Shown in pieces: positions 1 to 64,000 of a stretch of 64,000 bases of DNA. The stretch is taken from NCBI GenBank assembly GCA_001771575.1, contig MEUD01000001.1:991277-1055276 (forward strand). Reading direction: 5' to 3'. Position 1 is the stretch's first letter. The number at the start of each line of letters is the position of its first letter. The position numbers and the translations under genes are program-made. The stretch comes from a candidate division WOR-1 bacterium RIFOXYB2_FULL_45_9 (lineage in GTDB: Bacteria > Margulisbacteria > WOR-1 > O2-12-FULL-45-9 > XYB2-FULL-48-7). The notes below the pieces were generated by a model that had not been told where the DNA came from, did not search any database, and was given only the letters and a program-made list of their open reading frames with translations.

Positions 1-50
1 ATGTCGATAATTATATGGAAAGAGAACAACAACAAAAAAAGGGGTAAATA

Positions 51-3000
51 ATGGATATTTATGACGGCCCAAATTTAGTCGGTAAATACGAAAACGGGAT
101 GTGCCTGCCGGCCGAAGGAACGTCGCGCTCGCCTTCCAGGATCGCGCCGGAACTCTCCGCTCGCGACTCGCGCCCTCTGCCGCGCAGTGTTGCATCGCAC
201 CAACCTTTAACCCTGGCCGACTTCAATCCATTTAGTATTTTCATTGGCTGTGTCAACCCAGCTGGATCTTCCGCCTGCCAAAGCATTAGCGACGGGATCG
301 GTAGTTTCTCAATGAACATTCCAGATGGGGTCAACCAGTACAATATTCCATCCGGGACGCCGATCACCTTTACGGTCGCGGTCAACGCCGAATGCGTCGA
401 CCCAGGCAAGATCAGCGTCAGCCTGGAGACCGCCAAGGGAAATTTCCCACTGACGCACGCCAGCGGTCTTTTCTCAACCACCCAAAACGCCGACCGGGAT
501 TGGGGAAAACCGCTCAAGCTTGTCGTTCGCGACGGAGAAGGAAAGATCATCTCGTCCCAAAGCTTCAATGATTTTAGCATCAGCGCCCCAGGGTCCACCG
601 GGACCTCCGGCAATTACCAGGCCGGGATCAACACCAGCTACGAAGTCAGCGGCCAATACGCCCGCCGGCCGATCACCCTCTCTCCCAACTGGCTTAGCGA
701 GATCCCTCAAGGGACCCTGCAATACGCCTGGGAGGTCAAAGATCCAAGCGGCAACCCGGTCGCTTTGACGTCCAGCGGGAACAACACCACTTTCACCCCA
801 ATGATCGATGGGACCTATTCCGCGACATTGACGATCACCGGCGAAAAGCTGGAAAAGCCGCTCTCCGTCCAAAAAAGCGATATTATCGTCTATCCTTTCC
901 CGGCACCAACCCTTAAGATCGACGGCAATCTTTATCCCAAGGGAGAGACAACGCAAAGCTATCTCCCGGTCCTGATCCCAAGCGAATACCGACCGGAATT
1001 CGATCCGGAAGATGAAACGGCCGTCTGCTCGTTCCGGCTCTACCACTTTTTCAACGGAGCGCCGGTCGAAGACAAAACCGCCGACCAGCCCTGCCTGGCA
1101 AGCGGCCAGCCCAATCCTTTCAATTTTTCTTTCCCGGAGGTCGCGACCAACACCAATTACTACCTGGAAGTCAAAGCGGTCGGCGGGGACAATTCCTATG
1201 AGATCGCCAGGACGGAAACCATTTCTGTGGCGCCATCAGGCACAACCACCACGGTCACCGGTGATTTCACGGTCGCAACTCCCTATTCGGAACGCCTGGC
1301 TCACCGGCCGATCACCATTAACGCCCAGGTCATTGACGGCGCCGCCAGCTACCGCTGGGAGATCGTCGCCAAAGACAACGTCGCTTATCCAACCCCCATC
1401 CTCATGGAAGAAGGGGCTTCCCCCACCGTCACCCATACCTTTGATGAATCGGGGAAATACGCTATCCGGCTGACCGTCCTTGACGCCAACCAGGCGGTCC
1501 TGGCGACCGTCACCAAAGAAGGGAGCGACGCGCTCGAGATATATCCTTTCCCCGCTCCGCCGGTGGCAGTCAACCTTAACAACAACAACGGGATCTTTGT
1601 CGGCCAACCGATCAACGTCGCCGCCCTGATCGGCCGCGACTGGCCGGAAGATAACGCCGCCCAGGTCGACTGGGCAGTCAGCCAGGATGTTCCCGATCCG
1701 GGCAATCCCGGTCAGACGATCAATATTCCTCTTTATTCCATGTCCGGAAAAAATGTTACCCCCGTCTTTAACAGCTCCGGCACTTTCCGGCTTGATATGA
1801 CCGTCTCCGGGGCTAATGGATCGTACACGGTGACAAAAACCCAGTTCGTCGACGTTTACGCCCTCTACACCGGCGCGCCGCAGGTCTTGATCTCCGGCAA
1901 CCTTGATTACTCTTACAGCCAGGGAGAGACCGCGACCAGCATATCAGGCTGGACCGACTCGACCGACCCTGACGCGAAATATCGCTGGACCATCACGAGG
2001 CCCGACCTGACCACTCAAACGGTCAACAGTAAAGATATCGCTTCATTTAACTTTGCCCAGACCGGCGAATACGCTTTTAAACTGGAAGTTCTCGACGGCA
2101 ATAACATTGTCATCGGGTCCGCTTCCCGGTCGGTCAACGTTTACCCTGGCTCCACCGCAACCCCGGAGTCATCGATCTCCGGCAACCTTCAATATTCCTA
2201 TCACCAGGGAGAATCGGCGGTCAACATCACCGGTTATTCCACCGACAACGACCCGAACAACCAGTACGAGTGGACGATCGTCTCCCCTGATCCAAACGAC
2301 CCGTCACAATTTATTACCACTCCTTACTCCGGTAAAACGATTGCGTCGGTCGATTTCCCGGTCACCGGAGAATATATTTTCACCTTTACGGTCAAAGACG
2401 CCCAGGGGAACATCAAAACAACCGCCGCCAGAAAAGTTAACGTTTACGAAAATACCATCCCCCTGCCGCAAGCCAGCATTGTCGGACCGTTCTCCGGCAA
2501 AATGGGAGAAGAGGTCCCATTTACCGCCGGCATCATCGACGGGACCCAGTACACCTACACCTGGGATTTTGGCGATGGTACTTTCGGCACCGGTCCAACC
2601 CCGACGCCTCACGCTTTCACCAAAGAAGGGACTTACACGGTCAAGCTGATCATGGCCAGGATCGATGATCCAAGCGTTAAGGACGAAGTCACCCAGAAGA
2701 TCACTATCGTCAAACAGTCGGTCAATCCGCCGGCAATTGGCGTCACCATTCCTTACGCGGCTGAAGAAGACACCCCGATCCCGATGAGCATAACTCTCCC
2801 TGACCCGGCCAACTGGGAGGTCACTTGGGACTTTGCCGACGGCAAGCCGGCAGGCGCGGGAACCGACGTCACGCACCAGTTCGATAATCCGGGCAAATAT
2901 CAGGTCGTCGCCAAGGTTAAAAGTTTAATTGATGGGACCGAATACTTTGTTCCTTTCATTATTACTGTTGTGCCGCACGGCTCGCCTGTACCCAACCTGG

Positions 3001-3269
3001 TAATCAACCCGGGATCCGGACCGGCGCCGCTCAATGTCGTTGCCGACGCCGGCAACAGCTACACCAACGCCGCCGGCGGAAGCCTGGTCAACTATGCCTT
3101 TAATTGGGGGGATGGCTCTCCAGTTGAAAGCGGGATCGCCTCCAGCCTGCCGCACACTTTTGCCTGCGGCGGCACCCAGGCCTGTACTTATACCGTAAAG
3201 GTCACCATCGAGGACAATTTCGGCAATAAGTCGGATCTGACCTCGGTCGTCTCGACCTGGCCGATATAA
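51..3269 (+). CDS. Multi-PKD-domain repeat protein (at least 7 PKD-like modules), likely cell-surface
   Basis: Repeated PKD signatures such as 'WDFGDGTFGTGPTPTPHAFTKEGTYTVKL', 'TWDFADGKPAGAG...HQFDNPGKYQV' and 'NWGDGSP...HTF...YTVKV'. ATG preceded by GGGG(T)AAATA. An in-frame stop lies immediately upstream, so the N-terminus is complete. No signal peptide. Confidence 0.75.
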   Translation: MDIYDGPNLVGKYENGMCLPAEGTSRSPSRIAPELSARDSRPLPRSVASHQPLTLADFNPFSIFIGCVNPAGSSACQSISDGIGSFSMNIPDGVNQYNIPSGTPITFTVAVNAECVDPGKISVSLETAKGNFPLTHASGLFSTTQNADRDWGKPLKLVVRDGEGKIISSQSFNDFSISAPGSTGTSGNYQAGINTSYEVSGQYARRPITLSPNWLSEIPQGTLQYAWEVKDPSGNPVALTSSGNNTTFTPMIDGTYSATLTITGEKLEKPLSVQKSDIIVYPFPAPTLKIDGNLYPKGETTQSYLPVLIPSEYRPEFDPEDETAVCSFRLYHFFNGAPVEDKTADQPCLASGQPNPFNFSFPEVATNTNYYLEVKAVGGDNSYEIARTETISVAPSGTTTTVTGDFTVATPYSERLAHRPITINAQVIDGAASYRWEIVAKDNVAYPTPILMEEGASPTVTHTFDESGKYAIRLTVLDANQAVLATVTKEGSDALEIYPFPAPPVAVNLNNNNGIFVGQPINVAALIGRDWPEDNAAQVDWAVSQDVPDPGNPGQTINIPLYSMSGKNVTPVFNSSGTFRLDMTVSGANGSYTVTKTQFVDVYALYTGAPQVLISGNLDYSYSQGETATSISGWTDSTDPDAKYRWTITRPDLTTQTVNSKDIASFNFAQTGEYAFKLEVLDGNNIVIGSASRSVNVYPGSTATPESSISGNLQYSYHQGESAVNITGYSTDNDPNNQYEWTIVSPDPNDPSQFITTPYSGKTIASVDFPVTGEYIFTFTVKDAQGNIKTTAARKVNVYENTIPLPQASIVGPFSGKMGEEVPFTAGIIDGTQYTYTWDFGDGTFGTGPTPTPHAFTKEGTYTVKLIMARIDDPSVKDEVTQKITIVKQSVNPPAIGVTIPYAAEEDTPIPMSITLPDPANWEVTWDFADGKPAGAGTDVTHQFDNPGKYQVVAKVKSLIDGTEYFVPFIITVVPHGSPVPNLVINPGSGPAPLNVVADAGNSYTNAAGGSLVNYAFNWGDGSPVESGIASSLPHTFACGGTQACTYTVKVTIEDNFGNKSDLTSVVSTWPI

Positions 3270-3318
3270 GTGAAATTATTCCGTATAAGTATCGATAATT
3301 GTAAAGCGAGGAGAAAAG

Positions 3319-5805
3319 ATGCAATATAGACCGATCGTCAGAATCGAAAATGGCCAACCGAGGAGAGAGCTCACCGCTCCGCGGCGTCTGCCGCGCGTTA
3401 TCCATCCGGGAGCGGCAAGACCCTCACTTCTCACCCTGGCCGGACTGGAACAATTTGGCCGGCGGGCTTTTGTCCGGGTAACCGACCGGGCCGCAGAAAC
3501 TCTCTTTCCCAACGCTTCTTCCTTCAATGAGCCGGCCATTGCCGGCGCTCCCCAAAAATCCGATCCGTTGAATTCAACCGCTGTTTTCATGGCCGGCAAC
3601 GGCAACGGAACAACCCGAACCGCCATCCAAAAACTTAAACAGACCCTCCCTTCGCAAAGCAACCAACTTACCGACAAAATGAATTCGTTTGGCAAGCGCC
3701 ACGACTCCGTCTTGAGAAGCAGGCTTGGCCTGCTCACCGCGGCCGGTTTAAGCGTCGCCGCCGGCATCGCCTCTTCATATTCGCTGGCCGTCGCGTCCGC
3801 TTTCTCTTTCCTTCCAATTGCCGCCCCGATCTGGGCTCCGGGGGCGATTATCGGCGCCCTCTGCTTTGTCCCATACGCGATTGCCAGAGTAGTCTCATAC
3901 GGCAGGCTCCGGTCGGCTGTCCGCGACATCGCCAAATTCGCTCAAGGAAGAGAAAAGGAGCTGGCCGCCCAGCTCGGCAACGGCAAAAAAGTCGACTATC
4001 TCCTGGACCATCTCCCTCAAGAAGCCCGCGACAAGGTCGCTCAAGAATTGGCCCGACTCAACGGCCGTGCGATCGATGGGAAAGATTCCCTGATCGCCCT
4101 GGAACTGGCCTATGAAGAATTGAACCAGTTATTGTCCCTCCCTGACGCCGATAGAACAGCCAGAGAGACCGAGATCGCCAAATTGATCGAAGAGATTACA
4201 ACCACTTCAAAGGCGCTTGGTCTGGAAATCTCCCCACAGACAAAGGACGCGAGACAGGTCCCGTACCTTATAGTTCCGGCCAACGCCATGGCCAAACAAA
4301 AGATCAAGGCAATGGCCGATCACAAAAATGACAAAGGGCTCCCCGATCCCGAAATCCCGCCAATGATCGAAGGGGGATGCTTTCTGGGACGCGGCGGAAT
4401 GGGTGAAGTATATTTGGTTTTCAATCCTCATGACCAAAAACACTATGCCGTCAAGATCATGCTCCCCGAACACCTGGGCTCCCCGGCCGCGGTCGCCAGT
4501 TTTCAAGAAGAGTACGATATTCAAGAAAGGATCAATCACCCGGCAGTGGTCAACGCTTTCGCTTTTGGCCGATTTGAGAAAAGCGGTAAAAAGAGCTCCG
4601 ACTGCCCATACTTTGTCATGGAATTGATCGAAGGGGTCGACCTGGACGATTACGCCAGAAAACTCGGCCGACCGCTCAACGCGCGGGAAGCGCTCGTCTT
4701 TGTCGCTAAAATATGCGAGGCGATGATCGCGATCACCGGCGAGAGGGTCACCCACCGGGACCTTAAGTTGAGCAATATATTTGTCGTTCTTGAAGGAGCG
4801 GCCAAAAAGATCAAGATCGGCGACTTTGGGCTCCTGGCCAATATCGACCGGAACGACAAATCGGCGACCGGCGTGTTAAAGGGAACGGTCACTTACATGT
4901 CTCCCGAATACCCGTATGAATACGCGAACCTGACCAAAGCCGAAAGGGACGCCAGAAATAACAGCGGAACTCTTTTCCCGACTCTGGTCCTCCATGACGA
5001 GTACGCGGTCGGGGTCATTCTTTATCGTCTTCTAAGGGGAACCCCCCTGGTCTGGGAATACAACGGCCAATTGCTCAAAACCTCCACTGACCTTCTGAAC
5101 CCGGGAAATTCGGTCGATCGGCGAACCGGACGAGCGGTCAAGGAGATCAGCTGGCTGATGGAATATGCCGCTGATTTCAAAGCTTATCGCGAGGCTAAAG
5201 CGGCCGGCGACCAAAACAGAATGGCCGAAATAAAGGCCAAATACTCGCTACTCCCTTTGGGGAGCGACCCTGTCATGCTCGAGATAACCGCCTTGGTCCA
5301 GGAGATCACCTCGATCGATCCGACCGACCGGCCTAAAGATTTTTCCGGTTTGCGCGATCGGGTTATCGCTCTTTTCAACCAGCATTTTCCCGGTGAGACC
5401 ATGGACGATAGCTTGATCCAGGCCGACCTGATCACCAGCTCGGACATTTCCGTAATTGAGGAGCCAAGCAACAGCGGGGAGCCGACCAAGCCGCGGCTCT
5501 CCGGGATCGAGCCGACCCAGGTCGCCAGTGGCGCGATCACTAATCCGCAGATCAGCGGCTTGCCTACTCTCCAGCAATTGACGGAAACTGTCAGAAACGG
5601 CAACCGGCAAGCCCAGCTCGATCTTTGCCGCAATATCGATCAATATATTGAAGACGCGGCAATCGCCAGCCAATTACTGCCTATCCTGCAAGCCTTCATT
5701 AAAACTACGGCAGACCAGGAACTGAAAAAAGCCGGGCGTTCCGCCTACACGTACCTTTCAAATTTTGTTGAAGATGACTTCGATTCTTCAGGAGGAACAG
5801 CATGA
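3319..5805 (+). CDS. Hanks-type Ser/Thr protein kinase with N-terminal TM hairpin and coiled-coil; kinase domain in C-terminal half
   Basis: Gly-rich loop 'GRGGMGEVY', 'YAVKIM' (VAIK), catalytic loop 'HRDLKLSNIF', 'IGDFG', and an APE-like 'MSPEY'. Two hydrophobic helices near aa 130-190. RBS GAGGAG upstream. Confidence 0.85.
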   Translation: MQYRPIVRIENGQPRRELTAPRRLPRVIHPGAARPSLLTLAGLEQFGRRAFVRVTDRAAETLFPNASSFNEPAIAGAPQKSDPLNSTAVFMAGNGNGTTRTAIQKLKQTLPSQSNQLTDKMNSFGKRHDSVLRSRLGLLTAAGLSVAAGIASSYSLAVASAFSFLPIAAPIWAPGAIIGALCFVPYAIARVVSYGRLRSAVRDIAKFAQGREKELAAQLGNGKKVDYLLDHLPQEARDKVAQELARLNGRAIDGKDSLIALELAYEELNQLLSLPDADRTARETEIAKLIEEITTTSKALGLEISPQTKDARQVPYLIVPANAMAKQKIKAMADHKNDKGLPDPEIPPMIEGGCFLGRGGMGEVYLVFNPHDQKHYAVKIMLPEHLGSPAAVASFQEEYDIQERINHPAVVNAFAFGRFEKSGKKSSDCPYFVMELIEGVDLDDYARKLGRPLNAREALVFVAKICEAMIAITGERVTHRDLKLSNIFVVLEGAAKKIKIGDFGLLANIDRNDKSATGVLKGTVTYMSPEYPYEYANLTKAERDARNNSGTLFPTLVLHDEYAVGVILYRLLRGTPLVWEYNGQLLKTSTDLLNPGNSVDRRTGRAVKEISWLMEYAADFKAYREAKAAGDQNRMAEIKAKYSLLPLGSDPVMLEITALVQEITSIDPTDRPKDFSGLRDRVIALFNQHFPGETMDDSLIQADLITSSDISVIEEPSNSGEPTKPRLSGIEPTQVASGAITNPQISGLPTLQQLTETVRNGNRQAQLDLCRNIDQYIEDAAIASQLLPILQAFIKTTADQELKKAGRSAYTYLSNFVEDDFDSSGGTA

Positions 5806-8800
5806 GCCAAGTTACCAGAATAAACACAACCCATCCGTCATTTAACAGGTACCAAAAGAGCGAAAGAACTTTTATCAACATAATCACCAATAAACGAGGA
5901 AATGTTTCGCTTACCGACAGGTTGGAAAGCGCGCAGAAATTATTGACAGCGGTCCAAAAGGGGATCGTCTGCAATGAGCAGGCGATCATTACTGGTCTGA
6001 AGCCGCTTAAAACTCACCCCGAGTTGGGGACTGTTTCCACTCAAATATTGGAAATAATTACTCCGGTCGTGCTACAAACACCTCCCCCGGCGATCAACCC
6101 TCCGGTCGCTACACCAAGCGTGATTATCAATGTTCCCGAGGAAACGGAACCGCCCACGGTCAGGCAAGCGATCACACCTCCAGCTCCGTCGCAAACTCCA
6201 ACCACTCCGCCGGCATCAAAACCGGCCCCGGCGGCTAAACAAACCAGCCGGTCATTAAAAGCGATCAAGTGGGCATTGCTTTTAGCGACCAGCCCAATCT
6301 GGATCCTCCCCTACCTGGCAGTCAAACTAGTGGGACTTCTCACTAAACCAAAAACACCGGAATACGCTTCGACCGTCAAAGGAGCGCTATACACTCCACT
6401 TGAGATCGCTCAAGGTTTGGGGGGATATTGCTCGGTCGGCGGCCGCTCAAACAATGAAGACGCCGCCGCGATCGACGGCCTCTACCTGCGGGTTTTTGAC
6501 GGCATGGGGGGACATAACGGTGGAGAGGTTGCCGCTGACATCGCCGTGCACAAGACCAGACAGGCATATCTTGGCCGTTCACCGCGCGGACCATTTAATG
6601 CGGCCCAGGCTTTGTTTATGGCTGACGAAATGATCAAGCTTCGAGCACAGAACCAGCCGGCCAACGCGGAACCATTGCTCGGCATGGGAGCGGCGGCGGT
6701 TACACTCTTTGTCGAAGGAAACAAAGCCCAGATCGCCTGGGTGGGCGACACCCGGCTCTATCTCCTGCGCGGCGGAGAATTAATCTTGCAAACCGTCGAC
6801 AATCACGAACACACGCTCCAATGGGGTTCAAGCAATGGTGTTTTGCCGCGAATGGTAAATCCAAACGGAGCAATCGCTTATCCGTTTACCCCTGCTGAAA
6901 GCGCCGATTATCATGAATACACCAGAGCGGCTGGCGGCGGAATACTAAACCCGCTGGGACACCTTGTAGGCCCGGAAAATGTCAGCCGCGCGACGATCGA
7001 AATTAAACCAGGTGACACCCTCCTTCTTTCAACCGACGGCCTGCACGGTTTTATCCCTTTTGATGTCCTGCAAGGCCTACTCAAGCATAACGCCCATCTG
7101 CCGGCGGACGAGAGGTCGCGGTTATTGGCCGAAACCGCTCTTGACTACATGAAAGCCGCGGGAAAAGAAGGGGACAACGCCACCGCCATCGTCGCCGACT
7201 TGGTCGCTGATAAAAAAGGGGGCCTGACCTTTAACCCCAAAGTGACAGCCAATAGCAACACTTATCATGCCTCCGGCCAACTTCGCTCAAAGGTCCTGGC
7301 CGGACCGGAATCTATTCACAACTTCTCCTTTTCGGCCGGCACAGTCGTTTACTATGATGAAGCCGGAAAGGCGGACGGGGTCCTGCTCAACACTGGAGTA
7401 AACCTTGACGGCCAAACTTTTCCAGCCGGCACCAGGCTCTGGTTTGACGGCAATGGAGCAATTTCAGCCGCCCGGATCAGCCGGTCCCTCTCCGTCAAAG
7501 GGCTTGATCTCAACGCCGGCTCTTACCTTTTTTACCACGACGGCAATTTGACCGGCGCCGAGCTTTTCGGCCAACACGACATTTTTGGCGTTTCCCACCC
7601 CCACCGGACCATGATATTTTTTGACAATGGAACGGTCAGAGTCAAGCTAAAACTTAACAACGGCGACACCAGGACCGTCAACGGGATCGATTACGGCAAA
7701 AAAAGCGAATTGGTCTATTCGATCTACGGACAATTGACCGAAGCAAGGTTCTTTGGCAGTTTAACTCTATCTCATTTCACCGCCCCGGTCCCACCCAGCA
7801 GTCAGCTCTTTTTCGCCACTAACGGCGACATCGAAAAGATCAGGACCAACGGGCCATTGAGCGTTTTCGGCACCGAATACCCGGCCGGCTCAACGCTTAT
7901 TCTGGATAACGCCAACCAGCGGGTCGCCAGCGTCATCATTGGGGCCGACATGGGAGAGACCAAGGCCGGGGCCCAGCTCTTTGTTAACGGGATCGGAGAA
8001 ACGTCCGCGGTCAAATACAACCAAGAGATAGAGGTCTTAGGGGTAAAGTTCGCGAACGGGGTCGTTCGCAAATGGACAACCGGCAACGAGGTCGTTATCC
8101 CATCAACCGACCTGACGATCGGCAGTTTTATCATCGGTGCCGGAATGGAGCTCGAGCTAAGCCATCGGAACAACACCTTTGCCTTAATCGTACCAAGCGA
8201 CCCATTTAAACTGGCCGACACCGACAACAGGTTCTCCGACCTGCCGGTCGGCTCCCGAATCGAGATCACGGCCGACGGCACGGTTGTTTCCATCACCCCG
8301 GCAGACGACTGGGACGGGATCACCGCCGGCAATACAGTATACCTGAAAAATGACGGCAACTGGGACGCGCTTGAAGTCAACAATCAGCAAAAGATCGGCG
8401 ACACGACCTGGCTGGTTGGATCGGTCCTCTTTTTTAACGGCGATAAGATTATCAACGCCCAGGCAAAGGCCGGGCAGGAGCTTGCCGGAAAATGGCGTTT
8501 AAAACGCGACCGGGAACTGCAATTTAGCCAGGACGGACAGCTATTTATCCCGGCATCTGATTGCGATCTGATCGCGCCAAGCGCGCCGCCCGCTCCAGCC
8601 ACCCCACCGGCTCCAGTGGCCAGGTTTACCCTTGAGCCGGCTTTTGACATCAATGACGTCAAATCCGTCAGAAGTTATCTTCGCTCTCTGGGAGCTCTTG
8701 CTGACATTGAAGGGGAGCTAACCGCCGAAGAAGAGACAATCGTCAACCAGGAAAACGAGCGGCTGGAACAGATCAAACAGCGCTACGGTTCCGATAGCTG

Positions 8801-8858
8801 GATCAATATGCAATGCATCGCCTCCAGGACCAAGATCCTGGAATTATTAATGTCTTAA
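5802..8858 (+). CDS. PP2C-family Ser/Thr phosphatase fused to a roughly 500-aa beta-hairpin (MORN-variant-like) repeat region; one TM helix
   Basis: 'VFDGMGGHNGGEVAA' and 'LLLSTDGLHGF' match PP2C motifs. Repeats follow the pattern 'G.TFPAG..L.FDGNG.I'. The start ATGA overlaps the kinase stop (4-nt overlap). RBS AGGAGG upstream. Confidence 0.8.
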   Translation: MSQVTRINTTHPSFNRYQKSERTFINIITNKRGNVSLTDRLESAQKLLTAVQKGIVCNEQAIITGLKPLKTHPELGTVSTQILEIITPVVLQTPPPAINPPVATPSVIINVPEETEPPTVRQAITPPAPSQTPTTPPASKPAPAAKQTSRSLKAIKWALLLATSPIWILPYLAVKLVGLLTKPKTPEYASTVKGALYTPLEIAQGLGGYCSVGGRSNNEDAAAIDGLYLRVFDGMGGHNGGEVAADIAVHKTRQAYLGRSPRGPFNAAQALFMADEMIKLRAQNQPANAEPLLGMGAAAVTLFVEGNKAQIAWVGDTRLYLLRGGELILQTVDNHEHTLQWGSSNGVLPRMVNPNGAIAYPFTPAESADYHEYTRAAGGGILNPLGHLVGPENVSRATIEIKPGDTLLLSTDGLHGFIPFDVLQGLLKHNAHLPADERSRLLAETALDYMKAAGKEGDNATAIVADLVADKKGGLTFNPKVTANSNTYHASGQLRSKVLAGPESIHNFSFSAGTVVYYDEAGKADGVLLNTGVNLDGQTFPAGTRLWFDGNGAISAARISRSLSVKGLDLNAGSYLFYHDGNLTGAELFGQHDIFGVSHPHRTMIFFDNGTVRVKLKLNNGDTRTVNGIDYGKKSELVYSIYGQLTEARFFGSLTLSHFTAPVPPSSQLFFATNGDIEKIRTNGPLSVFGTEYPAGSTLILDNANQRVASVIIGADMGETKAGAQLFVNGIGETSAVKYNQEIEVLGVKFANGVVRKWTTGNEVVIPSTDLTIGSFIIGAGMELELSHRNNTFALIVPSDPFKLADTDNRFSDLPVGSRIEITADGTVVSITPADDWDGITAGNTVYLKNDGNWDALEVNNQQKIGDTTWLVGSVLFFNGDKIINAQAKAGQELAGKWRLKRDRELQFSQDGQLFIPASDCDLIAPSAPPAPATPPAPVARFTLEPAFDINDVKSVRSYLRSLGALADIEGELTAEEETIVNQENERLEQIKQRYGSDSWINMQCIASRTKILELLMS

Positions 8859-8871
8859 TAAGGGGAGTAAA

Positions 8872-10593
8872 ATGGCAACATTAAAGATCGATCATCATTT
8901 AATCAACGGCATTAGAAGCCGCTTACCAAGCGCCAGGGTCCGGGCTGATCTAAAACCAATTAACGATCGGGTGATCAATCCGGTCCTCAACGGTTCAATA
9001 TCTGTTCCTGATGATGTGAAGGGCGAAGTTGAATCATTGCAAGCGCAGCTTTTGCGCCTTGTTCCTTCTTTGCCAAAAGGAGCTCCCGTTGCCCCAATCG
9101 ATATTGACGCTCTGGTCACACCTGTGCCTGCGCCTTTGCCTCAGCCTTTGCCTCAGCCTTTGCCTTCACCCTCTCCCGCGGTGCCCGATCCCGACGCCGG
9201 CCGGATGTCGGTCTTTACCCAACAATCAGCAATGCAGTTTATCCAGTCTGCCGCCGCCGAGGCCGCCGCCACGACACCAGCTCCAGCTCCTGCCGCGCCA
9301 AAACCAGCTTCCACGCCGGCCGCCTCGCTAGCCGCGGACCTTAGCCAGCAATTGACGGCCGCCCAGACCAAAGTCACCCGGCTCACCTCCGAATTGGAAA
9401 ATGCGCAAGCAAAGCTAAAAAAAGAAGAAGAACGATCCCTCCGCTTGGAGACCAGCTTGGGCGGCCAACGCGAGAGGGTTCGTGAGGTAGAGGGACAACG
9501 CGACAAGGCAAAGGCAAATGTTATAACTCTGGAAAAAGAACTTGCCACCCTGCGCGCCAGCCAACAAGCGGTCGGCAATCTGAACACGGAGCTTCTTGCC
9601 GCCAAAGCGGAACTCAACGCTTTAAAGCTTCAGCACCAAGCGCTAATGATAACCTCGGAGGCTAAAAGTGAAGAATTAACCCAAACATCAAAAGAACTGG
9701 AGGAGCTAAAAAAAGAACATAATGAAAGTGTCCGTCAATTAAACACCAGCCTGGTCGAAATCAAGAAAGAGCTGGAAGCTAAAATGACCCAAGTTGCCGC
9801 TCAAGAGACCAGGATCACCGATCTTCTCCAACAGATCGAAACACTTCAACAAGCGCTGACTGAATCGGCCAAGCCGATTGTGTCTTCTCCTGTTTTAACC
9901 GGTTCTCCGTTTGAGATGATCAAACAAGCGATCACCCTGGCCCTTGGCTCCCTGGCCGGCCAGGCGGAAGAGATCAATAAGTCAATCAGCGAGATCAGCG
10001 CGAATATCACGGCCAAAGAGAGTGAAGCGGCCGACCTCGACCTGCAAGTCGCCGCCCGATTGGCGCAAATGACCCAGGCGAATGGACGCTACCAGGCCAG
10101 GATCGATAACCTGGATTCCGAATTTGCCGCCGCCGCCGACAGTGACGAAGGGATCAAGATCGCCCGACAAACTATAGCCAAACTGACCAATGAACTCTCC
10201 GCCGCCATCGATCCGGCAAACCGGGAAAAGGTCAACGTTCAGCTGACAGCCGCCCAAAAGTTTCTCGCGAAAATGGAAACAGACCTGCGCCGCGAACTTC
10301 GTCTCGGCGGCCGGGAACAGATCTCCGCGGAAATGCAGCGCGACCTGGCTAAGCGCCGACGGGAGATAGATTCCCTGGTCGCCCGAAAAACCAGAGCGGC
10401 AGTGGAGCTGGACAAATCGCTGGCCGCCCGCGAACAGGCCCGGTTGGGGATCACCCCTCTCGTCGGACAACTTAACGAGATCCGTGGTATACTTAAGTCA
10501 GGCGAGCGCCGGGTTTTGGGCTTGCTTGACAGCCTGCCGCTAGCCGTGGACAGTCCCAGCGAGAATCCAGCCGACGATCAAAACAACTCATAA
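8872..10593 (+). CDS. Coiled-coil protein with Pro-rich (PLPQ)n linker
   Basis: Long heptad-like stretch ('ELENAQAKLKKEEERSLRLE...'). Tandem 12-bp coding repeat at about 9127-9170. RBS GGGGAG upstream; 13 nt after the phosphatase stop. Confidence 0.7.
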   Translation: MATLKIDHHLINGIRSRLPSARVRADLKPINDRVINPVLNGSISVPDDVKGEVESLQAQLLRLVPSLPKGAPVAPIDIDALVTPVPAPLPQPLPQPLPSPSPAVPDPDAGRMSVFTQQSAMQFIQSAAAEAAATTPAPAPAAPKPASTPAASLAADLSQQLTAAQTKVTRLTSELENAQAKLKKEEERSLRLETSLGGQRERVREVEGQRDKAKANVITLEKELATLRASQQAVGNLNTELLAAKAELNALKLQHQALMITSEAKSEELTQTSKELEELKKEHNESVRQLNTSLVEIKKELEAKMTQVAAQETRITDLLQQIETLQQALTESAKPIVSSPVLTGSPFEMIKQAITLALGSLAGQAEEINKSISEISANITAKESEAADLDLQVAARLAQMTQANGRYQARIDNLDSEFAAAADSDEGIKIARQTIAKLTNELSAAIDPANREKVNVQLTAAQKFLAKMETDLRRELRLGGREQISAEMQRDLAKRRREIDSLVARKTRAAVELDKSLAAREQARLGITPLVGQLNEIRGILKSGERRVLGLLDSLPLAVDSPSENPADDQNNS

Positions 10594-10691
10594 ATCAACT
10601 GAAATTTCCCCCAGAGGATGTCGATAAATATAAGGAAGGAATAGGAGCGCGCGGCCAATAGGCCTCCCGCCCATTTTACAGGAGGAAAAAA

Positions 10692-11639
10692 ATGATTCAC
10701 AACACAAGACCGGTACATTCAAGGATAACAACTACTTTCACGCCGAGGACCAACCAGCTGGCCGCCCTGCTTCGGACAATGGTCCGTTCGCTCGGCTTTG
10801 TCGGCGGGCTCGGTTTGCTCAACGCCGCTTGCGGTGGAGGGTCTGACGGCCCCACCGGTCTTGAGATCGCCAAAGAAGGGATCGACGCCGGTTCATTCAG
10901 CACTTTCGACGGGGGACGGGCCGATGCTCTCCCCGATGCCATCGCTCAACCGGAAGCCTCTCAAACAGACGCCGTCTCCGAAGAAGTCAAACAAGACCCG
11001 CCGGTCGGCATCCTCGCCCAGTCCGGCTGGCTCTATGTCCCGGCCGAGCAGATCGGCAAAACGGTTTTTGTGACCGCCAACTTCGCTCTCCAGGCCCCAG
11101 ACGGCACCCCAATGATCATCCCTGGGATCCAGAACGCCAAAAAAGTCGTGGTTGAATTTGTCACCGACTCGACCGAACTCCCAAATCTTTACGACGACCC
11201 GATGCGGGCGCCAAACGCCGCTTATCCCTGCGTTCCCGGAGTCTGCAACCTGGCGCTCGACGGCAGCGGCCAATATTTGATAAAATCGGTCCCGGCCAAT
11301 GAGCTTGGCGATATTATCACTCCATTATATTTAACGATGTTCAAAGCGGTTTCCAAGATCTCCAACAACGGCCAGGCCGTGGCGCCGCAGGAATCCCCTT
11401 TCGACCTGGAAACTTCTCCCAACATGGTCGGATCAGCGTGCGAACTGCCGGCTGAACTGACCAACATGGAAGCCGGGACCGCCTATTCCGCGCCGGCCTC
11501 TGTTGTGCTCAACCCCGACTTTTATCTTTCCGGCTCCATGCAGTGGGAAGGAGAGGCCCAGTTCGGCGTCAATACCGAGGGGGTCGCCTACTCCGGATAT
11601 GGTTTTAACGTAAAATTCATTGTAAGGGTGGTGGAGTAA
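10692..11639 (+). CDS. Secreted / probable lipoprotein, hypothetical
   Basis: Strong RBS AGGAGG upstream. Hydrophobic stretch ending 'LLNAAC GGGSDG' (lipobox-like Cys). Ends 5 nt before the next gene. An alternative ATG start lies at 10779. Confidence 0.6.
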   Translation: MIHNTRPVHSRITTTFTPRTNQLAALLRTMVRSLGFVGGLGLLNAACGGGSDGPTGLEIAKEGIDAGSFSTFDGGRADALPDAIAQPEASQTDAVSEEVKQDPPVGILAQSGWLYVPAEQIGKTVFVTANFALQAPDGTPMIIPGIQNAKKVVVEFVTDSTELPNLYDDPMRAPNAAYPCVPGVCNLALDGSGQYLIKSVPANELGDIITPLYLTMFKAVSKISNNGQAVAPQESPFDLETSPNMVGSACELPAELTNMEAGTAYSAPASVVLNPDFYLSGSMQWEGEAQFGVNTEGVAYSGYGFNVKFIVRVVE

Positions 11640-11643
11640 AAAC

Positions 11644-14600
11644 ATGAAAAGCATCAAAAAAGCGGTCTGGACAATTTTCTTGATTTTCGGCTTGGTCACG
11701 CTAGGCAGTGCCTTTGCCGCGGCCGACGCCGTCATTATCCCGTCCAAGAGCGCGGTCAATCCGATCCACCAGACCCTCTACGTTCCAGACAACACGACTT
11801 CACCCGCCCGGATCAGGGTCTATTCTTATAACGGCTCAAGCTGGAACACCACCCCGACCAATATCACTCCAGCCGGGATATTGACCACCGCCAAGATCTA
11901 CGGCCTGACCGTTTCTGAAGACGGCTCTTCCCTTTTTGTTTCGATCAACGACCTGCGCCAATCGCGCGTCAGGATATACGCCCTTACCAGTGGCACACCC
12001 GGCACTTACCAGGACGCCACCTGGGCCAGAGACGGCTCCGGCAACCTGACCGAAGGGGATGCCTCGATCGCCGGTATGGCGGTCCAGGGAGACATGCTCT
12101 ATGTCGCCGACATGAACCTCGGCAGGATCCACTATTTTAAGAAAACTAACGGGACCTGGGCCCATAATGGCGACATTACCGGCGGCCTTTCAGTTTTGGG
12201 CCCGTATTTCGACGTCGCCGTTTCCGCTCCCGAAGCCAACGGCAATTACTCGATCTTTGTCACTAGAAAAAGCAACACATCAGCAAAAGAGCTTTTGGTT
12301 TACCGCTATGAGAGCGGCGCGGTCGTCAATACGCTCAAGACCTCTTTCGACCTGCAGGTCCCAACCTATCTTAAAATCGCCGGCGGCAAGCTCTGCATCG
12401 CCCTCAACGGGACAGACGGCGATGTCAAGATCTATACCATTAGCTCCACTTCCCCTTACCTGACCGAAAAAGCGACGATCTCCAACCCATCGGGGGTCAC
12501 CGCCAACTACGGCTGGAACGGGCTCGATGTCACGCCCGATAACAGTTACCTTTATTATATCCAGGCCCAGAACGCCAATGAAACATCAACCAAGATGTAT
12601 AAAGTTTACCTGCCAAGCGCCAATGGCGCGATCACCGCGCTCAACGTCAACAGCTACACGACCACCAGCAAGTATGACGGCCTGGCGATCTCTCCCGACC
12701 GCCTCCGGCTCGCCACCTCCTACAGCGGCGACGGCACCATCAAACAGTTTGACCTTAACGGCGATCTGGGGAATAGCGGAGCGATCGCCCCTGTCGTCAC
12801 TTCCATCACGCCGACCTCCGCCAACTGGGGGGAATCAAAAGCAGTGGTGATCAAAGGGGAACACTTCCTGGCTACTACCACTGTTTTTCTGGTAAACGGC
12901 ACCGAACATCAAATCTCGGCGCCTGTGGTTGTTTCTCCAACCACCATCAACGCAACGATTGACACAAATTTATTTGTCAATGAAACCAAGACCTATGCTC
13001 TGCGGCTCAAGAACGGGACTTCGCAGAACGATCTGCTTAGCGCTTTCACTATTAATAAGACCAACCAGGCCCCTATCGCTCCAACCGCCTCTGGTTTAAG
13101 CCAAAAGGTCGGCGGCCAAACGCTGGCTTTCGGCGGAAAGACCAACGCGGCATCAATCACCTTTGGGATGAAAATGTCCGATCCCAACAATCCGGACACC
13201 CTGACCCCGCAGACCAATATTGGCGGGGGAAGCTGGGTTTCCGGAACAGCGGTCTCTTACACCGGCACTGAAGTTAACGGCTCGGTAACCGTTGATATTA
13301 GCGGTTATGCCGATGGAAGCTACAACTGGAGCGCCCGGGTCAAAGACGCGGCCAATACCTACAGCAGCGCGACAGCCCCTACTTCCAACCCTGACTTTAT
13401 CATCGACCGGACGCCGCCCAAGGTCAGCTCCACCACCCCGGCCGAAGGGAGCGCCACCGCCGCCCCCAGCACCACCATTAAAATAGTTTTCAACGAAGCG
13501 ATGAAGACCTCGGTTTTCAACGGCGCCGCCGCCGTAGTCAAGATCGGCACCACCGTCATCGCGCACACCGAAAGCTACGACAACGCGACCAACACTTTGA
13601 CCATCACCCCAAGCTCGCCCGGCCTCCCGCCCGGCTCCGCGGTTAAAGTTTCGCTCTACAACAACAGCCAAAACCAGGCGATCGCCGACATCACCGGCAA
13701 CACTCTTGACGGCGACAAAGACGGGGTCAGCGAAGGGTACCCGACCGACGAGTTCAAGCTGAACTTCACTGTCGCCGGGACCAATTCCGCCCCGAATGCT
13801 TTCGACAAGATCTCTCCAACCAACGCGTCGATCCTTTACACCCTCTCCCCGACCCTGACCTGGGAAAACAATGGGGACCCTGACGCCGGAGATTATATCG
13901 ATCACTATATCGTGACGATCAAGAACAACAATACTCAAGTCACCACCGATTACACGGTGGCGGGAACCGAATCATCTTTCCCCACGCCGCTTCTTTCGGT
14001 TTCAAACACCTACTCCTGGCATGTGGCCGCTTTCGATAAATGGGGAGCCTCTTATGACTCGCAACCGTGGTGGTATTTCTCAATCCTTCCGGTCCCGACC
14101 CCGACTATTGACGCCAACGGGGTCAACCCGAATTCGGGCGAGCGGGGCCAAACGCTTAACGTGGAGATCACCGGGACCGGCTTCTACGACCAGACCGCGG
14201 TCTCCTTCAGCGGGACCGGCATCACCGTAAATTCAACCACCTATAACAGCGCGACAAAGGTCACGGCCAATATTTCAATCTCCAGTAGCGCCGCTCTCGG
14301 AGCTGGTGACGTGACCGTCACCAACCCGGGCAAAACACCGGCGACCCTGTCCGGCGCCTTTACCGTCACCGACCTGGTACCGACCCCGACCATCGACTTT
14401 AACGGGGTCAATCCAAATTCCGGTCAGCAGGGCCAAACGCTCAACGTAATTATTACCGGAACCGGATTTATCAGTTCAACCGATGTCGTTTTTAGCGGAA
14501 TGATCAAAGACATCGATGTTAACTCGATCACGGTCAACAGCGCGACCCAGCTTACCGCCAATATCAGCATTATGGGAACGGCGGCCACTACTTTCCGGAA

Positions 14601-16521
14601 CGTCACGGTCACCAACCCTGGTAAAACACCGGCGACCCTGGTCAATGGGTTCAAGGTTGAACCGGCGACCCTGGCGCCAACCATCAAGAGCATCACACCA
14701 GACAGCGCCCTGCAAGGGGAGACCGTTAAAGTCACAATTATTGGCGACAACTTTGAGCCGGGAGCGACCGTCCGTTTGACCAGGCTTTTCCAAACCCCGA
14801 TCAATGGAGGCAAGCTCATTTTTGTTTCCAACAAAGAGATTACCTGTGAGTTCCCGATCCCGGCTCTCGCCTCAACCGGACAATGGAATGTTGAGATCAT
14901 TCAAGGGACCGATAGCGCGGTTTTGACTAATGGTTTTACTATTATTTCATCTTCAACGATCGTCCCGACCGTCACCTCGATCGACCCCAACAACGGGGTC
15001 CAGGGAGAAACGGTCAACATCGTCAACGTCGTCGGGACAAACTTTGTGACCGGCGCGACCGTTAAGCTCTCGTTGAGCGGCCAGCCCGACATCAACGCGA
15101 CCAATGTTACCGTATTCGACAGCTCGCACATCACTTGCCGCTTCCCTCTGCCGCTCGGGGCAATGCTCGGCAAGTGGGACGTCACCGTCACCAACCCAAG
15201 CACCCTCTCCGGCACCCTACTGCAGGGTTTTGAGATCTTCGCGGCGCCGGGAACCGCTCCGGTCATCACCAGCATCACGCCTAACACCGGCAAACTGGGA
15301 GAGACCGTCGCCATTACCAATCTGGCCGGATCAAACTTCCTGAATGGCGCGACCGTTAAGATCGCCAAGACCGGTGAAACACCGATTGACGCGACCGGGG
15401 TCACCGTGATCAGCTCAAACCAGATCACCTGCTTCATTCCGCTTGCCGCGACTACCGTAACCGGCTCCTGGACCGTCATGGTCACCAATCCGGACACCCA
15501 GACCGGACAACTGACCGACGGGTTTAGCGTTACGTCGAGCGAAACCGACCCGGTCACCATTATTAATATTACCCGAGACGGTGACTCGCCCGGTTCGGGA
15601 ATCACTATAACCTGGACTACTGATCCTGCTAATATCGGAGTTGATGTTTACGCACTGACCTGCGCTATCGATCAACCATCAGCCAGCTACACATCGTACT
15701 TCACTACCGAAGCGACTAAGTGGAGCAAGGTCGCCGACAATCTGACCAGCGGAACATACCAGATCCCGAATTTAGTCGGGACCGGCAACGCGATTTACTA
15801 TAAGCTGATCGCTCACAACGCGACCCTGCAAGACAGCGACCTGCTGGCCAATGTTGTTGGAAAATTCGATCTGATCGTCGGACCGTCCGACACGCAACCA
15901 GACAAGTTCTTTGTTTCCCTGCCACTTGAGCCGATCGCTCCCAAAACCAATTCGGTCACCGATCTTTTCGGCAGCCAGGTTGGCGAGGGAGATGGGCTCT
16001 TGATCTTCAACATGAACAAAGACGTTACCTATGGCTCGCTCTATCAAGGCGGCGTTTGGGCCGCATTCCCGGGCGTACCAGCGATCAACAATTTGGCCGC
16101 CGGCCGGGCCTACGGATTCTTGACGCTGGCTGAAAAATACATCACCATTGTCGGTAAAGTGCCAACCGCGCCGACCAACGATCTGTCGCTGGCAGGTGGC
16201 TGGGACAGTGTTAAAGACCAGGCAGCGATTGCCGAATGGATTGGTAATGCTTATCCGACACCGATAAATATGGCTGTGTCCGGTTTGACCAGCGCCACTT
16301 CCATTGGCGATTCCCCTCTCAACGGCGGAACCGCATACCAGTTCAATGCCAACGCCGATCTGATGAACGGGGTTGACGGAATGGCGGTCAACACGACCGG
16401 TGGCTGGGTCAACGCGACGCTTAGCGCACCGGCCATGCTGCAGCTTGTCCCGGGTAAGGGCTATATGCTGAACGAACCGGTTAAACAGTCATTTAACTGG
16501 TCCCAGCCTAAGCCCTACTAA
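11644..16521 (+). CDS. Giant secreted surface protein: signal peptide, beta-propeller-like N-domain, at least 8 IPT/TIG-like Ig repeats, and a C-terminal module shared with the 45.4-57.3 kb paralog family
   Basis: Signal peptide 'MKSIKKAVWTIFLIFGLVTLGSAFA'. Repeats of the form 'P.I.SI.P..G..G.TV.I.G..F..GATV'. C-terminal 'YYKLIAHNA...VGKFDLIV...FVSLPLEPI'. Confidence 0.8.
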   Translation: MKSIKKAVWTIFLIFGLVTLGSAFAAADAVIIPSKSAVNPIHQTLYVPDNTTSPARIRVYSYNGSSWNTTPTNITPAGILTTAKIYGLTVSEDGSSLFVSINDLRQSRVRIYALTSGTPGTYQDATWARDGSGNLTEGDASIAGMAVQGDMLYVADMNLGRIHYFKKTNGTWAHNGDITGGLSVLGPYFDVAVSAPEANGNYSIFVTRKSNTSAKELLVYRYESGAVVNTLKTSFDLQVPTYLKIAGGKLCIALNGTDGDVKIYTISSTSPYLTEKATISNPSGVTANYGWNGLDVTPDNSYLYYIQAQNANETSTKMYKVYLPSANGAITALNVNSYTTTSKYDGLAISPDRLRLATSYSGDGTIKQFDLNGDLGNSGAIAPVVTSITPTSANWGESKAVVIKGEHFLATTTVFLVNGTEHQISAPVVVSPTTINATIDTNLFVNETKTYALRLKNGTSQNDLLSAFTINKTNQAPIAPTASGLSQKVGGQTLAFGGKTNAASITFGMKMSDPNNPDTLTPQTNIGGGSWVSGTAVSYTGTEVNGSVTVDISGYADGSYNWSARVKDAANTYSSATAPTSNPDFIIDRTPPKVSSTTPAEGSATAAPSTTIKIVFNEAMKTSVFNGAAAVVKIGTTVIAHTESYDNATNTLTITPSSPGLPPGSAVKVSLYNNSQNQAIADITGNTLDGDKDGVSEGYPTDEFKLNFTVAGTNSAPNAFDKISPTNASILYTLSPTLTWENNGDPDAGDYIDHYIVTIKNNNTQVTTDYTVAGTESSFPTPLLSVSNTYSWHVAAFDKWGASYDSQPWWYFSILPVPTPTIDANGVNPNSGERGQTLNVEITGTGFYDQTAVSFSGTGITVNSTTYNSATKVTANISISSSAALGAGDVTVTNPGKTPATLSGAFTVTDLVPTPTIDFNGVNPNSGQQGQTLNVIITGTGFISSTDVVFSGMIKDIDVNSITVNSATQLTANISIMGTAATTFRNVTVTNPGKTPATLVNGFKVEPATLAPTIKSITPDSALQGETVKVTIIGDNFEPGATVRLTRLFQTPINGGKLIFVSNKEITCEFPIPALASTGQWNVEIIQGTDSAVLTNGFTIISSSTIVPTVTSIDPNNGVQGETVNIVNVVGTNFVTGATVKLSLSGQPDINATNVTVFDSSHITCRFPLPLGAMLGKWDVTVTNPSTLSGTLLQGFEIFAAPGTAPVITSITPNTGKLGETVAITNLAGSNFLNGATVKIAKTGETPIDATGVTVISSNQITCFIPLAATTVTGSWTVMVTNPDTQTGQLTDGFSVTSSETDPVTIINITRDGDSPGSGITITWTTDPANIGVDVYALTCAIDQPSASYTSYFTTEATKWSKVADNLTSGTYQIPNLVGTGNAIYYKLIAHNATLQDSDLLANVVGKFDLIVGPSDTQPDKFFVSLPLEPIAPKTNSVTDLFGSQVGEGDGLLIFNMNKDVTYGSLYQGGVWAAFPGVPAINNLAAGRAYGFLTLAEKYITIVGKVPTAPTNDLSLAGGWDSVKDQAAIAEWIGNAYPTPINMAVSGLTSATSIGDSPLNGGTAYQFNANADLMNGVDGMAVNTTGGWVNATLSAPAMLQLVPGKGYMLNEPVKQSFNWSQPKPY

Positions 16522-16539
16522 AATAGGAGGAATCATTAA

Positions 16540-19500
16540 ATGATCAAAAAAGTGAAGTCTTTTAAAAAATTGTTGCTTACCCTCCTAGCGGTGACACTAT
16601 TGACTGGGGCGGCTAACGCTTTGGCGGTAACTGTCTCTTGCAACGGCACCAATAGCCCGGCGAACCAAATTTATAACAGCACAGGGATCGGAGGAACGCT
16701 CCTTTCTGCCAGCAAATTCGTGCAAATCATTCAGTCCACCGACACTACTCCTGGCGCACCGGACCCAGCAACCGGCATTCCGGCTGGTGATTCAGTAGCA
16801 TCGACTGGAACCCTAGCTACCGCTGGTAATTTTTCAGCCAGTGTCAACATCACCACTAGCAACCATGTTTACATCCGAGCTTGGGAAACCTGGAACGGAA
16901 CCGGAACACCAACTGGCAAATATGGCACTTCCGAGTTAAAAAACGTCGGTACGGGTTTTACCTATACATTTAAACCGGCAAGTTTCGCGACCACTATTGA
17001 CATGCCGGTTCAAGCGACCCTTACTACCATCGCTCCCAACAGCCGCGGCCAGGGAGCACAGAGCCAAAGCCTGACTTTGACCGGTTCCAACTTCCAGAGC
17101 GGCGCCACCGTTCAGATCAGCGGCAGCGGGATCACCATTAATTCAACGACCGTCAACACCGCGACCCAGATTACGATCAACGTCAACATTGACACGGCCG
17201 CCGCCACTGGCGCCCGCAATGTCACCGTCACCAATCCGAGCGCAGAGGCCAGCAACACGGCCACGTTTACCATTAACGCCGGCCCTTTGGCGACCTCGGC
17301 CAATCCGGCCACCGCGGACCAGGGCTTTACCGGCAATGTCGTCCTGACCGGGACCAACTTCCACAGCGGAGCCTGGGCCGCCACCAACGCCGTTTTCAGC
17401 GGCAGCGGGATCACCGTCAATTCTGTCACTTTCAATAGCGCGACCCAATTAACCGTCAACGTCGCCATCGCCGCCGGAGCAACCGCCGGCGCGCGGACAG
17501 TCACTCTGACCAACCCCGATGACGCCGGTATCTTGACCAGCAGCGCGATTTTAACTATTAATACTGTTTCCACCGCTCCGACCATCACCAGGCTGGAGCA
17601 AACCAGCGCCCCCGGTGTGCCGATCACTTCGGCCAGCATCGGCGATGGTATTTCGATTATCGGTTCTAATTTCGGAGCAACTCAAGGAACCAGCACGATC
17701 GCGATTAACGGCACCGCTGTTACCGCATTTTACTACTGGAGCGCGGGCAAGATCGATATCGCGGTTCCAACCGGGGCAACTTCCGGCAACGTGGTCGTCA
17801 CTGTTAATAGCGTCGCCAGTAACGGGCAACCTTTGACGATCAACAGCGCTCCTCCGGCGCTTAGCGTCTCCACCAACAGTCTCCCCAACGGGACCGTCGG
17901 TGTCACTTTCAATCAAACCTTGCAAGCGTCCGGCGGCACTGCTCCTTACACCTCATGGGCAATTACTGTTGGTTCATTACCAGCCGGTCTGTCGCTCAAC
18001 ACTTCAACCGGAATGATTTCGGGAACGCCGACCACCGCTCAAACAGCTAACTTCACGGTCCAGGTAACCGATTCAGCCGCCATGACGGCAATCAAGGCGC
18101 TCTCGATCGTAATCGATCCGGCGGGGGTTGTAACCAATCCAAACATCTCCGGCATTAACCCGGCGACCGCTTATCTTGGCCAATCCATTATCATTAGCGG
18201 CGCTAACTTTGGCGCCAGCAAAGGGGCCAGCACCGTCTCGATCGGCGGCGTCAGCGCTCTCCCCGCCACCTGGAGCGACACTTCAATTTCCGTCGCAGTT
18301 CCTTCAGGTGTCGCCAGCGGAGCGGCCCAGGTCGTGGTCTCCGTCGCCGGCAAGACCGGCTCCAGCTCAATTTCAGTCGACACCAGCCGGACCTACCTCG
18401 AAGATTTTGAGGGAGGGTGCGTCGGCAACTGGACCATCGATAATAATAGCGACGGCAACCCGGATTCCGGCTACTACGCCTTTGGTACCGGGGTTGACCC
18501 AAATAACAGCACCATTACCGCCAACGGCCCGCAAGCCGAAGCGGCCAAAGAAGGGGCCAGGGGGATGAAGATCAAATACTCCTATACCTCTGATTGGGGC
18601 GGCGGCTGGGGAGCGGCTCTCGCTAACCAAATCAACCTCTCCAGCGCGGACAAGATCAATCTCTACGTCAAATGGGACGGCTCCAGCAACGACGTGAAAA
18701 TCGGCCTCAAAGATGCCGACGGAACTTCGTTTGCCGCTTCCGTCACCAACGCAACCCTGGCCGCCCTTTCGGGATACGGACAGGTTAGCCTTGACAAATC
18801 AAGCTTTGCTTACGACAAAGACGGCAGTGACACCGGCGCCGACGCCAGCTTCGACTGGACCAAGGTCGGAAGCTACAACCTTGTTTACACAACCAAGGGG
18901 ACAACCGCCAACTATCAATATATCGACAGCATTTTCGCGTCGACCGGGAGCACCCCGCCGCCGCCTCCACCTCCGCCAACCGGGGACGAGCCGGTCATCA
19001 CCGCGATCGATCCTGTCATCGGCCCGGCCGGGACCAAGATGACGATCACCGGTTACAACTTTAGGGACAAAGATACCAGCACCACCCGGAAGGTCCAATT
19101 TATCTCGGCCGCCAACGTCATCGTTGAAGCATCAATTATCAGCTGGGAAAGCACCCGGATCGTCCTGACCGTCCCTGCCGCTCTGGGGACCGGAGCCTAC
19201 GACGTCAAAGTCCTGGTTGAGTTCCCGTCAGCCTCTGACCCGAGCATTATCCGGTCGTTCTATTCCAACCCGGCCGCCTTCACCGTCACCGCAACCGCTC
19301 CCCCTCCGGGAACGATCATCGCCTACCCGACACCGTTCAATCCAAACAGCGGCAACCCGCTCAAGGTTGAGTTCGACCCGGGAAGCGCGACCAACATTGG
19401 GGTCTACCTGTTCGACATGACCGCCAAACTGGTCAAACGGGACAACATCTCCGTCGGCCAGTTTACCTGGGACGGCAGAGACACCTACGGCATGCCGGTC

Positions 19501-19587
19501 GGGGACGGGGTCTTCCTGGTCCGGATAGTCAACAACGAGAATCAGAGCCTGATCGCCAAAGGCAAAATCCTCGTCGTCAAGAAGTAA
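16540..19587 (+). CDS. Secreted TIG/Ig-repeat protein with C-terminal FlgD-Ig / T9SS-CTD-like beta-sandwich (cargo 1)
   Basis: Signal peptide 'MIKKVKSFKKLLLTLLAVTLLTGAANA'. IPT/TIG-like repeats. A PPPPPPPP linker. C-terminal 'AYPTPFNPNSGNPLKVEF...GVYLFDMTAKLV...FTWDGRDTYGMPVGDGVFLVRIV...KGKILVVKK'. Confidence 0.8.
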   Translation: MIKKVKSFKKLLLTLLAVTLLTGAANALAVTVSCNGTNSPANQIYNSTGIGGTLLSASKFVQIIQSTDTTPGAPDPATGIPAGDSVASTGTLATAGNFSASVNITTSNHVYIRAWETWNGTGTPTGKYGTSELKNVGTGFTYTFKPASFATTIDMPVQATLTTIAPNSRGQGAQSQSLTLTGSNFQSGATVQISGSGITINSTTVNTATQITINVNIDTAAATGARNVTVTNPSAEASNTATFTINAGPLATSANPATADQGFTGNVVLTGTNFHSGAWAATNAVFSGSGITVNSVTFNSATQLTVNVAIAAGATAGARTVTLTNPDDAGILTSSAILTINTVSTAPTITRLEQTSAPGVPITSASIGDGISIIGSNFGATQGTSTIAINGTAVTAFYYWSAGKIDIAVPTGATSGNVVVTVNSVASNGQPLTINSAPPALSVSTNSLPNGTVGVTFNQTLQASGGTAPYTSWAITVGSLPAGLSLNTSTGMISGTPTTAQTANFTVQVTDSAAMTAIKALSIVIDPAGVVTNPNISGINPATAYLGQSIIISGANFGASKGASTVSIGGVSALPATWSDTSISVAVPSGVASGAAQVVVSVAGKTGSSSISVDTSRTYLEDFEGGCVGNWTIDNNSDGNPDSGYYAFGTGVDPNNSTITANGPQAEAAKEGARGMKIKYSYTSDWGGGWGAALANQINLSSADKINLYVKWDGSSNDVKIGLKDADGTSFAASVTNATLAALSGYGQVSLDKSSFAYDKDGSDTGADASFDWTKVGSYNLVYTTKGTTANYQYIDSIFASTGSTPPPPPPPPTGDEPVITAIDPVIGPAGTKMTITGYNFRDKDTSTTRKVQFISAANVIVEASIISWESTRIVLTVPAALGTGAYDVKVLVEFPSASDPSIIRSFYSNPAAFTVTATAPPPGTIIAYPTPFNPNSGNPLKVEFDPGSATNIGVYLFDMTAKLVKRDNISVGQFTWDGRDTYGMPVGDGVFLVRIVNNENQSLIAKGKILVVKK

Positions 19588-19597
19588 AGGAGAAGCC

Positions 19598-21559
19598 ATG
19601 AAATTCTTTACCAAACTTGACGATATATATACGAGGGGGAAAAGCCAAATGCTAAACATCAAATTGTCGCGTGCTTGTGTCGCTTTCTTATTGCTTACAG
19701 CTTTAAGCTTACAGCTTGTTAGCCCTGCCTTCGCCTCCGGCTACCTCGCTGACCCAATGAGCATCGGCGTCGGCGCCCGCTCTATGGGGATGGGGAAAGC
19801 GTATGTCGGTATGGCTGAAGACGGGGACGCGATTTTTACCAACCCGGCCGGGATCGCCGGCATCAGCTCCGCCAAGCTCTCCAGCATGTACACCAACCTG
19901 ATGGGGGACGTTAATTACACCGTCCTCGGCGGCGCCTTTCCTTATGGCGACAAGTCGGCCATCGGGATCGGGCTGGTCAGCTCACGCGTGGCCGATATTA
20001 CCCTGCGCGACGATACCGGAGCGATCACCGGCTCCAACCTGACCTGGGGGAGCCACGTTTTGTTCGTTTCTTACGGCACCTATTTAAGCGAACTGCCGCT
20101 CAATTTGAATTTGGGCAAAGATGTCGCTGTCGGAGCCAATCTCAAGTATTATAATGTCGGCGGCTCCGGGCTCGACGGGTCCGGCTCCGGTTTTGACGCC
20201 GATCTCTCGGCCCTTTATCCGGCCAATGAATACGCAACCCTCGGCGTCACCCTGCAGAACGCCCTGCCGGCCAGCATCGGGGCCAAGATCACCAAGTCTG
20301 GGAGCGATTACGACTCTATCCCGTCAACCCTTAAGGTCGGCGCCAAAGTCGCCCTGATGGATAAAGAAGGGAAAGGGCTGTTTACCAACAACAGCCGCAA
20401 GCTTTACACCAATGTCGATTACGATTATTATCCGACCAGGACCAGCGTCCCCGGAACTCTTCACGCCGGAATCGAGTTCTGGCCGACCGAAAACCTGGCC
20501 CTGCGGGCCGGTTCCGACAGTTCCGACCTGACCCTGGGGGTCGGTGTCCGGGCTTCCGGCGTCGCTTTCGACTATGCTTATCATCCTTACAGCGGGATCA
20601 CCGAAAACACCTCCCACTATTTCTCGATCAGCTACGTCGGCGACCCGACCAAACGGACCCTCCAGATCTCGGTCGACTCGCCGGCCGACAAAGCGGTCAT
20701 TTATGACGACAACATAAAGGTCTCCGGCAAGGTCAATTTCACCGAAGGGGAAATCGGCCCCACCATCAAAGACGTGACCATTAAGGTCAATGGGGTCAAT
20801 GCCCAGGTCATGCCTGACGGCTCCTTTACCGCCAACTCTCCGGTCAACAAATACGGCAAGAAACTGATCGTCGTGGAGGCAACCACTCCCGCCGGCGACG
20901 GCACGGTCAAAGAACTGCGGCTCGTCCGCCTGACTTCGTTTGCCGACGTTCCTGAAGGGTACTGGGCCAAGATGCCGATCGAAAACAACGCCACCGTCGG
21001 TCTGGTCCAGGGTTATCCGGACGGCAACTTCAAGCCGGCCAGCGCCCTGACCCGGGCCGAGCTCGCCACCCTGCTTGTCAGGGCCAGGGGGATAGAACCC
21101 TCCGCCGGCCGCGCCCGCCAGGTCTTCAAAGACGTCAAGCCTGATTTTTGGGGAGCCAAGTACGTTGAGATCGCCCAGCGCGAAGGACTGATCAAGGGTT
21201 ACCCGGACAAGACCTTCCGACCCAACAACAAGATCAGCAAAGCGGAAGGGATCGCCGTCCTGGTCCGCTTCGACAAGCTCGCTTTAGCGGAAGTCGACGC
21301 CAAACCGTACTGGGACGTCTCCATCCATCATTGGGCGGCCCGCCACATTCAAGCGGCCAAAGACGCCGGGATGCTCAAGTTCGTCGACAACAACAGGCTC
21401 GGTCCCAAACAAGTCTTAGTCCGCGCCCAGGCGGTTGACATGCTGGGTAAAACATCTCTGGCGAGTGGCAAGATCAAAGACCTCTACACCTGGGAAAAAG
21501 GTTTCCAGAAAGAGTTCACTCCAGAAGATCGGCCAAAGATCAGGGCGTCAGTTTACTAA
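19598..21559 (+). CDS. FadL/PorV/PorP-like outer-membrane beta-barrel + Ig-like module + 3x SLH domains (barrel-SLH 1)
   Basis: Signal peptide. N-terminal 'GARSMGMGKAYVGMAEDGDAIFTNPAGIAG' (NPA strand motif of the FadL/PorV/PorP families). About 300 aa of alternating-hydrophobic beta-strand pattern. Three SLH repeats ('FADVPEGYWAKMPIE...', 'FKDVKPDFWGAKYVEIA...', 'YWDVSIHHWAARHIQ...'). An alternative ATG start lies at 19649. Confidence 0.8.
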   Translation: MKFFTKLDDIYTRGKSQMLNIKLSRACVAFLLLTALSLQLVSPAFASGYLADPMSIGVGARSMGMGKAYVGMAEDGDAIFTNPAGIAGISSAKLSSMYTNLMGDVNYTVLGGAFPYGDKSAIGIGLVSSRVADITLRDDTGAITGSNLTWGSHVLFVSYGTYLSELPLNLNLGKDVAVGANLKYYNVGGSGLDGSGSGFDADLSALYPANEYATLGVTLQNALPASIGAKITKSGSDYDSIPSTLKVGAKVALMDKEGKGLFTNNSRKLYTNVDYDYYPTRTSVPGTLHAGIEFWPTENLALRAGSDSSDLTLGVGVRASGVAFDYAYHPYSGITENTSHYFSISYVGDPTKRTLQISVDSPADKAVIYDDNIKVSGKVNFTEGEIGPTIKDVTIKVNGVNAQVMPDGSFTANSPVNKYGKKLIVVEATTPAGDGTVKELRLVRLTSFADVPEGYWAKMPIENNATVGLVQGYPDGNFKPASALTRAELATLLVRARGIEPSAGRARQVFKDVKPDFWGAKYVEIAQREGLIKGYPDKTFRPNNKISKAEGIAVLVRFDKLALAEVDAKPYWDVSIHHWAARHIQAAKDAGMLKFVDNNRLGPKQVLVRAQAVDMLGKTSLASGKIKDLYTWEKGFQKEFTPEDRPKIRASVY

Positions 21560-21580
21560 TGCCTGTAGTCTTGATATAAT
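21552..21580 (+). promoter_or_regulatory. Candidate sigma70-like promoter for the second cassette
   Basis: -35 TTTACT (21552-57), 17-nt spacer, perfect -10 TATAAT (21575-80). It overlaps the stop of the upstream gene. Confidence 0.35.
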
Positions 21581-21595
21581 TGTCGACATAAATAG

Positions 21596-21646
21596 TACCT
21601 CCGAGTGCATAATTAGTTTTATTGGATCCAAGTTTACTCGGAGGTA
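21596..21646 (+). promoter_or_regulatory. 5'UTR hairpin with perfect 11-bp stem that sequesters the Shine-Dalgarno sequence of cargo gene 2
   Basis: 'tacctccgagt' (21596-21606) pairs with 'actcggaggta' (21636-21646). The loop is 29 nt. GGAGG lies inside the 3' arm. The ATG is at 21652. Confidence 0.45.
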
Positions 21647-21651
21647 AGATA

Positions 21652-23343
21652 ATGAAAATTAAAAGATTCCTTGGGACCATGTTAGTTGTCGGGTTATCAC
21701 TGGTCGCTTTTACCGGTATCGCCAATGCCACCGCCGTCACTGTTTCCTGTAGCAACACAAATTCACCAGCCAACCAGATCTATAACAACACCGGCGTCGG
21801 CGGGACCCTTTTACCCTCTGGCCGCTACGTGCAACTCATCCAATCAGCCGATAACACCGCAGGAGCGCCAAACAGCTCCACCGGTCTGCCAGCTGGCGAT
21901 ACGGTCATCTCTTCCGGAACACTCTCTGCCGCAGGCAACTTTACCGGCGCCTGCAATATCACTCAAAGTAATTACATCTACATCCGGGCCTGGGACACCT
22001 GGAACGGGACCGGTACCCCTTCCGGAAACTATGGAACCTCGATCCCAAGTAGTGTCGGCACCGGTTTTGTTTTTACTTATAAACCTGCCAGCTTCGCGAC
22101 CACAACCAGCTTATCCACACCCGCCACTCCGGCAGCATTAAGCGGGCTCAACCCGGACAACGGGACCCAAGGGGTCAGCAATCTGGCGGTCATATTAACT
22201 GGGACCAATATCCAGAATGGCGCCACCGCCACGTTCAGCGGGACCGGGATCACGATCAATTCAACAACTATCAACAGCGCGACCCAGGCAACGGTTAATA
22301 TCAGTATCGCGGCCTCAGCCCCCACAGGAGGTCGGACTGTTTCTTTAACCAATCCGGGCGCTTCAGCCAGCAATACCATCGCTTTTACCGTCAACGCTTC
22401 CGGCGGGGCCAACCACGCTCCAACGGCCAATGATGTCGCCACCTCAACGCCGACCAACACCGCGGTCATCGTCAACTTTAGCGCCAGCGACCCGGACGGC
22501 AATCCCCTGACCTATTCGCTGGTCTCAAGTCCAACCCACGGTAGTTTGGGCGCTATCAGCGGCAACCAGGTCACCTACACGCCGACTGCCGGCTACACCG
22601 GCTCCGACAGCTTCACCTACCGGGCTAATGACGGAACAGCCTACTCCAACGTCGCGACGGTCAACATTACCGTTGGCTCGGCAACGCCGCCGATCCCGCC
22701 AACTCCGGGAACTTCACCGGTCATTACCAACATCTATCGCTTAGGCTCCCTGGCGACCGATCCCAACAGGGCGATGGGCCCCGCGGGGGTCAGGATCATC
22801 GTGGAAGGGACCGGCTTCCGCGACAGCGCGACCAGCGCCAGCCGCGCCCTTGAGTTCACGTCGCTGACCACCTCCTCTCTGACCGAAGGGGTCATTATTA
22901 ACTGGACCGACACGACCATTGAAGCGATCCTGCCGGCCGGCCTGTCAGCCGGGCTCTACGCCGTGGACGTCAAGGTCTCCGCCCCGTCGGCGGCCGATCC
23001 ATCGATCATTACCACCTATGTTTCGACCCCGGCCAACTTCCAGGTCACTTCTTCGGCGGCCGGAGATATCGCTCAGATCTTCCCCAACCCATTCAACCCG
23101 CTGACCGAGCAGGTCAATATTGTCGTCAGCAATACCGGCGGCGCCTCCCGCCTCGGCTATTACATTTACGATATGGCTGCCCAGCTGGTTTACAAAACGA
23201 CTTCCGGCACCAGCCAAATCGCCTGGAACGGGATCGACCAATGGGGCCAGCAGGTAGCAGACGGCGCTTATCTCTTGCGGGTTGTCAACGAAGATACCAA
23301 GAGCTTGCTCGCCAAGGGTAAGATCCTCGCGGTGAAACGGTAA
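21652..23343 (+). CDS. Secreted TIG/Ig protein with cadherin-like module and C-terminal FlgD-Ig/T9SS-CTD-like domain (cargo 2, paralog of 16540..19587)
   Basis: The track ORF starts at TTG 21622. ATG 21652 with GGAGGT upstream gives signal peptide 'MKIKRFLGTMLVVGLSLVAFTGIANA'. N-terminus about 80% identical to cargo 1. 'NHAPTANDVATSTPTNTAVIVNFSASDPDGNPLTYSLV' is cadherin/VCBS-like. C-terminal 'IFPNPFNPLTEQVNIVV...GYYIYDMAAQLV...WNGIDQWGQQVADGAYLLRVV...KGKILAVKR'. Confidence 0.8.
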   Translation: MKIKRFLGTMLVVGLSLVAFTGIANATAVTVSCSNTNSPANQIYNNTGVGGTLLPSGRYVQLIQSADNTAGAPNSSTGLPAGDTVISSGTLSAAGNFTGACNITQSNYIYIRAWDTWNGTGTPSGNYGTSIPSSVGTGFVFTYKPASFATTTSLSTPATPAALSGLNPDNGTQGVSNLAVILTGTNIQNGATATFSGTGITINSTTINSATQATVNISIAASAPTGGRTVSLTNPGASASNTIAFTVNASGGANHAPTANDVATSTPTNTAVIVNFSASDPDGNPLTYSLVSSPTHGSLGAISGNQVTYTPTAGYTGSDSFTYRANDGTAYSNVATVNITVGSATPPIPPTPGTSPVITNIYRLGSLATDPNRAMGPAGVRIIVEGTGFRDSATSASRALEFTSLTTSSLTEGVIINWTDTTIEAILPAGLSAGLYAVDVKVSAPSAADPSIITTYVSTPANFQVTSSAAGDIAQIFPNPFNPLTEQVNIVVSNTGGASRLGYYIYDMAAQLVYKTTSGTSQIAWNGIDQWGQQVADGAYLLRVVNEDTKSLLAKGKILAVKR

Positions 23344-23354
23344 TGGAGGGGCAA

Positions 23355-25265
23355 ATGGAGAATATCATGAAAAACATTAAAAACATCCGGTTACTGACAA
23401 CGGTTTTTGCTTTATTGCTTACAGCTTACAGCTTACAGCTTATTTCCCCTGCCCACGCCTCCAGCTACATCGCCGAACCGACCGGCATCGCCGTCGGGGC
23501 CAGGGCCTTGAGCCTGGGCCGCGCTTATGTCGGTATCGCCGAGAACGGCGAAGCGGTCTTCGCCAACCCGGCCGGCATCGCCCTGATCACCGGTCCCAAG
23601 GTCAGCGCCATGTATTCGTCCGTCATGGGGGACGTGGGCTACAGCGTCTTGAGCGGCGCCTATCCGATCAACGATAAAGCGGCCCTGGGCCTCGGTTTTG
23701 CCAGCGCCAGGCTCTCGGGCATTCCCATTACCGATTCGACCGGCAATGTCCTCGGAACCGGGGGCTGGGGGAACCATGTCCTAACCCTCTCCTACGGCAC
23801 CTTTTTAAGCGCTTTCAATCCCAACTTTAACAAAGATATCCTGCTCGGCGCCAACCTGAAATATGTCAGCGTTGGCGGCGAAGGAACCACCGTTTCGACC
23901 GTCGGCGGGACGGCTCTCAACGCCGATCTTGGGGTCTTATTTCCGGTCAATAACCAGATCATGCTCGGGGGTGTTTTTCAGAATATCCTCGTTGGCAGTA
24001 AGCTCAACACCAGCGGCGGCTCAACCGACGACACTCTCGCCCCGGTTCTGAAGCTCGGTTCGCGCTTCAACCTGATCGGCGAAAGCGACAAGGCTTTCTT
24101 CAGCCATGCCACCCGCAAGCTCTACCTCTCCGTTGACGGCGATATCAACTTAAGCAGTAAAAAACCGTCCGCGCTTTACGCCGGTCTCGAGTTTTGGCCG
24201 GTCGAGAGCCTCGCCCTGCGCGCCGGCGCCGACAACGGCGACCTGACCGCCGGGATCGGCATCCGCTATTCCGGGGTTGAGTTCAACTACGCCTACCACC
24301 CCTATTCCGAGATCAGCGAGAACACCACTCATTACTTTTCGTTCGGTTACCTCGGCGAGGACAAAAAGCGGGAATATAACGTCCTGATCGAAAGCCCGGC
24401 CGACAAATCGATCGTCTATTCCGATAACGTCGCGGTCACCGGACGGATCGAAGGGTTCACCTCCTCCGACGCCGCCAAAAACCTGACCGTCAAGGTCAAC
24501 GACATCAACGCGGTTGTCTCCCCGGACGGTAAATTCCAGGTCAATGTCCCGGTCAACCAGTACGGCAAAAAGCTTTTGGTTGTCAAAGCTTACGATACCG
24601 AAGGAAATGCCGGGGCCAAAGACCTGCGGATCGTCCGCCTGACCTCGTTTGCCGACGTTCCCGAAGGGTACTGGGCCAAGATGCCGATCGAAAACAACGC
24701 CACCGTTGGGCTGGTCCAGGGATATCCTGACGGAAACTTCAAGCCGGAGAGGCCGCTCACCCGGGCCGAACTTGCCACCCTGTTGGTCAGAGCCAAAGGG
24801 ATTGACGTCAAGGACGATCGGGCCCGCCAGGTCTTCAAAGACGTCAAATCAGATTTCTGGGCCGCCAAGTACATTGAGATTGCTCAGCGCGAAGGGCTGG
24901 TCAAAGGTTACCCGGACAAGAGTTTCCGCCCCAATAACAAGATCAGCAAAGCTGAAGGGATCGCGGTTTTGGTCCGCTTCGACAAGCTCCCGCTGGCTGA
25001 AGCCAACGCCAAGCCATACTGGGACGTCCCCGCCTACCACTGGGCCGCCCGCTACATTGAAGCGGCCAAGTCGGCCGGGATGCTCAACTTTGTTTCCGAC
25101 AACCGTTTCAACCCGAAACAAGCGATGCTCCGCTCCCAAACTGTTGAAGTTCTTGGCAAAACTTCGCTGGCCGGCGCCAAGATCAAAGACCTGTATGAGT
25201 GGGAGAAAGGCTTTGCCCCATCAACCATCCAGGAGCGCCCGACGCTGAAGGCATCATTATATTAA
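23355..25265 (+). CDS. FadL/PorV/PorP-like beta-barrel + Ig-like + 3x SLH (barrel-SLH 2, paralog of 19598..21559)
   Basis: The track ORF starts at 23343, overlapping the previous stop. ATG 23355 follows GGAGG; ATG 23367 gives 'MKNIKNIRLLTTVFALLLTA...'. Same NPAG motif: 'GARALSLGRAYVGIAENGEAVFANPAGIA'. The SLH region is about 85% aa and about 93% nt identical to paralog 1. Confidence 0.8.
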   Translation: MENIMKNIKNIRLLTTVFALLLTAYSLQLISPAHASSYIAEPTGIAVGARALSLGRAYVGIAENGEAVFANPAGIALITGPKVSAMYSSVMGDVGYSVLSGAYPINDKAALGLGFASARLSGIPITDSTGNVLGTGGWGNHVLTLSYGTFLSAFNPNFNKDILLGANLKYVSVGGEGTTVSTVGGTALNADLGVLFPVNNQIMLGGVFQNILVGSKLNTSGGSTDDTLAPVLKLGSRFNLIGESDKAFFSHATRKLYLSVDGDINLSSKKPSALYAGLEFWPVESLALRAGADNGDLTAGIGIRYSGVEFNYAYHPYSEISENTTHYFSFGYLGEDKKREYNVLIESPADKSIVYSDNVAVTGRIEGFTSSDAAKNLTVKVNDINAVVSPDGKFQVNVPVNQYGKKLLVVKAYDTEGNAGAKDLRIVRLTSFADVPEGYWAKMPIENNATVGLVQGYPDGNFKPERPLTRAELATLLVRAKGIDVKDDRARQVFKDVKSDFWAAKYIEIAQREGLVKGYPDKSFRPNNKISKAEGIAVLVRFDKLPLAEANAKPYWDVPAYHWAARYIEAAKSAGMLNFVSDNRFNPKQAMLRSQTVEVLGKTSLAGAKIKDLYEWEKGFAPSTIQERPTLKASLY

Positions 25266-25289
25266 GCTTTAAGCTTAAAGCTGTAAGCT
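25263..25289. repeat. Array of 4 AGCTT-type heptamers (TAAGCTT TAAGCTT AAAGCTG TAAGCTA), palindromic, immediately after the gene stop
   Basis: Read directly. Related arrays occur at 19696-19716, 23421-23441 and 45410-45436. Confidence 0.6.
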
Positions 25290-25300
25290 AAAAAAAATAA

Positions 25301-25331
25301 AAGCCCCGGGTAAACCTGGGGCTTTTTTGTT
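25301..25331 (+). terminator. Rho-independent terminator
   Basis: 'agccccggg taaa cctggggct' stem followed by TTTTTTGTTG. Confidence 0.65.
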
Positions 25332-25477
25332 GTCTTTGTCCCACTCTCTGTCCCGCCCTTGCCCGAGCCCTTTGTCCCGCCTTTACTTCCGCCCTTTCCC
25401 CAAATAGCCTGAAATTTTTCCCATGATCCCCCGATAGATACTTGGTAGTTAATTAATATCTTTCAGGAGGAAAAACA

Positions 25478-26170
25478 ATGTCTATTAGAACAAGTTCAAT
25501 TGCTAATCACGCCCGGGTTGTTAATTTTGTCCGTCGGTTCGCCGCTCCGGCCCTTCTTCTGGCGGCTCAAACCGGCTGCGGCGAAAAATCAGCCGCGCCG
25601 ATCGACGCCAGGTGCGTCAATTTGCCGGCCACATCAGCCTGCTCAACCGCCGCCGCGCCGGCCGCGCCAACGGTAAGCGAGACCATTATCGTGACCAAAC
25701 TGGATGGAATTAAAGACCTTGTTCCAACCCTAAACACACCGCTCACCATTGGCCGACCAACCAGCCTGATTTTCTCTTTCCCTCAAGGGACCCAGGTTCC
25801 AACCGATTTTAGATTTTCCGCCCGGCTAATCGCCGCCGACGGCACCTCACCGCTCCCATTGTTTGACCAGAACGTCGGCATATCCGGCAACACCATCACC
25901 ATCCCTAATGTCACCCTTGCCGTCCGACCAGGAACTTACACCATCTCATTGATGGCTTACGACAGGAACAGCAATCTGGACAAGATCTATTCCTTGAACG
26001 ATATTAAACTGGAAGCAGCGGCAAGCGGAGCACAGCCAACCAGCACCAGCACCGTTCGTCCTCCGGTACCGACTTCAACGGGGGCTAAACCGCCCGTCAC
26101 GACAGCCGACCCATGTGCCGGAAAAACTGGCGTATTTCTGTCAGCTTGCAAAAAAGCCCAAGGAAAATAA
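25478..26170 (+). CDS. Secreted/lipoprotein-like protein ending in a Thr/Pro linker + 'DPCAGKTGVFLSACKK' motif
   Basis: AGGAGG RBS. Signal-like 'FAAPALLLAAQTGC'. C-terminal 'PPVTTADPCAGKTGVFLSACKKAQGK'. Confidence 0.65.
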   Translation: MSIRTSSIANHARVVNFVRRFAAPALLLAAQTGCGEKSAAPIDARCVNLPATSACSTAAAPAAPTVSETIIVTKLDGIKDLVPTLNTPLTIGRPTSLIFSFPQGTQVPTDFRFSARLIAADGTSPLPLFDQNVGISGNTITIPNVTLAVRPGTYTISLMAYDRNSNLDKIYSLNDIKLEAAASGAQPTSTSTVRPPVPTSTGAKPPVTTADPCAGKTGVFLSACKKAQGK

Positions 26171-26223
26171 GTTAATTGAAATTTTCCTTAAAATCCATCG
26201 ATATATATAGGGGAGAATAGAAT

Positions 26224-27333
26224 ATGAGCTATACGTCAATAATTAATCGAGTGTCCCGAAGAATAGCCCCGATCGCTTTGTCGGCCGCCGCTCTGCTTGG
26301 CGCCTGCAACAAAGCCGCTCCCAAGAAACACGTTTCCGGACAGCTCCCCAATAGCTCTTACGCCCATATAATGGAAAGCCGCGATCTGCTGGCCCAATCA
26401 ATCTGCGGCGCGAAGGCAACCGATGGGACAACCATCGCCACAGTTCCCAACAACCCACTACTTAACACGATCCTCTCCGTCAACGGCAAACAGGTGACTT
26501 TAGCCGAGGTCGTCGCCGAGTTTGTCATTCGGGAAAGCGACCAGCGGGCCAAATTTATCGCCTTAACACCGGGCAAGCAAGCCGAAGCCATTAAAGCGGT
26601 CGCCTCAAGAATTGATCCTAACAGCGGGATCCTCGCCAAGCTTTCTCCCGAATCCCTTGCCCTGCTCACTCGCTATTGCGAAACCGGCGGGCGCCCAACG
26701 CCAACCGGCTTGATCCCTCACGTTGAAGTTGGCATTACCGACCAAATGATCGAAGAGGCCATTAGCGGCGGCGCGCCGCTGGCCGCGTCGACATCAACGG
26801 CAACGGCCCAGCTTGGACTGCGGAGTTGCGACGCCAACATCCCCTGCTCGACCAACAATATTACGCCTGGGCAAAAAATCACCGTCACCCTTATTCTTAA
26901 TGGCAAGGATCTCCCGATAAGTATTAACGATTATCTCCTTAACATCGGCAACAGCGGATTGGTCGGCATCATTAAAACAATTGAATCTCATAATGCCGGA
27001 TATACGGTCCCAGGCACCGGCCGCACCTTGGCGGCTGACGGGACCGTTTTTACGATCGAATTCACGGCTGACACAAACGTCCGGGAGCCCATCCTCCGAG
27101 CTCTCAAACTCTACGTCAAACAGCAAAACAACCAAATTGCGGTTGCCGACCAGTCGGCCTTTATCAGGGTGCTTCTTCCCAGCGCCCCCGTGGCAACAGC
27201 AACTGTCGCACCACCAACGGCAACAACTCCGCCCCCCCCACCGGCTAAGACCGCGCCACCCGCCACGACAACCGACCCATGTGCCGGAAAAACTGGCGTA
27301 TTCCTGTCAGCTTGCAAAAGAAACCAAAGGTAA
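26224..27333 (+). CDS. Lipoprotein ending in a Pro-rich linker + 'DPCAGKTGVFLSACKR' motif
   Basis: 'IALSAAALLGAC' lipobox-like. C-terminal 'PPPPPAKTAPPATTTDPCAGKTGVFLSACKRNQR'. The last roughly 50 nt are nearly identical to the 3' end of the previous gene. Confidence 0.65.
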   Translation: MSYTSIINRVSRRIAPIALSAAALLGACNKAAPKKHVSGQLPNSSYAHIMESRDLLAQSICGAKATDGTTIATVPNNPLLNTILSVNGKQVTLAEVVAEFVIRESDQRAKFIALTPGKQAEAIKAVASRIDPNSGILAKLSPESLALLTRYCETGGRPTPTGLIPHVEVGITDQMIEEAISGGAPLAASTSTATAQLGLRSCDANIPCSTNNITPGQKITVTLILNGKDLPISINDYLLNIGNSGLVGIIKTIESHNAGYTVPGTGRTLAADGTVFTIEFTADTNVREPILRALKLYVKQQNNQIAVADQSAFIRVLLPSAPVATATVAPPTATTPPPPPAKTAPPATTTDPCAGKTGVFLSACKRNQR

Positions 27334-27345
27334 AAGGAGAAAAAA

Positions 27346-29871
27346 ATGACTACACCGTTAGAAAGGGCCCAGATAAAATCAAGTTTATATTTAATGGACG
27401 TGGTCGGCTACATTGCTAAATCAATGACCGATCTTAACTCGGAATGCGGCGGCACAACCGGCGCCAATTGCGACAACGTCTGGAACGGCGATGATCCGGC
27501 GGCCACTAACATCCCAACATTTCTAAACCCTCATCGGCGGGAATTACGGACCATTTTCCCTGATCTGCCGGTCAATCCAACCCAAGACGACATCGAAAGG
27601 GTCATTCTTAACAGATCGAACACCAACAGCGATCTAAACGATGCTGTCACGAAAATAGAGGCCTCCAGCTTGCCGGTAAGGACCAAGGCGAAATTGACCG
27701 CCGCTCTGCATCTGATTGACGTGGTCGGTTACATCGCCACCGCGATGACCAATTTACCGCAAGAGAGGGAATGCGGCGATTCTTCAGTTAATGGCAAATG
27801 CGATGAAATTTGGAACGGCGATGATCCAGCCCAAAATGTCCCGGGAAGGATTAATCCAAACGCCTTAACTGTTAGGGCCCTGTTTGAAAAAGCAAGGACC
27901 TATCAGCAAGACCAGCTCCCCGATGGCATTGAGAAAGAATACCTAACCGATCCCGCCGGGACCCGCGACCTGGAAGGGGCCCTCTGCATCGTCGATAGCG
28001 CCAGATCGACCTGCCTTACTTTTGACGGCGTCACTCCGGGAGATATTAGGCCGGGGATCGCTAAAACTTTTAGAGTGAACGGGGCGACAAATGTACCGGA
28101 AGGATCAATAGTCCAAATTCTGAACGGCGACACCATTGAAGTCGACAACATTCCACTAAATAATCTTTCATTTTCCGTTACCCTGCCAGCTACCGCGCCA
28201 TTGGGCAAACGAACGGTCAGGATCATCAGCCGCGACACCTATTTTGTCGCGACCAAAGTTGACGCGATTGAGGTCAAATCGCCTGTTTCCGCCTTTTCCG
28301 TCAATCCTGCCTCGGTTCCCGCTGACGGAGCCTCTCACAATTTTACATTAACCAGCACAGCGGCTGGAGAAGATCTGCGCCCGGTACGCAAAGTTCGGAT
28401 CACCGGCAAAGACGGCACCGTCCTGGCCGAGGTTTCGGTCACACCCGCGATGATCTCCTCCGGTAATCGGACCATCACTGTCCCAACGGTTATGCCGCGC
28501 GACTTAAGCAAATACACCAACCCCAGCGCCAATAACTATGGCGCCACGATCACTCTGATAGGGGAAGGAGACCGAGTTCTTTCATCTAATACTTTAGGCG
28601 TCACTCGGGTCGCGGTCAGCACAGGGCTCCCTTCCTGGCGGCGATATATTGGGACCGAAGATACCCCGGGAATGGTCAACCCAAGCCTTAAACTAAACCT
28701 TGGCACTGTCCCCGGAGACAGCGCTCCGGTCACCCTTGGCTCCTATTCCAACTTTGGTCTCGCCCCGGTCGCTCTGGTCCGCGTGGTCGGACCCAACGGG
28801 ATCATCGAAAGCCCGCGCCTGGAAATTGTCGCCCCTCTTCAGGGGACCTTCGCCACCGATTTTGACGGCAACCGCTTTACCGACGCCGGCGCCGGAATCG
28901 GCATCCGCTACGCTATATTCCGCGGCTTACAGCCGGGAGCCTACGTTCTGGCCAGCGGGCGCAAAACTCACGCCGAAGACTCAACCCGCCAGTTCCCGAC
29001 TGGCGACGCGACCAACGCCACTTTTGGCCTCGCCTCCAGCGGCTTTATTGGCGACCGGGCGAGCTACGGGCTCTTCCTGGAACTCGATCGCGGAGCTTTT
29101 ACTCTAAACGATATCGAAGCTTACGGCGGCAATTACGATGGGACCCGCAGAGTTGTCCGAGCCGGCGGCCAGTTCCAATTCAATCCGGTCGGCCAGTTGC
29201 GCGTGACCGCGAGCGGGGCGTTTGCCCTTTGGGGTGAGCAATCTGCCCCCGACACCCTGGCTGGACAAGACTACTATGAAAGAATTGGCGCTCAAGCATT
29301 TGGTTTAAGAGGAGATTTCCCGAGCCACGCCTGGAAACCATACGCCCTGCTCAACATTGGGCGCGAAACCCTGGGAGACGGCGACTACGCGTGGAACACG
29401 GTCGCACTGACCAGTTTTAGCGTCGGAGGTCTTTTCTCATTGGGACGACCGGAAATTTGGGCCGGTCATTTCACGCCAAATCATTATGTTGACGAAAGCA
29501 GAAATTTCCTGCAACTCTCGTATTTCCCTGAATTCGGCGAAAGCCTGCCGGTCCTAGCGCCGCTAGGAGCTCATCTGCAGATCGCCGACAATGGTGGAGG
29601 AGTGACCGGAATGCTCACCTACGATCTGGTCAGAGGGGCGACCTCCTTGTTCTATGGAAGAGAAGTCTACAAAGGACAGAGCCGGGTAGGACCATATTCC
29701 GCTCCGCTTCTGCCAATGGGAACACCGGCCAGGTACCTGACGCCAAACAGCGCCTTGCCATCATTCCAGCGGCCGCTTAACGTCCGCGGAGCCAGTGTCC
29801 CGGCCAGCATTGACGCGTCAGTCAGAGTCGGCACCCCTGCCGCCACTGCGCCTGAAAAAAAAAGCCAGTAG
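27346..29871 (+). CDS. Large hypothetical protein: duplicated Cys-containing N-terminal module, Ig-like middle, beta-rich C-terminal roughly 350 aa; no signal peptide
   Basis: Internal repeat 'L.DVVGYIA.(S/A)MT(D/N)L..E..CG....G.CD..WNGDDPA' occurs twice. RBS AAGGAG. Starts 10 nt after the previous stop. Confidence 0.6.
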   Translation: MTTPLERAQIKSSLYLMDVVGYIAKSMTDLNSECGGTTGANCDNVWNGDDPAATNIPTFLNPHRRELRTIFPDLPVNPTQDDIERVILNRSNTNSDLNDAVTKIEASSLPVRTKAKLTAALHLIDVVGYIATAMTNLPQERECGDSSVNGKCDEIWNGDDPAQNVPGRINPNALTVRALFEKARTYQQDQLPDGIEKEYLTDPAGTRDLEGALCIVDSARSTCLTFDGVTPGDIRPGIAKTFRVNGATNVPEGSIVQILNGDTIEVDNIPLNNLSFSVTLPATAPLGKRTVRIISRDTYFVATKVDAIEVKSPVSAFSVNPASVPADGASHNFTLTSTAAGEDLRPVRKVRITGKDGTVLAEVSVTPAMISSGNRTITVPTVMPRDLSKYTNPSANNYGATITLIGEGDRVLSSNTLGVTRVAVSTGLPSWRRYIGTEDTPGMVNPSLKLNLGTVPGDSAPVTLGSYSNFGLAPVALVRVVGPNGIIESPRLEIVAPLQGTFATDFDGNRFTDAGAGIGIRYAIFRGLQPGAYVLASGRKTHAEDSTRQFPTGDATNATFGLASSGFIGDRASYGLFLELDRGAFTLNDIEAYGGNYDGTRRVVRAGGQFQFNPVGQLRVTASGAFALWGEQSAPDTLAGQDYYERIGAQAFGLRGDFPSHAWKPYALLNIGRETLGDGDYAWNTVALTSFSVGGLFSLGRPEIWAGHFTPNHYVDESRNFLQLSYFPEFGESLPVLAPLGAHLQIADNGGGVTGMLTYDLVRGATSLFYGREVYKGQSRVGPYSAPLLPMGTPARYLTPNSALPSFQRPLNVRGASVPASIDASVRVGTPAATAPEKKSQ

Positions 29872-29936
29872 ATAGGCCGGCTCCCGCGCCAATCAGCACA
29901 AGCGCCCCGGTTAGCCCACTGCCGCCGCGGCCGACC

Positions 29937-30530
29937 ATGCCGCTGGCTATAGCCATTGACCAGAAAGTCAAGTATGTTAACGGCACCGGCCAAGAAGAGA
30001 CTGTTTTCACTATCGCCAGCCGCCCTGGTGAAGAGTTCCTTCGCCTTCGTTTTGCCGGCAGTGACAGACCTCATTTTTACCCTATTACCCAGCGCAATGT
30101 CGGCGCCAATGCCGACGCGGTTGATGTTGACATCAACCAGCCGATCGATGCCGGCTTAGCGACACAAGATGACGGGCCAGTCCTCATCACCCCTCTCCCT
30201 GGCCAAAGCTCTACACAAGAAGTCGGCTACGTCAGTGACCGCCGTAAAAGAGAACGGGCCATTAACTTAGTCAGACAGGCATTAAGCAGGCTGGCCGGCC
30301 GTGGCAATTTAGAGTTGAAGATCGATGTCAACAGAGATGGAAGGTTAACCCTGAAATCGGCAACCATCCCTCACGGCAGTCGATGGCGTAACGAAGACGG
30401 TTCGGAAACGATCCCAACGGCGGAAATCTCAAGATTGCTGAATACAATAACTTTTCCCGAGGATTTGAGAGGAAACGCGGCAAACCCGGTCATTACGTTT
30501 ACCGTGTCAATCACCAAGATCGTCCAATAA
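29937..30530 (+). CDS. Hypothetical protein
   Basis: ORF only. No recognizable motif. Convergent with the next gene. Confidence 0.35.
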   Translation: MPLAIAIDQKVKYVNGTGQEETVFTIASRPGEEFLRLRFAGSDRPHFYPITQRNVGANADAVDVDINQPIDAGLATQDDGPVLITPLPGQSSTQEVGYVSDRRKRERAINLVRQALSRLAGRGNLELKIDVNRDGRLTLKSATIPHGSRWRNEDGSETIPTAEISRLLNTITFPEDLRGNAANPVITFTVSITKIVQ

Positions 30531-30578
30531 TTATGCGGGGCAAGGGCATCAGCCGAACGGCTTGTTCCTGCGTTTGAT

Positions 30579-31682
30579 TTACCGCCGCCGCAGGGCGGCA
30601 AAGGTAGTTTCGTATCGGTTAGAAGCGTTCCAGACGAGAAAACTGTCAACCCCCAGTTCTTTGGCCGCCCTAACCTGTTCCAAGATGTAGTTTGGCCCAT
30701 AATTGGGAGAACGGAGGTTGAATCCCTGGATCCACGGGACCAGGGTCGTCGCTTCACCGGACAAAATATCCAGCGATTTCTTCACTCCCTGGCTCATGAA
30801 ATGATAAGGATAGTTTCCCGGGTTGGCATAACCGTCATAGCCGGCATGAAAATGCGATGGATAGAGCATTGGCGACAGCACATCCAGGTAAGCAGCCATC
30901 TTTTTTAAGTCCTGCCCCAGATTTTTTATATCAACCGGCTGCTGCCAGGCGGCGATCCCAAAAATGTCGACCGCCAGAGAAACATTGTAGCGGTTAAGCC
31001 GCTTTTTTACTCCCGCTAAAAATTCGCAAATGGTATCGACCCGGCTGACCCCTTCTTTCTTGTGCGGGTAATAAGCGTTTTTGGCCCGCCCTTCAGCCGG
31101 GAAGCGGATGTAATCGAACTGGACCTCGTCTACCCCGGAAGCAGCCGCCCGCTCGGCCACCAGCTCATTGTAGAGCCTGACCTCATCGGAGTATGGATCG
31201 CCCCACTTCCCCCCCTTTAGATCGCGGTAATAGTCTCCCCCGGGGAGTTTGATCGCCAGGTCCGGCCTGGTCAAGGCCAGGTGATCGTCCTTAAAGACCA
31301 CCAGCCGGGCAGAGACAATAAAGCCCTGCTCGTGGAGTTTGGCGGTAAGTTCAGAGAGCCAGGGATCGGCAGTCGCGACAGTTTTCTCGGTCAACCCTCT
31401 CTTTTTGAGCAATTCCAGAAGGGGCGGGGTCAGGGCAAATTTAGCATCTACCACGATCGTATTGAGCCCGCAAGCTTTGGCCTGGGCAAGCAAGTGATCG
31501 AGCATTTTTGGGGTCCGTGCGACATACCAGGTAATATATATCCCTTTGTCGGATTTCTTTTTGACCTTCAGCGGGAGGTCGGGGTGGTCGCTACTCACCG
31601 CCGCTCTCTGAAACAATAAGGGAAAAAGCAACAGCAGAGAGATGGCAACGACCGCGCAGACGGCGTACACATACTTCTTCAT
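30579..31682 (-). CDS. Putative glycoside-hydrolase-like TIM-barrel protein (DUF4015/GHL-type), N-terminal signal/anchor
   Basis: 'MKKYVYAVCAVVAISLLLLFPLLF' N-terminus. 'EVQFDYIRFP' and overall similarity to DUF4015-type hypothetical glycosidases (recalled, not searched). Confidence 0.5.
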   Translation of the reverse strand: MKKYVYAVCAVVAISLLLLFPLLFQRAAVSSDHPDLPLKVKKKSDKGIYITWYVARTPKMLDHLLAQAKACGLNTIVVDAKFALTPPLLELLKKRGLTEKTVATADPWLSELTAKLHEQGFIVSARLVVFKDDHLALTRPDLAIKLPGGDYYRDLKGGKWGDPYSDEVRLYNELVAERAAASGVDEVQFDYIRFPAEGRAKNAYYPHKKEGVSRVDTICEFLAGVKKRLNRYNVSLAVDIFGIAAWQQPVDIKNLGQDLKKMAAYLDVLSPMLYPSHFHAGYDGYANPGNYPYHFMSQGVKKSLDILSGEATTLVPWIQGFNLRSPNYGPNYILEQVRAAKELGVDSFLVWNASNRYETTFAALRRR

Positions 31683-31760
31683 GCCAGTATTGTAGCATGA
31701 CGGCGCCCCATTGACGCGGCCCCGGTTTCATGAGAAAATTTCCCCGGAGAGTGATAAATA

Positions 31761-32231
31761 ATGGCAAATCCAATTATCATGGTTGTGGACGACGAGGTTG
31801 ATGTCGCTAACGTTATTTCCGACACTATCAGGGACACCGGCAAATACGAGGTCTTGACCGCCTACTCCGCCAAAGACGCGCTCGACAAACTGAACAAGAA
31901 CAGGAGCTTTCTCGGCCTTGGCGGAAACAAGATCAGGTTGGTCTTCCTGGACATTAAGATGCCGGAAGTCGACGGTCTTCAGCTCCTGGAAAAGATCCGC
32001 AAAGACTACGGCGAAGATATCGGCATCTCGATGCTGACCGCCTGGGAAGACGAGGAAAAATGGGACCGCGCCACCTCCGGCTTTGTCGTCAACTACATCA
32101 AGAAACCGTTCAAAGGCGACGAGCTTATCGCTACCGTCGAAAAGTTTTTTGAAGGGAAAGACACCAGCATGGTCCTGAACACCTTTGAAAAGCACATCGA
32201 GAAACGGGAAGAGTTTAAGAAGAAGGGATAA
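31761..32231 (+). CDS. Single-domain response regulator (CheY-like receiver)
   Basis: 'IIMVVDDEVDV', phospho-acceptor context 'VFLDIKMPEVDG', and 'KKPF' Lys. Confidence 0.85.
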   Translation: MANPIIMVVDDEVDVANVISDTIRDTGKYEVLTAYSAKDALDKLNKNRSFLGLGGNKIRLVFLDIKMPEVDGLQLLEKIRKDYGEDIGISMLTAWEDEEKWDRATSGFVVNYIKKPFKGDELIATVEKFFEGKDTSMVLNTFEKHIEKREEFKKKG

Positions 32232-32290
32232 GCGGCCTAATCACTAACCCTCACCCAAGTTTGAGATAACGCTAGGGCTTCGTTTAACGC

Positions 32291-32318
32291 CCTCTCCCAG
32301 AGGGAGAGGGTTTCTTCC
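32291..32318. terminator. Bidirectional rho-independent terminator between convergent RR and HK genes
   Basis: 'ccctctccc agag ggagaggg' followed by TTTCTTCC. Confidence 0.55.
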
Positions 32319-32323
32319 TGCCC

Positions 32324-34468
32324 CTAAAACGTCAGCCTGAACGTGCTCCCCTTCCCTACTTCGCTGTCGACGGAAATATCACCGTCATGTTCGCGGATTA
32401 TCCGATAAACGATCGACAGTCCCAGCCCCACCCCCTCGTGCCTGGTAGAAAAGAATGGGTCAAAAATCTTCTCTCTCAATTCCGGCGGGACCCCTTTGCC
32501 GGTATCGCTGACCTCGACCACCACCCGGTTGTTCTCCTGGAAAGTCTTCACCATGATCTTCCCCCCCTGGGGCATCGACTCGATCGCGTTCTGGAAGAGG
32601 TTGATAAAAACCTCCTGCAGGGCCTCGGGATCGCCGGAAATTTTGGGGATCTCCATTAGATCTTTTTCCAGCTGGACCTTGCCAAAGGAAATCAGGACCA
32701 AAGAGGCTTCGATCATTTCGTTAAGGTCGACCGGCTTCCTCTCTTTCTTCTTCTCTTTGGCCAAGTCGAGCATCCGGTTGACGATGCCGGAGATCCTATC
32801 GATATGCCGCAGGGTCAGGTCGCGGAAGTTCTTCAGATATTCCAGGTCACGGGACTGATTGGCCAGCCGCTCCGTTTCTCCGCGGATGACGGTCAGGGGA
32901 TTCCTGATCTCGTGAGTCACACCGGCGGTCAGGGTTCCGAGCGAGGCGAGCCGCTGTGAGCGCTCCAGTTGGCGCTCCACCGCTTCCAAGTCGGTCCTGA
33001 TCTTTTCATACGATCGGGTGTGGTCAAGGGCCATGGCCGCCTGGTTGGCCAGGACCTGAAGCAGACGAAGATCTTCGTCGGTGTAGGCGTCTTCAGAGAG
33101 CTTGCGCCCCAGGGCGAAAAAGCCGATCAGCCTGCTCTCCAGGATGCAGGGGACGACCAGCGCTGATTCGATCTCCTTGACGTCAAAGAGGGGCCCTCTT
33201 TTTTTGATCATTTCCGCGATGAACGGAGAGTCGACAGGCACGGCGCAGGTATTCGGCTGGGGGGCGCAGTCGACCCGATCATAGACCAAATAGCAGGTCG
33301 ATTTCATTTCCAGCTCCGAAAAGTGCTCGGGGAGATAGATCTTCGGCTCGGAGATCTCGACGACGTTGTAAAAGGTGCTGTAGAGGACCTTGAGGATCTC
33401 GGTCAACGACATTTTTTCCCCGACCTTGCTTGTCGCGTCGGAGAGCTCACGGTAATAATTGTATTTCCCCCGGAGGAACAATTTATCCGAGGTCGTCTGG
33501 ACAAAGATCCGGAGGTTGTGATGGGTTTGGCCGACAAAGATCCCGTAGATCACCGTCAGGCTCAAAAAGACCCAGCCGATATTCGAACCCACGTAAGCCA
33601 GGTATCCCCAGACCAGGAGAAGATACATCGTGGCGTGAAGGCCGATCGTTATTATTTCGGCAAAAAACCGGCTGATAACGATCGAGATATCAAGAAGGTG
33701 GTGCTTGGTGATCGCGTAAGCGGTAAAAGCGACAAATATTAATGAAAACCATGAGCCCATCCACGCCAAAGAAGCGATTCCCACCAATAAAAGCAGTAAA
33801 TTTGTAATTACAAAACCAAGCACGGAAATAAACGCTCCAACCAAAAAATAAAAGAGGCGCAGTTTTTCTAAATTGTTGGCGTGAAAATAACTCTGCGCCA
33901 AGTTAAACAAAACCAGGCCGATATAAGAGATTATGTAAAAAGCAAAAATGCCATATCCACCACCGGCCAAAGGCGTTCTTGTTCCTTTGTCCAAAATAAT
34001 CCCTTTTATAATAAATGCCGGATCCACCAATATAGCGACGATTAACAACAAGGGGAGAATCAACAAAAGAGCCTTGCTTGTTTGCGTAAAATACGGCTTA
34101 CGCTGGGGAAAAACCATAGTAAACATCATCAAAAAAAAGGTCATTAAAATCGCGGCGATATACACATACCAATCGCACCAAAACAATGTCGTTCTTGGAA
34201 AAGCATTAATTATTATTGACGCTAATAAATTCCAAGAAGCCAAGAATAATAAAAAATGAAAGAAATAAAGATTGATCAGGCTGTGCGAATTATTAATGAC
34301 AATAAAACAACCAAGCAATATTTGCGAGAGAACCAGGTAATAACTAGGCAGATAGATTAAATCTAATTTATAAAAAAAGACAAACACGGTGCCAACAACA
34401 GCGGCAACAATAAACATAGCCAGCATAAGGCTCAGCAACTGCTTATTGATTTCCGGTTTTAAGGCCAT
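32324..34468 (-). CDS. Sensor histidine kinase with multi-TM N-terminal sensor domain
   Basis: About 8 predicted TM helices. HisKA 'GVTHEIRNPLTVIRGE'. HATPase 'DTGKGVPPELREKIFDPFFSTRHEGVGLGLSIV'. Confidence 0.85.
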   Translation of the reverse strand: MALKPEINKQLLSLMLAMFIVAAVVGTVFVFFYKLDLIYLPSYYLVLSQILLGCFIVINNSHSLINLYFFHFLLFLASWNLLASIIINAFPRTTLFWCDWYVYIAAILMTFFLMMFTMVFPQRKPYFTQTSKALLLILPLLLIVAILVDPAFIIKGIILDKGTRTPLAGGGYGIFAFYIISYIGLVLFNLAQSYFHANNLEKLRLFYFLVGAFISVLGFVITNLLLLLVGIASLAWMGSWFSLIFVAFTAYAITKHHLLDISIVISRFFAEIITIGLHATMYLLLVWGYLAYVGSNIGWVFLSLTVIYGIFVGQTHHNLRIFVQTTSDKLFLRGKYNYYRELSDATSKVGEKMSLTEILKVLYSTFYNVVEISEPKIYLPEHFSELEMKSTCYLVYDRVDCAPQPNTCAVPVDSPFIAEMIKKRGPLFDVKEIESALVVPCILESRLIGFFALGRKLSEDAYTDEDLRLLQVLANQAAMALDHTRSYEKIRTDLEAVERQLERSQRLASLGTLTAGVTHEIRNPLTVIRGETERLANQSRDLEYLKNFRDLTLRHIDRISGIVNRMLDLAKEKKKERKPVDLNEMIEASLVLISFGKVQLEKDLMEIPKISGDPEALQEVFINLFQNAIESMPQGGKIMVKTFQENNRVVVEVSDTGKGVPPELREKIFDPFFSTRHEGVGLGLSIVYRIIREHDGDISVDSEVGKGSTFRLTF

Positions 34469-34489
34469 GATCCGGTATTATAACCCGAA

Positions 34490-35281
34490 TTAACGCGGCA
34501 ATCTATCAAAAATAAAGGTGTGATTCTGCCCGGCGTAAGTATAGTAAGGTTCTCTAACGGAAAACGGATAAGGGGAGGCGCGCCGCGCTCCTTCGATGAC
34601 CTCTGCCCATTGCCGGACCGACCAGAAATGGGATTCAATTTTGTAACTGTGTCTTAGAACCAGTTGAAAAGGAAGCAGGAGGGCGTAGTTGTAGACGGCG
34701 CGCGTGGCATGGCCCGCGAGCGCCAAACCGCCGATCACCTGCCCATAGCGGGAAAAATAACGCTCTTTCATGGCCGCCAAATGTTCCTTGAAAATCGCCG
34801 AAGAGCTTGCCGCTTCTTTGGGGTTTGTCATTAAGAAAGAACCGCCGGGCTTTAGCAAACGCATTACTTCAACCAGGGTTTTTTGCGGATCACTGACCAG
34901 ATAGAACGAATTGTTCGCCAAGATCCCGTCAAATGCCCCATCCGGGAAAGGCAGGGTTGTCCCCATGTCTCTTTGCTGAAACGAAACATTATTCAACCCG
35001 CCAAAATCACTCTTTTTACGGGCTCTTTCCAATGCGTAAAGAGAAGTATCAACTCCCAACGCTCCACCATTCGAGCCTAAAAGCCGACCGATTGCTAAGG
35101 TTGAATTGCCGGAACCGCAACCTAGGTCAAGATAATAACCTGAAGGCTTAACAACCATCTGCCTAGCCCCTTCCACTAATAAATGCTTATAAGGTTCCGA
35201 CTGGTTCCGATCGTAAACCTTGAAATAAAGCCGCCAAAAATGCTTATTAAGACTATTAATTATCATCTTTTTAAAGACCAC
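34490..35281 (-). CDS. Class I SAM-dependent methyltransferase (small-molecule type)
   Basis: 'LDLGCGSGNST' motif I and 'LLKPGGSFLM'. Confidence 0.75.
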   Translation of the reverse strand: MVFKKMIINSLNKHFWRLYFKVYDRNQSEPYKHLLVEGARQMVVKPSGYYLDLGCGSGNSTLAIGRLLGSNGGALGVDTSLYALERARKKSDFGGLNNVSFQQRDMGTTLPFPDGAFDGILANNSFYLVSDPQKTLVEVMRLLKPGGSFLMTNPKEAASSSAIFKEHLAAMKERYFSRYGQVIGGLALAGHATRAVYNYALLLPFQLVLRHSYKIESHFWSVRQWAEVIEGARRASPYPFSVREPYYTYAGQNHTFIFDRLPR

Positions 35282-37560
35282 CCAAACATTTTTCGCTTTA
35301 GTCGCCCCAAGGCCAATTCAATCATTGTTTTTAATCCAACCCATAATGTATAATACGCGACCATATGGATGCGGCCATTTTCGCCAACCTTTGTTTTAAG
35401 CATTTCTCTCAATTGGGCATCTTGTTTTTTTCCAAAAACTACAACCCCAGCTTCTTCTTCATCAATAGCTATTCTTCCACCGTAAGCGTTTGTTTCAATA
35501 CCGGAATCATCCGCCTTGCCTTGCGATCCTTGTTCAATAATTAATTTTTGCTCTTCGGTCAATTCTTTTCCATTAATTGTTTTTATTAAAGAAAAGTTAC
35601 TCATCCGGCTAAAATCTTTAATCACTCGTAAACTTTGACTGGTAGCGTAGACTGGAATACCTCTTGTAAGTGCCAGCCAAAACCCTCTAAAAATACCATT
35701 CTCATACCAATACTTATACAACAACCTTCTACCAATCTCATTCGTTATTGCAACTTGCAGTTTTTTCCCTCGGGCAACTTCTCTAATCATGGCCGCTGGA
35801 ATTTTCATGGCAACCACGCGCTTCTTTCCAATGTTTACTTCTATTAGATTAAATGACACAATCCCTAAAATGTCATGTTCATTCCCAGGAAGACCCTCAA
35901 TCAAAACTGTGTATCGTGGATTAACGGTCCTTTCCATCATTGGTTCGTCTTCAAGAGACAAAGACGCGATCATTTCTTCTTTGGTCTTCCCTTCAGCTAT
36001 TTTGGTCTTTTCATAAACCGCTAAAACGGTCTCCCTCATCCAACTGAGAAACCCTCTTAAATGGTCTCTTAATTTTGGATAAGGGTATTCAAATATCCTT
36101 ACTCTTTGACCTTGAATATCTCTAATTTCGCCCTTTTCCAAAACTTCCATTTTTTCTTCCATGGTCAATTGGGGGGCCAGATCGTAACCCGTCCTCTGAC
36201 TTCCATTCACAACCAGAGAGACCACGCTAAAGCCAACCTGGGTCATTTTAATTTTACGACTCCCGGTGTCTTCTTCTTTGGCGATCGAGCGCTCTTCCGC
36301 TTGCCAGACCTCCGTGATCAGCCGCCCGCCGCAGATCTCCGAAATTCGCTGGGCGACCTCCCGCAAGACCATGCTGTGCAGTTTTGAGGCGACGTCCTGG
36401 ATCCGGTTGTTGGCGGAGATCGGCTCCGCAGTCATCAAGGCGGGATATCTTTCCGCTAAAGCCCGGGCCCTTTCGCTGTCAGGAAGGCGGTTGGAGGCGG
36501 TCCAGATCGCCCAGAGGCTGTGCTTCCTCTTCATGACCGGGTCGCCTTCAAAGCGGTGTTCGGCCTGGTCGGAGGTGTAAGGAAAAACACCGTAGACCAA
36601 TTTTCCGGGATTGTCTTCCGGCAAAACGTAAAACTGGTGGTCGGCCTCGATCGAAGCAAGGTCTGTGATCGCCTCTTCGCCGCGTCCCGCGCCATGCAGG
36701 GCCTTTTCCGCCTTCAGATCGACAACCGACAGGGTCCGGCCGTTTTGAACATAGCGGCGCTCCGCCTCGGCGTTTATTTTTCTCAAGTCGATCCATTCAC
36801 CCTGATAGTGCGAATCAGCCTTGTCGCCGTCGCCGCTGCTGATCGCCAAAGTCGCTTTGCCGCTTTCCTTATCGTAGAGATAGACCCGGGAGTTTCCCCA
36901 AAGGATATCCAGGGTCTGCGCCGCCAGATTGACCACTTCATGGAGGGTATAAACCCCCTGAAGGGCCCGGCGGAGGCTCATGACCGAGCCATTGACCTTC
37001 ATCTGGGTCGTTTTGCTCGAGATCCATTCCACCTGATCGACGATCTCGAACCGCTCGGCCGACTGATCCTCGACCAGACGGACCATATTCTCGCTAAGCA
37101 GGTGGTTAAATAAGGCGTGGTGATCGACGGTAAAGCTCCCCATGGAGCAGTAGTTAAAGAATTGTTCGCGGGTAAAGGTCCCATTATCCCGGCGGGTCAG
37201 TTCCCTGATGAGCCGGACCATCCTTTTGGCTTCACCGGTCAAATGCCCGGGGGCAGTGTCGCTCTTGCTCAACGGGACCCGGTTGGTCATCTGGACCTGC
37301 AAATATTGGTAATTCAACATCTCCGGCCTTTCCGGATTGATCCCGGAAGCGGCCAGAGCGGGCGCAAAACCTGGAGAGAAGCAATCGGTATCGATCAAAC
37401 GATCGACGATCGAACTGATCAGATGGTAATAAATCCCTGCCGGGAGATATTTCCACCCCGCCCGATCAGGGAAAGTAACCCTGGCGCCGGTTTTTTGGGC
37501 GGCTAAACGTTCCCGCCCAAAATCGCAATAAGCTCTGCCGAGAGAGGAAATTTTTGCCAT
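35263..37560 (-). CDS. Hypothetical roughly 765-aa protein
   Basis: The track ORF extends to 37650. ATG 37560 (MAKISSLG) has an AAGGA RBS. No recognizable motifs. Overlaps the MTase start by 19 nt. Confidence 0.5.
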   Translation of the reverse strand: MAKISSLGRAYCDFGRERLAAQKTGARVTFPDRAGWKYLPAGIYYHLISSIVDRLIDTDCFSPGFAPALAASGINPERPEMLNYQYLQVQMTNRVPLSKSDTAPGHLTGEAKRMVRLIRELTRRDNGTFTREQFFNYCSMGSFTVDHHALFNHLLSENMVRLVEDQSAERFEIVDQVEWISSKTTQMKVNGSVMSLRRALQGVYTLHEVVNLAAQTLDILWGNSRVYLYDKESGKATLAISSGDGDKADSHYQGEWIDLRKINAEAERRYVQNGRTLSVVDLKAEKALHGAGRGEEAITDLASIEADHQFYVLPEDNPGKLVYGVFPYTSDQAEHRFEGDPVMKRKHSLWAIWTASNRLPDSERARALAERYPALMTAEPISANNRIQDVASKLHSMVLREVAQRISEICGGRLITEVWQAEERSIAKEEDTGSRKIKMTQVGFSVVSLVVNGSQRTGYDLAPQLTMEEKMEVLEKGEIRDIQGQRVRIFEYPYPKLRDHLRGFLSWMRETVLAVYEKTKIAEGKTKEEMIASLSLEDEPMMERTVNPRYTVLIEGLPGNEHDILGIVSFNLIEVNIGKKRVVAMKIPAAMIREVARGKKLQVAITNEIGRRLLYKYWYENGIFRGFWLALTRGIPVYATSQSLRVIKDFSRMSNFSLIKTINGKELTEEQKLIIEQGSQGKADDSGIETNAYGGRIAIDEEEAGVVVFGKKQDAQLREMLKTKVGENGRIHMVAYYTLWVGLKTMIELALGRLKRKMFGWSLKR

Positions 37561-37717
37561 TAAAGAATTCCTTTTTTGTTTTGTGTCGCTTAAGTTATTT
37601 AACCGCAGAATTAATTCCGCAGTTAGACAGGCAATTGAGTCTGTGTCCAACTAATTCTCGATAATTAAAGGGGAAAATTTCACTTAAATTGGGAAAAGTG
37701 AGTGGCAGGTCAGGTAG

Positions 37718-39361
37718 CTAAAAGAGGTTCGGTCTTTGAGGATCGAGCTGGGCTTTCTTTTCGTAAACCTTGGCGGTCAATCCAAGACCGGCAAAATGAC
37801 GCATCGAGAGCTCCGAAACCTCCCCATTTTTAAGCTTATCGCTTAAAAAAGCGTTCCAGCGGAAGACCGAGTCGTCTAAGACCTCCAGGGGAGCGGGGCC
37901 GCACTCATCAAGCTCCAGGGCAAAAAAGTAGCGGGCCGACTGGAATAACTGCTCTTCCTGGGCGGCAGTGTCAGCCAGGACCGGGGCGTTCCAGTCCCAG
38001 AAGTAAAAATTGACCACTTCAGAGTTCAGCCGCTGAAGGTTGACCGAGATCGCGACCGGATGCCGCGGCAGAATGCTCTGGCGAAAATACCTCAAGACCC
38101 CGGTCATGTTCTCAGCCGGCCTGGCCGGGAAATAGAGCCCAATTAAGGCCGGCAAAGAAAGAAGGGCGGGAAGAAGCAGGGCGATCGCTACCCGCTTGAC
38201 TTTGAGGTCGTATTTCTCGATAAAATAAAAGAACGCGGAGGCGGCGATCATAAAGAGAAACGGAGCGATTATATAAATAAACTGTGGAGCTTTGGTGGGA
38301 ACGGTCATGGTCGCCAGGATCAAGACCGTCCAGATAAAGGTGTATAGTTTATTGGTTTTCCAGTAATGGAACGCGGTAAACGGCAGGAACAAGGCCGCCA
38401 CGATCAGCAAGCCGATCCAGGGTGAAAAAGAAAAATTCTCGATGATCGTCCGGGGATAATAAAGCAGGGACGGAACCACTCCAGGGACCGCCTCGCCGCC
38501 GGAATAGCGGAAGATCGCCTGCAGAAAAAGGAGAAACTTGCGGGCGAAGGCGGAAGTAAAGAACCAGGTCCCGGCCACGACAAACAGGACGGTGACAAAG
38601 ATCAGCTTCCGATAAGCCCACCACAAAAAAGCATAGGCCGACCGCTCTCCCTTTTTATTGAGCGCGATCACATCAACAAGGATCGGGCCAAGCTTGGCAA
38701 AAGAAACGACGAGAAAAGCCGGGATCATAAAATAAGCGTACAAATAATTGGTATAGATCGATAAACCGACCAGGACCGCAAGAATAACATAATAGGCGGG
38801 AGACTTGCGGTCTTCGGTGCTGATGTAGAAGTAATACGCGACCAAAAAGATCAGGGCCCCCAAACCTTCCAGGGTGCTCCTGGTCGCGTAACTTATCATA
38901 ATCGGAGAAGACAGGGCGAGCCCCACCGCCATAAGACCGATCAGCGAGCCCGATCTGCGGCTAAGCTGAAGCGACGCCTGGTAGATAAAAAAGAGGGTCA
39001 GGATATAGATCAAGAAACTCAAAAACCGGGCGGAGGCAAAGCTGACACCGAACAGTAAAAAAGTAAGCGAGAGGAACCAGGAATGAAGGAAAGGCCAAAA
39101 CATTTGCCGCTGGGTATCGTACCAAAAAGCACCAAAGTCCAAAGCGGTAATATCTTTATAAAGCCAGAGGCCGTAGATCGCGTGCTGGGCTTCTTCTTTG
39201 GTAAAAGCGTCGCCAAGCAAAATGCCGTTGATAAAAATAATGGAAAGAAAAACAAAGACCGCCAGGAGCGCGACAAGCAGACCCTTTTGAAAAGATGTAA
39301 GCCGCATGTAATGTATTATAAGGTGGTAAACGGCCATGGTCAAGGGCATAATAACTACCAA
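37718..39361 (-). CDS. GT-C family glycosyltransferase-like polytopic membrane protein (ArnT/PMT-like)
   Basis: About 11 TM segments with long loops, an architecture typical of GT-C/ArnT (recalled, not searched). Confidence 0.5.
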   Translation of the reverse strand: MVVIMPLTMAVYHLIIHYMRLTSFQKGLLVALLAVFVFLSIIFINGILLGDAFTKEEAQHAIYGLWLYKDITALDFGAFWYDTQRQMFWPFLHSWFLSLTFLLFGVSFASARFLSFLIYILTLFFIYQASLQLSRRSGSLIGLMAVGLALSSPIMISYATRSTLEGLGALIFLVAYYFYISTEDRKSPAYYVILAVLVGLSIYTNYLYAYFMIPAFLVVSFAKLGPILVDVIALNKKGERSAYAFLWWAYRKLIFVTVLFVVAGTWFFTSAFARKFLLFLQAIFRYSGGEAVPGVVPSLLYYPRTIIENFSFSPWIGLLIVAALFLPFTAFHYWKTNKLYTFIWTVLILATMTVPTKAPQFIYIIAPFLFMIAASAFFYFIEKYDLKVKRVAIALLLPALLSLPALIGLYFPARPAENMTGVLRYFRQSILPRHPVAISVNLQRLNSEVVNFYFWDWNAPVLADTAAQEEQLFQSARYFFALELDECGPAPLEVLDDSVFRWNAFLSDKLKNGEVSELSMRHFAGLGLTAKVYEKKAQLDPQRPNLF

Positions 39362-39454
39362 CCTACAACACGCTCATCCGCCGTTGGCGGATTCGCTACA
39401 ACTAACAACTGATTATTTATAACTACTCATTAGTTGTTGGAGCAGAGCCAAAAT

Positions 39455-39850
39455 GGAGCTGAGGGGAGTCGAACCCCTGTCCGGAAAGGCGATCACGTGA
39501 GCCGCTACGAGCGTAGCCCCTATTTTATTCTCGCTTAAGATTTAACCTGGAACGAGGGATTTCTCAAGCCAGCCGCTTAATGTTTCCCCGCTTGGCTAAC
39601 CGGCGAAGCCGGCGAGTATCCGACATAATTACATCTTGACCCGGCTCTATCGGCGAGGCCGGAAGACGGGCGACTTAAACTAGTTAAGCCGCGACAGCGA
39701 CGGGGCTAAGCACTGAAGTATTAGTCCAGGCCCAAACCACGCCACTTAATGCTTCTTTAACGTTCGCATTTGAACGGCGCCACCTTGATTTACGAGGTGA
39801 GATGACATCCTCGGCTCGCAACTCGCGCGACCACAACTCCCCGTCAAAAC
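39455..39850 (-). ncRNA. ssrA: tmRNA (ssrA)
   Basis: 5' end 'GGGGCTGTAAGGGTTTTGACGGGG' (compare E. coli GGGGCUGAUUCUGGAUUCGACGGG). 3' end '...GGACAGGGGTTCGACTCCCCTCAGCTCCA' (compare E. coli GGGTTCAACTCCCGCCAGCTCCA). The acceptor arms pair. The probable tag ends '...VAVAA*' (GTC GCT GTC GCG GCT TAA). Confidence 0.8.
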
Positions 39851-39861
39851 CCTTACAGCCC

Positions 39862-40338
39862 CTACTCGAAACTTCGCCCTTTGATGGTTTCCTGAAGCAG
39901 TCCCATGAAAGATTCAACCTGCTCTTTGTTCATTCTGGAAAGTGTTTCGGCAAATTCCTGCCAGCTCTCGGCTTCTTCCATCAGATCTTTGTTCTCTTTG
40001 ATCTTATCAATCTCTTCTTCTATCTCCTGCTGGATCCGGCGGTTGACCTCTTCCATCGCCCCCTGGGCGTTGGTCATGCCGGTCTCGGCGATCGCCCTGT
40101 CAATAATGTCTTCAAACTTAAGCTCTTTTTCTTTCGCTTCGGTCGCCAGGACCGCCAAACGGGTGGCGATCGCCTGGGCGTCAAGCTCCGGACCGCGCCC
40201 GATCCCCTGGGGGATAGGCCCTTTGGGTTGAGAGGCCGGTTTTTGCGCCGACTTATCGGTCGATTCTTTTTCCACCGGCTTTGCTTCTTTAGGAGCGATC
40301 GGAGGGGTGAAAGGTTTCTGTCCCGGTATTTCGATCAT
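39862..40338 (-). CDS. Hypothetical Pro/Lys/Glu-rich protein
   Basis: ORF with GGAGATG RBS. Coupled by ATGA overlap to the upstream small ORF. No motif. Confidence 0.45.
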   Translation of the reverse strand: MIEIPGQKPFTPPIAPKEAKPVEKESTDKSAQKPASQPKGPIPQGIGRGPELDAQAIATRLAVLATEAKEKELKFEDIIDRAIAETGMTNAQGAMEEVNRRIQQEIEEEIDKIKENKDLMEEAESWQEFAETLSRMNKEQVESFMGLLQETIKGRSFE

Positions 40339-40583
40339 AACAGCTTCATCTCCTTCAAAGCCATTTTAGAGATCAATTTGGCCAGCTCTTCCGACTTGAC
40401 CTGCTCCGCGGGGGTGAGCGCGCGCTCCTTCATCCCCTTGAACTCGTCCTGGACCAGTTTTGCCGCCTCCTTGTAGAGATCGGAAACCGTGTAAGTTTTA
40501 GCCTGGGTCTTATTAATCACGATTTTTTCCTCGAAAAGCTTTTTCAATTTCTCTTTCAGTTGTTCTACGTCTAATTGCATCAC
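40335..40583 (-). CDS. Small hypothetical protein
   Basis: The ORF overlaps the smpB 3' end by 71 nt. An alternative GTG at 40520 (after 'GAGGAAAAAA') avoids most of that overlap. Confidence 0.35.
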   Translation of the reverse strand: MMQLDVEQLKEKLKKLFEEKIVINKTQAKTYTVSDLYKEAAKLVQDEFKGMKERALTPAEQVKSEELAKLISKMALKEMKLL

Positions 40584-40971
40584 GTTTTTCGTACTTCTTT
40601 TTGGCCTTGGCCACTCCCAGATCGACCTTGGCCCAGTTACCGTCGAAATAAATCTTGAGCGGGACCAGGGTCAATCCTTTTTCGGCCACTTTCCCCATCA
40701 ATTTCACCAGCTCTTGTTTATTAAGCAATAGCTGGCGCGGCCGGAGCGGATCGCTTTTGCTCGCCTGGCCGTACGGGTTGACATGCATACCATATAACAC
40801 TATTTTGCCGTTTTCAACCCGGCCGAAACTGTCCTGGAGGTTGACCCTCCCCAACCGAAGGGATTTTACCTCATTTCCGGTCAAAACTAAACCGGCTTTA
40901 TATACCTCGAGGATAATATAATCAAAACGGGCCTTCCGATTGTCGGATATTACTTTGTAGTATTTTTCCAC
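40513..40971 (-). CDS. smpB: SsrA-binding protein SmpB
   Basis: 'NRKARFDY', 'GLVLTGNEVKSLR' and 'GLTLVPLKIYF...KVDLGVAKAKKKYEKR'. GTG start. Adjacent to ssrA. Confidence 0.9.
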   Translation of the reverse strand: MEKYYKVISDNRKARFDYIILEVYKAGLVLTGNEVKSLRLGRVNLQDSFGRVENGKIVLYGMHVNPYGQASKSDPLRPRQLLLNKQELVKLMGKVAEKGLTLVPLKIYFDGNWAKVDLGVAKAKKKYEKRDAIRRRTTEREIEKAFRGKNRD

Positions 40972-40978
40972 GCCTCAA

Positions 40979-41641
40979 TTATAACAGGTTTTCCAGGCCG
41001 TAGACCAAACCCTTGAGCCCTTTGATCTTGCGGACCGCCATGACTACCCCCGGCATGAACGATTCGCGGGAGAGCGAGTCGTGGCGAATGGTCAGGGTCT
41101 GCCCCAACCCGCCGAAGATCACTTCCTGGTGGGCGACCAGACCGGGGAGCCTGACCGAATGGATCGGGACCTCTTTCCCCATGATATGGCCGGTCTTGAT
41201 CGCGGTGCCGGAGGGCTTGTCCGCTTTCTGTTCATGGTGAAATTCAATGATCTCGGCCTTGGGCATATGCTTGATCGCTTCTTTGGCGAAGAGCATCATC
41301 AGGACGGCGCCGATCGCGAAATTGGGGGCGACCAGGCAGTTGACCTTATGTTTCTCACAAAGGGCCTGGATCTCTTTTTGGTCGTTTTCACTGATGCCGG
41401 TCGTGCCGATCACTCCGTGGGCCCCGCTCTCAAGGATCCGGCGGATATTTTCCATGACCGCCGACGGATGAGTAAAGTCGACCACGACTTCCGCTCCGCT
41501 CTGATTAATTACTTTAGCCAGATCGTCGCCAATATCGGTCTGGGCGACCAATTCCAGGTCGGCTTCGTTCTGAACCGCCCTGACCGCCTCCAGCCCCATT
41601 TTTCCCTTCGCTCCGTTAACGATAACTTTAATTTTTCCCAT
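40979..41641 (-). CDS. dapB: 4-hydroxy-tetrahydrodipicolinate reductase
   Basis: 'VNGAKGKMG', 'IGTTGI' and 'EFHHEQKADKPSGTA'. Confidence 0.9.
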   Translation of the reverse strand: MGKIKVIVNGAKGKMGLEAVRAVQNEADLELVAQTDIGDDLAKVINQSGAEVVVDFTHPSAVMENIRRILESGAHGVIGTTGISENDQKEIQALCEKHKVNCLVAPNFAIGAVLMMLFAKEAIKHMPKAEIIEFHHEQKADKPSGTAIKTGHIMGKEVPIHSVRLPGLVAHQEVIFGGLGQTLTIRHDSLSRESFMPGVVMAVRKIKGLKGLVYGLENLL

Positions 41642-41690
41642 GGCTCACCCCTCTTTTCCTCATCCACCACTCGTTTCACTCGTGGTCCCC

Positions 41691-41777
41691 CTTCTCCACT
41701 TCGTGGAGAAGGCCATTTTTCTAACCCTCTCCATCAAAGATGGAGAGGGGGGACCGTTCCGATACACATCGGAACGG
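41691..41777. repeat. Three consecutive perfect stem-loops in the dut-dapB intergenic region
   Basis: cttctccac/gtggagaag (41691-41711), ccctctccatc/gatggagaggg (41725-41749), ccgttccgat/atcggaacgg (41754-41777). Confidence 0.5.
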
Positions 41778-41788
41778 TGGGTGAGGAT

Positions 41789-42235
41789 TTATAATTTTCC
41801 CGTCGAACCAAAGCCTCCTGCTCCCCGATCGGTCGCCGAAAGCTCCGTGACTTCTTCAAACGCAATCCGCTCATATTTATTGATGATCATCTGGGCGATC
41901 CGGTCCCCCCGCTTGATCACCAGCTCTTGTTTGCTATGGTTCATCAGGATCACTCCTACCTCCCCCCGGTAGTCGGCATCAACAGTTCCGGGGGTGTTGA
42001 GGACGGAAACTCCCTGCTTGAGCGCCAGACCCGACCGGGGTCGCACCTGCGCTTCGTACCCTTCCGGCAGGGCAATGGCCAAACCAGTTGGGACCAGGGT
42101 CCAGGCGCCAGGCGCGATAATCAGTTCCTTCTCCACCGCCGCACAGAGATCCATCCCCGCGGAGTGTTCGCTCATGTATTTCGGCAGAGGCAAACCGGCT
42201 CCATGCGGTAATACCTTGACCTGAACTTTTAACAT
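41789..42235 (-). CDS. dut: dUTP diphosphatase
   Basis: 'SAGMDL', 'RPRSGLALK', '[11 protein letters not shown]' and '[10 protein letters not shown]'. Confidence 0.9.
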
Positions 42236-43488
42236 TTCAACTCCTTGACCGGCAGTTCGTCCAGGTCGCCGATGACGACCAGGGTCAGGTCCTCGTCCCT
42301 AAAATATTGGTTCGCCAAACGGACAATGTCGTCCCTGTCGACTTTGTTGATCGCCTCAAAGATCTCGTCCACCGTCTGGATCCGGTCATGATAGAGCTCG
42401 GAGCGGGCCATAAAACCCATGCGGGAAGAAGACGATTCAAGGCCCAGAACCATCGACCCCTTGATATACTCTTTTGCCCGGGTCAGCTCTTCCCTGGTGA
42501 TCCCCTCTTTTTTCAGATTGGTGAATTGTTCAATGATGAGCTCGATCACATACCCCAGTGTCTCTTTGCCGGTCCCGGCGTAGACGTACGAAAGGCCAAA
42601 ATCACGGAAGGGAGACGAGGCAGTATAGATGGCATAAGCCAAACCCCGCTTCTCCCTGACCTCCTGAAAAAGCCTTGAGCTCATTGTCCCGCCCAAGACA
42701 TTGTCCATCAGTGAATAGGCATACCTATCTTTGTCTCGATGGGAAGGACCTTTGACGCCGAGACAAAGATGGGCCTGTTCGGTCTTCTTCTTTTTAAGAA
42801 AAACGGCCCCTTTGATCTCCGCTTTTGATTCCTGATGCTTGAACTCTCCGCCGGGAAGCCCGTTAAAGAACGGTTTGATGAGCTCCAGCGCGTTATCGGG
42901 GACCGCGCCGGCCAGCGAAACAATAATATTGTTGGGGGCGTAGAGCCGTTTTTGGTAATTTAATATGTCTTCGCGGGAGATCGCCCCGACCGTTTCGTTA
43001 AAACCGATCGTAGGCTTCCCTAAAGGATGTCCATGCAGGATCTTTTCCGCGAACAGGTCATGGATCAGCTCGTCCGGGGTGTCTTCATACATCTTGATCT
43101 CTTCAAGGACAACCCCTTTTTCGGTCTCCATCTCCTTTGGATCAAAAATTGAGTTCAGGAACATGTCTCCCAGCACATCGGCCGCTACTTCAAGGTGTTT
43201 GTCCAGGACAACTGCGTAATACATGGTCACTTCTTTACTGGTATAGGCGTTCATCTTGCCGCCGACCGAATCAAGGGCGTGGGCGATCTGAAAAGCGCTC
43301 CGTTTCGGCGTCCCCTTGAACATCATATGTTCAATAAAGTGAGAGATCCCAGCTTCCCGGTCACTCTCATTCCCAGAACCGGCCCCAACCAAAATCCCCA
43401 TGGCAACTGAACGCATTGAAGGGATCTCTTCGGTTAAAATCCTGACCCCATTAGGCAAAACTGTTTTCTTAGCATTCGGAATAGTCAT
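42229..43488 (-). CDS. M16-family zinc peptidase (pitrilysin/insulinase-like)
   Basis: Inverted zinc motif '[11 protein letters not shown]'. Length and pattern fit the M16B family. Confidence 0.85.
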
Positions 43489-44105
43489 ATTTTGTCCTTA
43501 TACAGCCCATTTTTGATAATATACCCGGCAACCACTTTAGGGACCAGGCGGCCGATCGCCTTATGCTCTTTGATCCGCTGGCGAATATCAGACGCGGAAA
43601 TCGCCTCCTTAAGCTCGATCAGGTTCAATTTGTCCGCCTCCTTTTGCAGGGGAGGGAATTTTATTAGCCGGCGGAAAGACCTGATCTTTGACCCCGGCCG
43701 GGTCCCAATAATAAACTCGCACATTTTAAACAGCTCAAGTGGCTTGCGCCAGGAAAGGACCTCGTTGATCGAATCAAGGCCCATAATATAATAAAGCTTA
43801 GCATTCCGATACTTCTTTTTCAAAGCGACAAAAGTGTCAATGGCGTAAGAATAACCGGGACGGTCAAGCTCGATCCTGGAGAGATAATAATTCTTCCTGC
43901 CGCGGATCGCCATTTTTACCAGGCGGTACCTGCTCTCTTTGTCCAAAACCTCCCCCGGCTTTTTGTGGGGAGGGGTCCCAGACGGGATAAAAACGATCCG
44001 CTCGAGCCGGAACACCTTTTTGGCGGCCGCCGCCAGGGCAAGATGCCCGCGATGGATCGGATTAAAGGTCCCACCCATAATGCCGATCCTCTTTATTTTA
44101 TCCAT
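43485..44105 (-). CDS. nadD: Nicotinate-nucleotide adenylyltransferase
   Basis: 'IGIMGGTFNPIHRGH'. The track ORF starts at TTG 44108; the ATG at 44105 gives MDKIKRIGIMGG. Confidence 0.85.
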   Translation of the reverse strand: MDKIKRIGIMGGTFNPIHRGHLALAAAAKKVFRLERIVFIPSGTPPHKKPGEVLDKESRYRLVKMAIRGRKNYYLSRIELDRPGYSYAIDTFVALKKKYRNAKLYYIMGLDSINEVLSWRKPLELFKMCEFIIGTRPGSKIRSFRRLIKFPPLQKEADKLNLIELKEAISASDIRQRIKEHKAIGRLVPKVVAGYIIKNGLYKDKI

Positions 44106-44151
44106 CAAACCCTATTTTATCCATCAAACCCTATTTTATCCATCAAACCCT
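44093..44151. repeat. About 3.3 tandem copies of a 19-bp unit (tccatcaaaccctatttta) spanning the proA stop to the nadD start
   Basis: Read directly. On the minus strand each copy carries 'TTGATGGATAAAATA'. Confidence 0.7.
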
Positions 44152-45387
44152 GATCTGGCCGCTGCCTTCAATAATATATTTATATGAAGTCAGCTCCGGC
44201 AGGCCCATGGGACCGCGGGCGTGGAGCTTTTGGGTCGAGATCCCGATCTCGGCCCCAAAACCGAACTCAAAACCGTCGGTAAATCTTGTCGAAGCGTTGG
44301 TGTAGACCGCCGCCGCATCGACCTCGGCTCCGAATTTTTTCATCGCACCTTTATCTTTGGTCACGATAGTTTCGGAATGTTTGGTCCCGTATTTGTTAAT
44401 ATGAGCAATCGCTTCGTCCACCCCAGCAACGACCTTGACCGCCAGGACCAAACCAAGAAATTCGGTCCGCCAATCTTCCTCGGTCGCCGCTTTGATCTCC
44501 GGTATGATCCGCCGGGACTTTGGACAACCACGAAGTTCAACGCCGGCCGCCGCAAGCCGCTCTTTGATCGGCGGGAGAAAGACCTCTGCAATCGCCTCGT
44601 CGACCAGCAGGGTCTCGATCGCGTTGCAAACGGACGGGCGGGAGACCTTGGCGTTATAGACGATCTCGGCCGCCATCTTGAGGTCGGCGCTTTTTTCCAC
44701 GTAAGCGTGGCAGTTCCCCTCACCGGTCTCAATGACCGGGACGGTCGAGGTCGACACCACCGTCTGGATCAGGTTTTTCCCGCCGCGCGGGATCAAAACG
44801 TCGACATATTCCCTGGCGCGCATCAGCTCTTCCGCTGACGAGCGGTCGGTATCTTCGATTAATTGGATCGCTCCTTCAGGAATCCCGGCCTCATAGGCGG
44901 CGGCAGTAATAATTCTGGTCAGTTCAACGTTGGTCTTGATGGCGTCAGAGCCGCCCCGCAGAATGACCGCGTTCCCCGCCTTGACGCAAAGGGCGGCGGA
45001 ATCGACGGTGACATTGGGACGCGCTTCGTAAATAATACCGATCACTCCGAGCGGGACCCGGACCTTTTTTATCCTTAACCCGTTTGGCCGCCTCCACTCG
45101 CCAAGGACCTCGCCAATGGGATCGGGAAGCCCTTTAACCATGGTCAACCCATCGGCCATCGCCTTGACCCGTTTGCCATCCAGCGAGAGGCGGTCAAGCA
45201 AGGCTTTTGACAAGTCTTTTTTTGTCCCAGCTTCGAGGTCGAGTGAATTGGCCTGAAGGATGTAATCGGCGTTGGTCATAAGGGCATCGGCTATTTTTTC
45301 GAGGGCGTAATTCTTGATTTTTTCAGGAGTAACGGCTAATTTGCGCGAGGCATTTTTTGCTTTTTTACCAATAACTTCTAATAACAT
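44143..45387 (-). CDS. proA: Gamma-glutamyl phosphate reductase
   Basis: Full-length ProA-like sequence. The track ORF starts at TTG 45411; the ATG at 45387 gives 'MLLEVIGKKAKNASRKLA', which resembles the E. coli ProA N-terminus. Confidence 0.9.
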   Translation of the reverse strand: MLLEVIGKKAKNASRKLAVTPEKIKNYALEKIADALMTNADYILQANSLDLEAGTKKDLSKALLDRLSLDGKRVKAMADGLTMVKGLPDPIGEVLGEWRRPNGLRIKKVRVPLGVIGIIYEARPNVTVDSAALCVKAGNAVILRGGSDAIKTNVELTRIITAAAYEAGIPEGAIQLIEDTDRSSAEELMRAREYVDVLIPRGGKNLIQTVVSTSTVPVIETGEGNCHAYVEKSADLKMAAEIVYNAKVSRPSVCNAIETLLVDEAIAEVFLPPIKERLAAAGVELRGCPKSRRIIPEIKAATEEDWRTEFLGLVLAVKVVAGVDEAIAHINKYGTKHSETIVTKDKGAMKKFGAEVDAAAVYTNASTRFTDGFEFGFGAEIGISTQKLHARGPMGLPELTSYKYIIEGSGQIRV

Positions 45388-45392
45388 GGGGT

Positions 45393-45436
45393 TATTATAG
45401 CATAGGGACAAGCTGTAAGCTTACAGCTTTAAGCTT
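45393..45436. promoter_or_regulatory. proA promoter region: -10 TATAAT on the minus strand, overlapped upstream by a perfect 20-bp palindrome / AGCTT heptamer array
   Basis: Minus strand 'gctTATAATaaccccATG'. Palindrome AAGCTGTAAGCTTACAGCTT at 45410-45429. Confidence 0.4.
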
Positions 45437-45438
45437 TT

Positions 45439-46587
45439 TTAATTAACAATCGTCAGCTTAAACTTGCCGAGGAGCCGACCTTCGTCCCGGGCGACGATGG
45501 TCCCGACATAGATGGCGTTCCCAGCCTTGTATCCCTGGTCGGTAGTTCCATCCCAGGTCACTTTATTTATACCAGCGGAACCACCTTCAGTCGCCGCCGG
45601 GAGAATGAAATGTTTGATCCTGGTCCCATCAACCCCGATAACGTAGATCTCGATATTGGCGTCAGCCGAGAGGCCGTATTGAATGGTAACCGTTCCGTGC
45701 CTGGGGATGCTGTAAGGGCTGGGGAAAGTGAGCGGCGTGCCGACTAAGCGGAGCGGCCCCCCCATGACCTCGACCGTAGCGTATTTGGTCATTGAAGCCT
45801 GGATCCCACCGGAAGCGGCAGTCTTGGCCGATACCGCAAAGGTGTGGAGCCCGTCGGTCAATGGCTCGGTGACCGTGTATTTTAAGCTCAAGGCGCGGAT
45901 CAACTCCGTGGCCGAAGCGAGCGTTTTGCTGGTAACAAAGGAAGCTTCCATCTGATAGGTCTTGGGACTTGTCGATTGCGGGTCCAGGATGATCGTGTAG
46001 TCGCTGACGTTGTCGGAAAGGGTATGCGGCTCATTGACCGACAGGTCAACTTTGATCGTCGGATTAGCTGAAACGATGAACGGATCGCCCTTTTCAACCA
46101 GGGCCGGCTGATAGAGGCGGTTGCCGAACCAGATCTTCATCCCCATTTCGGCGTCGCCTGCCGGCGGTGAGATCCCGCCCCCCAAAACCAATGTTAGGTC
46201 AACCTGATCCCACCCCTTGCCGGAGATAGTGACGTCAGTTGGGTTGGCCCCGTAATTATCAGGCCCTCTTTCGGTGGCAACCTTATAAGTTTTTCCCACG
46301 GTCAGAACCGCCGGCCAGATCGACATGGCGTTGACCATGAACTTGGTGCCGTAAATGGTGGTGGTAACGTAATTTCCACTAACAAGCTCTGCCTCGTTCT
46401 CAAAAAAGTAGACGATCCGGCCGTCAGCCAGAATGTCGGCCCCGGCGCCCGACTTGGCATCCGGGCAATTACCGACCACCCAATAACCGGGGGTCATAAA
46501 CTTGAGCTGTGTCGCAGGCGTTGCCACCTGCGCGAACGCGGCTGAAGTCAAAACCAACAAACCGATTATTAAGGCTAGTCTCTTCAT
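45439..46587 (-). CDS. Secreted paralog-family protein with C-terminal FlgD-Ig/T9SS-CTD-like domain
   Basis: Signal peptide 'MKRLALIIGLLVLTSAAFA'. 'YWVVGN' N-module. C-terminal 'IEIYVIGVDGTRIKHF...VTWDGTTDQGYKAGNAIYVGTIV...KFKLTIVN'. Confidence 0.7.
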   Translation of the reverse strand: MKRLALIIGLLVLTSAAFAQVATPATQLKFMTPGYWVVGNCPDAKSGAGADILADGRIVYFFENEAELVSGNYVTTTIYGTKFMVNAMSIWPAVLTVGKTYKVATERGPDNYGANPTDVTISGKGWDQVDLTLVLGGGISPPAGDAEMGMKIWFGNRLYQPALVEKGDPFIVSANPTIKVDLSVNEPHTLSDNVSDYTIILDPQSTSPKTYQMEASFVTSKTLASATELIRALSLKYTVTEPLTDGLHTFAVSAKTAASGGIQASMTKYATVEVMGGPLRLVGTPLTFPSPYSIPRHGTVTIQYGLSADANIEIYVIGVDGTRIKHFILPAATEGGSAGINKVTWDGTTDQGYKAGNAIYVGTIVARDEGRLLGKFKLTIVN

Positions 46588-46592
46588 ATTTA

Positions 46593-47717
46593 TTATTTGC
46601 TCAAAGTCACACTGCTGTCGGCGCCAACCGAGATATATAACGCCGCTCCGGCGTTAAGCGGGCTGTTAAGGTCATAGCCGGGGGTCTGGAAGGTGACATT
46701 CCCCGATCCGTCAAACGTAGCACCGCCTAACTTCTGGCTGGTCGCGTCCCAAACAGAGATCGCGGTGACGCCGCCGATCGCGGTCACCAGTTTTTGCGTG
46801 CTGTCCACGGCAACCGGCGCCCCGCCGTTGACCGAGATGTTCATTGAACCGCCAAACGGCAAGCCGATCCCGTTGATCCCCGCTTTCAGGACGTAGCTAA
46901 CGGTCCCGCCGCCGGTAAGCCCTCCGGCAAGCGTTGTCCAGTCCTTCACCGTGCTCCAGGGCCCAGATCCATACCAGTTGTTCGCTCTGACCTTAAAATG
47001 GTATGTTCCGGAAGAGAAAGGATTGCTGGTCTTCGGATCATTATCCGGCAGACTAAAACTTGTGCTGGAGATATTAACGACCCGATTAACGTCGTTATCC
47101 GCCGGCTCGGTTTCCGGATCTACCCAGTATTTAACATCGTAAGTAGTCGCCTCGATCTTAGGGGTCCCCATGTCATAAGTAAACGCGATCGACAGTTTCA
47201 ATACCACGTCAGAGGTATAACCCACCCTCTGGTTCGATTCCGACCCGCTGGTAATGACCGGCGCGTTCTTGGGAACATCTGCGAGGAAATCGGTTTTAAA
47301 CTTAACGACATTATACTGGTTGGCCGGTTGAGCGCCGGAAGCGGACGCCATCCCCGCCGATTTACCATAGTAGCTTTTTTGGGTCCGCGGCGGCCCGTCC
47401 CAGCTTCTGATATATACTGTGCCGCCATTTTGGTCCATTTTGTCGTACTGGTGAGTAGTGCCAAAAGTCGTGTAGTTAGGCGTGATGCGTCCCGTCGTCG
47501 CGTTAGGCCCGGGGATTGAACCTGCAAAAAACTCCACGTTCGCGCTGTCAACCGAACCGGGGCCGGAGTAACTCGGGTTAAGCGTTCCGCTCCAAGCGTC
47601 CAAACCATTGAATGGGATCTTCATGATGATACCAGCGCCGAAAGCCTGACTGGAGAGCAAGAGCGCAAGGCAGAGCATCATCACCAACCTTTTTTTAATT
47701 TTACTCAATTTCATCAT
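46593..47717 (-). CDS. Secreted paralog-family protein (FN3-like module)
   Basis: The track ORF starts at 47741, overlapping the upstream gene. ATG 47717/47714 follows AAGGAGG. Signal peptide 'MMKLSKIKKRLVMMLCLALLLSSQAFGA'. Confidence 0.6.
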   Translation of the reverse strand: MMKLSKIKKRLVMMLCLALLLSSQAFGAGIIMKIPFNGLDAWSGTLNPSYSGPGSVDSANVEFFAGSIPGPNATTGRITPNYTTFGTTHQYDKMDQNGGTVYIRSWDGPPRTQKSYYGKSAGMASASGAQPANQYNVVKFKTDFLADVPKNAPVITSGSESNQRVGYTSDVVLKLSIAFTYDMGTPKIEATTYDVKYWVDPETEPADNDVNRVVNISSTSFSLPDNDPKTSNPFSSGTYHFKVRANNWYGSGPWSTVKDWTTLAGGLTGGGTVSYVLKAGINGIGLPFGGSMNISVNGGAPVAVDSTQKLVTAIGGVTAISVWDATSQKLGGATFDGSGNVTFQTPGYDLNSPLNAGAALYISVGADSSVTLSK

Positions 47718-47722
47718 CCTCC

Positions 47723-49126
47723 TTAGAATTTTAACACCCATGGTGTTTTCGCGTTCCCGACGGGAACGTAATAGAACTTGCCATTCGCCAGATTAAACGT
47801 GGCCACCGACAGATCGTTCCAACTGCCGCCGACAAAGGTGGTCAGCGCGAAGGTCTGGCCGGCGGAATCCCACTGATGCAATTGGTCGCCTTCCGTCGGG
47901 ATGATCCCAACTTCCGGCGCGGTCTTTCTTAACGGATACGGATAACCGGTCAGGTTGTATTTGTCGCCAAAATTGACAGTTGGATCGGTGACAAAGCCGC
48001 CCGCGTTTCCAACCATGGTCAGGTATTCATAGCGCGCCGTCGGGCCTTTGACCAGGTAGACGAACATCCCTTCAATGGTCTGGAAGGTATGGGCCGGCCA
48101 GCCGGTGGTCTTGGTCAAAAGCTGGTAACCCTGGCTGGTGTAATCCCAATAATGGATCTGATCGCCGGTCTGCATCTGATCGCCGATAATATTACCCAAA
48201 CTGTAATCGATCGTCCTTAACGGATAACAGATCGCGTTGTATTCGTCGCGCAGTAAAATATTGGTCTTGCCGACCGCCGGAGCGCCGGCAAAAGCGGGAA
48301 GATCATCCGGCGAGCCGCCGGTAACCGTTCCGGCATAGCCTTTATAGTAGACTTCCGGACTGCTGGTCGAGCCGACCGTCCCGACTTGAGCGTTGTGGGT
48401 CAAAGTGTAGGTGGTCGTATTAACCGTAAATGATCCAAAATGCGCCGGGTAGCCCCCCACTAAAGCGTTGCCGTCAAACACCTGGTACCAAACGTTGGGA
48501 ACAAACTCTTTTGAGTACTGCCCCCAGCCATTACCGGTCATTACAAATATTTTTGGATTAGTTCCGCCAAACTTTGCCGGGTCCCAAACCACGTTAATAT
48601 TCGAACCCGGAGCGTCTCCCTCCCTAGAGATTGTCATGCCGGAAAACTCGCCCGAAGGGACCAATCCAGCCCCTTCAACCAGTGTAGTCAGCGCCGCCGC
48701 CAGGTTCTTATAGCCGCTGTCGATGTCGGCCTGGGAAATCGCAATTGGGGTCTCGTTTATCCCCCAGCTCCGCAAAACGCCACCGACGGTAAAGTCCTTC
48801 TTTTGGGCGCCGAAATAATAAGTCGCCTGGGTCAGCGGCGTCAGTCCCAGGTCCTCTAAGGCATTGAGCGAGAAATTGCCGCTGGCGTCGGAGCTGGCGA
48901 CCGCGTAGTCAAAGGTCGGAACAAAGCCATTACTGGGCGCTTTGTAAAAGTAGAGCTTAAAGCCGTCCAGGGCCGGCGGAAGGGAGCTCGCGTCCTTTTG
49001 CAGGGCCCCGTTGACCCAGTAAGCGGCCGGGTAAGGGGTCGGTGACTGGGCGGCGAAAGAGACCGCCCCCGGCAGAAGAACTGCCGCCACCAACACCGCG
49101 AATAATATTTTAACCGACTTTGCCAT
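47723..49126 (-). CDS. Secreted paralog-family protein
   Basis: Signal peptide 'MAKSVKILFAVLVAAVLLPGAVSFA'. 'AYWVNG' and 'YYKGYA...APAVGKTNILL' modules. Confidence 0.7.
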   Translation of the reverse strand: MAKSVKILFAVLVAAVLLPGAVSFAAQSPTPYPAAYWVNGALQKDASSLPPALDGFKLYFYKAPSNGFVPTFDYAVASSDASGNFSLNALEDLGLTPLTQATYYFGAQKKDFTVGGVLRSWGINETPIAISQADIDSGYKNLAAALTTLVEGAGLVPSGEFSGMTISREGDAPGSNINVVWDPAKFGGTNPKIFVMTGNGWGQYSKEFVPNVWYQVFDGNALVGGYPAHFGSFTVNTTTYTLTHNAQVGTVGSTSSPEVYYKGYAGTVTGGSPDDLPAFAGAPAVGKTNILLRDEYNAICYPLRTIDYSLGNIIGDQMQTGDQIHYWDYTSQGYQLLTKTTGWPAHTFQTIEGMFVYLVKGPTARYEYLTMVGNAGGFVTDPTVNFGDKYNLTGYPYPLRKTAPEVGIIPTEGDQLHQWDSAGQTFALTTFVGGSWNDLSVATFNLANGKFYYVPVGNAKTPWVLKF

Positions 49127-49139
49127 TCCTAATTCCCTT

Positions 49140-50321
49140 TTATTTGACCGTTCCAGTCAGCCTGTAAGTAAGCACATTGTCATATTTGACCGTTACCTGG
49201 TAGGAGCGTCCTTTAACCAGCGCGGCGCCGGTTATCGCGGCAACGTTTGCCGCCCCGGTGTATTTGGACGAGGAGTCAATGTTCCCCGCGTTATAAACAA
49301 TTCCGGTCAGGCCGACGTGGGTCTGGGTCGTTTCATCATACCAGCCAAAGACGGTAACTGCGTCGGTATTGGCCGGGTTAACCGCGACGTAGGCGGCATT
49401 GATGCTCTTGATCAAACTGTCGACTGTTGTAACAGAAGCGGCGGTATCGTCGGTCACACCGCTGGCAAAATCAAACGGCAGAGAGATGGTGTTGATGCCG
49501 CTCTTACCAATGGGCTTGGTCAGGTTGTACACAATGGTGATCGGACCGCCGCCGACCGCGGTAACCGTAGAGAAAAGTATGTCGGCCGACCATCTCGCGT
49601 CAAATGTTCCGCCCTTTTCCTTGGTCTGCGCGTTGTAGGCGTAAGCTTTTAACACATAATTTTGTCCCGCCAGAAAGTTTTCCGGATTCAATTGGAAGGT
49701 TACTTTGCCTGGAGCGCCGCTGACATCTCCCTGGGCGACGATCGGGACCTGGCCCGCAAGCCGAACTTCATAATGATATCCGGTCGCGCCGTAATAGCTC
49801 GGCGCGTAATTCCCGGTAAATGGGGCTTCCGCCTTAACTTCCAGCGTAGCGGTAATGATCGGCTTGATGGCAAGGGTAAAACCTATTTGCGACGCCAGCC
49901 CGGACGGCGGCGGCGGCGTGTCGATAATTGTCTGCAACCAGGTATTGACCGTGATATCGACCGGTTCGCCCATGGCTGTATAACCGGCCGATAAACTGAT
50001 AGTTCTGTCCTTGGCGCCGCCTGGGGCGCCGGCGTCGCTGGCCGTTAACCTCAAGGTCGCCGAGCCGGCGTTGGCGTCATTGGCCACGGTGTATGGGCCG
50101 CCCGGAGTAATACTCCCCGCGGTAATATCTCTGGATTCAGTAAAAGGAGTGGAAGAATCGGAGAAAGCAGCTTTTCCCCCGTTGGCTGGAGTTCCCGGGA
50201 CCAGATTGACCGAGTTTGTGACAATAGAGAAAAGCCTGGCCTCCGCCGGAATAACAAACAGACCGATCAGGAAAATTGCCACCACCCAACTTAATTTTTG
50301 TTTTCTTTTCATCATATTCAC
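49140..50321 (-). CDS. Secreted paralog-family protein
   Basis: Signal peptide. 'GINTISLPF' module. Confidence 0.6.
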   Translation of the reverse strand: MNMMKRKQKLSWVVAIFLIGLFVIPAEARLFSIVTNSVNLVPGTPANGGKAAFSDSSTPFTESRDITAGSITPGGPYTVANDANAGSATLRLTASDAGAPGGAKDRTISLSAGYTAMGEPVDITVNTWLQTIIDTPPPPSGLASQIGFTLAIKPIITATLEVKAEAPFTGNYAPSYYGATGYHYEVRLAGQVPIVAQGDVSGAPGKVTFQLNPENFLAGQNYVLKAYAYNAQTKEKGGTFDARWSADILFSTVTAVGGGPITIVYNLTKPIGKSGINTISLPFDFASGVTDDTAASVTTVDSLIKSINAAYVAVNPANTDAVTVFGWYDETTQTHVGLTGIVYNAGNIDSSSKYTGAANVAAITGAALVKGRSYQVTVKYDNVLTYRLTGTVK

Positions 50322-50328
50322 TCCTTCT

Positions 50329-51972
50329 TTATTGATACCCCTGAATTGACGGCGTCAGATTCCAATTTATCGGATTGACCGTTCGGGAACGATAGTAAAG
50401 CGGGGTCGCGTTGATCACATCAACGCCGGTCACCCCCGGCTGGGGAGCCCAGGTCCCGTCGGCCTTCAGGAACGAACAGGTATTAAAGCCATTGTTAAGC
50501 CGTCCATAGACCCGGTCGGCCTGTTCCCAGTTGTCGTTCTTTGTCCCAACGTCAAGCTTGATCAAATTAAGGTCCATTTGTCTCGGATAAGGGATCCCGA
50601 CAACATTCCAGTTTTGGGTGATCGTGTATGCCGATACCGTGTTAAGCGGCTTAACGTTCCCGACGATCGAAAAGACCTTGTCGGCATCGGTCGATTTGGT
50701 CAAGAGATATAAGCCCTGTTGCGGGTCGCTAATCGCCGCGTTCGCTCCGGGGACGGCGACCCAAGAATTGCCGTCGTAATAGCTGACCCGGTTCCAGCCG
50801 CTGTTTTCAAAACTGAAGATCCTAACGGAAGTCGCCGGTTCCGAACCAGGAGTGTACGCCCCCTGCTTGCCTAAGATCAAGTTTGGATCGCCCGGCAGAG
50901 CAAGGAAAGGAGAGTTAAATAAGGTCCATTTTTTGCCACCGGCAACAACCACATTGACCTTGCCGACTGCCGGAGCCGTCGCGAATACTCCGCCCTGGGC
51001 AACCGCCTTATAATATACCTCGGCATAGCCAGCCCCAACCTGTCCCTGATGGGTAATCCCATTAGCCGCTAAAGTAAATTCACCCGTATAAGCCGACTCA
51101 ATCGCGCCATTTTCATATACTTTTACCCAATTAGTTGGAGCATCGGTATAAACCCCAACCCCAGAGCCGGTCAGCATCCAAATTGCCGGGTTGTTAATCA
51201 TAAGAGGAGCCCAGCTAATGGTCGTTGAGGCGTTCAGGCCATCTCCGTCGCGTTCAATGTACAGCCCGGTATCAACAATTCCGCCCCCCTTGAGCGCGAA
51301 GTTGACCCAGGAGACTTTGGTTGGGCTAACAGCAGTGGATTTTGTTGCGGGATCGTAACTTGAGGCAACTGCTGTAACACCATGGTCATTACCGGTATTA
51401 AATGTTTGGCTAAATAAATATACGCCATTGGCGCCAGTAGTGGTAGCCGCGCCGTCCGGCAATTCGGACATACCCGCGCCGGCGATCATTTGTTTGGTCG
51501 CTTCACTGGAAACATATCCGGCGATCATCCCACCGCTGAAATCATTTGGTCCTCCACCGGTCACCAAACTCAAGTCGACATCAATATACCCTTTATCCCA
51601 ATTTACCGAAGCAATCTCGGCGGTCCCCATATTTAAAGGCGGGGTAGAAGATCCCCAATGCCTGACAATTGCCATGATAAATACAGGCTTGCCGTCAACC
51701 TCAAGCCAATTTTCTTTTTGATGAAAATATTTTAATTCATAAATATTGAACTTGAACGTTCCGTCACTATTAACTGTAACCTGAAGATTATTGACAGTGC
51801 TACCGTAATCATTGTTAAACACAATTAATTTTCTGGTATCAGTTGCGGTCCAATTGTTAATTTTCCCATTAACCCAATAGAAAGGCATCGTCGGCGCCTG
51901 CGGGTCGGCCGCGAAGGTAGCGCCGGTTATAGCCGCTACCGCAATCATCATTATGATAAACTTTTTAATCAA
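50329..51972 (-). CDS. Secreted paralog-family protein
   Basis: Signal peptide 'MIKKFIIMMIAVAAITGATFA'. 'FYWVNG' and 'VYYKAVAQGG...APAVGKVNVVV...WTLFNSPFLALP'. Confidence 0.7.
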   Translation of the reverse strand: MIKKFIIMMIAVAAITGATFAADPQAPTMPFYWVNGKINNWTATDTRKLIVFNNDYGSTVNNLQVTVNSDGTFKFNIYELKYFHQKENWLEVDGKPVFIMAIVRHWGSSTPPLNMGTAEIASVNWDKGYIDVDLSLVTGGGPNDFSGGMIAGYVSSEATKQMIAGAGMSELPDGAATTTGANGVYLFSQTFNTGNDHGVTAVASSYDPATKSTAVSPTKVSWVNFALKGGGIVDTGLYIERDGDGLNASTTISWAPLMINNPAIWMLTGSGVGVYTDAPTNWVKVYENGAIESAYTGEFTLAANGITHQGQVGAGYAEVYYKAVAQGGVFATAPAVGKVNVVVAGGKKWTLFNSPFLALPGDPNLILGKQGAYTPGSEPATSVRIFSFENSGWNRVSYYDGNSWVAVPGANAAISDPQQGLYLLTKSTDADKVFSIVGNVKPLNTVSAYTITQNWNVVGIPYPRQMDLNLIKLDVGTKNDNWEQADRVYGRLNNGFNTCSFLKADGTWAPQPGVTGVDVINATPLYYRSRTVNPINWNLTPSIQGYQ

Positions 51973-52069
51973 CCTAATTCTCCTAATTTATCCTCAAACT
52001 CGCTAAGCGTGAGCCACACCTTCCACTCCCCTCTGCCTCTTGCCTTCTCCTATTTACCCAATCCCCACT

Positions 52070-53317
52070 CTACGGACCGTTCTTGATAATAATGGTCGTC
52101 TTTGAACTCGACGGCCACAAATTCGTCGCCGGATCTTTCCCAATATAAACCTGATAGCCGACGTTCGGTTCGAGCTTAAGCGCGATGAGGGCGGCCTTGG
52201 CCGTCCCATCCGGGTCGTTATTCGGGATCATGATGCCGGCATCAACTTGCTGGTTCGGATCCCATTTGCCAAAAGTAGAAATAAATTTCTTGCCAGTATT
52301 TTTTCCTGCTACGATATTCACTACCTTTATTAAATCGTATGCCGTTTCAATTTTGCCCAGGCTATTCCCATCAACGTCCGTAGCAAACCATGTTCCGGTC
52401 ATGGTATTTGCCGGCATCGGCATGGCAAAGAAGTTAAAACCAGATTTATTAGTTACAACTTCAAAGGTTATCGGATATGTAAGCGGACCGCCGCCAAGCG
52501 CCGTCCCTGAATACGCGTAGTCTTTCGGATCGCTCCACTTATCGGCAAAACTATTGCCGTGCATTACCCTAAAAGTATAAATCTTTCCCGGTTTTAATGT
52601 CCCGTCCGGCAGACTAAGAGTTTTGCTCGCCAAATCACCAGGGGCTGTTTTTTTGTCGCTGGTTCCTTTTTCCGTGTATTCCCAGCTCTGCCTGGTAATT
52701 TCACGAACACCCTGCCCCGCTCCAGGCGCGGGCTGGGCGGAATAAACTTTAACCGAACCGCTGGTCGTATCAGGTTGGACCAACCAGGAGAGGGTGGTAT
52801 CAAACTGGGTTATAAACGGAATGAATGGCTCGTCGGCCTGATAAGTCGTGCTAAAAGAAACATTCAGCTTTACTGGCGGCGCCGGCGGATTGGGGACCGA
52901 AACCGCCTGATTGTTATAAAAAGCGCCCTGGATGGGAGCGACTGAATTCCAAACCCTGACATAATAAGCGCCGGCGGGAACTTTATAATAATAATCGAAT
53001 TCCCCTGCCTGGGTAATTCCCAAGTTTTCATTGTCTTTTCCAACCGTCGTATTATCAGAAGTTAACAGCGATTGGCCGGTGGCTAAAAACCCGGAATTGT
53101 TTCTGTCGGGAGGGGCCACAGATCCCTTGATCAACTGAACAAGACTGCCAACTTTGACCAGCGCGCCGGTTTCGGTAGTAACGCTATAACCAGGAAGAGT
53201 TGTGTCGGTCCAGGTAGTGAAAGTCACGCCATTATCTTCAGCCAGCGCCAAGCCTGCGGAGAGAGCGATAAAAAGAAATAATGCCCCTATCCTAATTTTA
53301 ATTTTTCTCCTGTTCAT
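52070..53317 (-). CDS. Secreted paralog-family protein
   Basis: Signal peptide 'MNRRKIKIRIGALFLFIALSAGLALA'. 'YYYKVPAGAYYVRVWN' and 'FNFFAMPMP'. Confidence 0.65.
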   Translation of the reverse strand: MNRRKIKIRIGALFLFIALSAGLALAEDNGVTFTTWTDTTLPGYSVTTETGALVKVGSLVQLIKGSVAPPDRNNSGFLATGQSLLTSDNTTVGKDNENLGITQAGEFDYYYKVPAGAYYVRVWNSVAPIQGAFYNNQAVSVPNPPAPPVKLNVSFSTTYQADEPFIPFITQFDTTLSWLVQPDTTSGSVKVYSAQPAPGAGQGVREITRQSWEYTEKGTSDKKTAPGDLASKTLSLPDGTLKPGKIYTFRVMHGNSFADKWSDPKDYAYSGTALGGGPLTYPITFEVVTNKSGFNFFAMPMPANTMTGTWFATDVDGNSLGKIETAYDLIKVVNIVAGKNTGKKFISTFGKWDPNQQVDAGIMIPNNDPDGTAKAALIALKLEPNVGYQVYIGKDPATNLWPSSSKTTIIIKNGP

Positions 53318-53335
53318 TTAATAAACCTCCTAATT

Positions 53336-54643
53336 TTACTTTAACAAGGGATCAAATTCCCATTGTAATGGACCAACGGCCGCCTTGCTCCGGTTATACC
53401 AGAATCCCCCGGCGGCGTCAAAATCAAACATTGTCGTTCCCGTCCAGGATCCCGACTGCCTGATAAGCTTCAACAGGCTTCGATTATAAAGCTCGTCCCC
53501 ATCCGCACCCCCATAAGCGTTGGTAAATCCCGCGTTGGCGACCGGCCTGGTAACACAAGAGCTATTACCGATCCTAAGGAAGCCGGCCGAAACGGAATAA
53601 ACTACCTTTTGGGTTGGAACATCTCCGACAAACGTCACCTTTTTAGCGGCGCCGATCATATTGACGTAAAATCCTTCGCCAAGATCAATAGCCATTGCTT
53701 TGTTCCAGGCGTTGTTAACGTATATTGCTTTATCAAGGTTTGCTTTATAAACCTCATCACCGGTGGAGCTATTGGGTGTCAATTGGCCGCCGATAACAGC
53801 CGAAATGTCCGCGCCCCCCTGCGAGTTCATCGGCATGGCGACCAGGTTCCACCCCTTATTTAAATCAATATTAAATTTACCGACCGCCCAGGCGGACTCT
53901 AAGATTGAAGCCCCATTATACAGGTCGTCCTTAACCTTATCCTTCCACATCGCCTTGTAATAATATTCGGTCGCTCCGCCGCCAACCTGTTGGGTATGCA
54001 GGTAATCCTTCCCGTTGACATTTTTTACCAAACTGGAAGTTATGTCGACCCAATCGGTTTTCGCATTATCAAACGCTCCGCCGCCGGCAGCTTTATTGAG
54101 CCCGAAGATCTTTGGCGGTTTTTGGTCGGCCGTTAATTCATCATCGTTCCAGGTCAATTTAATGTCGTTGCCGGACCGGGAAATAAACAACTGGACCGCG
54201 CCGGGGAGGGGAAGGACCGGACCCTGATCGTATTCAAGGGTAAAGTCAACAACTTCAAAGCCTTGGCCGGTTATTTTGACCTCTTTGGGGTTGGCGCCGT
54301 ACTTATCAATTGGGTCTTTCGCCACCGCGGCATAATACGTCGCCGTTGGGTCGATCGGCAAAGAAGCGTGGTTGTAAATATTGAGCATATATGACGCCGT
54401 TCCCATTACTGGTTGAACATTGCCATACGGAGCGGTTGAAACATAGGCTCCGGGCAAAACCTTATAAAATACTACTTGTCTGCTCCCCCATACCGTTGAA
54501 GCCGCGGGGTTCGTCGAATGCATCGTTAAGGTTCCCCTAAGCCAGTACATGGCGTTAAATACCGGCGGCGGCTCCACCGCAAAGGCGGGGAGGGCCGCAA
54601 AAGAGGTAAGTAACAGTAATAATATTAAGCTGAACTTCTTCAC
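53336..54643 (-). CDS. Secreted paralog-family protein
   Basis: Signal peptide 'MKKFSLILLLLLTSFAALPAFA'. 'YWLRG', 'YYYKAMW...AWAVGKFNIDL...GWNLVAMPM'. Confidence 0.7.
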   Translation of the reverse strand: MKKFSLILLLLLTSFAALPAFAVEPPPVFNAMYWLRGTLTMHSTNPAASTVWGSRQVVFYKVLPGAYVSTAPYGNVQPVMGTASYMLNIYNHASLPIDPTATYYAAVAKDPIDKYGANPKEVKITGQGFEVVDFTLEYDQGPVLPLPGAVQLFISRSGNDIKLTWNDDELTADQKPPKIFGLNKAAGGGAFDNAKTDWVDITSSLVKNVNGKDYLHTQQVGGGATEYYYKAMWKDKVKDDLYNGASILESAWAVGKFNIDLNKGWNLVAMPMNSQGGADISAVIGGQLTPNSSTGDEVYKANLDKAIYVNNAWNKAMAIDLGEGFYVNMIGAAKKVTFVGDVPTQKVVYSVSAGFLRIGNSSCVTRPVANAGFTNAYGGADGDELYNRSLLKLIRQSGSWTGTTMFDFDAAGGFWYNRSKAAVGPLQWEFDPLLK

Positions 54644-54651
54644 ATTTCTCC

Positions 54652-55968
54652 CTATTTGCCGACTTCCCTGGTCATTTTAAAGTTGACGATGCTCGGCGAT
54701 ACGCTTACTTGATAAACCTTATTTTCCAGGGTTTCTGTCCCGTTCCCGGCGGTACCGACTGAACCTGTCCAAACGCCGCTGGAGATGGTATACCCTTCCA
54801 TTCTCTGGGAGCTATTGACGTCTTTATTCCACCAGCCGACCGATTTTACGGCGGCCCCGCCGGCAAAAGTATTGATCGCGTCAACTAATCCTTTGACCGT
54901 CTTAGCGGTCAGTTCGGTGCTGGTCAAAGTCTCTCCCTGTTTTGTGTAAAAGATCGTCTTGGTCGGATCAAGAGTAAACTCGAATTGGTTGACCCCCAGG
55001 TCGGCGGTCTTGACAAGATTAAGGACCATTGATTCTCCGGCCACGCCGCCCCCCTCGCCTATGACCGCGACCTTGAAGGGGATCGCGGGACTAGGCGTGT
55101 TGCCAAAATAGTTGACCGCCACGACCCTGGCGTAATAAGTCGCATTCGTGTCGCTGAAGAAAGTCTTATCCGGATCGTTGGTTTTATCCAGCGTATAGGA
55201 TGTCTCATCCAGCTGAATTTTATAAGGGGGGTTTTGCGAGAACGTCGCGTCCCCTTTATTAATTTGCAGCATATAAGACTTTAACGTCCCATCCCCCTTG
55301 ACCTGGATATTGCCGTTCGCTCCCGTCGTTCCATCTTTCCACGTGAAAGAGAGTTGCGAAACCTTCGCTTCTGTCCCTTCGGGATAAAGGTCCTTATTGG
55401 TCGACTCGACTTGTTTAATTAAAGTTATATCAGGAGAATACGGTTTGTCGGCCTTGTAAAGGGTAAAACTCGAGAAAGTTAAATCAACCGGGACCGGATC
55501 ACCCGATGACCAAAAAGATTGTGGCGCCGAATTTCCATAATAACCATCAGTAGTCCAGTATCTAACGTAATAATTTGTGCTGATCGAATGATCAAATTGG
55601 TTTTTTACCGCGAACCCGCCGTTCCCGGCGCCGTAACCAGTAAAATCGCCAACTTTCCCCTTAACCGCTTGATTCAATAATGTCGCGTTATTTGGGTCCT
55701 TGAAAATCGCGTAAGCATCAGTCCCGGATAACGCCTGGGTCGAATCATTGGCAACAGCGGTCGGCGGGTTACTTGGGGACCCTTTGATAAACTGGACAAA
55801 ACCGGCACCTTTAGCGATAACGCTGGCGTTATAATTTTTCAGTGTTGAGTCCGGCACGATTATCCCGATGTTTTGCAGGTTCGCGAAAGCGAGTGAAGAA
55901 GAGAGCGCAATAAATACCGCCGCCATCACCACCACCCTTAGAAATCTATTTATTATCATAATTATCAT
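54652..55968 (-). CDS. Secreted paralog-family protein
   Basis: Signal-like N-terminus 'FLRVVVMAAVFIALSSSLAFA'. Beta-rich. Confidence 0.6.
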   Translation of the reverse strand: MIIMIINRFLRVVVMAAVFIALSSSLAFANLQNIGIIVPDSTLKNYNASVIAKGAGFVQFIKGSPSNPPTAVANDSTQALSGTDAYAIFKDPNNATLLNQAVKGKVGDFTGYGAGNGGFAVKNQFDHSISTNYYVRYWTTDGYYGNSAPQSFWSSGDPVPVDLTFSSFTLYKADKPYSPDITLIKQVESTNKDLYPEGTEAKVSQLSFTWKDGTTGANGNIQVKGDGTLKSYMLQINKGDATFSQNPPYKIQLDETSYTLDKTNDPDKTFFSDTNATYYARVVAVNYFGNTPSPAIPFKVAVIGEGGGVAGESMVLNLVKTADLGVNQFEFTLDPTKTIFYTKQGETLTSTELTAKTVKGLVDAINTFAGGAAVKSVGWWNKDVNSSQRMEGYTISSGVWTGSVGTAGNGTETLENKVYQVSVSPSIVNFKMTREVGK

Positions 55969-55976
55969 TTCCTCCC

Positions 55977-57278
55977 TTAATTATCCGAGTATGTTCTTTC
56001 CCAATTTACCGTCGCTGAAGTTTTTTTCAGCGAATAATAGTACCCATTTGGAATATTAAAACCGAAGTCGGCCGGCACCGTCGGGTTGGCCGACAAATAC
56101 CATTTGCCGTCAGACTTCAAGAAAGCATTTTTCATCCCCCAGGAAGCCGGCGAATTCTTTAAATAAATCTCGTCGGCGCTTATCGGATTGGCGCCGGCGG
56201 TCGTGTTCGCGACATTTAATAGGCCCAAAGAATCGAGCGTTTTGTTTTGCGGCCAGACTACGCCAACCGCGTTAAACCCGGTTTTCATGACTATGATCTG
56301 GTTGCTTTGTGAAACATTTCCCACTGCCGTTATTTTGGCGCTGTTCGCTTTTATTGAAACTAAATAGCCTTTATCCCGACCAACAGTAAACGCGGCCGGC
56401 GTATTAACCGATGAAGACAAGTACCAGCTGCCATTGGTTTTTTGGAAAGCGTTGGTCATTCCCCAAGAAGCAGAATCTTGTTTGTAATATATTTCGTCGG
56501 CATTGATCGGACTATCCTGCTTGGTCAATTGTTGTCCGAATACATTCACAAGGGCATCCCCGCCAGTATTATATGTAAAGGGAAGAGAAACCAGGTTATA
56601 TCCTACGGCCAAGCTCATATTAACCTTCCCCACCGCCGGGGCAACCGCAAAACAGGGCTTGCCATTGTAGAGTGGGTCAGGATCGGTACAGATCGTTTGC
56701 GGGGTAACCCCGGCCTGCAAGCCAAAGTAGAACGCTTCGCCATGGTTAGAGAACCCGGACGGCACCACACTGCCGACTTGTTTGTTGTGATATAAAACGC
56801 CGGTCGCGACAGAGCCGGCATTAAACTGTCCGGCAATTGTTGAGTCGGTGTAAAGCTTCCAGGCGGCGGGATCATTTTTCTGGAACTTTCCGGACCCATC
56901 ACCGGTCAAGACATAAATTTGCGCGCCGGGAGCCTTGGTCGCCTCCCAGGTGATTTTGATATTCTCACCATCACGGGAAATATAAAGAGGGACCGTACCC
57001 CAGGGAGCCGTGTCAATCTTTGTCCCTCCGCCAAACAAACCAAAGAGGCCGGGGATAAACGTTATTGTTCCGCCGGCATCGGTCGTTTTGGGGCCCAAGG
57101 CGTCGCCAACCGCATTATATAGTTGGATAGTATTGCCGGTGTCTTGCAGTCTCGGCCCGGCGCCGTTAATGTTATCATACAGGACCGTGGTCCCGTCTTG
57201 AGATTGCAGTTCATCGGCCATGGCCAATCCAGCCATCACCAACAAAATCAAACTAATTAGGGCCCACTTTCTCTTCAT
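55977..57278 (-). CDS. Secreted paralog-family protein
   Basis: The track ORF runs to 57404. The internal ATG 57278 gives signal peptide 'MKRKWALISLILLVMAGLAMA'. 'APAVGKVNMSLAVGYNLVSLPF'. Confidence 0.65.
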   Translation of the reverse strand: MKRKWALISLILLVMAGLAMADELQSQDGTTVLYDNINGAGPRLQDTGNTIQLYNAVGDALGPKTTDAGGTITFIPGLFGLFGGGTKIDTAPWGTVPLYISRDGENIKITWEATKAPGAQIYVLTGDGSGKFQKNDPAAWKLYTDSTIAGQFNAGSVATGVLYHNKQVGSVVPSGFSNHGEAFYFGLQAGVTPQTICTDPDPLYNGKPCFAVAPAVGKVNMSLAVGYNLVSLPFTYNTGGDALVNVFGQQLTKQDSPINADEIYYKQDSASWGMTNAFQKTNGSWYLSSSVNTPAAFTVGRDKGYLVSIKANSAKITAVGNVSQSNQIIVMKTGFNAVGVVWPQNKTLDSLGLLNVANTTAGANPISADEIYLKNSPASWGMKNAFLKSDGKWYLSANPTVPADFGFNIPNGYYYSLKKTSATVNWERTYSDN

Positions 57279-57306
57279 TAATTTAAAAAGCCTTAAATTC
57301 CCTTTT

Positions 57307-57501
57307 TTAACCGACTTTTGCTTCCAGCCGATCAAGCCGCCGGTCCTGCTCCCGGTCCTTGCCGATTGCCAGCATCCGGTCTTCCCGAGCCTTGACCAAC
57401 TCATCCATTACTTTATCGAGAGTCGTCATAATCTCTCGATGGTCATCCTTGGTCGCAAAGACCTCTTTTAATTTTTCAACATCTTTATTGGTTATGGTCA
57501 T
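57307..57501 (-). CDS. Small coiled-coil hypothetical protein (64 aa)
   Basis: ORF with AGGGGA/TAGGG RBS. Highly charged helical sequence. Confidence 0.35.
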   Translation of the reverse strand: MTITNKDVEKLKEVFATKDDHREIMTTLDKVMDELVKAREDRMLAIGKDREQDRRLDRLEAKVG

Positions 57502-57555
57502 TCCCTAATCCCCTAATTACCTAATTTCCCTAGTCACCTAATTACTTAGCATCCT

Positions 57556-60500
57556 CTACTGCAGAGTCACCAGGACCAGGAGTTTTCCTTTTTGTCCAGC
57601 CGGCATTGATTTGAGCGCTTTGCCGATAATCGTCCCCGCCTGGGGGTTGGCCGGCGCTTTCATGGCGTAACCCGGGTTGGCAGAACTGACCAAAAGGTCT
57701 CCCGGCTCGATCGCGCCGCTGGTCGCGTCAACCTTAACGTCATAGCGGCCGGTGTAAACGATCGGCTTACCGTCTTTGAGCTCGTCATTCATCGTCAAGC
57801 CGCCTTCAGTTCCGCGGTAGACGCCGGCAACTTTTGTCGAATTGGCGACATTACAAACTGACATTTGGTCGCTCCCGGAGATCATCATGACGTCACCATC
57901 TTCGGCCGCGCCGGAGACATTGTGCTTTTCGTTCAAGTCAGCAGCCGTAATCGCGGTGTTGGTCCCATAGTATTTCCAAGCGTAAATCCTTCGCCACTTC
58001 AAGCTTGATGTCCCTAAGTAATAACCCGTTGTGTCACCCGTTGAATTAACCTCCGGATAAACATTGCCGTTAAAGGTCGATCCCTGTTTAAATTTCAATT
58101 GAGCAGGGATATTTATGATAAACCCACCAAAGTTCAGTGAATATGCCGCTTTATATTCCATCCAATTAGACAGGTTTTCGGTTGAGTTGGCAAATGTTAC
58201 TTTCGACAAAGAAATGGTCCCGGTTGTGATCTTTGAGGCATCAATGTTAGGGATTGCCGTTGTAGCCAGAGTTCCCGTAACTTTGCTGGCGCTTATGCTG
58301 GCGATCCTGGCGTCAGCCAAGGTCCCGGTCGTGATCTTGGAGGCGTCAAGGTTAGGAATCGCGGTTGTAGATAGAGTCCCAGTAATCTTGCTGGCGCTAA
58401 CGCTCGCGATCCTGGCGTCAGCCAAGGTCCCGGTCGCGATCTTGGAGGCGTCAAGAGCGGGAATATCGGTCGCCGCCAGTGAGCTCTTATAGGCGAGCGA
58501 ACCCAAAGCCGGCTTATTCGCGATGTCGGTCGAATTATAGTCAACCGCGTTCTTGGTCGCCAGCGTTCCTAAACCGGAAATTTTAGAGGTCGACAAAGTC
58601 CCATCCATATCACCCAGCGGCGCCCGGAAAGCACTGATCTTGTGCCAGCTCCCCCCCATCATATCCATATACATTCCGGTCTCACCAAGAGTACCAGAAT
58701 TGACGAAAGCCAACGCGCCGCTACCAGTTGAAGCCGGCAGGTTGGCAACCGAAGCAACCGTCTTAAACGCGCTTGCTCCGGCAATCGCGCCCGCTGCTAA
58801 TTTATCCCCAGTTACTACGCCAGCGCCCAATTGACTTCCGGCCAATGTCCCAGTAATCTTGCTCGCGCTTATACCTGCTAATTGGTTGTCTGTGAATTGA
58901 CCACTGACTTTGCTGGCGCTTAAGCCGGAAATCTGGCTGTCGGCAAACTGGCCGCTGACCTTGCTGGCACTTAAACCAGAAATCTGGCTGTCGGTCAATT
59001 GGCCAACAAGGCTCCCGGCGTTGATGCCGCCGGTTATATCACTTTCGGTTATACTGCTTTTAAAAGCTAACGTGCCCAGGCCATTGCCGGTGATCGCCGA
59101 AACCGCGCCGGAGAGCTTGCTGGTGTTAATGCCAGCCCCAGTCATAATGTCGAGGTTAGATATAGTTCCATCGGCAATCTTGCTGGAAATAACCGAGTTG
59201 TCGGCTAGCTTTGATGAAATAACCGAAAAATCAACTAATTTCGGGCTGGTGACGGAGTTATCAGCCAGCGCCAAACCGGCAACTTCGGTTTTTAAGGCGT
59301 ATTGGGTTAGCACATCTTTTGAAGCAAACGCATTATTTAAGCCTGACAATAACGGATTGGTTGCTTCAGTCATCGGGTTTTGAATAGCCTCCAATAGTGG
59401 GCTGACTACTTTTTGCTTCCAGTCGACCATTTCGTTGTAACCCCATTCTGGTTCAGGCCAAGAGATTGGCGGCCATGGCCCAACGAGTTCTTCCTTCCAA
59501 CCGCCCGGAGGAAACAGGGGTGTGTTTCCAACTCTGGCATAAATCTCTGCCACATTGCTTTGCTTCACGTCAACTCCATTCAATCCTTTATCCTGGCAAT
59601 AATAATAACGATGCTCGTCCGGGCTTGTTCCCGAAACATCAAACAAATTCCTTTCCGAGTTTGCCGGCATATTTACAATTTGGTTATACCAAGAGTCGGA
59701 TTTGATCATATATTCATAGTTTTTACCTGTTAATCTCATCGTCCAATTATATCCAGTGGTCCCCGCCTGGTCACCTGTCGTTCCATCATTGCTATAATAT
59801 TCAAGATCGGCATTATCTTCATAATCATACCCGTCTAATTCGCCAATTTTTACCCATTGCCCCTTCTTTCCAGCAAATGCGCTGGGAGCAACTAAAAATG
59901 AAACATTTTCCGCTTGCGGCGCGTGATTGAATGGCGGGGGGACTGCCGAGACCGCCTTTGCCGCGTTAACAAGCACGTAAGAAATTACGGCACTTTTGTT
60001 TGTCACTTTAACCTTAAAATACCCGTTACCAACCTCTGTCAACACCGCTTTCTCATCATTTTTAGGGGTCATCAGAATTATGGAGTCCGTTTTTACATAA
60101 TCATTGTTAATCTTTAATTGAAACCAACTTGATTCCGCATGGTAGCTTGTTCCCCATAAAACAGTGACACTGTCCAATATTATCCAACCGGCCAGCATAT
60201 TCTTTTTTGGGACTTCGACCGTTCTAATATTAAAGTTATCAACAATGTTTAATGTCCCGCTTAAATTAACTACATCTGATTCCATGCTGATATATCCACC
60301 CGTATGGTTCCTGGAATTTACGGCATTTACAGAATTGATCGAAGAAATTGAGTATGGTGAAGATAATAACGGGGTCTTGTATGATTGCGCATTGTTTTTA
60401 TCGGTTAATAAATAATTCCCCTTATAACTTATTGATAAATAATAATGACTATCAAAATTAGCAGTTATTTTATTCGCGGTTGTCGTTCCAAGCCTTGCCG

Positions 60501-60759
60501 TAAAAAAACCATTCTTGTCAGGATATACTTTAATTGTTTCCTCCCATATCTTTGTCGTGCTAGCAAGGGTCGGCCACAACGCGAAGGTCACATCAACGCC
60601 TAAAGCTGAATCCACGGGTTTGTCGTTTTCTTTTAAAACTCCCTGAACGTTAAAGCTCTTTGTAAGTTCAGCAAACACACACAATTGTAATAGCACAACA
60701 CCAAGCAGTAAAAACAGCCCCAATCTCCCTTTCATAAATACACTCCTTAATTGATTCAT
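57556..60759 (-). CDS. Large secreted repeat protein with tail-fibre-like 18-aa and 34-aa tandem repeats
   Basis: Signal peptide. 'SGLSASKVSGQF.DSQI' x3 and 'DASKITTGTLADARIAS.SASK.TGTL.TTAIPN' x2.4 (102-nt units, about 90% identical). Confidence 0.7.
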   Translation of the reverse strand: MNQLRSVFMKGRLGLFLLLGVVLLQLCVFAELTKSFNVQGVLKENDKPVDSALGVDVTFALWPTLASTTKIWEETIKVYPDKNGFFTARLGTTTANKITANFDSHYYLSISYKGNYLLTDKNNAQSYKTPLLSSPYSISSINSVNAVNSRNHTGGYISMESDVVNLSGTLNIVDNFNIRTVEVPKKNMLAGWIILDSVTVLWGTSYHAESSWFQLKINNDYVKTDSIILMTPKNDEKAVLTEVGNGYFKVKVTNKSAVISYVLVNAAKAVSAVPPPFNHAPQAENVSFLVAPSAFAGKKGQWVKIGELDGYDYEDNADLEYYSNDGTTGDQAGTTGYNWTMRLTGKNYEYMIKSDSWYNQIVNMPANSERNLFDVSGTSPDEHRYYYCQDKGLNGVDVKQSNVAEIYARVGNTPLFPPGGWKEELVGPWPPISWPEPEWGYNEMVDWKQKVVSPLLEAIQNPMTEATNPLLSGLNNAFASKDVLTQYALKTEVAGLALADNSVTSPKLVDFSVISSKLADNSVISSKIADGTISNLDIMTGAGINTSKLSGAVSAITGNGLGTLAFKSSITESDITGGINAGSLVGQLTDSQISGLSASKVSGQFADSQISGLSASKVSGQFTDNQLAGISASKITGTLAGSQLGAGVVTGDKLAAGAIAGASAFKTVASVANLPASTGSGALAFVNSGTLGETGMYMDMMGGSWHKISAFRAPLGDMDGTLSTSKISGLGTLATKNAVDYNSTDIANKPALGSLAYKSSLAATDIPALDASKIATGTLADARIASVSASKITGTLSTTAIPNLDASKITTGTLADARIASISASKVTGTLATTAIPNIDASKITTGTISLSKVTFANSTENLSNWMEYKAAYSLNFGGFIINIPAQLKFKQGSTFNGNVYPEVNSTGDTTGYYLGTSSLKWRRIYAWKYYGTNTAITAADLNEKHNVSGAAEDGDVMMISGSDQMSVCNVANSTKVAGVYRGTEGGLTMNDELKDGKPIVYTGRYDVKVDATSGAIEPGDLLVSSANPGYAMKAPANPQAGTIIGKALKSMPAGQKGKLLVLVTLQ
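58220..58470. repeat. About 2.4 tandem 102-nt coding repeats inside 57556..60759
   Basis: Read directly. A second set of 54-nt repeats lies at about 58895-59020. Confidence 0.6.
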
Positions 60760-60786
60760 TTTATTTATCCTCCTAAATTAATTCTT

Positions 60787-62682
60787 TCAATAACTATCCC
60801 AATTGAGCAGGTCTCGGTTTAGGAGTTCCTGCACAACTTTGGTCCGCTGAAGCATTTCCACCGTCTCGGCGCGGGTCAACTGTTTGTTCGGTTCAAAGCC
60901 GCGCCCTTTCAGGTATTCCAGGATACCGGCGCTGTAAGCTCCCGAGATCCTCTGCGCCGCCCAGTGATTGACCCTGATATCAGGGAATTGATTTAAGTAG
61001 ACCTCTTCCGCGATCCCCGCGAACCGGGCGATCATCAGGAGCCCCTCGGCCCGGGTGATCTTCCCGTTCGGCTTGAAGACGTTCCCAGGGTAGCCTAAGA
61101 CTACTCCCTTCTTGGCCGCTTCGGCGATGAATGGAGCCGCCCAATGCTTGGCCGAGACATCTTTGAAGGCCGCTTTGGCGTCTGCAGTCGGCACCCCGAT
61201 CATTGACTTGATCAGGAGGGAGCACATCTCGGCCCGGGTAATGTTGCCTTCCGGCTTAAAGGTCCCGTCAGGGTAACCGGTGATCACTCCGGCCATCGCC
61301 AGAAGCGAGGTCGGCTTGTCAACCCAGTACCCAATGGGGACATCCGGGAAGGTGACCAGTCGCAAAATGCGCGGCCGCTTCCCGAAGATAAAAGCCTTGT
61401 CGGCGTAAGATTCGATCGAAATGGCGTTCTTACCAATATAGAGGTCGTAGGTCGTGGCAAACATCCCCTTGAGATTGAACTTGACCGGCACCCCATTCGC
61501 CCTTAAACTCTTGACCCGATAGTCAACCACCTCACCCGAAACAGGGACCTGCGCCGCAAAGGTGATCAACTTGTCTTCAGGAGAGAAGAGCTTGAACGCC
61601 TCTTTGGGGATCTCGATCTTGGGGGGCTGGAAAGCGTATGAAAGGGAGAAGAAGCTATTGTCGATGTTAGGCGCTCCTGCAAAGGTGTGGTAAGCGTAAT
61701 CAAAGCGGAAACCGCCGTAGTAGAGCCCGACACCATAGGCCATATCGGAAACGGTCGTTAAGCCTCCGTTTCCGTCGCCGGCTGAATCCTGGTCGATCCC
61801 GGCCCTGATCCCGATATAATCTATTGGTTTCCATTCCGCTCCAAGATGCATTAGCCCCGGGAAATTCTTCATTGTCGGGTGGAGCTCGTAATCGGCCAAT
61901 ATTATTAATTTATTTTCGCCGATTTTATATAAACTGTCTGTTTTACCCAAAAGGTTGACGCTTGTTCCCAGAAAAAAGACCGCCGGATAATATTCCGTGT
62001 GTCCCGAAGCGTAAGTCAGCTTTCCCCCCATCGCGGCGGGCAAAACATTGGTCCCGGTCGCACCGATCTTCAGCCACTTTTGCGGCTTGATCGTTAAACC
62101 AAGATCAAGCTCGTAGCCGCTGGCGTCGCCGCCGACGATACTGTCACCGTAGAGCGCCGCTTTGAACAACTTAACGCTGGCACCGATCGAGATCTTATCG
62201 GCAAAGGGGAGTTTGTCCAACCTAACATAACCCATTTTCTTGAGTTCGTTGGCATAGGAAATGACCATGGCGTTGTTGTAATTCCCCATGACCGGCTGGG
62301 AAGAGTCGACCACGAAGATCGGATCGTCCGGGTCGGAGGCCGCTTCAATGGTGGTGGCAAAAGCGCCGCCGATCGAGGTCCCGGCAAAACCAAAGCCGAT
62401 CACCCCAAAGTCGGTGGCGTAAAGTCCGGAAGCGGAGAGGTAGGAGTATTCATCAAGGAATTTACCGGACATGGAAGAGAGTTGCCACCCTTCAATCCCC
62501 GCCATACCGGCCGGGTTGGAGTACATTGCCCCCGCGTCATCAGACAAGCCTATGTAAGCTTTGCCTAAACCAAGGACCCTGGCGTTAGGAATATAGCGGG
62601 TCGGGTCCTGGGCGACATATTCCGCCAGGGCAACCCCCGCGACTAACAACATTAACACTAATAGAGTTATAACTCTTTTCAT
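60787..62682 (-). CDS. FadL/PorV/PorP-like beta-barrel + 3x SLH (barrel-SLH 3)
   Basis: The track ORF starts at GTG 62697. ATG 62682 gives 'MKRVITLLVLMLLVAGVALA'. 'LGLGKAYIGLSDDAGAMYSNPAGMAG'. Three SLH repeats ('FPDVPIGYWVDK...', 'FKDVSAKHWAAPFI...', 'FPDIRVNHWAAQRI...'). Confidence 0.8.
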   Translation of the reverse strand: MKRVITLLVLMLLVAGVALAEYVAQDPTRYIPNARVLGLGKAYIGLSDDAGAMYSNPAGMAGIEGWQLSSMSGKFLDEYSYLSASGLYATDFGVIGFGFAGTSIGGAFATTIEAASDPDDPIFVVDSSQPVMGNYNNAMVISYANELKKMGYVRLDKLPFADKISIGASVKLFKAALYGDSIVGGDASGYELDLGLTIKPQKWLKIGATGTNVLPAAMGGKLTYASGHTEYYPAVFFLGTSVNLLGKTDSLYKIGENKLIILADYELHPTMKNFPGLMHLGAEWKPIDYIGIRAGIDQDSAGDGNGGLTTVSDMAYGVGLYYGGFRFDYAYHTFAGAPNIDNSFFSLSYAFQPPKIEIPKEAFKLFSPEDKLITFAAQVPVSGEVVDYRVKSLRANGVPVKFNLKGMFATTYDLYIGKNAISIESYADKAFIFGKRPRILRLVTFPDVPIGYWVDKPTSLLAMAGVITGYPDGTFKPEGNITRAEMCSLLIKSMIGVPTADAKAAFKDVSAKHWAAPFIAEAAKKGVVLGYPGNVFKPNGKITRAEGLLMIARFAGIAEEVYLNQFPDIRVNHWAAQRISGAYSAGILEYLKGRGFEPNKQLTRAETVEMLQRTKVVQELLNRDLLNWDSY

Positions 62683-62714
62683 TAATTTACTTACCACTTA
62701 ATACTTGCCGCTTA

Positions 62715-64000
62715 TTATCTAATATGATGCTGGAGCATTGATCCGGGAATGAGCAGGATCGGCGCCTTCGCGATCCTTTTGCCGGTCGCCGGATCGATAA
62801 AAATCGACATCCCGATCTGGGCGGCGCGATCCGGCCGCAAGTCCTGGGTCTGAGCGGTCAGCCTGGCCCGGTCGGCCCGGACGCTGACGTCCATTTTCTT
62901 TGTCCCAAAAGCGCCGGTTTTGCTGAAAGTTTTGCGGTAGATGACCTGTCCGGTCCTGGCCCCGCTGACAATGATCCACTGGATCTGGTCCGGCAAATTC
63001 CCGTTCTTGGTCCAGACCGTGGCGTAGAAGTTCCCTCCACCGTCAATCTCCACCGGAGTAGTGATCGCCCTGGTCTCCTCAACGGCGGTCCCTCCCCCTC
63101 CCCCTTCGGTATAAAGGTCATAGCGGATTATCCCAACATGACCAGCATCGTCTTCGGCGTAAAAGAAGAGGGTGACCGGCCGGCCATCAGTGTTGGGCAA
63201 ATTTGCGTTAAAAATAAAGTTTTCTACGTACGCTTTGAGCGGCGGAACGGTCGAATCGTCAAACCGGATGTAACTGCTTGGGATGTCTTCAATAACGGTG
63301 ACAATGTTTATCCCTTCATTATACCTGGCAACAACCTTCGCCCTGACCGTGCTCGCGTTCAATGAATTGGGCAAAATGGTTGAAATGTCAAAACTGATCC
63401 TCGGGTTGGGGCTGACGGTCGTGGCAGGGGTTTCGGAAAGAAGGGCTTCCGGATAAACATTGCCGTTGATCGAGACCCTGCTGATCGTTACCTCGCCCGA
63501 TCCATTAATAATAGTTAAGGCGTTAATCTCTCTGGTCGCGGTCGAATCGGGATTGGTGACCAGCAGGTCCCTGGTCCCCGCCTCAATGCTCGGATCGATA
63601 AAAATGTTAATCACAATTTTACTTGCGCTTTCGTAAGTCGTTGACCTGACATCAACATCATAATCAAACGAGGTTTCGCCGCTCTTCATAAAGGCCGATG
63701 ACAGGGGACTGCCGCCCGGATACGACGGCATAAAATCGGTCCCGCTGACTTCGATCGTCCCGATCCAGCCGCGATACCTGGTGCTGGGAGTAAGGGCTGT
63801 TACCGTCGGCGAGCGGAGTCGGTAGATCCGTCCGATGTCGCCGCACATATACGCGTAAACCCCGGCCAGTTCACCCGGATAGACCAGCCGGACAAAAATA
63901 TCCTGAATGTTGGTCGCCGGGGTGTAATCATATATCCCCCAGTTGGACCCGCCGTCGGTCGTGTAAGCGGTCACTCCGCTATCCCCCGCGACCCAACCAA
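62715..64000 (-). CDS. Ig/TIG-like surface protein, 5'-truncated by the window edge
   Basis: The reading frame stays open upstream of the first in-window start (GTG 63974) to the window end. No signal peptide is visible. 'VTALTPSTRYRGWIGTIEVSGTDF' is IPT-like. Confidence 0.55.
   Translation of the reverse strand, partial: GWVAGDSGVTAYTTDGGSNWGIYDYTPATNIQDIFVRLVYPGELAGVYAYMCGDIGRIYRLRSPTVTALTPSTRYRGWIGTIEVSGTDFMPSYPGGSPLSSAFMKSGETSFDYDVDVRSTTYESASKIVINIFIDPSIEAGTRDLLVTNPDSTATREINALTIINGSGEVTISRVSINGNVYPEALLSETPATTVSPNPRISFDISTILPNSLNASTVRAKVVARYNEGINIVTVIEDIPSSYIRFDDSTVPPLKAYVENFIFNANLPNTDGRPVTLFFYAEDDAGHVGIIRYDLYTEGGGGGTAVEETRAITTPVEIDGGGNFYATVWTKNGNLPDQIQWIIVSGARTGQVIYRKTFSKTGAFGTKKMDVSVRADRARLTAQTQDLRPDRAAQIGMSIFIDPATGKRIAKAPILLIPGSMLQHHIR

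Follow-up and report, generated by a model that had tools for sequence, protein, structure and literature searches.

Two tandem gene pairs for CTD-bearing secreted proteins and PorV-like barrels with SLH tails in a WOR-1 bacterium, and their possible role in surface anchoring

In the PorU-PorV and PorZ-PorQ pairs of Porphyromonas gingivalis, a FadL-like barrel of 14 strands, PorV or PorQ, holds the uncleaved C-terminal beta-sandwich domain (CTD) of a sortase or an LPS carrier, and porU and porV are neighbouring genes. The genes of type B CTD cargos are located directly 5' of the gene for a dedicated PorP/SprF barrel, and the secretion of these cargos by the T9SS needs the co-expressed cognate barrel. 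In the PG1035-PorP-PorE system of P. gingivalis, in which the cargo with an uncleaved CTD is anchored by a barrel, the link to peptidoglycan is made by the OmpA_C-like domain of PorE (PMC12398890, PMC10947112). The T9SS has been described as occurring in no group other than the FCB superphylum (PMC12398890). The OmpM-type SLH tethering and its co-occurrence with CsaB have been reported for the diderm Terrabacteria, including Marguli- and Saganbacteria, in which the OmpM homologues were defined operationally as "SLH plus a predicted barrel" (bioRxiv 10.1101/2021.05.31.446380). OmpM, SlpA and Slp combine the barrel and SLH in one polypeptide that tethers the outer membrane to modified peptidoglycan, with the order of one SLH, coiled coil and barrel in OmpM, whereas OmpA begins with an outer-membrane barrel of 8 strands, with an internal last-strand signal, and ends with the periplasmic peptidoglycan-binding OmpA_C domain, without a partner cargo.

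The DNA examined here (the window) is a 64-kb stretch of the 1.67 Mb genome of a WOR-1 bacterium (Saganbacteria/Margulisiibacteriota), supplemented with the 10-kb flanks at related loci. The WOR-1/Saganbacteria lineage is uncultured and belongs to the Terrabacteria side, as a sister to Cyanobacteria. An earlier note on this sequence had described two tandem cassettes, 16540-21559 and 21652-25265, each with a CTD-bearing secreted protein (cargo) followed by a barrel protein, and all four ORFs were found at these places on the + strand (Table 1). Beyond that note, the window also contains an upstream partner of the first pair, a third barrel and a third CTD protein.

Table 1. Features of the window, with positions counted from its first nucleotide
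Feature	Position	Strand	Remarks
Giant secreted TIG/CoaZ-repeat protein, 1625 aa	11644-16521	+	First gene of the putative unit; domain profiles
Cargo 1, 1015 aa: Sec signal peptide, conserved N-terminal domain, TIG/He_PIG/CBM-like body, CTD 19267-19584	16540-19587	+	
Barrel 1, 653 aa: signal peptide, predicted hatch and 14-stranded PorV-like barrel 19736-20644, Ig-like spacer 20645-20938, three SLH repeats 20939-21487	19598-21559	+	
Sigma-70-like promoter match between barrel 1 and cargo 2	21552-21580	+	10/12 positions, TG extension
Cargo 2, 563 aa: signal peptide, N-terminal domain as in cargo 1, Big_9/cadherin-like body, CTD 23023-23340	21652-23343	+	
Barrel 2, 640 aa: PorV-like barrel 23460-24359, Ig-like spacer 24360-24647, three SLH repeats 24648-25196	23343-25265	+	
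Intrinsic-terminator-like hairpin, 12-bp stem followed by a T run	25299-25326	+	34 nt past the barrel 2 stop
CTD protein 3, secreted; CTD 45442-45759, divergent subclass	45439-46587	-	CTD HMM 83 bits, extreme C-terminus
Barrel 3: divergent PorV-like barrel, Ig spacer, three SLH repeats	60787-62697	-	Family HMM 650 bits

The gene of the giant protein ends 18 nt 5' of cargo 1, and the start of barrel 2 shares 1 nt with the stop codon of cargo 2. Barrel 2 is identical to a protein deposited as "hypothetical protein" (P0038), and the length of the closest orthologue of barrel 1 (636 aa) suggests the ATG at 19649 as the real start of the latter. The promoter match between the cassettes is weak evidence for what may be an internal promoter; in total, promoter-like sites are no more numerous here than expected from shuffled sequence. 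The hairpin past barrel 2 ranks first among the terminator-like sites on the + strand of 10400-25700, has no comparable counterpart within 11644-25265, and probably marks the operon end, as judged from the sequence. The genes would form a single operon, at about 11644-25265 and closed by this terminator, in which the gene of the giant Ig-repeat protein precedes the first of two tandem pairs of a CTD protein and a PorV-like barrel, and which would serve to make wall-anchored cell-surface proteins. The two cassettes are old paralogues (40% and 50% identity), and cassette 2 has an orthologue at the related locus L009 (82% and 84% identity).

The N-terminal domain of the barrel proteins had been taken for a FadL/PorV/PorP type, of which the PorV assignment held and the other two found no support in the profiles. 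Barrels 1 and 2, with 103.3 and 92.8 bits, respectively, pass the 90-bit cutoff of the PorV/PorQ family model NF033709, and both are far under the equivalog cutoffs for PorV (NF033710, 28.5 and 19.7 bits against 250) and PorQ (NF033711, 37.2 and 35.9 bits against 220); the score with the PorV2 model was 59.7 bits (cutoff 325). The window barrels had no match in the search with the PorP/SprF profiles (PF11751/TIGR03519), the sole match to which, sub-threshold, came from a LysM-tailed relative, and they scored 13-17 bits with Toluene_X (FadL/OMPP1/TodX, PF03349; gathering cutoff 29.7 bits). The AF2 model of barrel 1 (pLDDT 80) has the 14-stranded FadL-like fold with an N-terminal hatch, and the Foldseek search with this model placed on top the PorV chains 8gl6_F (E = 7.8e-11), from a substrate-bound translocon complex, and 6h3i_F (7.4e-10), with target TM-scores of 0.61-0.66 for the PorV chains versus 0.51 or less for FadL; PorV ranked above FadL in both structure searches. 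The NPAG motif is found in the hatch of 35/35 barrel sequences, and the last strand carries an internal signal with an aromatic end, FS[IL][SG]Y. Each barrel protein is, on this reading, an outer-membrane protein with the FadL/PorV fold, exported via Sec. FadL is nearly as close structurally as PorV, and the barrels may therefore have a transport role; the FadL/TodX channels possess neither a wall-binding tail nor a CTD-protein partner.

The Ig-like module and the three SLH repeats reported earlier were recovered in each of the two barrel proteins (PF00395, E = 3e-28 for barrel 1 and 7e-31 for barrel 2), with a weak Ig-like match (Glucodextran_B) between barrel and SLH. Among known structures, the SLH profile matched Sap (6e-20), as well as SpaA, OmpM1 (8bym, E = 8e-11) and the D. 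radiodurans SlpA. In 35 sequences, the TRAE motif of SLH1, the glutamate of xKAE in SLH2 and the arginine of xR[SA][EQ] in SLH3 show no or almost no variation, and the trimer with such TRAE-type motifs is that of the pyruvylated-SCWP-binding type; by these motifs, it belongs to the kind of SLH trimer that binds a pyruvylated wall polymer. Among the best 150 barrel relatives, the barrel is N-terminal in all and is followed by the SLH tail in 91, the other tails including LysM or SPOR above the Pfam cutoffs. The same tail position is thus held by three peptidoglycan binders, which points to an interchangeable periplasmic wall binder. With its 14 strands, the modelled barrel would place the C-terminal Ig-SLH tail in the periplasm. 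The SLH would then fasten the outer membrane with its barrel to the wall, and the only link of the cargo to the wall would be through the barrel. Accordingly, the wall-binding module proposed in the earlier note is present on the barrel, but it is the barrel rather than the cargo that the SLH should pin. The barrels do not have the N-terminal SLH, coiled-coil stalk and C-terminal porin barrel of an OmpM tether, their order being barrel, Ig and three SLH.

Sec-type signal peptides are read directly in the sequence of both cargos, the bodies of which contain TIG, He_PIG, CoaZ-repeat and Big_9/cadherin domains, as expected for the Ig-rich secreted proteins, and the last ~100 aa belong to a conserved family with the motif YPNPFNP...YIYD.TA.LV...TWDG....G..VGDG.YL.RVVNE..K.LIAKGKILVIK (CTD family HMM: 117 bits for cargo 1, at the extreme C-terminus, and 124 bits for cargo 2). 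The tails are not internal domains, all 39 instances lying no more than 1 aa from the stop codon, with the conserved basic motif at the end. The tail of cargo 1 scored 33.2 bits with the PorZ-CTD and 18.8 bits with TIGR04183, under the cutoff of 23, and the isolated tail of cargo 2 scored 28.8 bits with TIGR04183, 27.7 with FlgD_ig (cutoff 27) and 26.9 with PF18962 (cutoff 27). Among the 39 tails, matches to TIGR04183, the type A sorting domain, were obtained for 36 (E <= 0.01), to the PorU CTD for 35, to FlgD_ig for 35, to the PorZ CTD for 30, and to the type B CTD (TIGR04131) for just 2. The best PDB matches of the CTD profile were the PorU CTD (E = 1.4e-9), FlgD Ig-like domains (from 7.7e-7) and the PorZ CTD (7.8e-7). 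Judged by these profiles, the cargo tails are beta-sandwiches homologous to the T9SS CTDs, closest to PorU and PorZ. The parallel with type B CTDs and PorP/SprF barrels drawn in the earlier note has to be abandoned: since the CTD resembles type A or PorU/PorZ and the barrel is of the PorV/PorQ family, the right parallel is PorU-PorV/PorZ-PorQ, the order of the genes being shared with the type B pairs.

The CTD gene was found directly 5' of the barrel gene in 33 of the 35 related loci with enough upstream sequence to test, which bears out the expected co-occurrence of the pair in related genomes; relative to the start of the barrel match, the end of the CTD ORF ranges from a 3-nt overlap to a 270-nt gap. 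No CTD gene was recognisable directly upstream of the divergent barrels L040 and L041 or of the window barrel 3. The pairing is kept for an SLH-less barrel (L018) and for SPOR-/TPR-bearing barrels (L044), and is seen in reverse gene order at L046, with a TM-helix tail on the barrel. The identity matrices of the CTD and the barrel correlate with r = 0.79, attained by 0/2000 permutations, a co-variation confounded by the shared phylogeny, and, in contrast to the freely varying cargo bodies, the tail and its neighbouring barrel are conserved and co-vary. The pairing is well beyond chance, and the cargo and barrel are co-inherited as a unit across the phylum. It is this adjacency, together with the variability of the bodies, the strictly terminal position and basic end of the CTD and the ranking of PorV above FadL, that makes it very unlikely that the barrels simply tether the outer membrane to the wall, or conduct hydrophobic compounds as FadL-like channels, and lie beside envelope genes for co-regulation, without direct binding of the CTD, in which case the latter would be no more than a FlgD-type Ig domain, even though FlgD_ig is matched by most of the tails and the SLH, LysM and SPOR tails alone account for the tethering.

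The best explanation, and in our estimate a fairly probable one, is an operon for anchoring a surface fibre through its CTD and the barrel to the wall. The SLH trimer of the periplasmic tail would bind a peptidoglycan-linked polymer, pinning the barrel and the outer membrane to the wall; this tether would work like OmpM/SlpA, which likewise join the barrel and SLH in one chain (here, as predicted), but with the OmpA-like order of barrel first and wall binder last, and with a barrel that is 14-stranded, PorV-like and SLH-bearing. At the outer face, the uncleaved CTD of the neighbour would be held non-covalently by the cognate barrel, as in PorU-PorV and PorQ-PorZ, a likeness read here from sequence and model, and a continuous chain from the wall through the barrel and the CTD to the long Ig-repeat fibre would result, serving as an adhesin or an S-layer-like coat. 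In contrast to those pairs, every cargo here is an Ig-repeat fibre with its own barrel, the barrel ends in an Ig-SLH tail for wall binding, and the host is on the Terrabacteria side. The closest functional parallel to the wall-barrel-cargo chain is PG1035-PorP-PorE; however, the CTD here is not of type B, the barrel is not PorP/SprF, and the wall binder, SLH or in relatives LysM/SPOR, is fused to the barrel, whereas PorE is a separate OmpA_C lipoprotein. From the OmpM/SlpA tethers the barrels differ also by the pairing of their gene with that of a CTD protein. The earlier claim that such an arrangement is undescribed stands for the PorV/FadL-SLH fusion, no description of which was found in the literature searched, and has to be narrowed by the PG1035-PorP-PorE analogue (PMC10947112, PMC12398890) and the OmpM tethers in the phylum (bioRxiv 10.1101/2021.05.31.446380). 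If true, the anchoring operon would be an undescribed way to hold the surface proteins, the outer membrane and the wall together, outside the sole group with a known T9SS.

For the passage of the cargo across the outer membrane, two options would be compatible with the anchoring, a translocon of the T9SS type encoded outside the window or the help of the barrel itself, and each has a counterpart among the alternative readings. A complete T9SS might have been acquired from or shared with FCB, the barrels being dedicated PorV-like shuttles that bring the CTD of the neighbour to a SprA-type translocon and a PorU-like sortase cutting the CTD, in which case the pairing would mean a secretion dependence and not a permanent anchoring. 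The prevalence of type A matches among the tails and the PorV chains, including that of the translocon complex, on top of the structural matches speak for it, as does the lack of CTD proteins in Bacteroidota species without T9SS genes (PMC11285876). We nevertheless regard it as unlikely: the CTDs are most like the uncleaved PorU and PorZ tails, a shared shuttle needs neither one barrel per cargo nor an immobilising wall-binding tail, no core gene such as SprA/Sov, PorK/L/M/N, PorT or PorU was recognised among the ~45 genes screened in the window, the literature search gave no link of the T9SS to Margulisbacteria, and the system is described as restricted to FCB (PMC12398890).

The one-to-one gene pairs and their co-divergence, the survival of the pairing across barrels with differing tails, a lineage outside the known T9SS range (PMC12398890) and the dependence of type B cargos on their barrel would also suit a self-contained two-partner-like export, in which the FadL-type barrel with a lateral opening would help the neighbour to cross or insert at the outer membrane, with the CTD as the recognition element and no T9SS translocon, and would then keep the protein bound. 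This is quite unlikely, as the 14-stranded hatch-plugged barrel is too narrow for folded Ig-repeat proteins of 500-2000 aa and such an export is without precedent.

The unit often includes a third member. The last ~340 aa of the giant protein (15502-16518) form an unannotated "X domain", the HMM of which matches at the C-terminus every time, and in 15/16 non-paralogous cases the X-domain gene directly precedes the CTD cargo gene, followed by the barrel. By this gene order, the pair is often preceded by a giant protein, which would probably join the surface structure via its conserved C-terminal domain.

Barrel 3 is 32% identical to barrel 1 in the alignment and scored 58 bits with NF033709, under its cutoff. 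The CTD of protein 3 shares a GG..G.N insertion with the CTDs of L018b, L032b, L036 and L042; no barrel was detected after the CTD gene of L032b, and divergent barrel genes come after those of L018b, L036 and L042. In the window, barrel 3 is followed downstream by a cluster of 10 genes for secreted proteins, the last of which is the gene of CTD protein 3.

The four open reading frames of the two cassettes, each pairing a cargo (a secreted Ig-repeat protein with a T9SS-style C-terminal domain, CTD) with a protein made of a PorV-like barrel, an Ig-like module and an SLH tail, were found where the earlier note had placed them, all on the forward strand. At 91% identity, P0001 is the closest orthologue of barrel 1; it is 636 aa long, which makes the ATG at 19649 the likelier start of barrel 1.

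Features of the window discussed in the text
Feature	Position	Strand	Remark
Ser/Thr kinase, PP2C-type phosphatase and coiled-coil protein	3319-10593	+	828, 1018 and 573 aa
Giant protein	11644-16521	+	1625 aa, directly upstream of cargo 1
X domain	15502-16518	+	end of the giant protein
Cargo 1	16540-19587	+	1015 aa
Barrel 1	19598-21559	+	653 aa
Cargo 2	21652-23343	+	563 aa
Barrel 2	23343-25265	+	640 aa
Terminator-like hairpin	25299-25326		strong; 34 nt 3' of barrel 2
First predicted lipoprotein	25478-26170	+	
Second predicted lipoprotein	26224-27333	+	
841-aa protein	27346-29871		after the two lipoproteins
tmRNA gene	39451-39904	-	Rfam 156 bits, ARAGORN agrees
Run of nine consecutive genes	45439-57404	-	secreted 380-550-aa proteins without family matches
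Third CTD protein	45439-46587	-	divergent; last gene in the cluster that lies downstream of barrel 3
X-domain paralogue	47723-49126	-	smaller, secreted
X-domain paralogue	50329-51972	-	smaller, secreted
X-domain paralogue	53336-54643	-	smaller, secreted
X-domain paralogue	55977-57404	-	smaller, secreted
1067-aa protein	57556-60759	-	beside barrel 3
Barrel 3 (barrel-Ig-SLH gene)	60787-62697	-	
TIG-like ORF	62715-63974	-	upstream of barrel 3, extends to the window edge

Residues ~50-346 of barrels 1 and 2 match the NCBIfam model NF033709 of the PorV/PorQ family with 103.3 and 92.8 bits (curated cutoff 90) and lie far under the PorV, PorQ and PorV2 equivalog cutoffs; the Pfam FadL model gave a sub-threshold match alone, spanning the N-terminal hatch region. 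By the HMM test, the barrel is thus of the PorV/PorQ family but is not the PorV or PorQ equivalog, and judged from its sequence it is neither PorP/SprF nor FadL. A PorP/SprF identity was ruled out by zero model matches. In the AF2 model of barrel 1, built on an alignment of 35 family members (pLDDT 80), short N-terminal helices precede 14 strands (residues 76-329 of the 636-aa form), followed by an Ig-like sandwich (338-427) and three SLH helical units (441-612). The top two Foldseek matches are PorV chains, 8gl6_F (from the RemA-CTD-bound translocon) and 6h3i_F, with the target TM-score of 0.61-0.66 for PorV chains versus at most 0.51 for FadL. The 14 strands, the score above the NF033709 cutoff and the first place of PorV in Foldseek bear out the beta-barrel previously suspected in the N-terminal domain, and make it one of PorV type. 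The hatch motif NPAG is present in 35/35 barrel sequences, and the last strand terminates in ...FS[IL][SG]Y, followed by [LV]GE.

Both cargos start with Sec-type signal peptides, and their bodies, which are freely variable between loci, carry TIG, He_PIG, CoaZ-repeat and Big_9/cadherin-like domains. The CTD HMM, seeded with the window tails and searched against the window and 43 related loci, matched 39 ORFs, in all 39 within 1 aa of the stop codon, with the alignment motif YPNPFNP...YIYD.TA.LV...TWDG....G..VGDG.YL.RVVNE..K.LIAKGKILVIK, so that the conserved terminal motif proposed for the cargo C-termini does exist. When scanned singly, 36 of the 39 tails match TIGR04183 (T9SS type A), 35 the PorU CTD model, 30 that of PorZ and only two the type B model, while FlgD_ig and Por_Secre_tail are the Pfam matches of 35 and 28 tails, respectively. 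The best solved relatives of the CTD profile are the PorU CTD (6za2, 1.4e-9), the FlgD Ig-like domains (from 7.7e-7) and the PorZ CTD (5m11, 7.8e-7). The cargo 2 tail passes the TIGR04183 cutoff of 23 with 28.8; that of cargo 1 remains under it with 18.8 and matches the PorZ CTD with 33.2 bits. The likeness of the cassettes to type B CTD cargos encoded beside PorP/SprF barrels, as put forward in the earlier note, hence holds for the gene order but not for the families, the barrel being of the PorV/PorQ family and the type B tails so few. PorU and PorZ are T9SS substrates that keep their CTD uncleaved. The surface retention of PorZ proceeds via the barrel PorQ, and the attachment complex consists of PorU with PorV, PorQ and PorZ (PMC10947112). 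An N-terminal domain common to cargos 1 and 2 was considered as shared with the 400-aa paralogues of the window; this was rejected, as BLAST was unsupportive and the N-domain HMM found only eight cargos. Homologue searches with the isolated CTD and X domain (the C-terminal region of the giant protein) returned five and two matches, respectively, short queries missing the long proteins that contain the domain.

The pairing was assessed in those 35 of 43 related loci whose sequence reaches 400 nt or more upstream of the barrel, and in 33 of them the end of a CTD ORF lies between 3 nt inside the barrel match and 270 nt ahead of its start, as was expected if cargo and barrel co-occur in related genomes; the exceptions, L040 and L041, are divergent barrels without the Ig spacer. 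The pairing extends to a barrel without SLH (L018), to the SPOR- and TPR-bearing barrels of a tandem double cassette (L044) and, in reverse gene order, to a helix-tailed barrel (L046). The divergence of CTDs and that of barrels correlate with r = 0.79 over 528 pairs, a value reached by 0 of 2000 permutations; as a comparison of sequences confounded by shared descent, this shows co-inheritance as a unit, not binding. The window cassettes are old paralogues (CTDs 40% and barrels 50% identical), and L009 carries an orthologue of cassette 2, with 82% and 84% identity.

A second genome (L048) shows the same gene order from the giant protein to barrel 2, and no hairpin comparable to the one 3' of barrel 2 lies within this block. 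In 15 of 16 non-paralogous cases an X-domain gene is directly followed by a CTD cargo gene and a barrel, and therefore cassette 1 is a three-gene unit. The X domain (~320-345 aa, always C-terminal) has no Pfam or NCBIfam match, and its AF2 model (7-sequence alignment, pLDDT 59) is confident only over a beta-sandwich formed by the first ~120 residues. The sequence of barrel 2 is that of a protein deposited from candidate division WOR-1 bacterium RIFOXYA12_FULL_52_29 as 'hypothetical protein A3K48_04670' (contig METY01000001.1, 1.67 Mb, of GCA_001771465.1). The named homologues all come from Margulisiibacteriota/Saganbacteria/WOR-1 MAGs, with the exception of three MAG records under odd labels (L037 'Omnitrophota', L017 'Dehalococcoidia' and P0026 'Candidatus Sulfotelmatobacter sp.'), and the source-named barrel homologues among the matches listed are annotated as hypothetical, SLH domain-containing or PorV/PorQ family proteins.

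The three SLH repeats claimed for the barrel proteins are unambiguous in barrels 1 and 2 (E = 3e-28 and 7e-31), and the family SLH profile matches B. anthracis Sap (6e-20), P. alvei SpaA, V. parvula OmpM1 and D. radiodurans SlpA. Conserved are TRAE of SLH1 (R and A in 35/35 sequences), E of xKAE in SLH2 and R of xR[SA][EQ] in SLH3, a pattern that resembles TRAE/TVEE/TRAQ of SpaA. In outer-membrane barrels with an even strand count, the N- and C-termini both face the periplasm, so that with 14 strands the Ig-SLH tail should be periplasmic. A periplasmic tail is independently supported by an exhaustive search with the barrel domain only, which yielded 6122 relatives (E <= 1e-3): among the best 150 of these, the barrel is N-terminal in all, 91 have SLH tails, others bear LysM (four proteins) or SPOR (three) above Pfam cutoffs, and some end with a hydrophobic helix. 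Since SLH, LysM and SPOR are unrelated peptidoglycan binders in one position, the tail is argued to be a wall anchor. The barrel protein would be an outer-membrane tether of a new architecture, with the PorV fold, an OmpA-like domain order and swappable SLH/LysM/SPOR tails.

Several tail variants were observed as well. In P0170, P0189, P0197, P0208, P0261 and P0263, a PorV-like barrel is followed by a Pro/Lys-rich linker and a hydrophobic helix without a wall-binding domain; if real, such a helix would provide the outer-membrane barrel with another anchor in a membrane. The gene after that of P0208 (L046) encodes a beta-helix protein that bears a CTD. A barrel protein of L032 (9881-12571) has two SLH triplets, those of L040-L042 are without the Ig spacer, the second cassette of L018 (9469-10731) has a barrel without any tail, and the second barrel of L044 (9236-10711) carries TPR repeats.

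The analysis thus shows which domains the proteins carry and how the barrel folds, that the CTD is terminal, that the gene pair is syntenic and co-diverges, and that the wall-binding tails are interchangeable. The periplasmic SLH domains would pin the barrel and the outer membrane onto a pyruvylated wall polymer. By analogy with PorU-PorV, PorZ-PorQ and RemA-CTD-PorV, each barrel would use its extracellular face to hold the neighbouring protein's CTD in uncleaved form, the product being a putative chain from the wall through the barrel to an Ig-repeat fibre. Such pinning agrees with the OmpM-type tethering reported together with CsaB in diderm Terrabacteria, including this phylum (bioRxiv 10.1101/2021.05.31.446380). 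The OmpM screen of that work accepted any SLH-plus-barrel protein, and it may therefore have included these proteins with the PorV fold and the partner gene unrecognised. The new tether architecture would enlarge the OmpM picture of outer-membrane retention in these diderms, and the pairing rule can serve in naming the large surface proteins of these uncultured bacteria together with their anchors.

Sorting tails of T9SS type and barrels of PorV type count as hallmarks of the Bacteroidota/FCB group. T9SS has been described as exclusive to the FCB superphylum (PMC12398890). A conserved, multi-copy, one-to-one pair throughout a phylum next to Cyanobacteria means either that the range of T9SS is extended or that its cargo-attachment half is self-sufficient, and the weight of the finding hinges on whether these genomes lack the T9SS core. 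A tentative and rather doubtful reading is that Margulisiibacteriota have neither translocon nor motor of T9SS and that the pair of CTD protein and PorV-like barrel forms a free-standing surface-anchoring, possibly export, module. If true, recognition of a C-terminal beta-sandwich by FadL-type barrels predates, or is separable from, type IX secretion, and in the barrel fused to SLH/LysM/SPOR one polypeptide spans the outer membrane and links peptidoglycan to a fibre on the surface. In the literature searched, no paper joins PorV or FadL with SLH, and T9SS and Margulisbacteria are joined nowhere save in one unrelated review of contact-dependent predation. To this extent the arrangement is undescribed, as the earlier note held, but T9SS has a wall-linked cargo-barrel complex, PG1035-PorP-PorE (PMC12398890, PMC10947112), composed of three proteins, whereas in the present cassettes a single polypeptide comprises both barrel and wall binder.

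The nine-gene run lies directly downstream of barrel 3 and the 1067-aa protein, which has 'ISGLSASK(V/I)(S/T)G' repeats and no family match; in it the four X-domain paralogues, with the domain again C-terminal, alternate with a second, weakly related family (54652, 52070, 49140, possibly 46593), and the final member is the third CTD protein. The TIG-like ORF has no CTD match even at E <= 10 with filters off and no relatives within the related loci. A Peptidase_S74 protein (L044, 1-2775) is located two genes upstream of the SPOR-tailed barrel, and fibre-like proteins may thus be recurrent neighbours. The two adjoining predicted lipoproteins share a near-identical C-terminal motif, DPCAGKTGVFLSACK(K/R); together with the 841-aa protein, they have no family matches, no detectable homologue in 46 related loci searched and, in the window and these loci, no sign of belonging to the cargo/barrel module, and L048 has genes of like length at these positions (compared by length alone). 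The kinase, phosphatase and coiled-coil genes are upstream on the strand of the surface-protein operon. The tmRNA has an unusually long predicted tag peptide, ANVKEALSGVVWAWTNTSVLSPVAVAA.

What the first reader, a model, noticed from the sequence alone, without database searches (positions are those of the whole stretch)
19598..21559. Inverted OmpM/Slp-like architecture: barrel first, SLH last
Established knowledge: known SLH-containing OM tethers of diderm Firmicutes/Deinococcus/Thermotoga (OmpM, SlpA, Ompalpha) have N-terminal SLH followed by a C-terminal porin barrel. Here all three paralogs have signal peptide, then a FadL/PorV-like barrel, then an Ig-like domain, then 3x SLH at the C-terminus. 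With the barrel in the outer membrane the SLH triplet would sit in the periplasm on a roughly 100-aa Ig spacer. That would be a different solution to OM-wall tethering, and it suggests the organism is a diderm with SCWP/peptidoglycan-anchored OM proteins.
Basis: partly seen in the sequence, partly recalled or inferred. Interest (0 to 1): 0.6.

Follow-up and report, generated by a model that had tools for sequence, protein, structure and literature searches.

The report
Wall-anchored PorV-like barrel paired with surface proteins
In an uncultured relative of cyanobacteria, an outer-membrane barrel of the type that holds secreted proteins on the cell surface is fused to a cell-wall-binding module and is always encoded next to a surface protein carrying the matching tag. 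This suggests one protein pins both the outer membrane and a surface coat to the wall.

Summary
ORF 19598-21559 and two paralogs (23343-25265; 60787-62697, minus strand) each encode a signal peptide, a PorV/PorQ-family 14-strand barrel, an Ig-like domain and three C-terminal SLH repeats.

The window is 100% identical to candidate division WOR-1 (Margulisiibacteriota/Saganbacteria) RIFOXYA12_FULL_52_29. A same-population bin has CsaB and a separate OmpM-like protein in a published table.

The "inverted OmpM" reading is only partly right:
- The barrel is not an OmpM-type porin.
- Barrel-first, wall-binder-last is the OmpA order.
- Relatives carry LysM or SPOR in place of SLH, so the C-terminal slot is a periplasmic wall anchor.

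The new point is gene context. The gene immediately upstream ends in a ~90-aa T9SS-type CTD. This holds in 10/10 main-clade loci, both LysM/SPOR variants and 2/5 divergent loci. The CTD model best matches PorU and PorZ, which are T9SS components that keep their CTDs; PorZ is held at the cell surface by PorQ.

Best reading: a wall-pinned docking barrel for a cognate surface protein. It would do in one polypeptide what the Bacteroidota PorP-PorE pair does with two, using SLH. CTD binding, and how the cargo crosses the outer membrane, are inferred or unknown.

New variant of a known kind; I found no paper on it.

The parts
19598..21559 (+). Paralog 1 (OGC11766.1, A3K48_04660): signal peptide, PorV/PorQ-family barrel, Ig-like spacer, 3x SLH. 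The alternative start is ATG 19649.
19598..19735 (+). N-terminal leader and type I signal peptide (aa 1-46, or 18-46 if the start is M18). Cleavage site AFA|S.
   Evidence: Read directly from the sequence; homologs start at the M18 position.
19736..20635 (+). Hatch helices (aa 47-92, with conserved N82-P83-A84-G85) plus a barrel of about 14 strands (aa 93-346). The last strand, HYFSISY, ends in an aromatic residue.
   Evidence: NF033709 match at 103.3 bits; AF2 secondary structure; Foldseek matches to PorV 8gl6_F and 6h3i_F; conserved columns
20651..20932 (+). Ig-like beta-sandwich spacer (aa 352-445).
   Evidence: Weak Pfam Glucodextran_B match; AF2 strands 355-444 with pLDDT about 85-92
20933..21493 (+). 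SLH triad (aa 446-632) with motifs TRAE / SKAE / VRAQ. R486, E550 and R609 are invariant in the family.
16540..19587 (+). Cognate cargo 1: a 1015-aa secreted protein rich in TIG, He_PIG and choice-of-anchor-Z repeats. It ends 10 nt before paralog 1.
19312..19584 (+). T9SS-type C-terminal domain (CTD) of cargo 1 (aa 925-1015; YPTPFNP...GKILVVKK).
   Evidence: CTD HMM E 1e-39; matches to the PorZ C-terminus and FlgD_ig
21622..23343 (+). Cognate cargo 2: a 573-aa Big_9/cadherin-like protein. Its stop overlaps the start of paralog 2 by 1 nt.
23065..23340 (+). CTD of cargo 2. It matches TIGR04183 Por_Secre_tail at 23.3 bits (cutoff 23). The AF2 model best matches PorU and PorZ.
23343..25265 (+). 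Paralog 2 (OGC11768.1): same architecture. Barrel aa 49-336, Ig 348-428, SLH about 431-620.
25299..25326 (+). Terminator-like hairpin (12-bp stem followed by a T-rich tail) closing the tandem cargo/barrel unit.
   Evidence: consensus scan only
60787..62697 (-). Paralog 3 (OGC11797.1 as a shorter gene call): divergent member, 30% identical. PorV_fam match at 58 bits (below the cutoff), Ig 371-430, 3x SLH.
62715..63974 (-). Gene upstream of paralog 3: 419 aa with a weak choice-of-anchor-Z repeat. Its C-terminus (...ATGKRIAKAPILLI...) is shared with the L010 homolog but is not recognised by the CTD HMM.

Best explanation
Each of the three genes encodes an outer-membrane protein. Its N-terminal 14-strand PorV/PorQ-family (FadL-superfamily) barrel sits in the outer membrane. 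Its C-terminal Ig-like spacer and SLH triad hang into the periplasm and bind the cell wall, probably pyruvylated secondary cell-wall polymer made with CsaB. The barrel is proposed to hold, on its outer face, the T9SS-type C-terminal domain of the large surface protein encoded immediately upstream and co-transcribed with it. This would resemble PorQ holding PorZ, PorV binding type A CTD proteins, and PorP/SprF holding type B CTD proteins in Bacteroidota. The result would be a chain running wall, outer membrane, surface protein. One polypeptide would do what the PorP barrel and the peptidoglycan-binding lipoprotein PorE do together, using the Terrabacteria-type SLH module, and it would also tether the outer membrane as OmpA does. 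Shown: the domain architecture, the fold similarities, the interchangeable wall-binding modules and the conserved gene pairing. Inferred: the periplasmic location of SLH, the SLH ligand, the physical barrel-CTD contact, and retention of the CTD. Unknown: how the cargo crosses the outer membrane.
For: Architecture and fold:
- NF033709 matches above the cutoff for paralogs 1 and 2.
- AF2 model with pLDDT 81.
- The best PDB matches are PorV in the SprA translocon, including the RemA-CTD-bound complex 8gl6_F, followed by SLH triads crystallised with pyruvylated SCWP units.
- The SLH profile matches Sap at E 8e-20.
- TRAE-type arginines are invariant.

The C-terminal slot is a wall anchor:
- Among the 149 closest 50%-identity cluster representatives of the barrel, the barrel is always N-terminal.
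- 92 of them carry one or two SLH triads.
- Non-SLH relatives carry LysM (P0195, P0264) or SPOR (P0266, P0232); P0266 is named Margulisiibacteriota.

Wall ligand and diderm status:
- A same-population bin with a 100% identical paralog 2 is listed with CsaB, and its clade is treated as diderm.

Cargo pairing:
- The gene directly upstream (from a 4-nt overlap to tens of nt) ends in the same ~90-aa CTD in the window (twice), L002-L005, L006, L007, L008 and L011.
- The same holds for the SPOR (L086) and LysM (L088) variants, and for L013 and L015.
- The CTD meets TIGR04183 (23.3 against 23) and weakly matches the PorZ and PorU C-termini.
- A homolog has a precomputed Por_Secre_tail hit.
- Its AF2 model (pLDDT 88.8) best matches PorU 6za2 and PorZ 5m11.
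- Barrel and CTD pairwise identities covary (r 0.70, Mantel p about 2e-4), with matched subclades.
- Between the tandem paralogs, SLH is 79.7% identical but the barrel only 49% (the CTD HMM segments are 40% identical). This fits one shared wall ligand and different partners.

Precedent:
[quoted passage not shown] - PorE links PorP to peptidoglycan.
- The PorU and PorZ CTDs are not cleaved (PMC9143113; bioRxiv 10.1101/2020.05.13.094771).
Against: - No direct evidence of barrel-CTD contact; no complex model could be run.
- I could not check whether this genome has a SprA/Sov translocon, PorU, or PorK-N. T9SS is regarded as an FCB-group system, so cargo export is unexplained.
- Paralog 3 and two of its relatives (L010, L012) lack a recognisable CTD gene upstream.
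- Covariation of barrel and CTD could reflect shared descent only.
- The high SLH identity between the tandem paralogs could be gene conversion (81% at DNA level).
- The equivalog models for PorV, PorQ and PorV2 are far below their cutoffs.
Confidence: 0.58

Rival explanations
1. A generic outer-membrane-to-wall tether, analogous to OmpA or OmpM. The barrel is only a membrane anchor, and adjacency to CTD proteins reflects co-regulation of envelope genes rather than binding.
For: The barrel plus interchangeable SLH/LysM/SPOR modules show a wall-tethering role. SLH is the most conserved part of the protein. CsaB is present in the same population.
Against: The organism already has a separately listed OmpM-like protein. 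The barrel belongs specifically to the family that binds CTDs. The tight, often overlapping, conserved pairing with a CTD gene across SLH, SPOR and LysM variants, and the matched subclades, are not expected for a generic tether.
Confidence: 0.22
2. A FadL-like channel for hydrophobic compounds that happens to be anchored to the wall.
For: Weak Toluene_X matches. FadL/TodX fold matches. The hatch region has a conserved N-P-A-G motif.
Against: Pfam Toluene_X scores (14.6-19.1 bits) are below the cutoff of 29.7. TM-scores to FadL/TodX (about 0.4-0.48) are lower than to PorV (0.62-0.65). No lipid or aromatic catabolism genes are nearby; the neighbours are surface proteins.
Confidence: 0.08
3. A mobile PorV-type shuttle of a complete T9SS that collects cargo from a SprA translocon and hands it to a PorU sortase.
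For: The best structural match is PorV in the SprA complex. The cargo has a type A-like CTD.
Against: A wall-pinned barrel cannot shuttle. There is one barrel per cargo gene rather than one general shuttle. The PorV equivalog score is 28.5 against 250. No paper links T9SS to this phylum. The T9SS core was not tested here.
Confidence: 0.07
4. An inverse-autotransporter-like or monoderm S-layer-like protein in which the Ig and SLH parts are exposed on the cell surface.
For: An N-terminal barrel followed by C-terminal Ig domains resembles the intimin/invasin order.
Against: The barrel has a hatch and is PorV-like, not the 12-strand intimin type. SPOR and LysM occupy the same slot and bind peptidoglycan. 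The clade is listed with OmpM and treated as diderm.
Confidence: 0.03

Closest known systems
PorP/SprF-like barrels together with PorE (Bacteroidota T9SS type B CTD anchorage; Gorasia et al. 2022, PMC9143113)
   Same: A 14-strand FadL-family barrel is encoded next to its cognate CTD surface protein (sprB/sprF). The barrel holds the CTD at the surface. A periplasmic peptidoglycan-binding partner links the barrel to the wall.
   Different: Here the wall binder is fused to the barrel and is SLH (or LysM/SPOR), not an OmpA-like domain on a separate lipoprotein. The barrel matches PorV/PorQ models, not PorP/SprF. The CTD is type A/FlgD_ig-like. The phylum is Margulisiibacteriota, outside the FCB group.
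PorQ-PorZ and PorV-PorU pairs of the T9SS attachment complex
   Same: The barrel meets the PorV/PorQ family model. The cargo C-terminus is structurally closest to PorU and PorZ, whose CTDs are retained. PorZ is held at the cell surface by PorQ.
   Different: The equivalog thresholds are not met. The C-terminal Ig+SLH extension was not seen in the PorV chains matched here (345-367 aa). Each barrel is paired with its own large adhesin-like cargo. No sortase or A-LPS pathway is shown.
OmpM / Slp(SlpA) / SomA SLH-porins of diderm Terrabacteria
   Same: SLH in the periplasm ties an outer-membrane barrel to the wall. They co-occur with CsaB. The SLH profile also matches the OmpM (8bym) and SlpA (7zgx) SLH domains.
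   Different: The order is reversed. There is an Ig spacer instead of a coiled-coil stalk, three SLH repeats instead of one, and a 14-strand PorV-like barrel instead of a porin. The family is not listed as OmpM in the published survey, which lists another protein.
OmpA
   Same: N-terminal barrel and C-terminal periplasmic wall-binding domain; non-covalent tethering of the outer membrane to the wall.
   Different: OmpA has an 8-strand barrel and an OmpA_C domain. No PF00691 match was found here.

Membership tests
PorV/PorQ family (NCBIfam NF033709) | HMM score at or above the curated cutoff (90 bits) | tested here: met
   103.3 bits (paralog 1) and 92.8 bits (paralog 2). Paralog 3 scores 58 bits, below the cutoff.
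PorV/PorQ family (NCBIfam NF033709) | 14-strand FadL-superfamily barrel resembling solved PorV | tested here: met
   Foldseek matches to 8gl6_F (E 1.8e-12) and 6h3i_F (E 2.1e-11), TM 0.62-0.65 on the target. About 14 strands by DSSP plus a loop hairpin.
PorV, PorQ or PorV2 proper (equivalogs NF033710, NF033711, NF052325) | Equivalog HMM cutoff (250 / 220 / 325 bits) | tested here: not met
   28.5, 37.2 and 59.7 bits
T9SS-type cargo/barrel pair | Partner protein carries a T9SS CTD | tested here: met
   TIGR04183 match at 23.3 against 23. PorZ and PorU C-terminal matches. Fold matches to PorU and PorZ. The pairing is conserved in 14 of 17 loci.
T9SS-type cargo/barrel pair | Physical binding of the CTD to the barrel | not testable with these tools
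   Only covariation is available (r 0.70). No multimer prediction could be run.
Complete type IX secretion system | SprA/Sov translocon, PorK-N, PorL/M and PorU in the genome | not tested
   Only 64 kb of the 1.67-Mb contig is visible, and none of these was recognised in the window.
OmpM / SLH-porin tether | SLH domain plus outer-membrane barrel in one protein | tested here: met
OmpM / SLH-porin tether | N-terminal SLH, coiled-coil stalk, C-terminal porin-type barrel | tested here: not met
   SLH is C-terminal (aa 446-632), no long helix is present, and the barrel is PorV-like. In solved OmpM the SLH lies at residues 31-95 of 435.
OmpM / SLH-porin tether | CsaB (PF04230) present in the genome | tested here: met
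   From the literature table: the same-population bin RIFOXYB12_FULL_52_16 lists CsaB OGC29232.1. This was not checked on the genome sequence itself.
FadL/TodX transporters (PF03349) | Pfam gathering score of 29.7 bits | tested here: not met
   14.6-19.1 bits over about 40-50 residues of the hatch only
OmpA | OmpA_C-like peptidoglycan-binding domain | tested here: not met
   No PF00691 match
SLH wall-binding triad (Sap/SpaA type) | Three SLH repeats forming the pseudo-trimer, with TRAE-type motifs | tested here: met
   Three Pfam stretches. TM 0.75-0.86 to 3pyw, 6bt4 and 7sv5. Motifs TRAE / SKAE / VRAQ with invariant R486, E550 and R609.
SLH wall-binding triad (Sap/SpaA type) | Binding to pyruvylated SCWP | not testable with these tools
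   Inferred from the motifs and from CsaB co-occurrence.

The most novel reading that the evidence does not exclude
Margulisiibacteria use a self-contained surface-display module that does not depend on the Bacteroidota T9SS. A CTD-tagged adhesin or S-layer-like protein is captured by its own PorV-like barrel, which is itself bolted to the wall by SLH, LysM or SPOR. If so, the CTD/PorV-like pairing is older or more mobile than the T9SS, and diderm Terrabacteria have a second class of SLH-based envelope staple besides OmpM, one that also organises the cell surface.
Probability: 0.3. Interest if true: 0.75.

Novelty: new variant of a known kind. Interest (0 to 1): 0.55.

Why it matters
If this reading is right, three consequences follow.

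- **Tethering surveys.** SLH-mediated tethering of the outer membrane in diderm Terrabacteria would not be limited to OmpM-type porins. A published survey that defined OmpM as SLH plus barrel listed this family only as SLH proteins.
- **Reach of the CTD/barrel logic.** The pairing of a T9SS-style CTD with a FadL-family barrel would extend to a phylum sister to Cyanobacteria. The peptidoglycan link that Bacteroidota provide with PorE would here be built into the barrel.
- **Testability.** It gives a simple model for how uncultured Margulisiibacteria attach large adhesin-like proteins. These bacteria include ectosymbionts (my own knowledge, not checked here).

The interchangeable SLH, LysM and SPOR modules are a natural experiment on wall-anchor choice.

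Tried and rejected
- **Monoderm S-layer protein.** Rejected. The N-domain is a confident barrel with PorV as its best match, and the clade is listed with OmpM and CsaB.
- **Family counted as OmpM by Witwinowski et al.** Checked and rejected. OGC21508.1 and OGC31283.1 appear only in the SLH column.
- **P0140** (the closest barrel representative, apparently lacking SLH). This is a frameshifted long-read assembly, as is its upstream gene. I ignored it.
- **Pfam scan of all 149 representatives.** I replaced it with HMMs built from alignment A1.
- **P0019.** Not on record.
- **Literature searches.** PorV+SLH, PorV+'S-layer homology', Margulisbacteria+'type IX secretion' and Margulisbacteria+S-layer found nothing relevant.
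- **Neighbours 27346-29871 and 57556-60759.** PDB sequence searches gave nothing usable.
- **Promoter and terminator scan.** Counts do not exceed shuffles. Only the hairpin at 25299-25326 is noteworthy.
- **GTDB genome scan.** It was swamped by the SLH pattern, and only 10 of 80 loci were full-length.
- **Whole-genome inventory** (SprA, PorU, BamA, csaB on METY01000001.1). Not possible with the tools available.
Full report
**What is there.** ORF 19598-21559 (+) encodes 653 aa.
- Pfam finds three SLH repeats at the C-terminus (E 2.9e-28) and a weak Ig-like Glucodextran_B match at about aa 357-437.
- NCBIfam places the N-terminal 300 residues in the PorV/PorQ family (NF033709). The score is 103.3 bits against a cutoff of 90. 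The PorV, PorQ and PorV2 equivalog models are far below their cutoffs.
- BLASTP inside the window confirms two paralogs with the same layout: 23343-25265 (+), 58% identical, and 60787-62697 (-), 30% identical.
- The leader ends in ...LQLVSPAFA|SG. Homologs start at the position of M18 (ATG 19649), so the annotated ATG 19598 may be 17 codons too early. Both starts have a Shine-Dalgarno-like sequence.

**Structure.** An AF2 model built on 45 homologs has mean pLDDT 81.3.
- It shows helices at 53-88 (hatch region) and about 14 long strands between 93 and 346, plus a short hairpin in one loop.
- A beta-sandwich follows at 355-444, then three helical SLH units at 458-629.
- Foldseek against the PDB ranks PorV first: 8gl6_F (the SprA-PorV-RemA-CTD complex) and 6h3i_F, with TM 0.62-0.65 on the target.
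- Next come the SLH triads of Sap and SpaA, several crystallised with pyruvylated SCWP fragments (TM 0.75-0.86). FadL/TodX follow only at TM 0.4-0.48.
- A profile search of PDB sequences aligns the whole triad to Sap (E 8e-20). It also hits the N-terminal SLH of OmpM (8bym) and SlpA (7zgx).
- The TRAE-type motifs read TRAE / SKAE / VRAQ, and R486, E550 and R609 are invariant in the family.

**Organism.**
- The three proteins are OGC11766.1, OGC11768.1 and OGC11797.1. GenBank calls them 'hypothetical protein' and UniRef calls them 'SLH domain-containing protein'.
- More than 345 homologs were found. Where they are named, they come from Margulisiibacteriota, WOR-1 or Saganbacteria; one is attributed to Candidatus Sulfotelmatobacter and a few carry no phylum name.
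- Among GTDB species representatives, full-length matches occur only in Margulisiibacteriota or Saganbacteria MAGs or in unnamed MAGs.

- Witwinowski et al. (bioRxiv 10.1101/2021.05.31.446380) searched 1,093 genomes. They defined OmpM as SLH plus barrel.
- Their Data Sheet 1A lists, for WOR-1 RIFOXYB12_FULL_52_16, an OmpM/OmpM-like protein (OGC29368.1), ten SLH proteins including OGC31283.1 and OGC31285.1, and CsaB (OGC29232.1).
- OGC31283.1 is 100% identical to the window's paralog 2, so that bin is the same population.
- For RIFOXYB2_FULL_42_35, family member OGC21508.1 (P0072) is likewise only in the SLH column. Another protein is listed as OmpM, and CsaB is present.
- The organism therefore belongs to a clade treated as diderm. 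It has the pyruvyl transferase and has a separate OmpM-like protein. This family went unnoticed as a barrel protein in that survey.

**Is the C-terminal part a periplasmic wall anchor?**
- A full phmmer scan with the barrel alone (aa 47-350) against 1.84 billion representatives gave 5,303 hits at E<=1e-3 and 165 at E<=1e-30. In the top 149 the barrel is always N-terminal.
- Using HMMs built from the family alignment, 92 of the 149 carry SLH triads. Of all 149, 65 have the Ig spacer.
- About 27 have the SLH triad directly after the barrel, and several have two triads.
- Relatives without SLH carry other peptidoglycan-binding modules in the same position: LysM (P0195, P0264) or SPOR (P0266 at 60.5 bits, a Margulisiibacteriota protein, and P0232).
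- Swapping SLH for LysM or SPOR makes sense only if this slot faces the peptidoglycan.
- Both termini of even-stranded outer-membrane barrels are periplasmic (established knowledge). Together these points support the predicted topology.
- I could not inspect the model coordinates, so this remains an inference.

**Gene context changes the interpretation.**
- In the window each of the two tandem genes follows a large secreted protein rich in TIG, He_PIG, Big_9 and 'choice-of-anchor Z' repeats. Cargo 1 is 16540-19587 and ends 10 nt before paralog 1. Cargo 2 is 21622-23343 and overlaps paralog 2 by 1 nt.
- Both cargos end in a ~90-aa domain (YPNPFNP ... NIGxYIYD ... WDG ... DGxYLxRVVNE ... AKGKILVxKK).
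- That domain matches FlgD_ig and TIGR04183 Por_Secre_tail (23.3 bits against a cutoff of 23). It also weakly matches the C-termini of PorZ and PorU.
- An HMM of this domain finds it at the end of the gene immediately upstream of the barrel gene in L002-L005 and in L006, L007, L008 and L011.
- It also finds it upstream of the SPOR variant (L086) and the LysM variant (L088), both with 4-nt overlaps, and in L013 and L015 of the divergent clade.
- The totals are 10/10 main-clade loci, 2/2 non-SLH variants and 2/5 divergent-clade loci.
- Paralog 3 and L010 have an upstream gene with a different shared C-terminus (...ATGKxIAK...). L012 has no match.
- An AF2 model of the cargo C-terminus (pLDDT 88.8) has PorU (6za2, E 7e-7) and PorZ (5m11, E 1.8e-5) as its best PDB matches.
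- Barrel and CTD pairwise identities across 14 pairs correlate (r 0.70, Mantel p about 2e-4), with matched subclades. Shared descent could produce this too.
- Between the tandem paralogs, SLH is 79.7% identical but the barrel only 49%. The CTD HMM segments are 40% identical.
- A terminator-like hairpin at 25299-25326 closes the unit.

**Comparison with what is known.**
- PorU and PorZ keep their CTDs, and PorZ is held at the cell surface by PorQ.
- SprB is held by SprF, encoded by the adjacent gene. PG1035 is held by PorP.
- PorP is tied to the wall by the periplasmic peptidoglycan-binding lipoprotein PorE. [quoted passage not shown]
- The window protein looks like that arrangement in a single chain, with SLH in place of an OmpA-like domain, in a Terrabacteria phylum.
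- It works like OmpA or OmpM as a tether. It is not a member of either family, because the defining order, stalk and barrel type of OmpM are not met and there is no OmpA_C domain.
- It is a member of the broad PorV/PorQ family, but not of the PorV, PorQ or PorV2 equivalogs.

**What remains open.**
- Barrel-CTD contact is inferred.
- I could not test whether the genome has SprA, PorU or PorK-N, so the route of the cargo across the outer membrane is unknown.
- The SLH ligand is inferred from the motifs and from CsaB.
- No paper in the searchable library mentions PorV together with SLH, or T9SS in Margulisbacteria.

**Verdict.**
- This is a new variant of a known kind (a PorV/PorQ/PorP-type CTD-docking barrel fused to a wall anchor). 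It is widespread in one candidate phylum and I found no description of it.
- Interest is moderate to high for cell-envelope evolution and for T9SS biology.

Noticed in passing
window 45439-57404 (-): Ten consecutive genes encode 380-550-aa proteins with signal peptides and no Pfam match. They are weakly paralogous (25-30% identity in pairs). One of them (45439-46587) ends in the same T9SS-type CTD (E 6e-9). Several others end in an aromatic-rich strand with a conserved W.
   Followed up: partly
window 11644-16521 (+); L002 3869-7873; L003 2105-5170; L087 1198-4953: The gene two positions upstream of the barrel gene is a 1000-1600-aa protein with Big_5 and choice-of-anchor-Z repeats. It has a different conserved C-terminus (...LQLxPGKGYMxxEPV..F/I.W...KPY). 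It is part of the conserved cluster, and its role is unknown.
   Followed up: partly
window 25478-27333 (+), repeats 26090-26167 and 27256-27335: Two lipoprotein-like genes downstream of paralog 2 share a 90% identical ~80-nt 3' end. It encodes a Cys-containing tail, DPCAGKTGVFLSACKK. Together with an ~800-aa protein that has no database match (27346-29871), they are conserved downstream in L002 and L003 (two genes, ~205-215 and ~350-365 aa). In L087 a single 477-aa gene precedes the ~800-aa gene.
   Followed up: partly
window 3319-8858 (+): A Ser/Thr kinase (3319-5805) and a PP2C phosphatase (5802-8858) lie upstream of the surface-protein cluster. A PP2C gene is at the same relative place in L002 and L087, which hints at phospho-regulation of the cluster.
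   Followed up: no
window 34001-36000: GC content drops to 0.418 against about 0.52-0.58 elsewhere. The dip covers the methyltransferase gene (34490-35281) and the start of a 795-aa protein without matches, next to a PMT_2 glycosyltransferase (37718-39361).
   Followed up: no
window 57556-60759 (-): A 1067-aa secreted protein lies downstream of paralog 3. It has no family match apart from a marginal hit to a phage tail fiber (6cl6, E 0.003). Its C-terminus...GTIIGKALKSMPAGQKGKLLVLVTLQ, is unlike the CTD.
   Followed up: partly
L004 8001-10640; P0086, P0099, P0268: Longer family members (835-954 aa) carry two SLH triads. P0268 repeats the Ig-plus-triad unit, so the length and valency of the periplasmic arm vary.
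   Followed up: yes
L087 (ENA contig_75602), P0140: The closest 50%-identity cluster representative of the barrel appears to lack SLH. This is only because the long-read assembly is frameshifted, both in it and in the upstream cargo gene. It is a caution for architecture counts.
   Followed up: yes

Follow-up and report, generated by a model that had tools for sequence, protein, structure and literature searches.

The nine consecutive minus-strand genes at 45439-57278 are best explained as an operon that is conserved within candidate division WOR-1 (Saganbacteria/Margulisbacteria) and encodes four cognate pairs of proteins, each with one member of a family A and one member of a family B, and a terminal protein, g1. 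The families strictly alternate along the array (A: g9, g7, g5 and g3; B: g8, g6, g4 and g2), a domain with a YWVNG-like motif is found only in proteins encoded directly behind a B gene, and co-variation between domains crosses gene boundaries whereas the two halves of a single protein do not co-vary. The domain layout suggests that the products join end to end in gene order, as a surface fibre or layer.

Nine secreted proteins and two alternating families

The following genes and domains were assigned in the window, i.e. the whole 64-kb stretch of DNA that was analysed.

55977..57278, minus strand: g9, family A, 433 aa, first in the array (A profile E = 1e-135); signal peptide, short N-region without YWVNG, Ig-like domain and two beta-sandwich repeats of ~100 aa each
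roughly 55989-57005, minus strand: A module of g9
54652..55968, minus strand: g8, family B, 438 aa, partner of g9 (B profile E = 2e-181); N-part FN3-like
roughly 54655-55053, minus strand: C-terminal domain of g8
53336..54643, minus strand: g7, family A, 435 aa (A profile E = 6e-88)
roughly 54230-54574, minus strand: YWVNG N-domain of g7 (YW HMM E = 9e-37)
roughly 53339-54202, minus strand: A module of g7
52070..53317, minus strand: g6, family B, 415 aa, partner of g7 (B profile E = 1e-126)
roughly 52073-52495, minus strand: C-terminal domain of g6
50329..51972, minus strand: g5, family A, 547 aa (A profile E = 1e-88)
roughly 51559-51909, minus strand: YWVNG domain of g5 (YW HMM E = 9e-23)
roughly 50332-51264, minus strand: A module of g5
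49140..50321, minus strand: g4, family B, about 391-393 aa, partner of g5 (B profile E = 4e-92)
roughly 49143-49553, minus strand: C-terminal domain of g4
47723..49126, minus strand: g3, family A, 467 aa, locus tag A3K48_04780 (A profile E = 1e-102)
roughly 48686-49051, minus strand: YWVNG domain of g3 (YW HMM E = 2e-33)
roughly 47726-48643, minus strand: A module of g3
46593..47714, minus strand: g2, family B, about 373 aa from M10, partner of g3 (B profile E = 5e-125)
roughly 46596-46913, minus strand: C-terminal domain of g2
45439..46587, minus strand: g1, 382 aa, last in the array, locus tag A3K48_04770, neither A nor B
roughly 46180-46512, minus strand: YWVNG N-domain of g1 (YW HMM E = 1e-32)
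roughly 45442-45741, minus strand: FlgD_ig / T9SS-like C-terminal domain of g1 (FlgD_ig E = 1e-3)

The original prediction described a row of nine secreted paralogs, spaced by 5-30 nt and sharing two modules, as an expanding and diversifying surface-protein family. The gene row is real, and all nine proteins carry a signal peptide, in which a hydrophobic h-region (maximum Kyte-Doolittle value 2.5-3.4) comes after a K/R-rich N-terminus. The spacing is correct for seven of the eight gaps, which measure 5-18 nt (8 nt from g9 to g8) if g2 starts at M9/M10, but not for the g6-g5 gap of 97 nt. The ORF of g2 reaches 47741, and its cluster representative P0016 begins with MKLSKIKK. A sequence scan of the nine proteins revealed no lipobox, and none has a membrane-spanning segment beyond the signal peptide. 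All nine also lack an LPXTG motif in the last 60 residues and a C-terminal hydrophobic segment, by which sortase-dependent pilins or adhesins were rejected. The mature proteins are acidic, nearly Cys-free, rich in serine, threonine, asparagine and glycine and, as judged from the models of g9 and g6, all-beta. These features support the assignment as secreted, surface-type proteins within a cell-envelope neighbourhood; this part of the original reading is retained, and its suggestion of appendage subunits comes near to our own conclusion, but not the idea of one expanding paralog family.

All-against-all BLASTP, HMM searches and a regex scan resolve the array into two families; the claim that all nine proteins share both modules does not hold. 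The A members match one another with E = 1e-4 to 1e-15. The B members are mutually weak (E = 1e-7 to 0.2), yet each matches the B profile with E <= 1e-92. Each HMM recovers only its own four members, and profile comparison (hhalign) found no homology between A and B, aligning only the signal peptides. The YWVNG-like motif is present in g1, g3, g5 and g7 and missing from the other five, g9 included, and E.YYK...A[PW]AVGK.N is confined to g3, g5, g7 and g9; in g7 the two motifs take the forms MYWLRG and AWAVGKFN. A loose 'N..S.PF' motif occurs in g3, g7 and g9 and also in g2, g4 and g6, but the surrounding regions of A and B are not significantly similar by profile comparison (E = 0.04). This overlap across the families probably misled the original prediction.

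All A proteins end in the A module, in which an Ig-like domain is combined with a duplicated beta-sandwich repeat (two copies of ~100 aa each), and some also have a 'head' or a YWVNG beta-sandwich domain at the N-terminus. In g5, a CarboxypepD_reg-like domain is inserted after the YWVNG domain (weak CarbopepD_reg_2 match, residues 150-228). The YW HMM found no YW domain in g9, the AlphaFold2 (AF2) model of which (pLDDT 79, pTM 0.77) is confident and all-beta for residues 85-430; its two repeats are homologous (hhalign probability 96%, E = 2.5e-9). B proteins combine an FN3-like N-part with a separate C-terminal domain of ~110 aa. The AF2 model of g6 is poor (pLDDT 55), and its Foldseek matches are tandem FN3 domains.

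Neither family has a match in Pfam, NCBIfam or the PDB, and by sequence A and B are two unrelated, undescribed families. Foldseek searches with the A model gave nothing at E < 0.01 in the PDB, and in the viral structure library BFVD the top hit had E = 2e-3 and a low TM-score. Type V pilins were rejected on the PDB result and on the missing lipoprotein signal. The nine proteins have no SLH match at E <= 1 (Pfam), so A and B are not themselves SLH-anchored S-layer proteins. For B, no PorP/SprF match was found in Pfam or NCBIfam, the C-termini are K, P or similar without an aromatic beta-signal, and the low-confidence model resembles tandem FN3 domains; a PorP/SprF-like partner was rejected on these grounds, and B, as judged from sequence and model, is not an outer-membrane barrel. 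The unannotated A module has 2,242 cluster representatives (50% identity), the named ones all from Margulisbacteria/Saganbacteria, and it also forms the C-terminal end of giant adhesin-like proteins. It is one of the phylum's principal surface-protein modules and merits being defined as a family.

Array rules and co-variation across gene boundaries

We compared the gene context at 12 loci, the arrays of which contain one to four A-B pairs. In 24 of 25 assessable cases the gene after an A gene is a B gene on the same strand, and this order also holds for a 2403-aa Kelch/beta-helix A and an 856-aa CarboxypepD_reg A. In the window, the gene of one A-module protein (11644-16521) is without a B gene after it. 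The YWVNG domain is present in all 25 A or g1-like proteins encoded directly after a B gene and in none of the 12 proteins in other positions, which include the first A of every array; the YW HMM detected it in no B protein. Fisher's test gives p of about 5e-10, or about 1e-7 if three orthologous arrays are counted once, and these values, like those of the Mantel tests below, are optimistic because the loci share phylogenetic history.

Domain-resolved Mantel tests (close orthologs excluded, n = 17) couple the A repeats to the N-part of their own B (r = 0.67, p = 2e-4) and not to its C-part (r = -0.01). The YWVNG domain of the next protein is coupled to the C-part of the preceding B (r = 0.47, p = 2e-4), and its correlation with the N-part of that B is not significant (r = 0.12). 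Within proteins the halves are uncoupled (B N-part vs C-part, r = 0.14; YWVNG domain vs repeats, r = -0.03). Linkage of neighbouring DNA could be a partial cause of these correlations, but the lack of coupling between the halves of one gene speaks against linkage alone. Co-variation that straddles gene boundaries provides concrete and cheap predictions of domain binding partners.

All nine genes recur one-to-one in a relative at about 73% DNA identity, with dN/dS (ω) of about 0.07-0.13 and dS near saturation; the orthologs are under purifying selection. DNA-level repeats were not found in the array beyond the 22-nt AVGK motif. The array is not a recent expansion. A closer relative, L020, retains the nine slots, and its comparison with the present array shows module-level allele replacement: the A C-terminal repeats together with the N-part of the following B are highly divergent alleles (10-35% identical), whereas the B C-domain together with the N-domain of the next A, as well as g1, are 80-95% identical. 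The same split is found within single genes, with 82-94% identity in the C-domain and 10-32% in the N-part of g4, 82-88% and 22-30% in g2, and 62-95% in the N-domain and 22-28% in the repeats of g3. The array does diversify, in divergent alleles and in pair number, but not by recent paralog expansion.

Terminal protein g1 and the envelope neighbourhood

The last protein, g1, matches neither the A nor the B profile and shares with A only the N-terminal YWVNG domain, which it has in common with three A proteins. Its middle region is Ig-like. The CTD-like tail of the original prediction was recovered, though weakly, as a FlgD_ig / T9SS-type C-terminal domain (Pfam, 19.4 bits, below the cut-off of 27). 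Similarity of this domain to the PorU C-terminal region is weak (E = 0.03-0.09), and BLAST matches it to that of the window protein 16540-19587 (E = 7e-5). T9SS type-A C-terminal-domain cargo is defined by a C-terminal Ig-like domain of ~80-100 aa with TIGR04183 or PF18962 above cut-off; an NCBIfam scan, covering ten array genes and a few fragments, gave no TIGR04183 match for g1. At least 94 homologs of g1 exist, mostly full-length, the named ones all from Margulisbacteria or Saganbacteria, and several carry PF13860. In seven of the 12 loci the array ends in a g1-like protein that combines a YWVNG domain with an anchor-type domain at the C-terminus.

Upstream of the array the following genes were found.

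57556..60759, minus strand: g10, 1067 aa, secreted protein, fibre-like and rich in repeats, next gene upstream of the array
60787..62697, minus strand: g11, PorV/PorQ-family outer-membrane barrel, then a Glucodextran_B domain and three SLH domains
62715-63974: window part of g12

The repeats of g10 are visible in the translation, and the protein has no Pfam match. Genes resembling g10 lie ahead of the array in L008 and L014, and the protein at this position in L010 carries Peptidase_S74. In L006, L008 and L010, g11 is likewise conserved on the upstream side of the arrays. Its barrel matches PorV_fam NF033709 over model positions 11-326 of 326 (60.4 bits, E = 2e-16) without reaching the cut-off of 90, and by this similarity is a distant relative of the PorV/PorQ family. 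SLH domains were found only in g11 (E = 2e-32) and its paralogs.

The two g11 paralogs in the window (19598-21559 and 23343-25265) exceed the NF033709 cut-off of 90 with 104.8 and 94.8 bits, and each directly follows a protein with a T9SS type-A C-terminal domain. The window protein 21622-23343 passes TIGR04183 (28.8 bits, cut-off 23). No Pfam match to the T9SS core (SprA/Sov, PorK/L/M/N) was obtained among the scanned proteins of the window. Such pairs of SLH-fused barrels and type-A C-terminal domains bear on the distribution of T9SS-type attachment parts and on outer membrane tethering in Terrabacteria. A prophage origin was ruled out, as the locus is chromosomal, has housekeeping genes on its flanks and is syntenic across species.

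A proposed extracellular chain and its alternatives

We tentatively propose, at somewhat less than even chances, a colinear chain A9-B8-A7-B6-A5-B4-A3-B2-g1 that is anchored via the C-terminal domain of g1 to the g11 barrel. After Sec export, the products would join head to tail in gene order: the C-terminal repeats of each A would bind the following B at its N-part, and this B would in turn bind, through its C-domain, the YWVNG domain of the next protein in gene order. The chain would be closed by g1, which has a YWVNG domain and no A module, and the T9SS-like C-terminal domain of g1 would dock in the PorV/PorQ-type barrel of g11, tied to the cell wall by its SLH domains. The distal end would be the first A, represented in other loci by a giant Kelch or beta-helix adhesin, and the number of pairs would set the chain length. 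The two families, their alternation, the YWVNG rule, the cross-gene co-variation and the surface-type features are shown, whereas we infer that the proteins bind one another, in what order they form a chain, that g11 anchors them and how they cross the outer membrane.

The strict pairing and the co-variation of the A repeats with the B N-part would also fit independent A·B heterodimers that tile the outer membrane as an S-layer-like coat without an ordered chain, the YWVNG domain being a general envelope-binding or lattice-contact domain. The composition of the proteins is typical of S-layer proteins, SLH-tethered envelope proteins adjoin the array, and two-protein S-layers are known (TfsA/TfsB of Tannerella). 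Such a coat is nevertheless unlikely: it leaves unexplained the YWVNG-less first A of every array, the YWVNG domain of g1 without an A module and the co-variation of the B C-domain with the next YWVNG domain, and a giant adhesin-type A with a single B is hard to fit as a lattice unit.

The A module is found at the extreme C-terminus of very different passengers, each with its own B gene after it, and T9SS-type parts are present in the window. By analogy with T9SS type-B C-terminal-domain cargo and its adjacent PorP/SprF-like partner, the A module might be a large phylum-specific sorting and anchoring signal and B its dedicated export, folding or anchoring helper, in parallel to the binding of SprB to SprF and of PG1035 to PorP (PMC9143113). 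We consider this quite improbable, as B is no outer-membrane barrel and has no Pfam match of any kind, the A repeats are unlike the C-terminal sorting domains of the window (hhalign E >= 0.1), and the coupling of the B C-domain to the next YWVNG domain would remain unexplained. The reading as nine paralogs of one rapidly expanding family, to which the signal peptides, the tight spacing, the two motifs in four genes each and the L020 allele replacement could be credited, is hardly tenable and is refuted by the all-against-all and profile comparisons, with no A-B homology, a g1 that fits neither profile, one-to-one orthologs at ω of about 0.1 and no DNA-level repeats.

The proposed chain resembles ordered heteropolymeric pili (chaperone-usher Pap/Fim; Bacteroidota type V Fim/Mfa) in that one operon encodes several beta-sandwich subunits, with a fixed order via pair-specific contacts and distinct tip and terminal anchor subunits; in Mfa pili, the accessory subunit Mfa5 carries a T9SS C-terminal domain. 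It differs in the alternation of two unrelated families and in proposed contacts that involve whole domains; for donor-strand exchange there is evidence neither for nor against. Unlike in chaperone-usher pili, no Usher, PapD or Fimbrial Pfam match is present in the nine genes, g10, g11 and the window part of g12, and this class was rejected for want of usher, chaperone and pilin-domain subunits; type V pilins (FimA/Mfa1) differ by their lipobox and their FimA-type two-domain fold. The long tail fibre of phage T4 (gp34-gp35-gp36-gp37) consists of different proteins end to end, encoded consecutively in assembly order as in the proposed chain, but is unrelated in sequence and fold. Cohesin-dockerin pairs on SLH-anchored scaffoldins of cellulosomes likewise provide cognate modules, ordered extracellular assembly and an SLH wall tie, but cohesin and dockerin matches are missing here (Pfam), the subunits are small and non-enzymatic, and the SLH domains reside on an outer-membrane barrel of a diderm organism. 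In T9SS attachment, PorV/PorQ barrels hold sorting-domain proteins (PorU-PorV, PorZ-PorQ), and type-B C-terminal-domain cargo has an adjacent PorP/SprF partner (PMC9143113, PMC8545088). Cargo with a C-terminal module encoded beside its cognate partner, PorV/PorQ-family barrels and type-A C-terminal domains, with a weak candidate at the end of g1, are features of the present window as well. The host, however, belongs to the Margulisbacteria group and not to Bacteroidota/FCB, its barrels carry fused SLH domains, a C-terminal sorting domain is missing from both A and B, and no T9SS core gene was seen among the window proteins scanned with Pfam.

That Margulisbacteria/Saganbacteria build surface fibres by an unrecognised principle, with alternating families, a gene-order chain, boundary-straddling domain pairs, interchangeable adhesin heads and an SLH-tethered PorV-type anchor, is possible but doubtful. 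If true, T9SS-type attachment parts would also occur outside the FCB group. The chain itself would represent a new way of constructing an ordered extracellular polymer, from alternating non-homologous subunits with junction-specific domain pairs, and would give a first view of surface architecture in a sister lineage of Cyanobacteria that has not been cultivated. Its junction pairs, being swappable, might then be used as orthogonal connectors between proteins.

Two protein families and a terminal protein

The array is transcribed in the direction from g9 to g1, its genes being numbered by coordinate.

Genes of the array
45439-46587, minus strand: g1, terminal protein
46593-47741, minus strand: g2, family B
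47723-49126, minus strand: g3, family A
49140-50321, minus strand: g4, family B
50329-51972, minus strand: g5, family A
52070-53317, minus strand: g6, family B
53336-54643, minus strand: g7, family A
54652-55968, minus strand: g8, family B
55977-57278, minus strand: g9, family A

Each of the nine proteins has a basic stretch at its start and behind it a strongly hydrophobic region, which bears out the predicted signal peptides. Neither a lipobox nor an LPXTG motif nor a second membrane segment was found in any of the nine, and the mature proteins have a pI of 4.9-6.7, 0-2 Cys residues and 29-39% S+T+N+G. The tight spacing that had been described holds for seven of the eight gaps, which measure 5-18 nt given a g2 start at M9/M10, but not for the 97 nt between g6 and g5.

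The original prediction of nine paralogs of a single family, with YWVNG and AVGK modules common to all, was half right: the nine-gene locus is real and merits follow-up, but it was misread, as the genes split into two separate families, A and B, and g1. In an all-against-all BLASTP the A genes (g3, g5, g7, g9) match each other with E = 1e-4 to 1e-15 and the B genes (g2, g4, g6, g8) match each other weakly (best E = 1e-6 to 1e-7), while the sole match of g1 is with the N-terminal 100 aa of g7 (E = 3e-8). HMMs built from each gene set and its metagenomic relatives retrieve exactly their own four array genes, and the hhalign alignment of A versus B is confined to the signal peptides. By regular expression, each of the two motifs occurs in four genes only, the YWVNG-like motif in g1, g3, g5 and g7 and A[PW]AVGK.N in g3, g5, g7 and g9. 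Both families contain a loose 'N..S.PF' motif; a distant A-B kinship on this basis was rejected, the alignment of A repeats with the B C-domain being not significant (hhalign E = 0.04).

The AF2 model of g9 (pLDDT 79, pTM 0.77) is all-beta and confident for residues 85-430. The A module consists, in this order, of an Ig-like domain with the signature 'GTVPL.ISR.G..I.I.W...IY.LTGDG.G.Y..W...H..QVG...E.YYK', an 'A.AVGKVN' strand and two beta-sandwich repeats of ~100 aa, for which hhalign shows mutual homology (probability 96%, E = 2.5e-9). A YWVNG domain of ~115 aa is added in g3, g5 and g7, and g5 carries an additional CarboxypepD_reg-like insert. Family B proteins have an N-part and a C-terminal domain of ~110 aa, joined by a 'GGG' linker. 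Their AF2 model is poor (pLDDT 55), and Foldseek matches it to tandem FN3 domains, so that B can be called no more than 'FN3-like'. The terminal protein g1 combines a YWVNG domain and an Ig-like middle part with a C-terminal domain that weakly resembles the FlgD_ig / T9SS type.

Gene order and co-variation across gene boundaries

Twelve loci were compared (the window, L006, L008, L010, L011, L013, L014 and L016-L020), with one to four A-B pairs per array. Of the 25 A genes that could be assessed, 24 have a B gene after them on the same strand. The remaining case is a divergent A module that forms the C-terminal end of a 1,625-aa TIG/Big_5 surface protein in the window (11644-16521, plus strand), after which there is no B gene; this module (residues 1240-1621, E = 7e-17 with hmmsearch --max) is missed under default HMMER filters. 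In seven of the loci a g1-like gene closes the array. The YWVNG domain is present in every A or g1-like protein encoded directly after a B gene (25/25) and in none of the 12 others, to which g9 and the initial A proteins of all other arrays belong; no B protein contains it.

Whole-protein distance matrices of A and the downstream B correlate with r = 0.73-0.84 (p = 2e-4), a figure that, like the other co-variation and rule statistics reported here, is inflated by linkage and shared ancestry. In the shifted register, B versus the next A module, there is no correlation (r = 0.15). At the level of domains, with close orthologs left out (n = 17), the A repeats co-vary with the N-part of their own B, i.e. 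the B encoded directly after them (r = 0.67, p = 2e-4), and the YWVNG domain of the next protein co-varies with the C-part of the preceding B (r = 0.47, p = 2e-4). Correlations were not significant between the A repeats and the C-part of their own B (r = -0.01) or between the next YWVNG domain and the N-part of the preceding B (r = 0.12), nor within single proteins for the two parts of B (r = 0.14), YWVNG domain and repeats (r = -0.03) or Ig domain and repeats (r = 0.02).

The pairing of A with B could be accounted for by an S-layer built from heterodimers, or by a helper role of B that would be analogous to the SprB/SprF system. Both alternatives, however, leave unexplained why the YWVNG domain follows its rule and why the B C-domain is coupled to the next protein. 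We infer that a head-to-tail chain is the simplest account of the three gene-order rules together with the units straddling gene boundaries. The A repeats would bind the N-part of their own B, and the C-domain of that B would bind the YWVNG domain of the next product; the first A would not need such a domain. Having a YWVNG domain but neither an A module nor a following B, g1 would close the chain and presumably anchor it, by way of the g1 C-terminal domain, to an SLH-tethered barrel of the PorV type.

A natural experiment that agrees with co-variation across gene boundaries is provided by the close relative L020 (GCA_018813745.1), which shares 80-85% DNA identity with the window in the proA-dapB flank and g1. 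Its array has the same nine slots, with similarity in islands only: the C-domains of g2 and g4, the N-terminal domain of g3 and g1 are ~80-95% identical, the Ig-like region of g9 72-88% and the C-domain of g8 52-61%, in contrast to 18-35% for the A repeats, 10-35% for the N-parts of g2, g4 and g8, and 20-45% for g6 over its whole length. Toxin-antitoxin-like small gene pairs (HEPN/NTP_transf_2, DUF4160/DUF2442) lie between the L020 array genes (locus positions 1-680, 3302-3818 and 12524-13034), and the call of its last B gene is shortened to 130 aa. L008, which is more distant, aligns collinearly with the window, and its DNA identity stays at 70-74% over the whole length.

Gene-wide positive selection was rejected at ω about 0.1 (0.07-0.13 for L008 versus window orthologs). 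Inversion or gene conversion as a route to phase or antigenic variation was dismissed for want of long direct or inverted DNA repeats, and no recombinase turned up in those neighbouring genes that were compared with Pfam. Housekeeping flanks and conserved synteny speak against a prophage or tailocin origin.

Distribution of the array proteins

None of the libraries and papers searched describes the array, a putative phylum-specific surface system with an unusually clear genetic logic. Pfam and NCBIfam gave nothing above cut-off for the nine genes and g10, sequence profiles of A and of B hit PDB entries at chance level only, and Foldseek with the A model returned no credible fold match in the PDB or the viral library BFVD. 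The A repeats were also considered as divergent T9SS C-terminal domains and rejected (E >= 0.1). No description of the array proteins came up in full-text literature searches or in a term search within the main genome paper on Saganbacteria.

Scanning with the A pattern yielded no relatives in a genome-contig collection and only 8 loci in metagenomes. The exhaustive A profile search retrieved 2,242 cluster representatives at E <= 1e-3, 193 of them at E <= 1e-30. Among these matches are proteins of 750 to 5,080 aa with the A module at the extreme C-terminus, preceded by Kelch, beta-helix, He_PIG, TIG, Big or CarboxypepD_reg domains. All named members belong to WOR-1, Saganbacteria or Margulisbacteria, and g1 has at least 94 homologs, mostly full-length, in the same phylum. 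Exact copies of the g3 protein occur on many metagenome contigs; the protein bears the name A3K48_04780 of candidate division WOR-1 bacterium RIFOXYA12_FULL_52_29, a member of Saganbacteria within the Margulisbacteria group. Among the source samples are JGI 3300025111 and ENA ERZ27254765.

Neighbouring and other surface-related genes

Upstream of the array lie g10, g11 and then g12; two pairs related to g11 are found elsewhere in the window.

Genes upstream of the array and related pairs
57556-60759, minus strand: g10, 1,067-aa secreted repeat protein, fibre-like
62715-63974: g12, Ycf48/BNR-like propeller, cut by the window end
16540-19587 then 19598-21559, plus strand: pair 1
21622-23343 then 23343-25265, plus strand: pair 2

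The g10 protein has tandem repeats of the 'SASK(I/V)(S/T)G(Q/T)' type and a C-terminal region like an intramolecular-chaperone domain; the L010 protein at its position contains Peptidase_S74, whereas g10 itself has no Pfam match. It may be a trimeric fibre. Between g10 and g9 lies a charged, probably helical ORF of 64 aa without a signal peptide (57307-57501, minus strand), with a run of AATTAGG-like repeats upstream (57501-57548); a small ORF is called at the equivalent place in L001-L004 and in L008/L009 (75 aa).

The gene g11 encodes a barrel of the PorV/PorQ family that also carries a Glucodextran_B domain and three SLH domains. In each pair (16540-25265) a surface protein bearing a T9SS type-A C-terminal domain directly precedes a barrel that is a g11 paralog of the same domain composition. 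With NCBIfam PorV_fam (cut-off 90 bits) the two barrels reach 105 and 95 bits, and the 21622-23343 protein exceeds the TIGR04183 cut-off (28.8 versus 23 bits). Such T9SS-type attachment parts fused to SLH domains look unusual for a genome of the Margulisbacteria group.

At 34001-36000 the GC content falls to 0.42, versus about 0.53-0.58 elsewhere. A methyltransferase gene (34490-35281) lies in the dip, as does part of a 795-aa ORF without annotation (35263-37650); next to them is a PMT_2 glycosyltransferase (37718-39361), and the region may represent a glycosylation cassette that was acquired. On the plus strand at 3319-8858, a Ser/Thr protein kinase (828 aa) and then a PP2C-domain protein (1,018 aa) are encoded upstream of the surface-protein genes; the two may form a regulatory pair.
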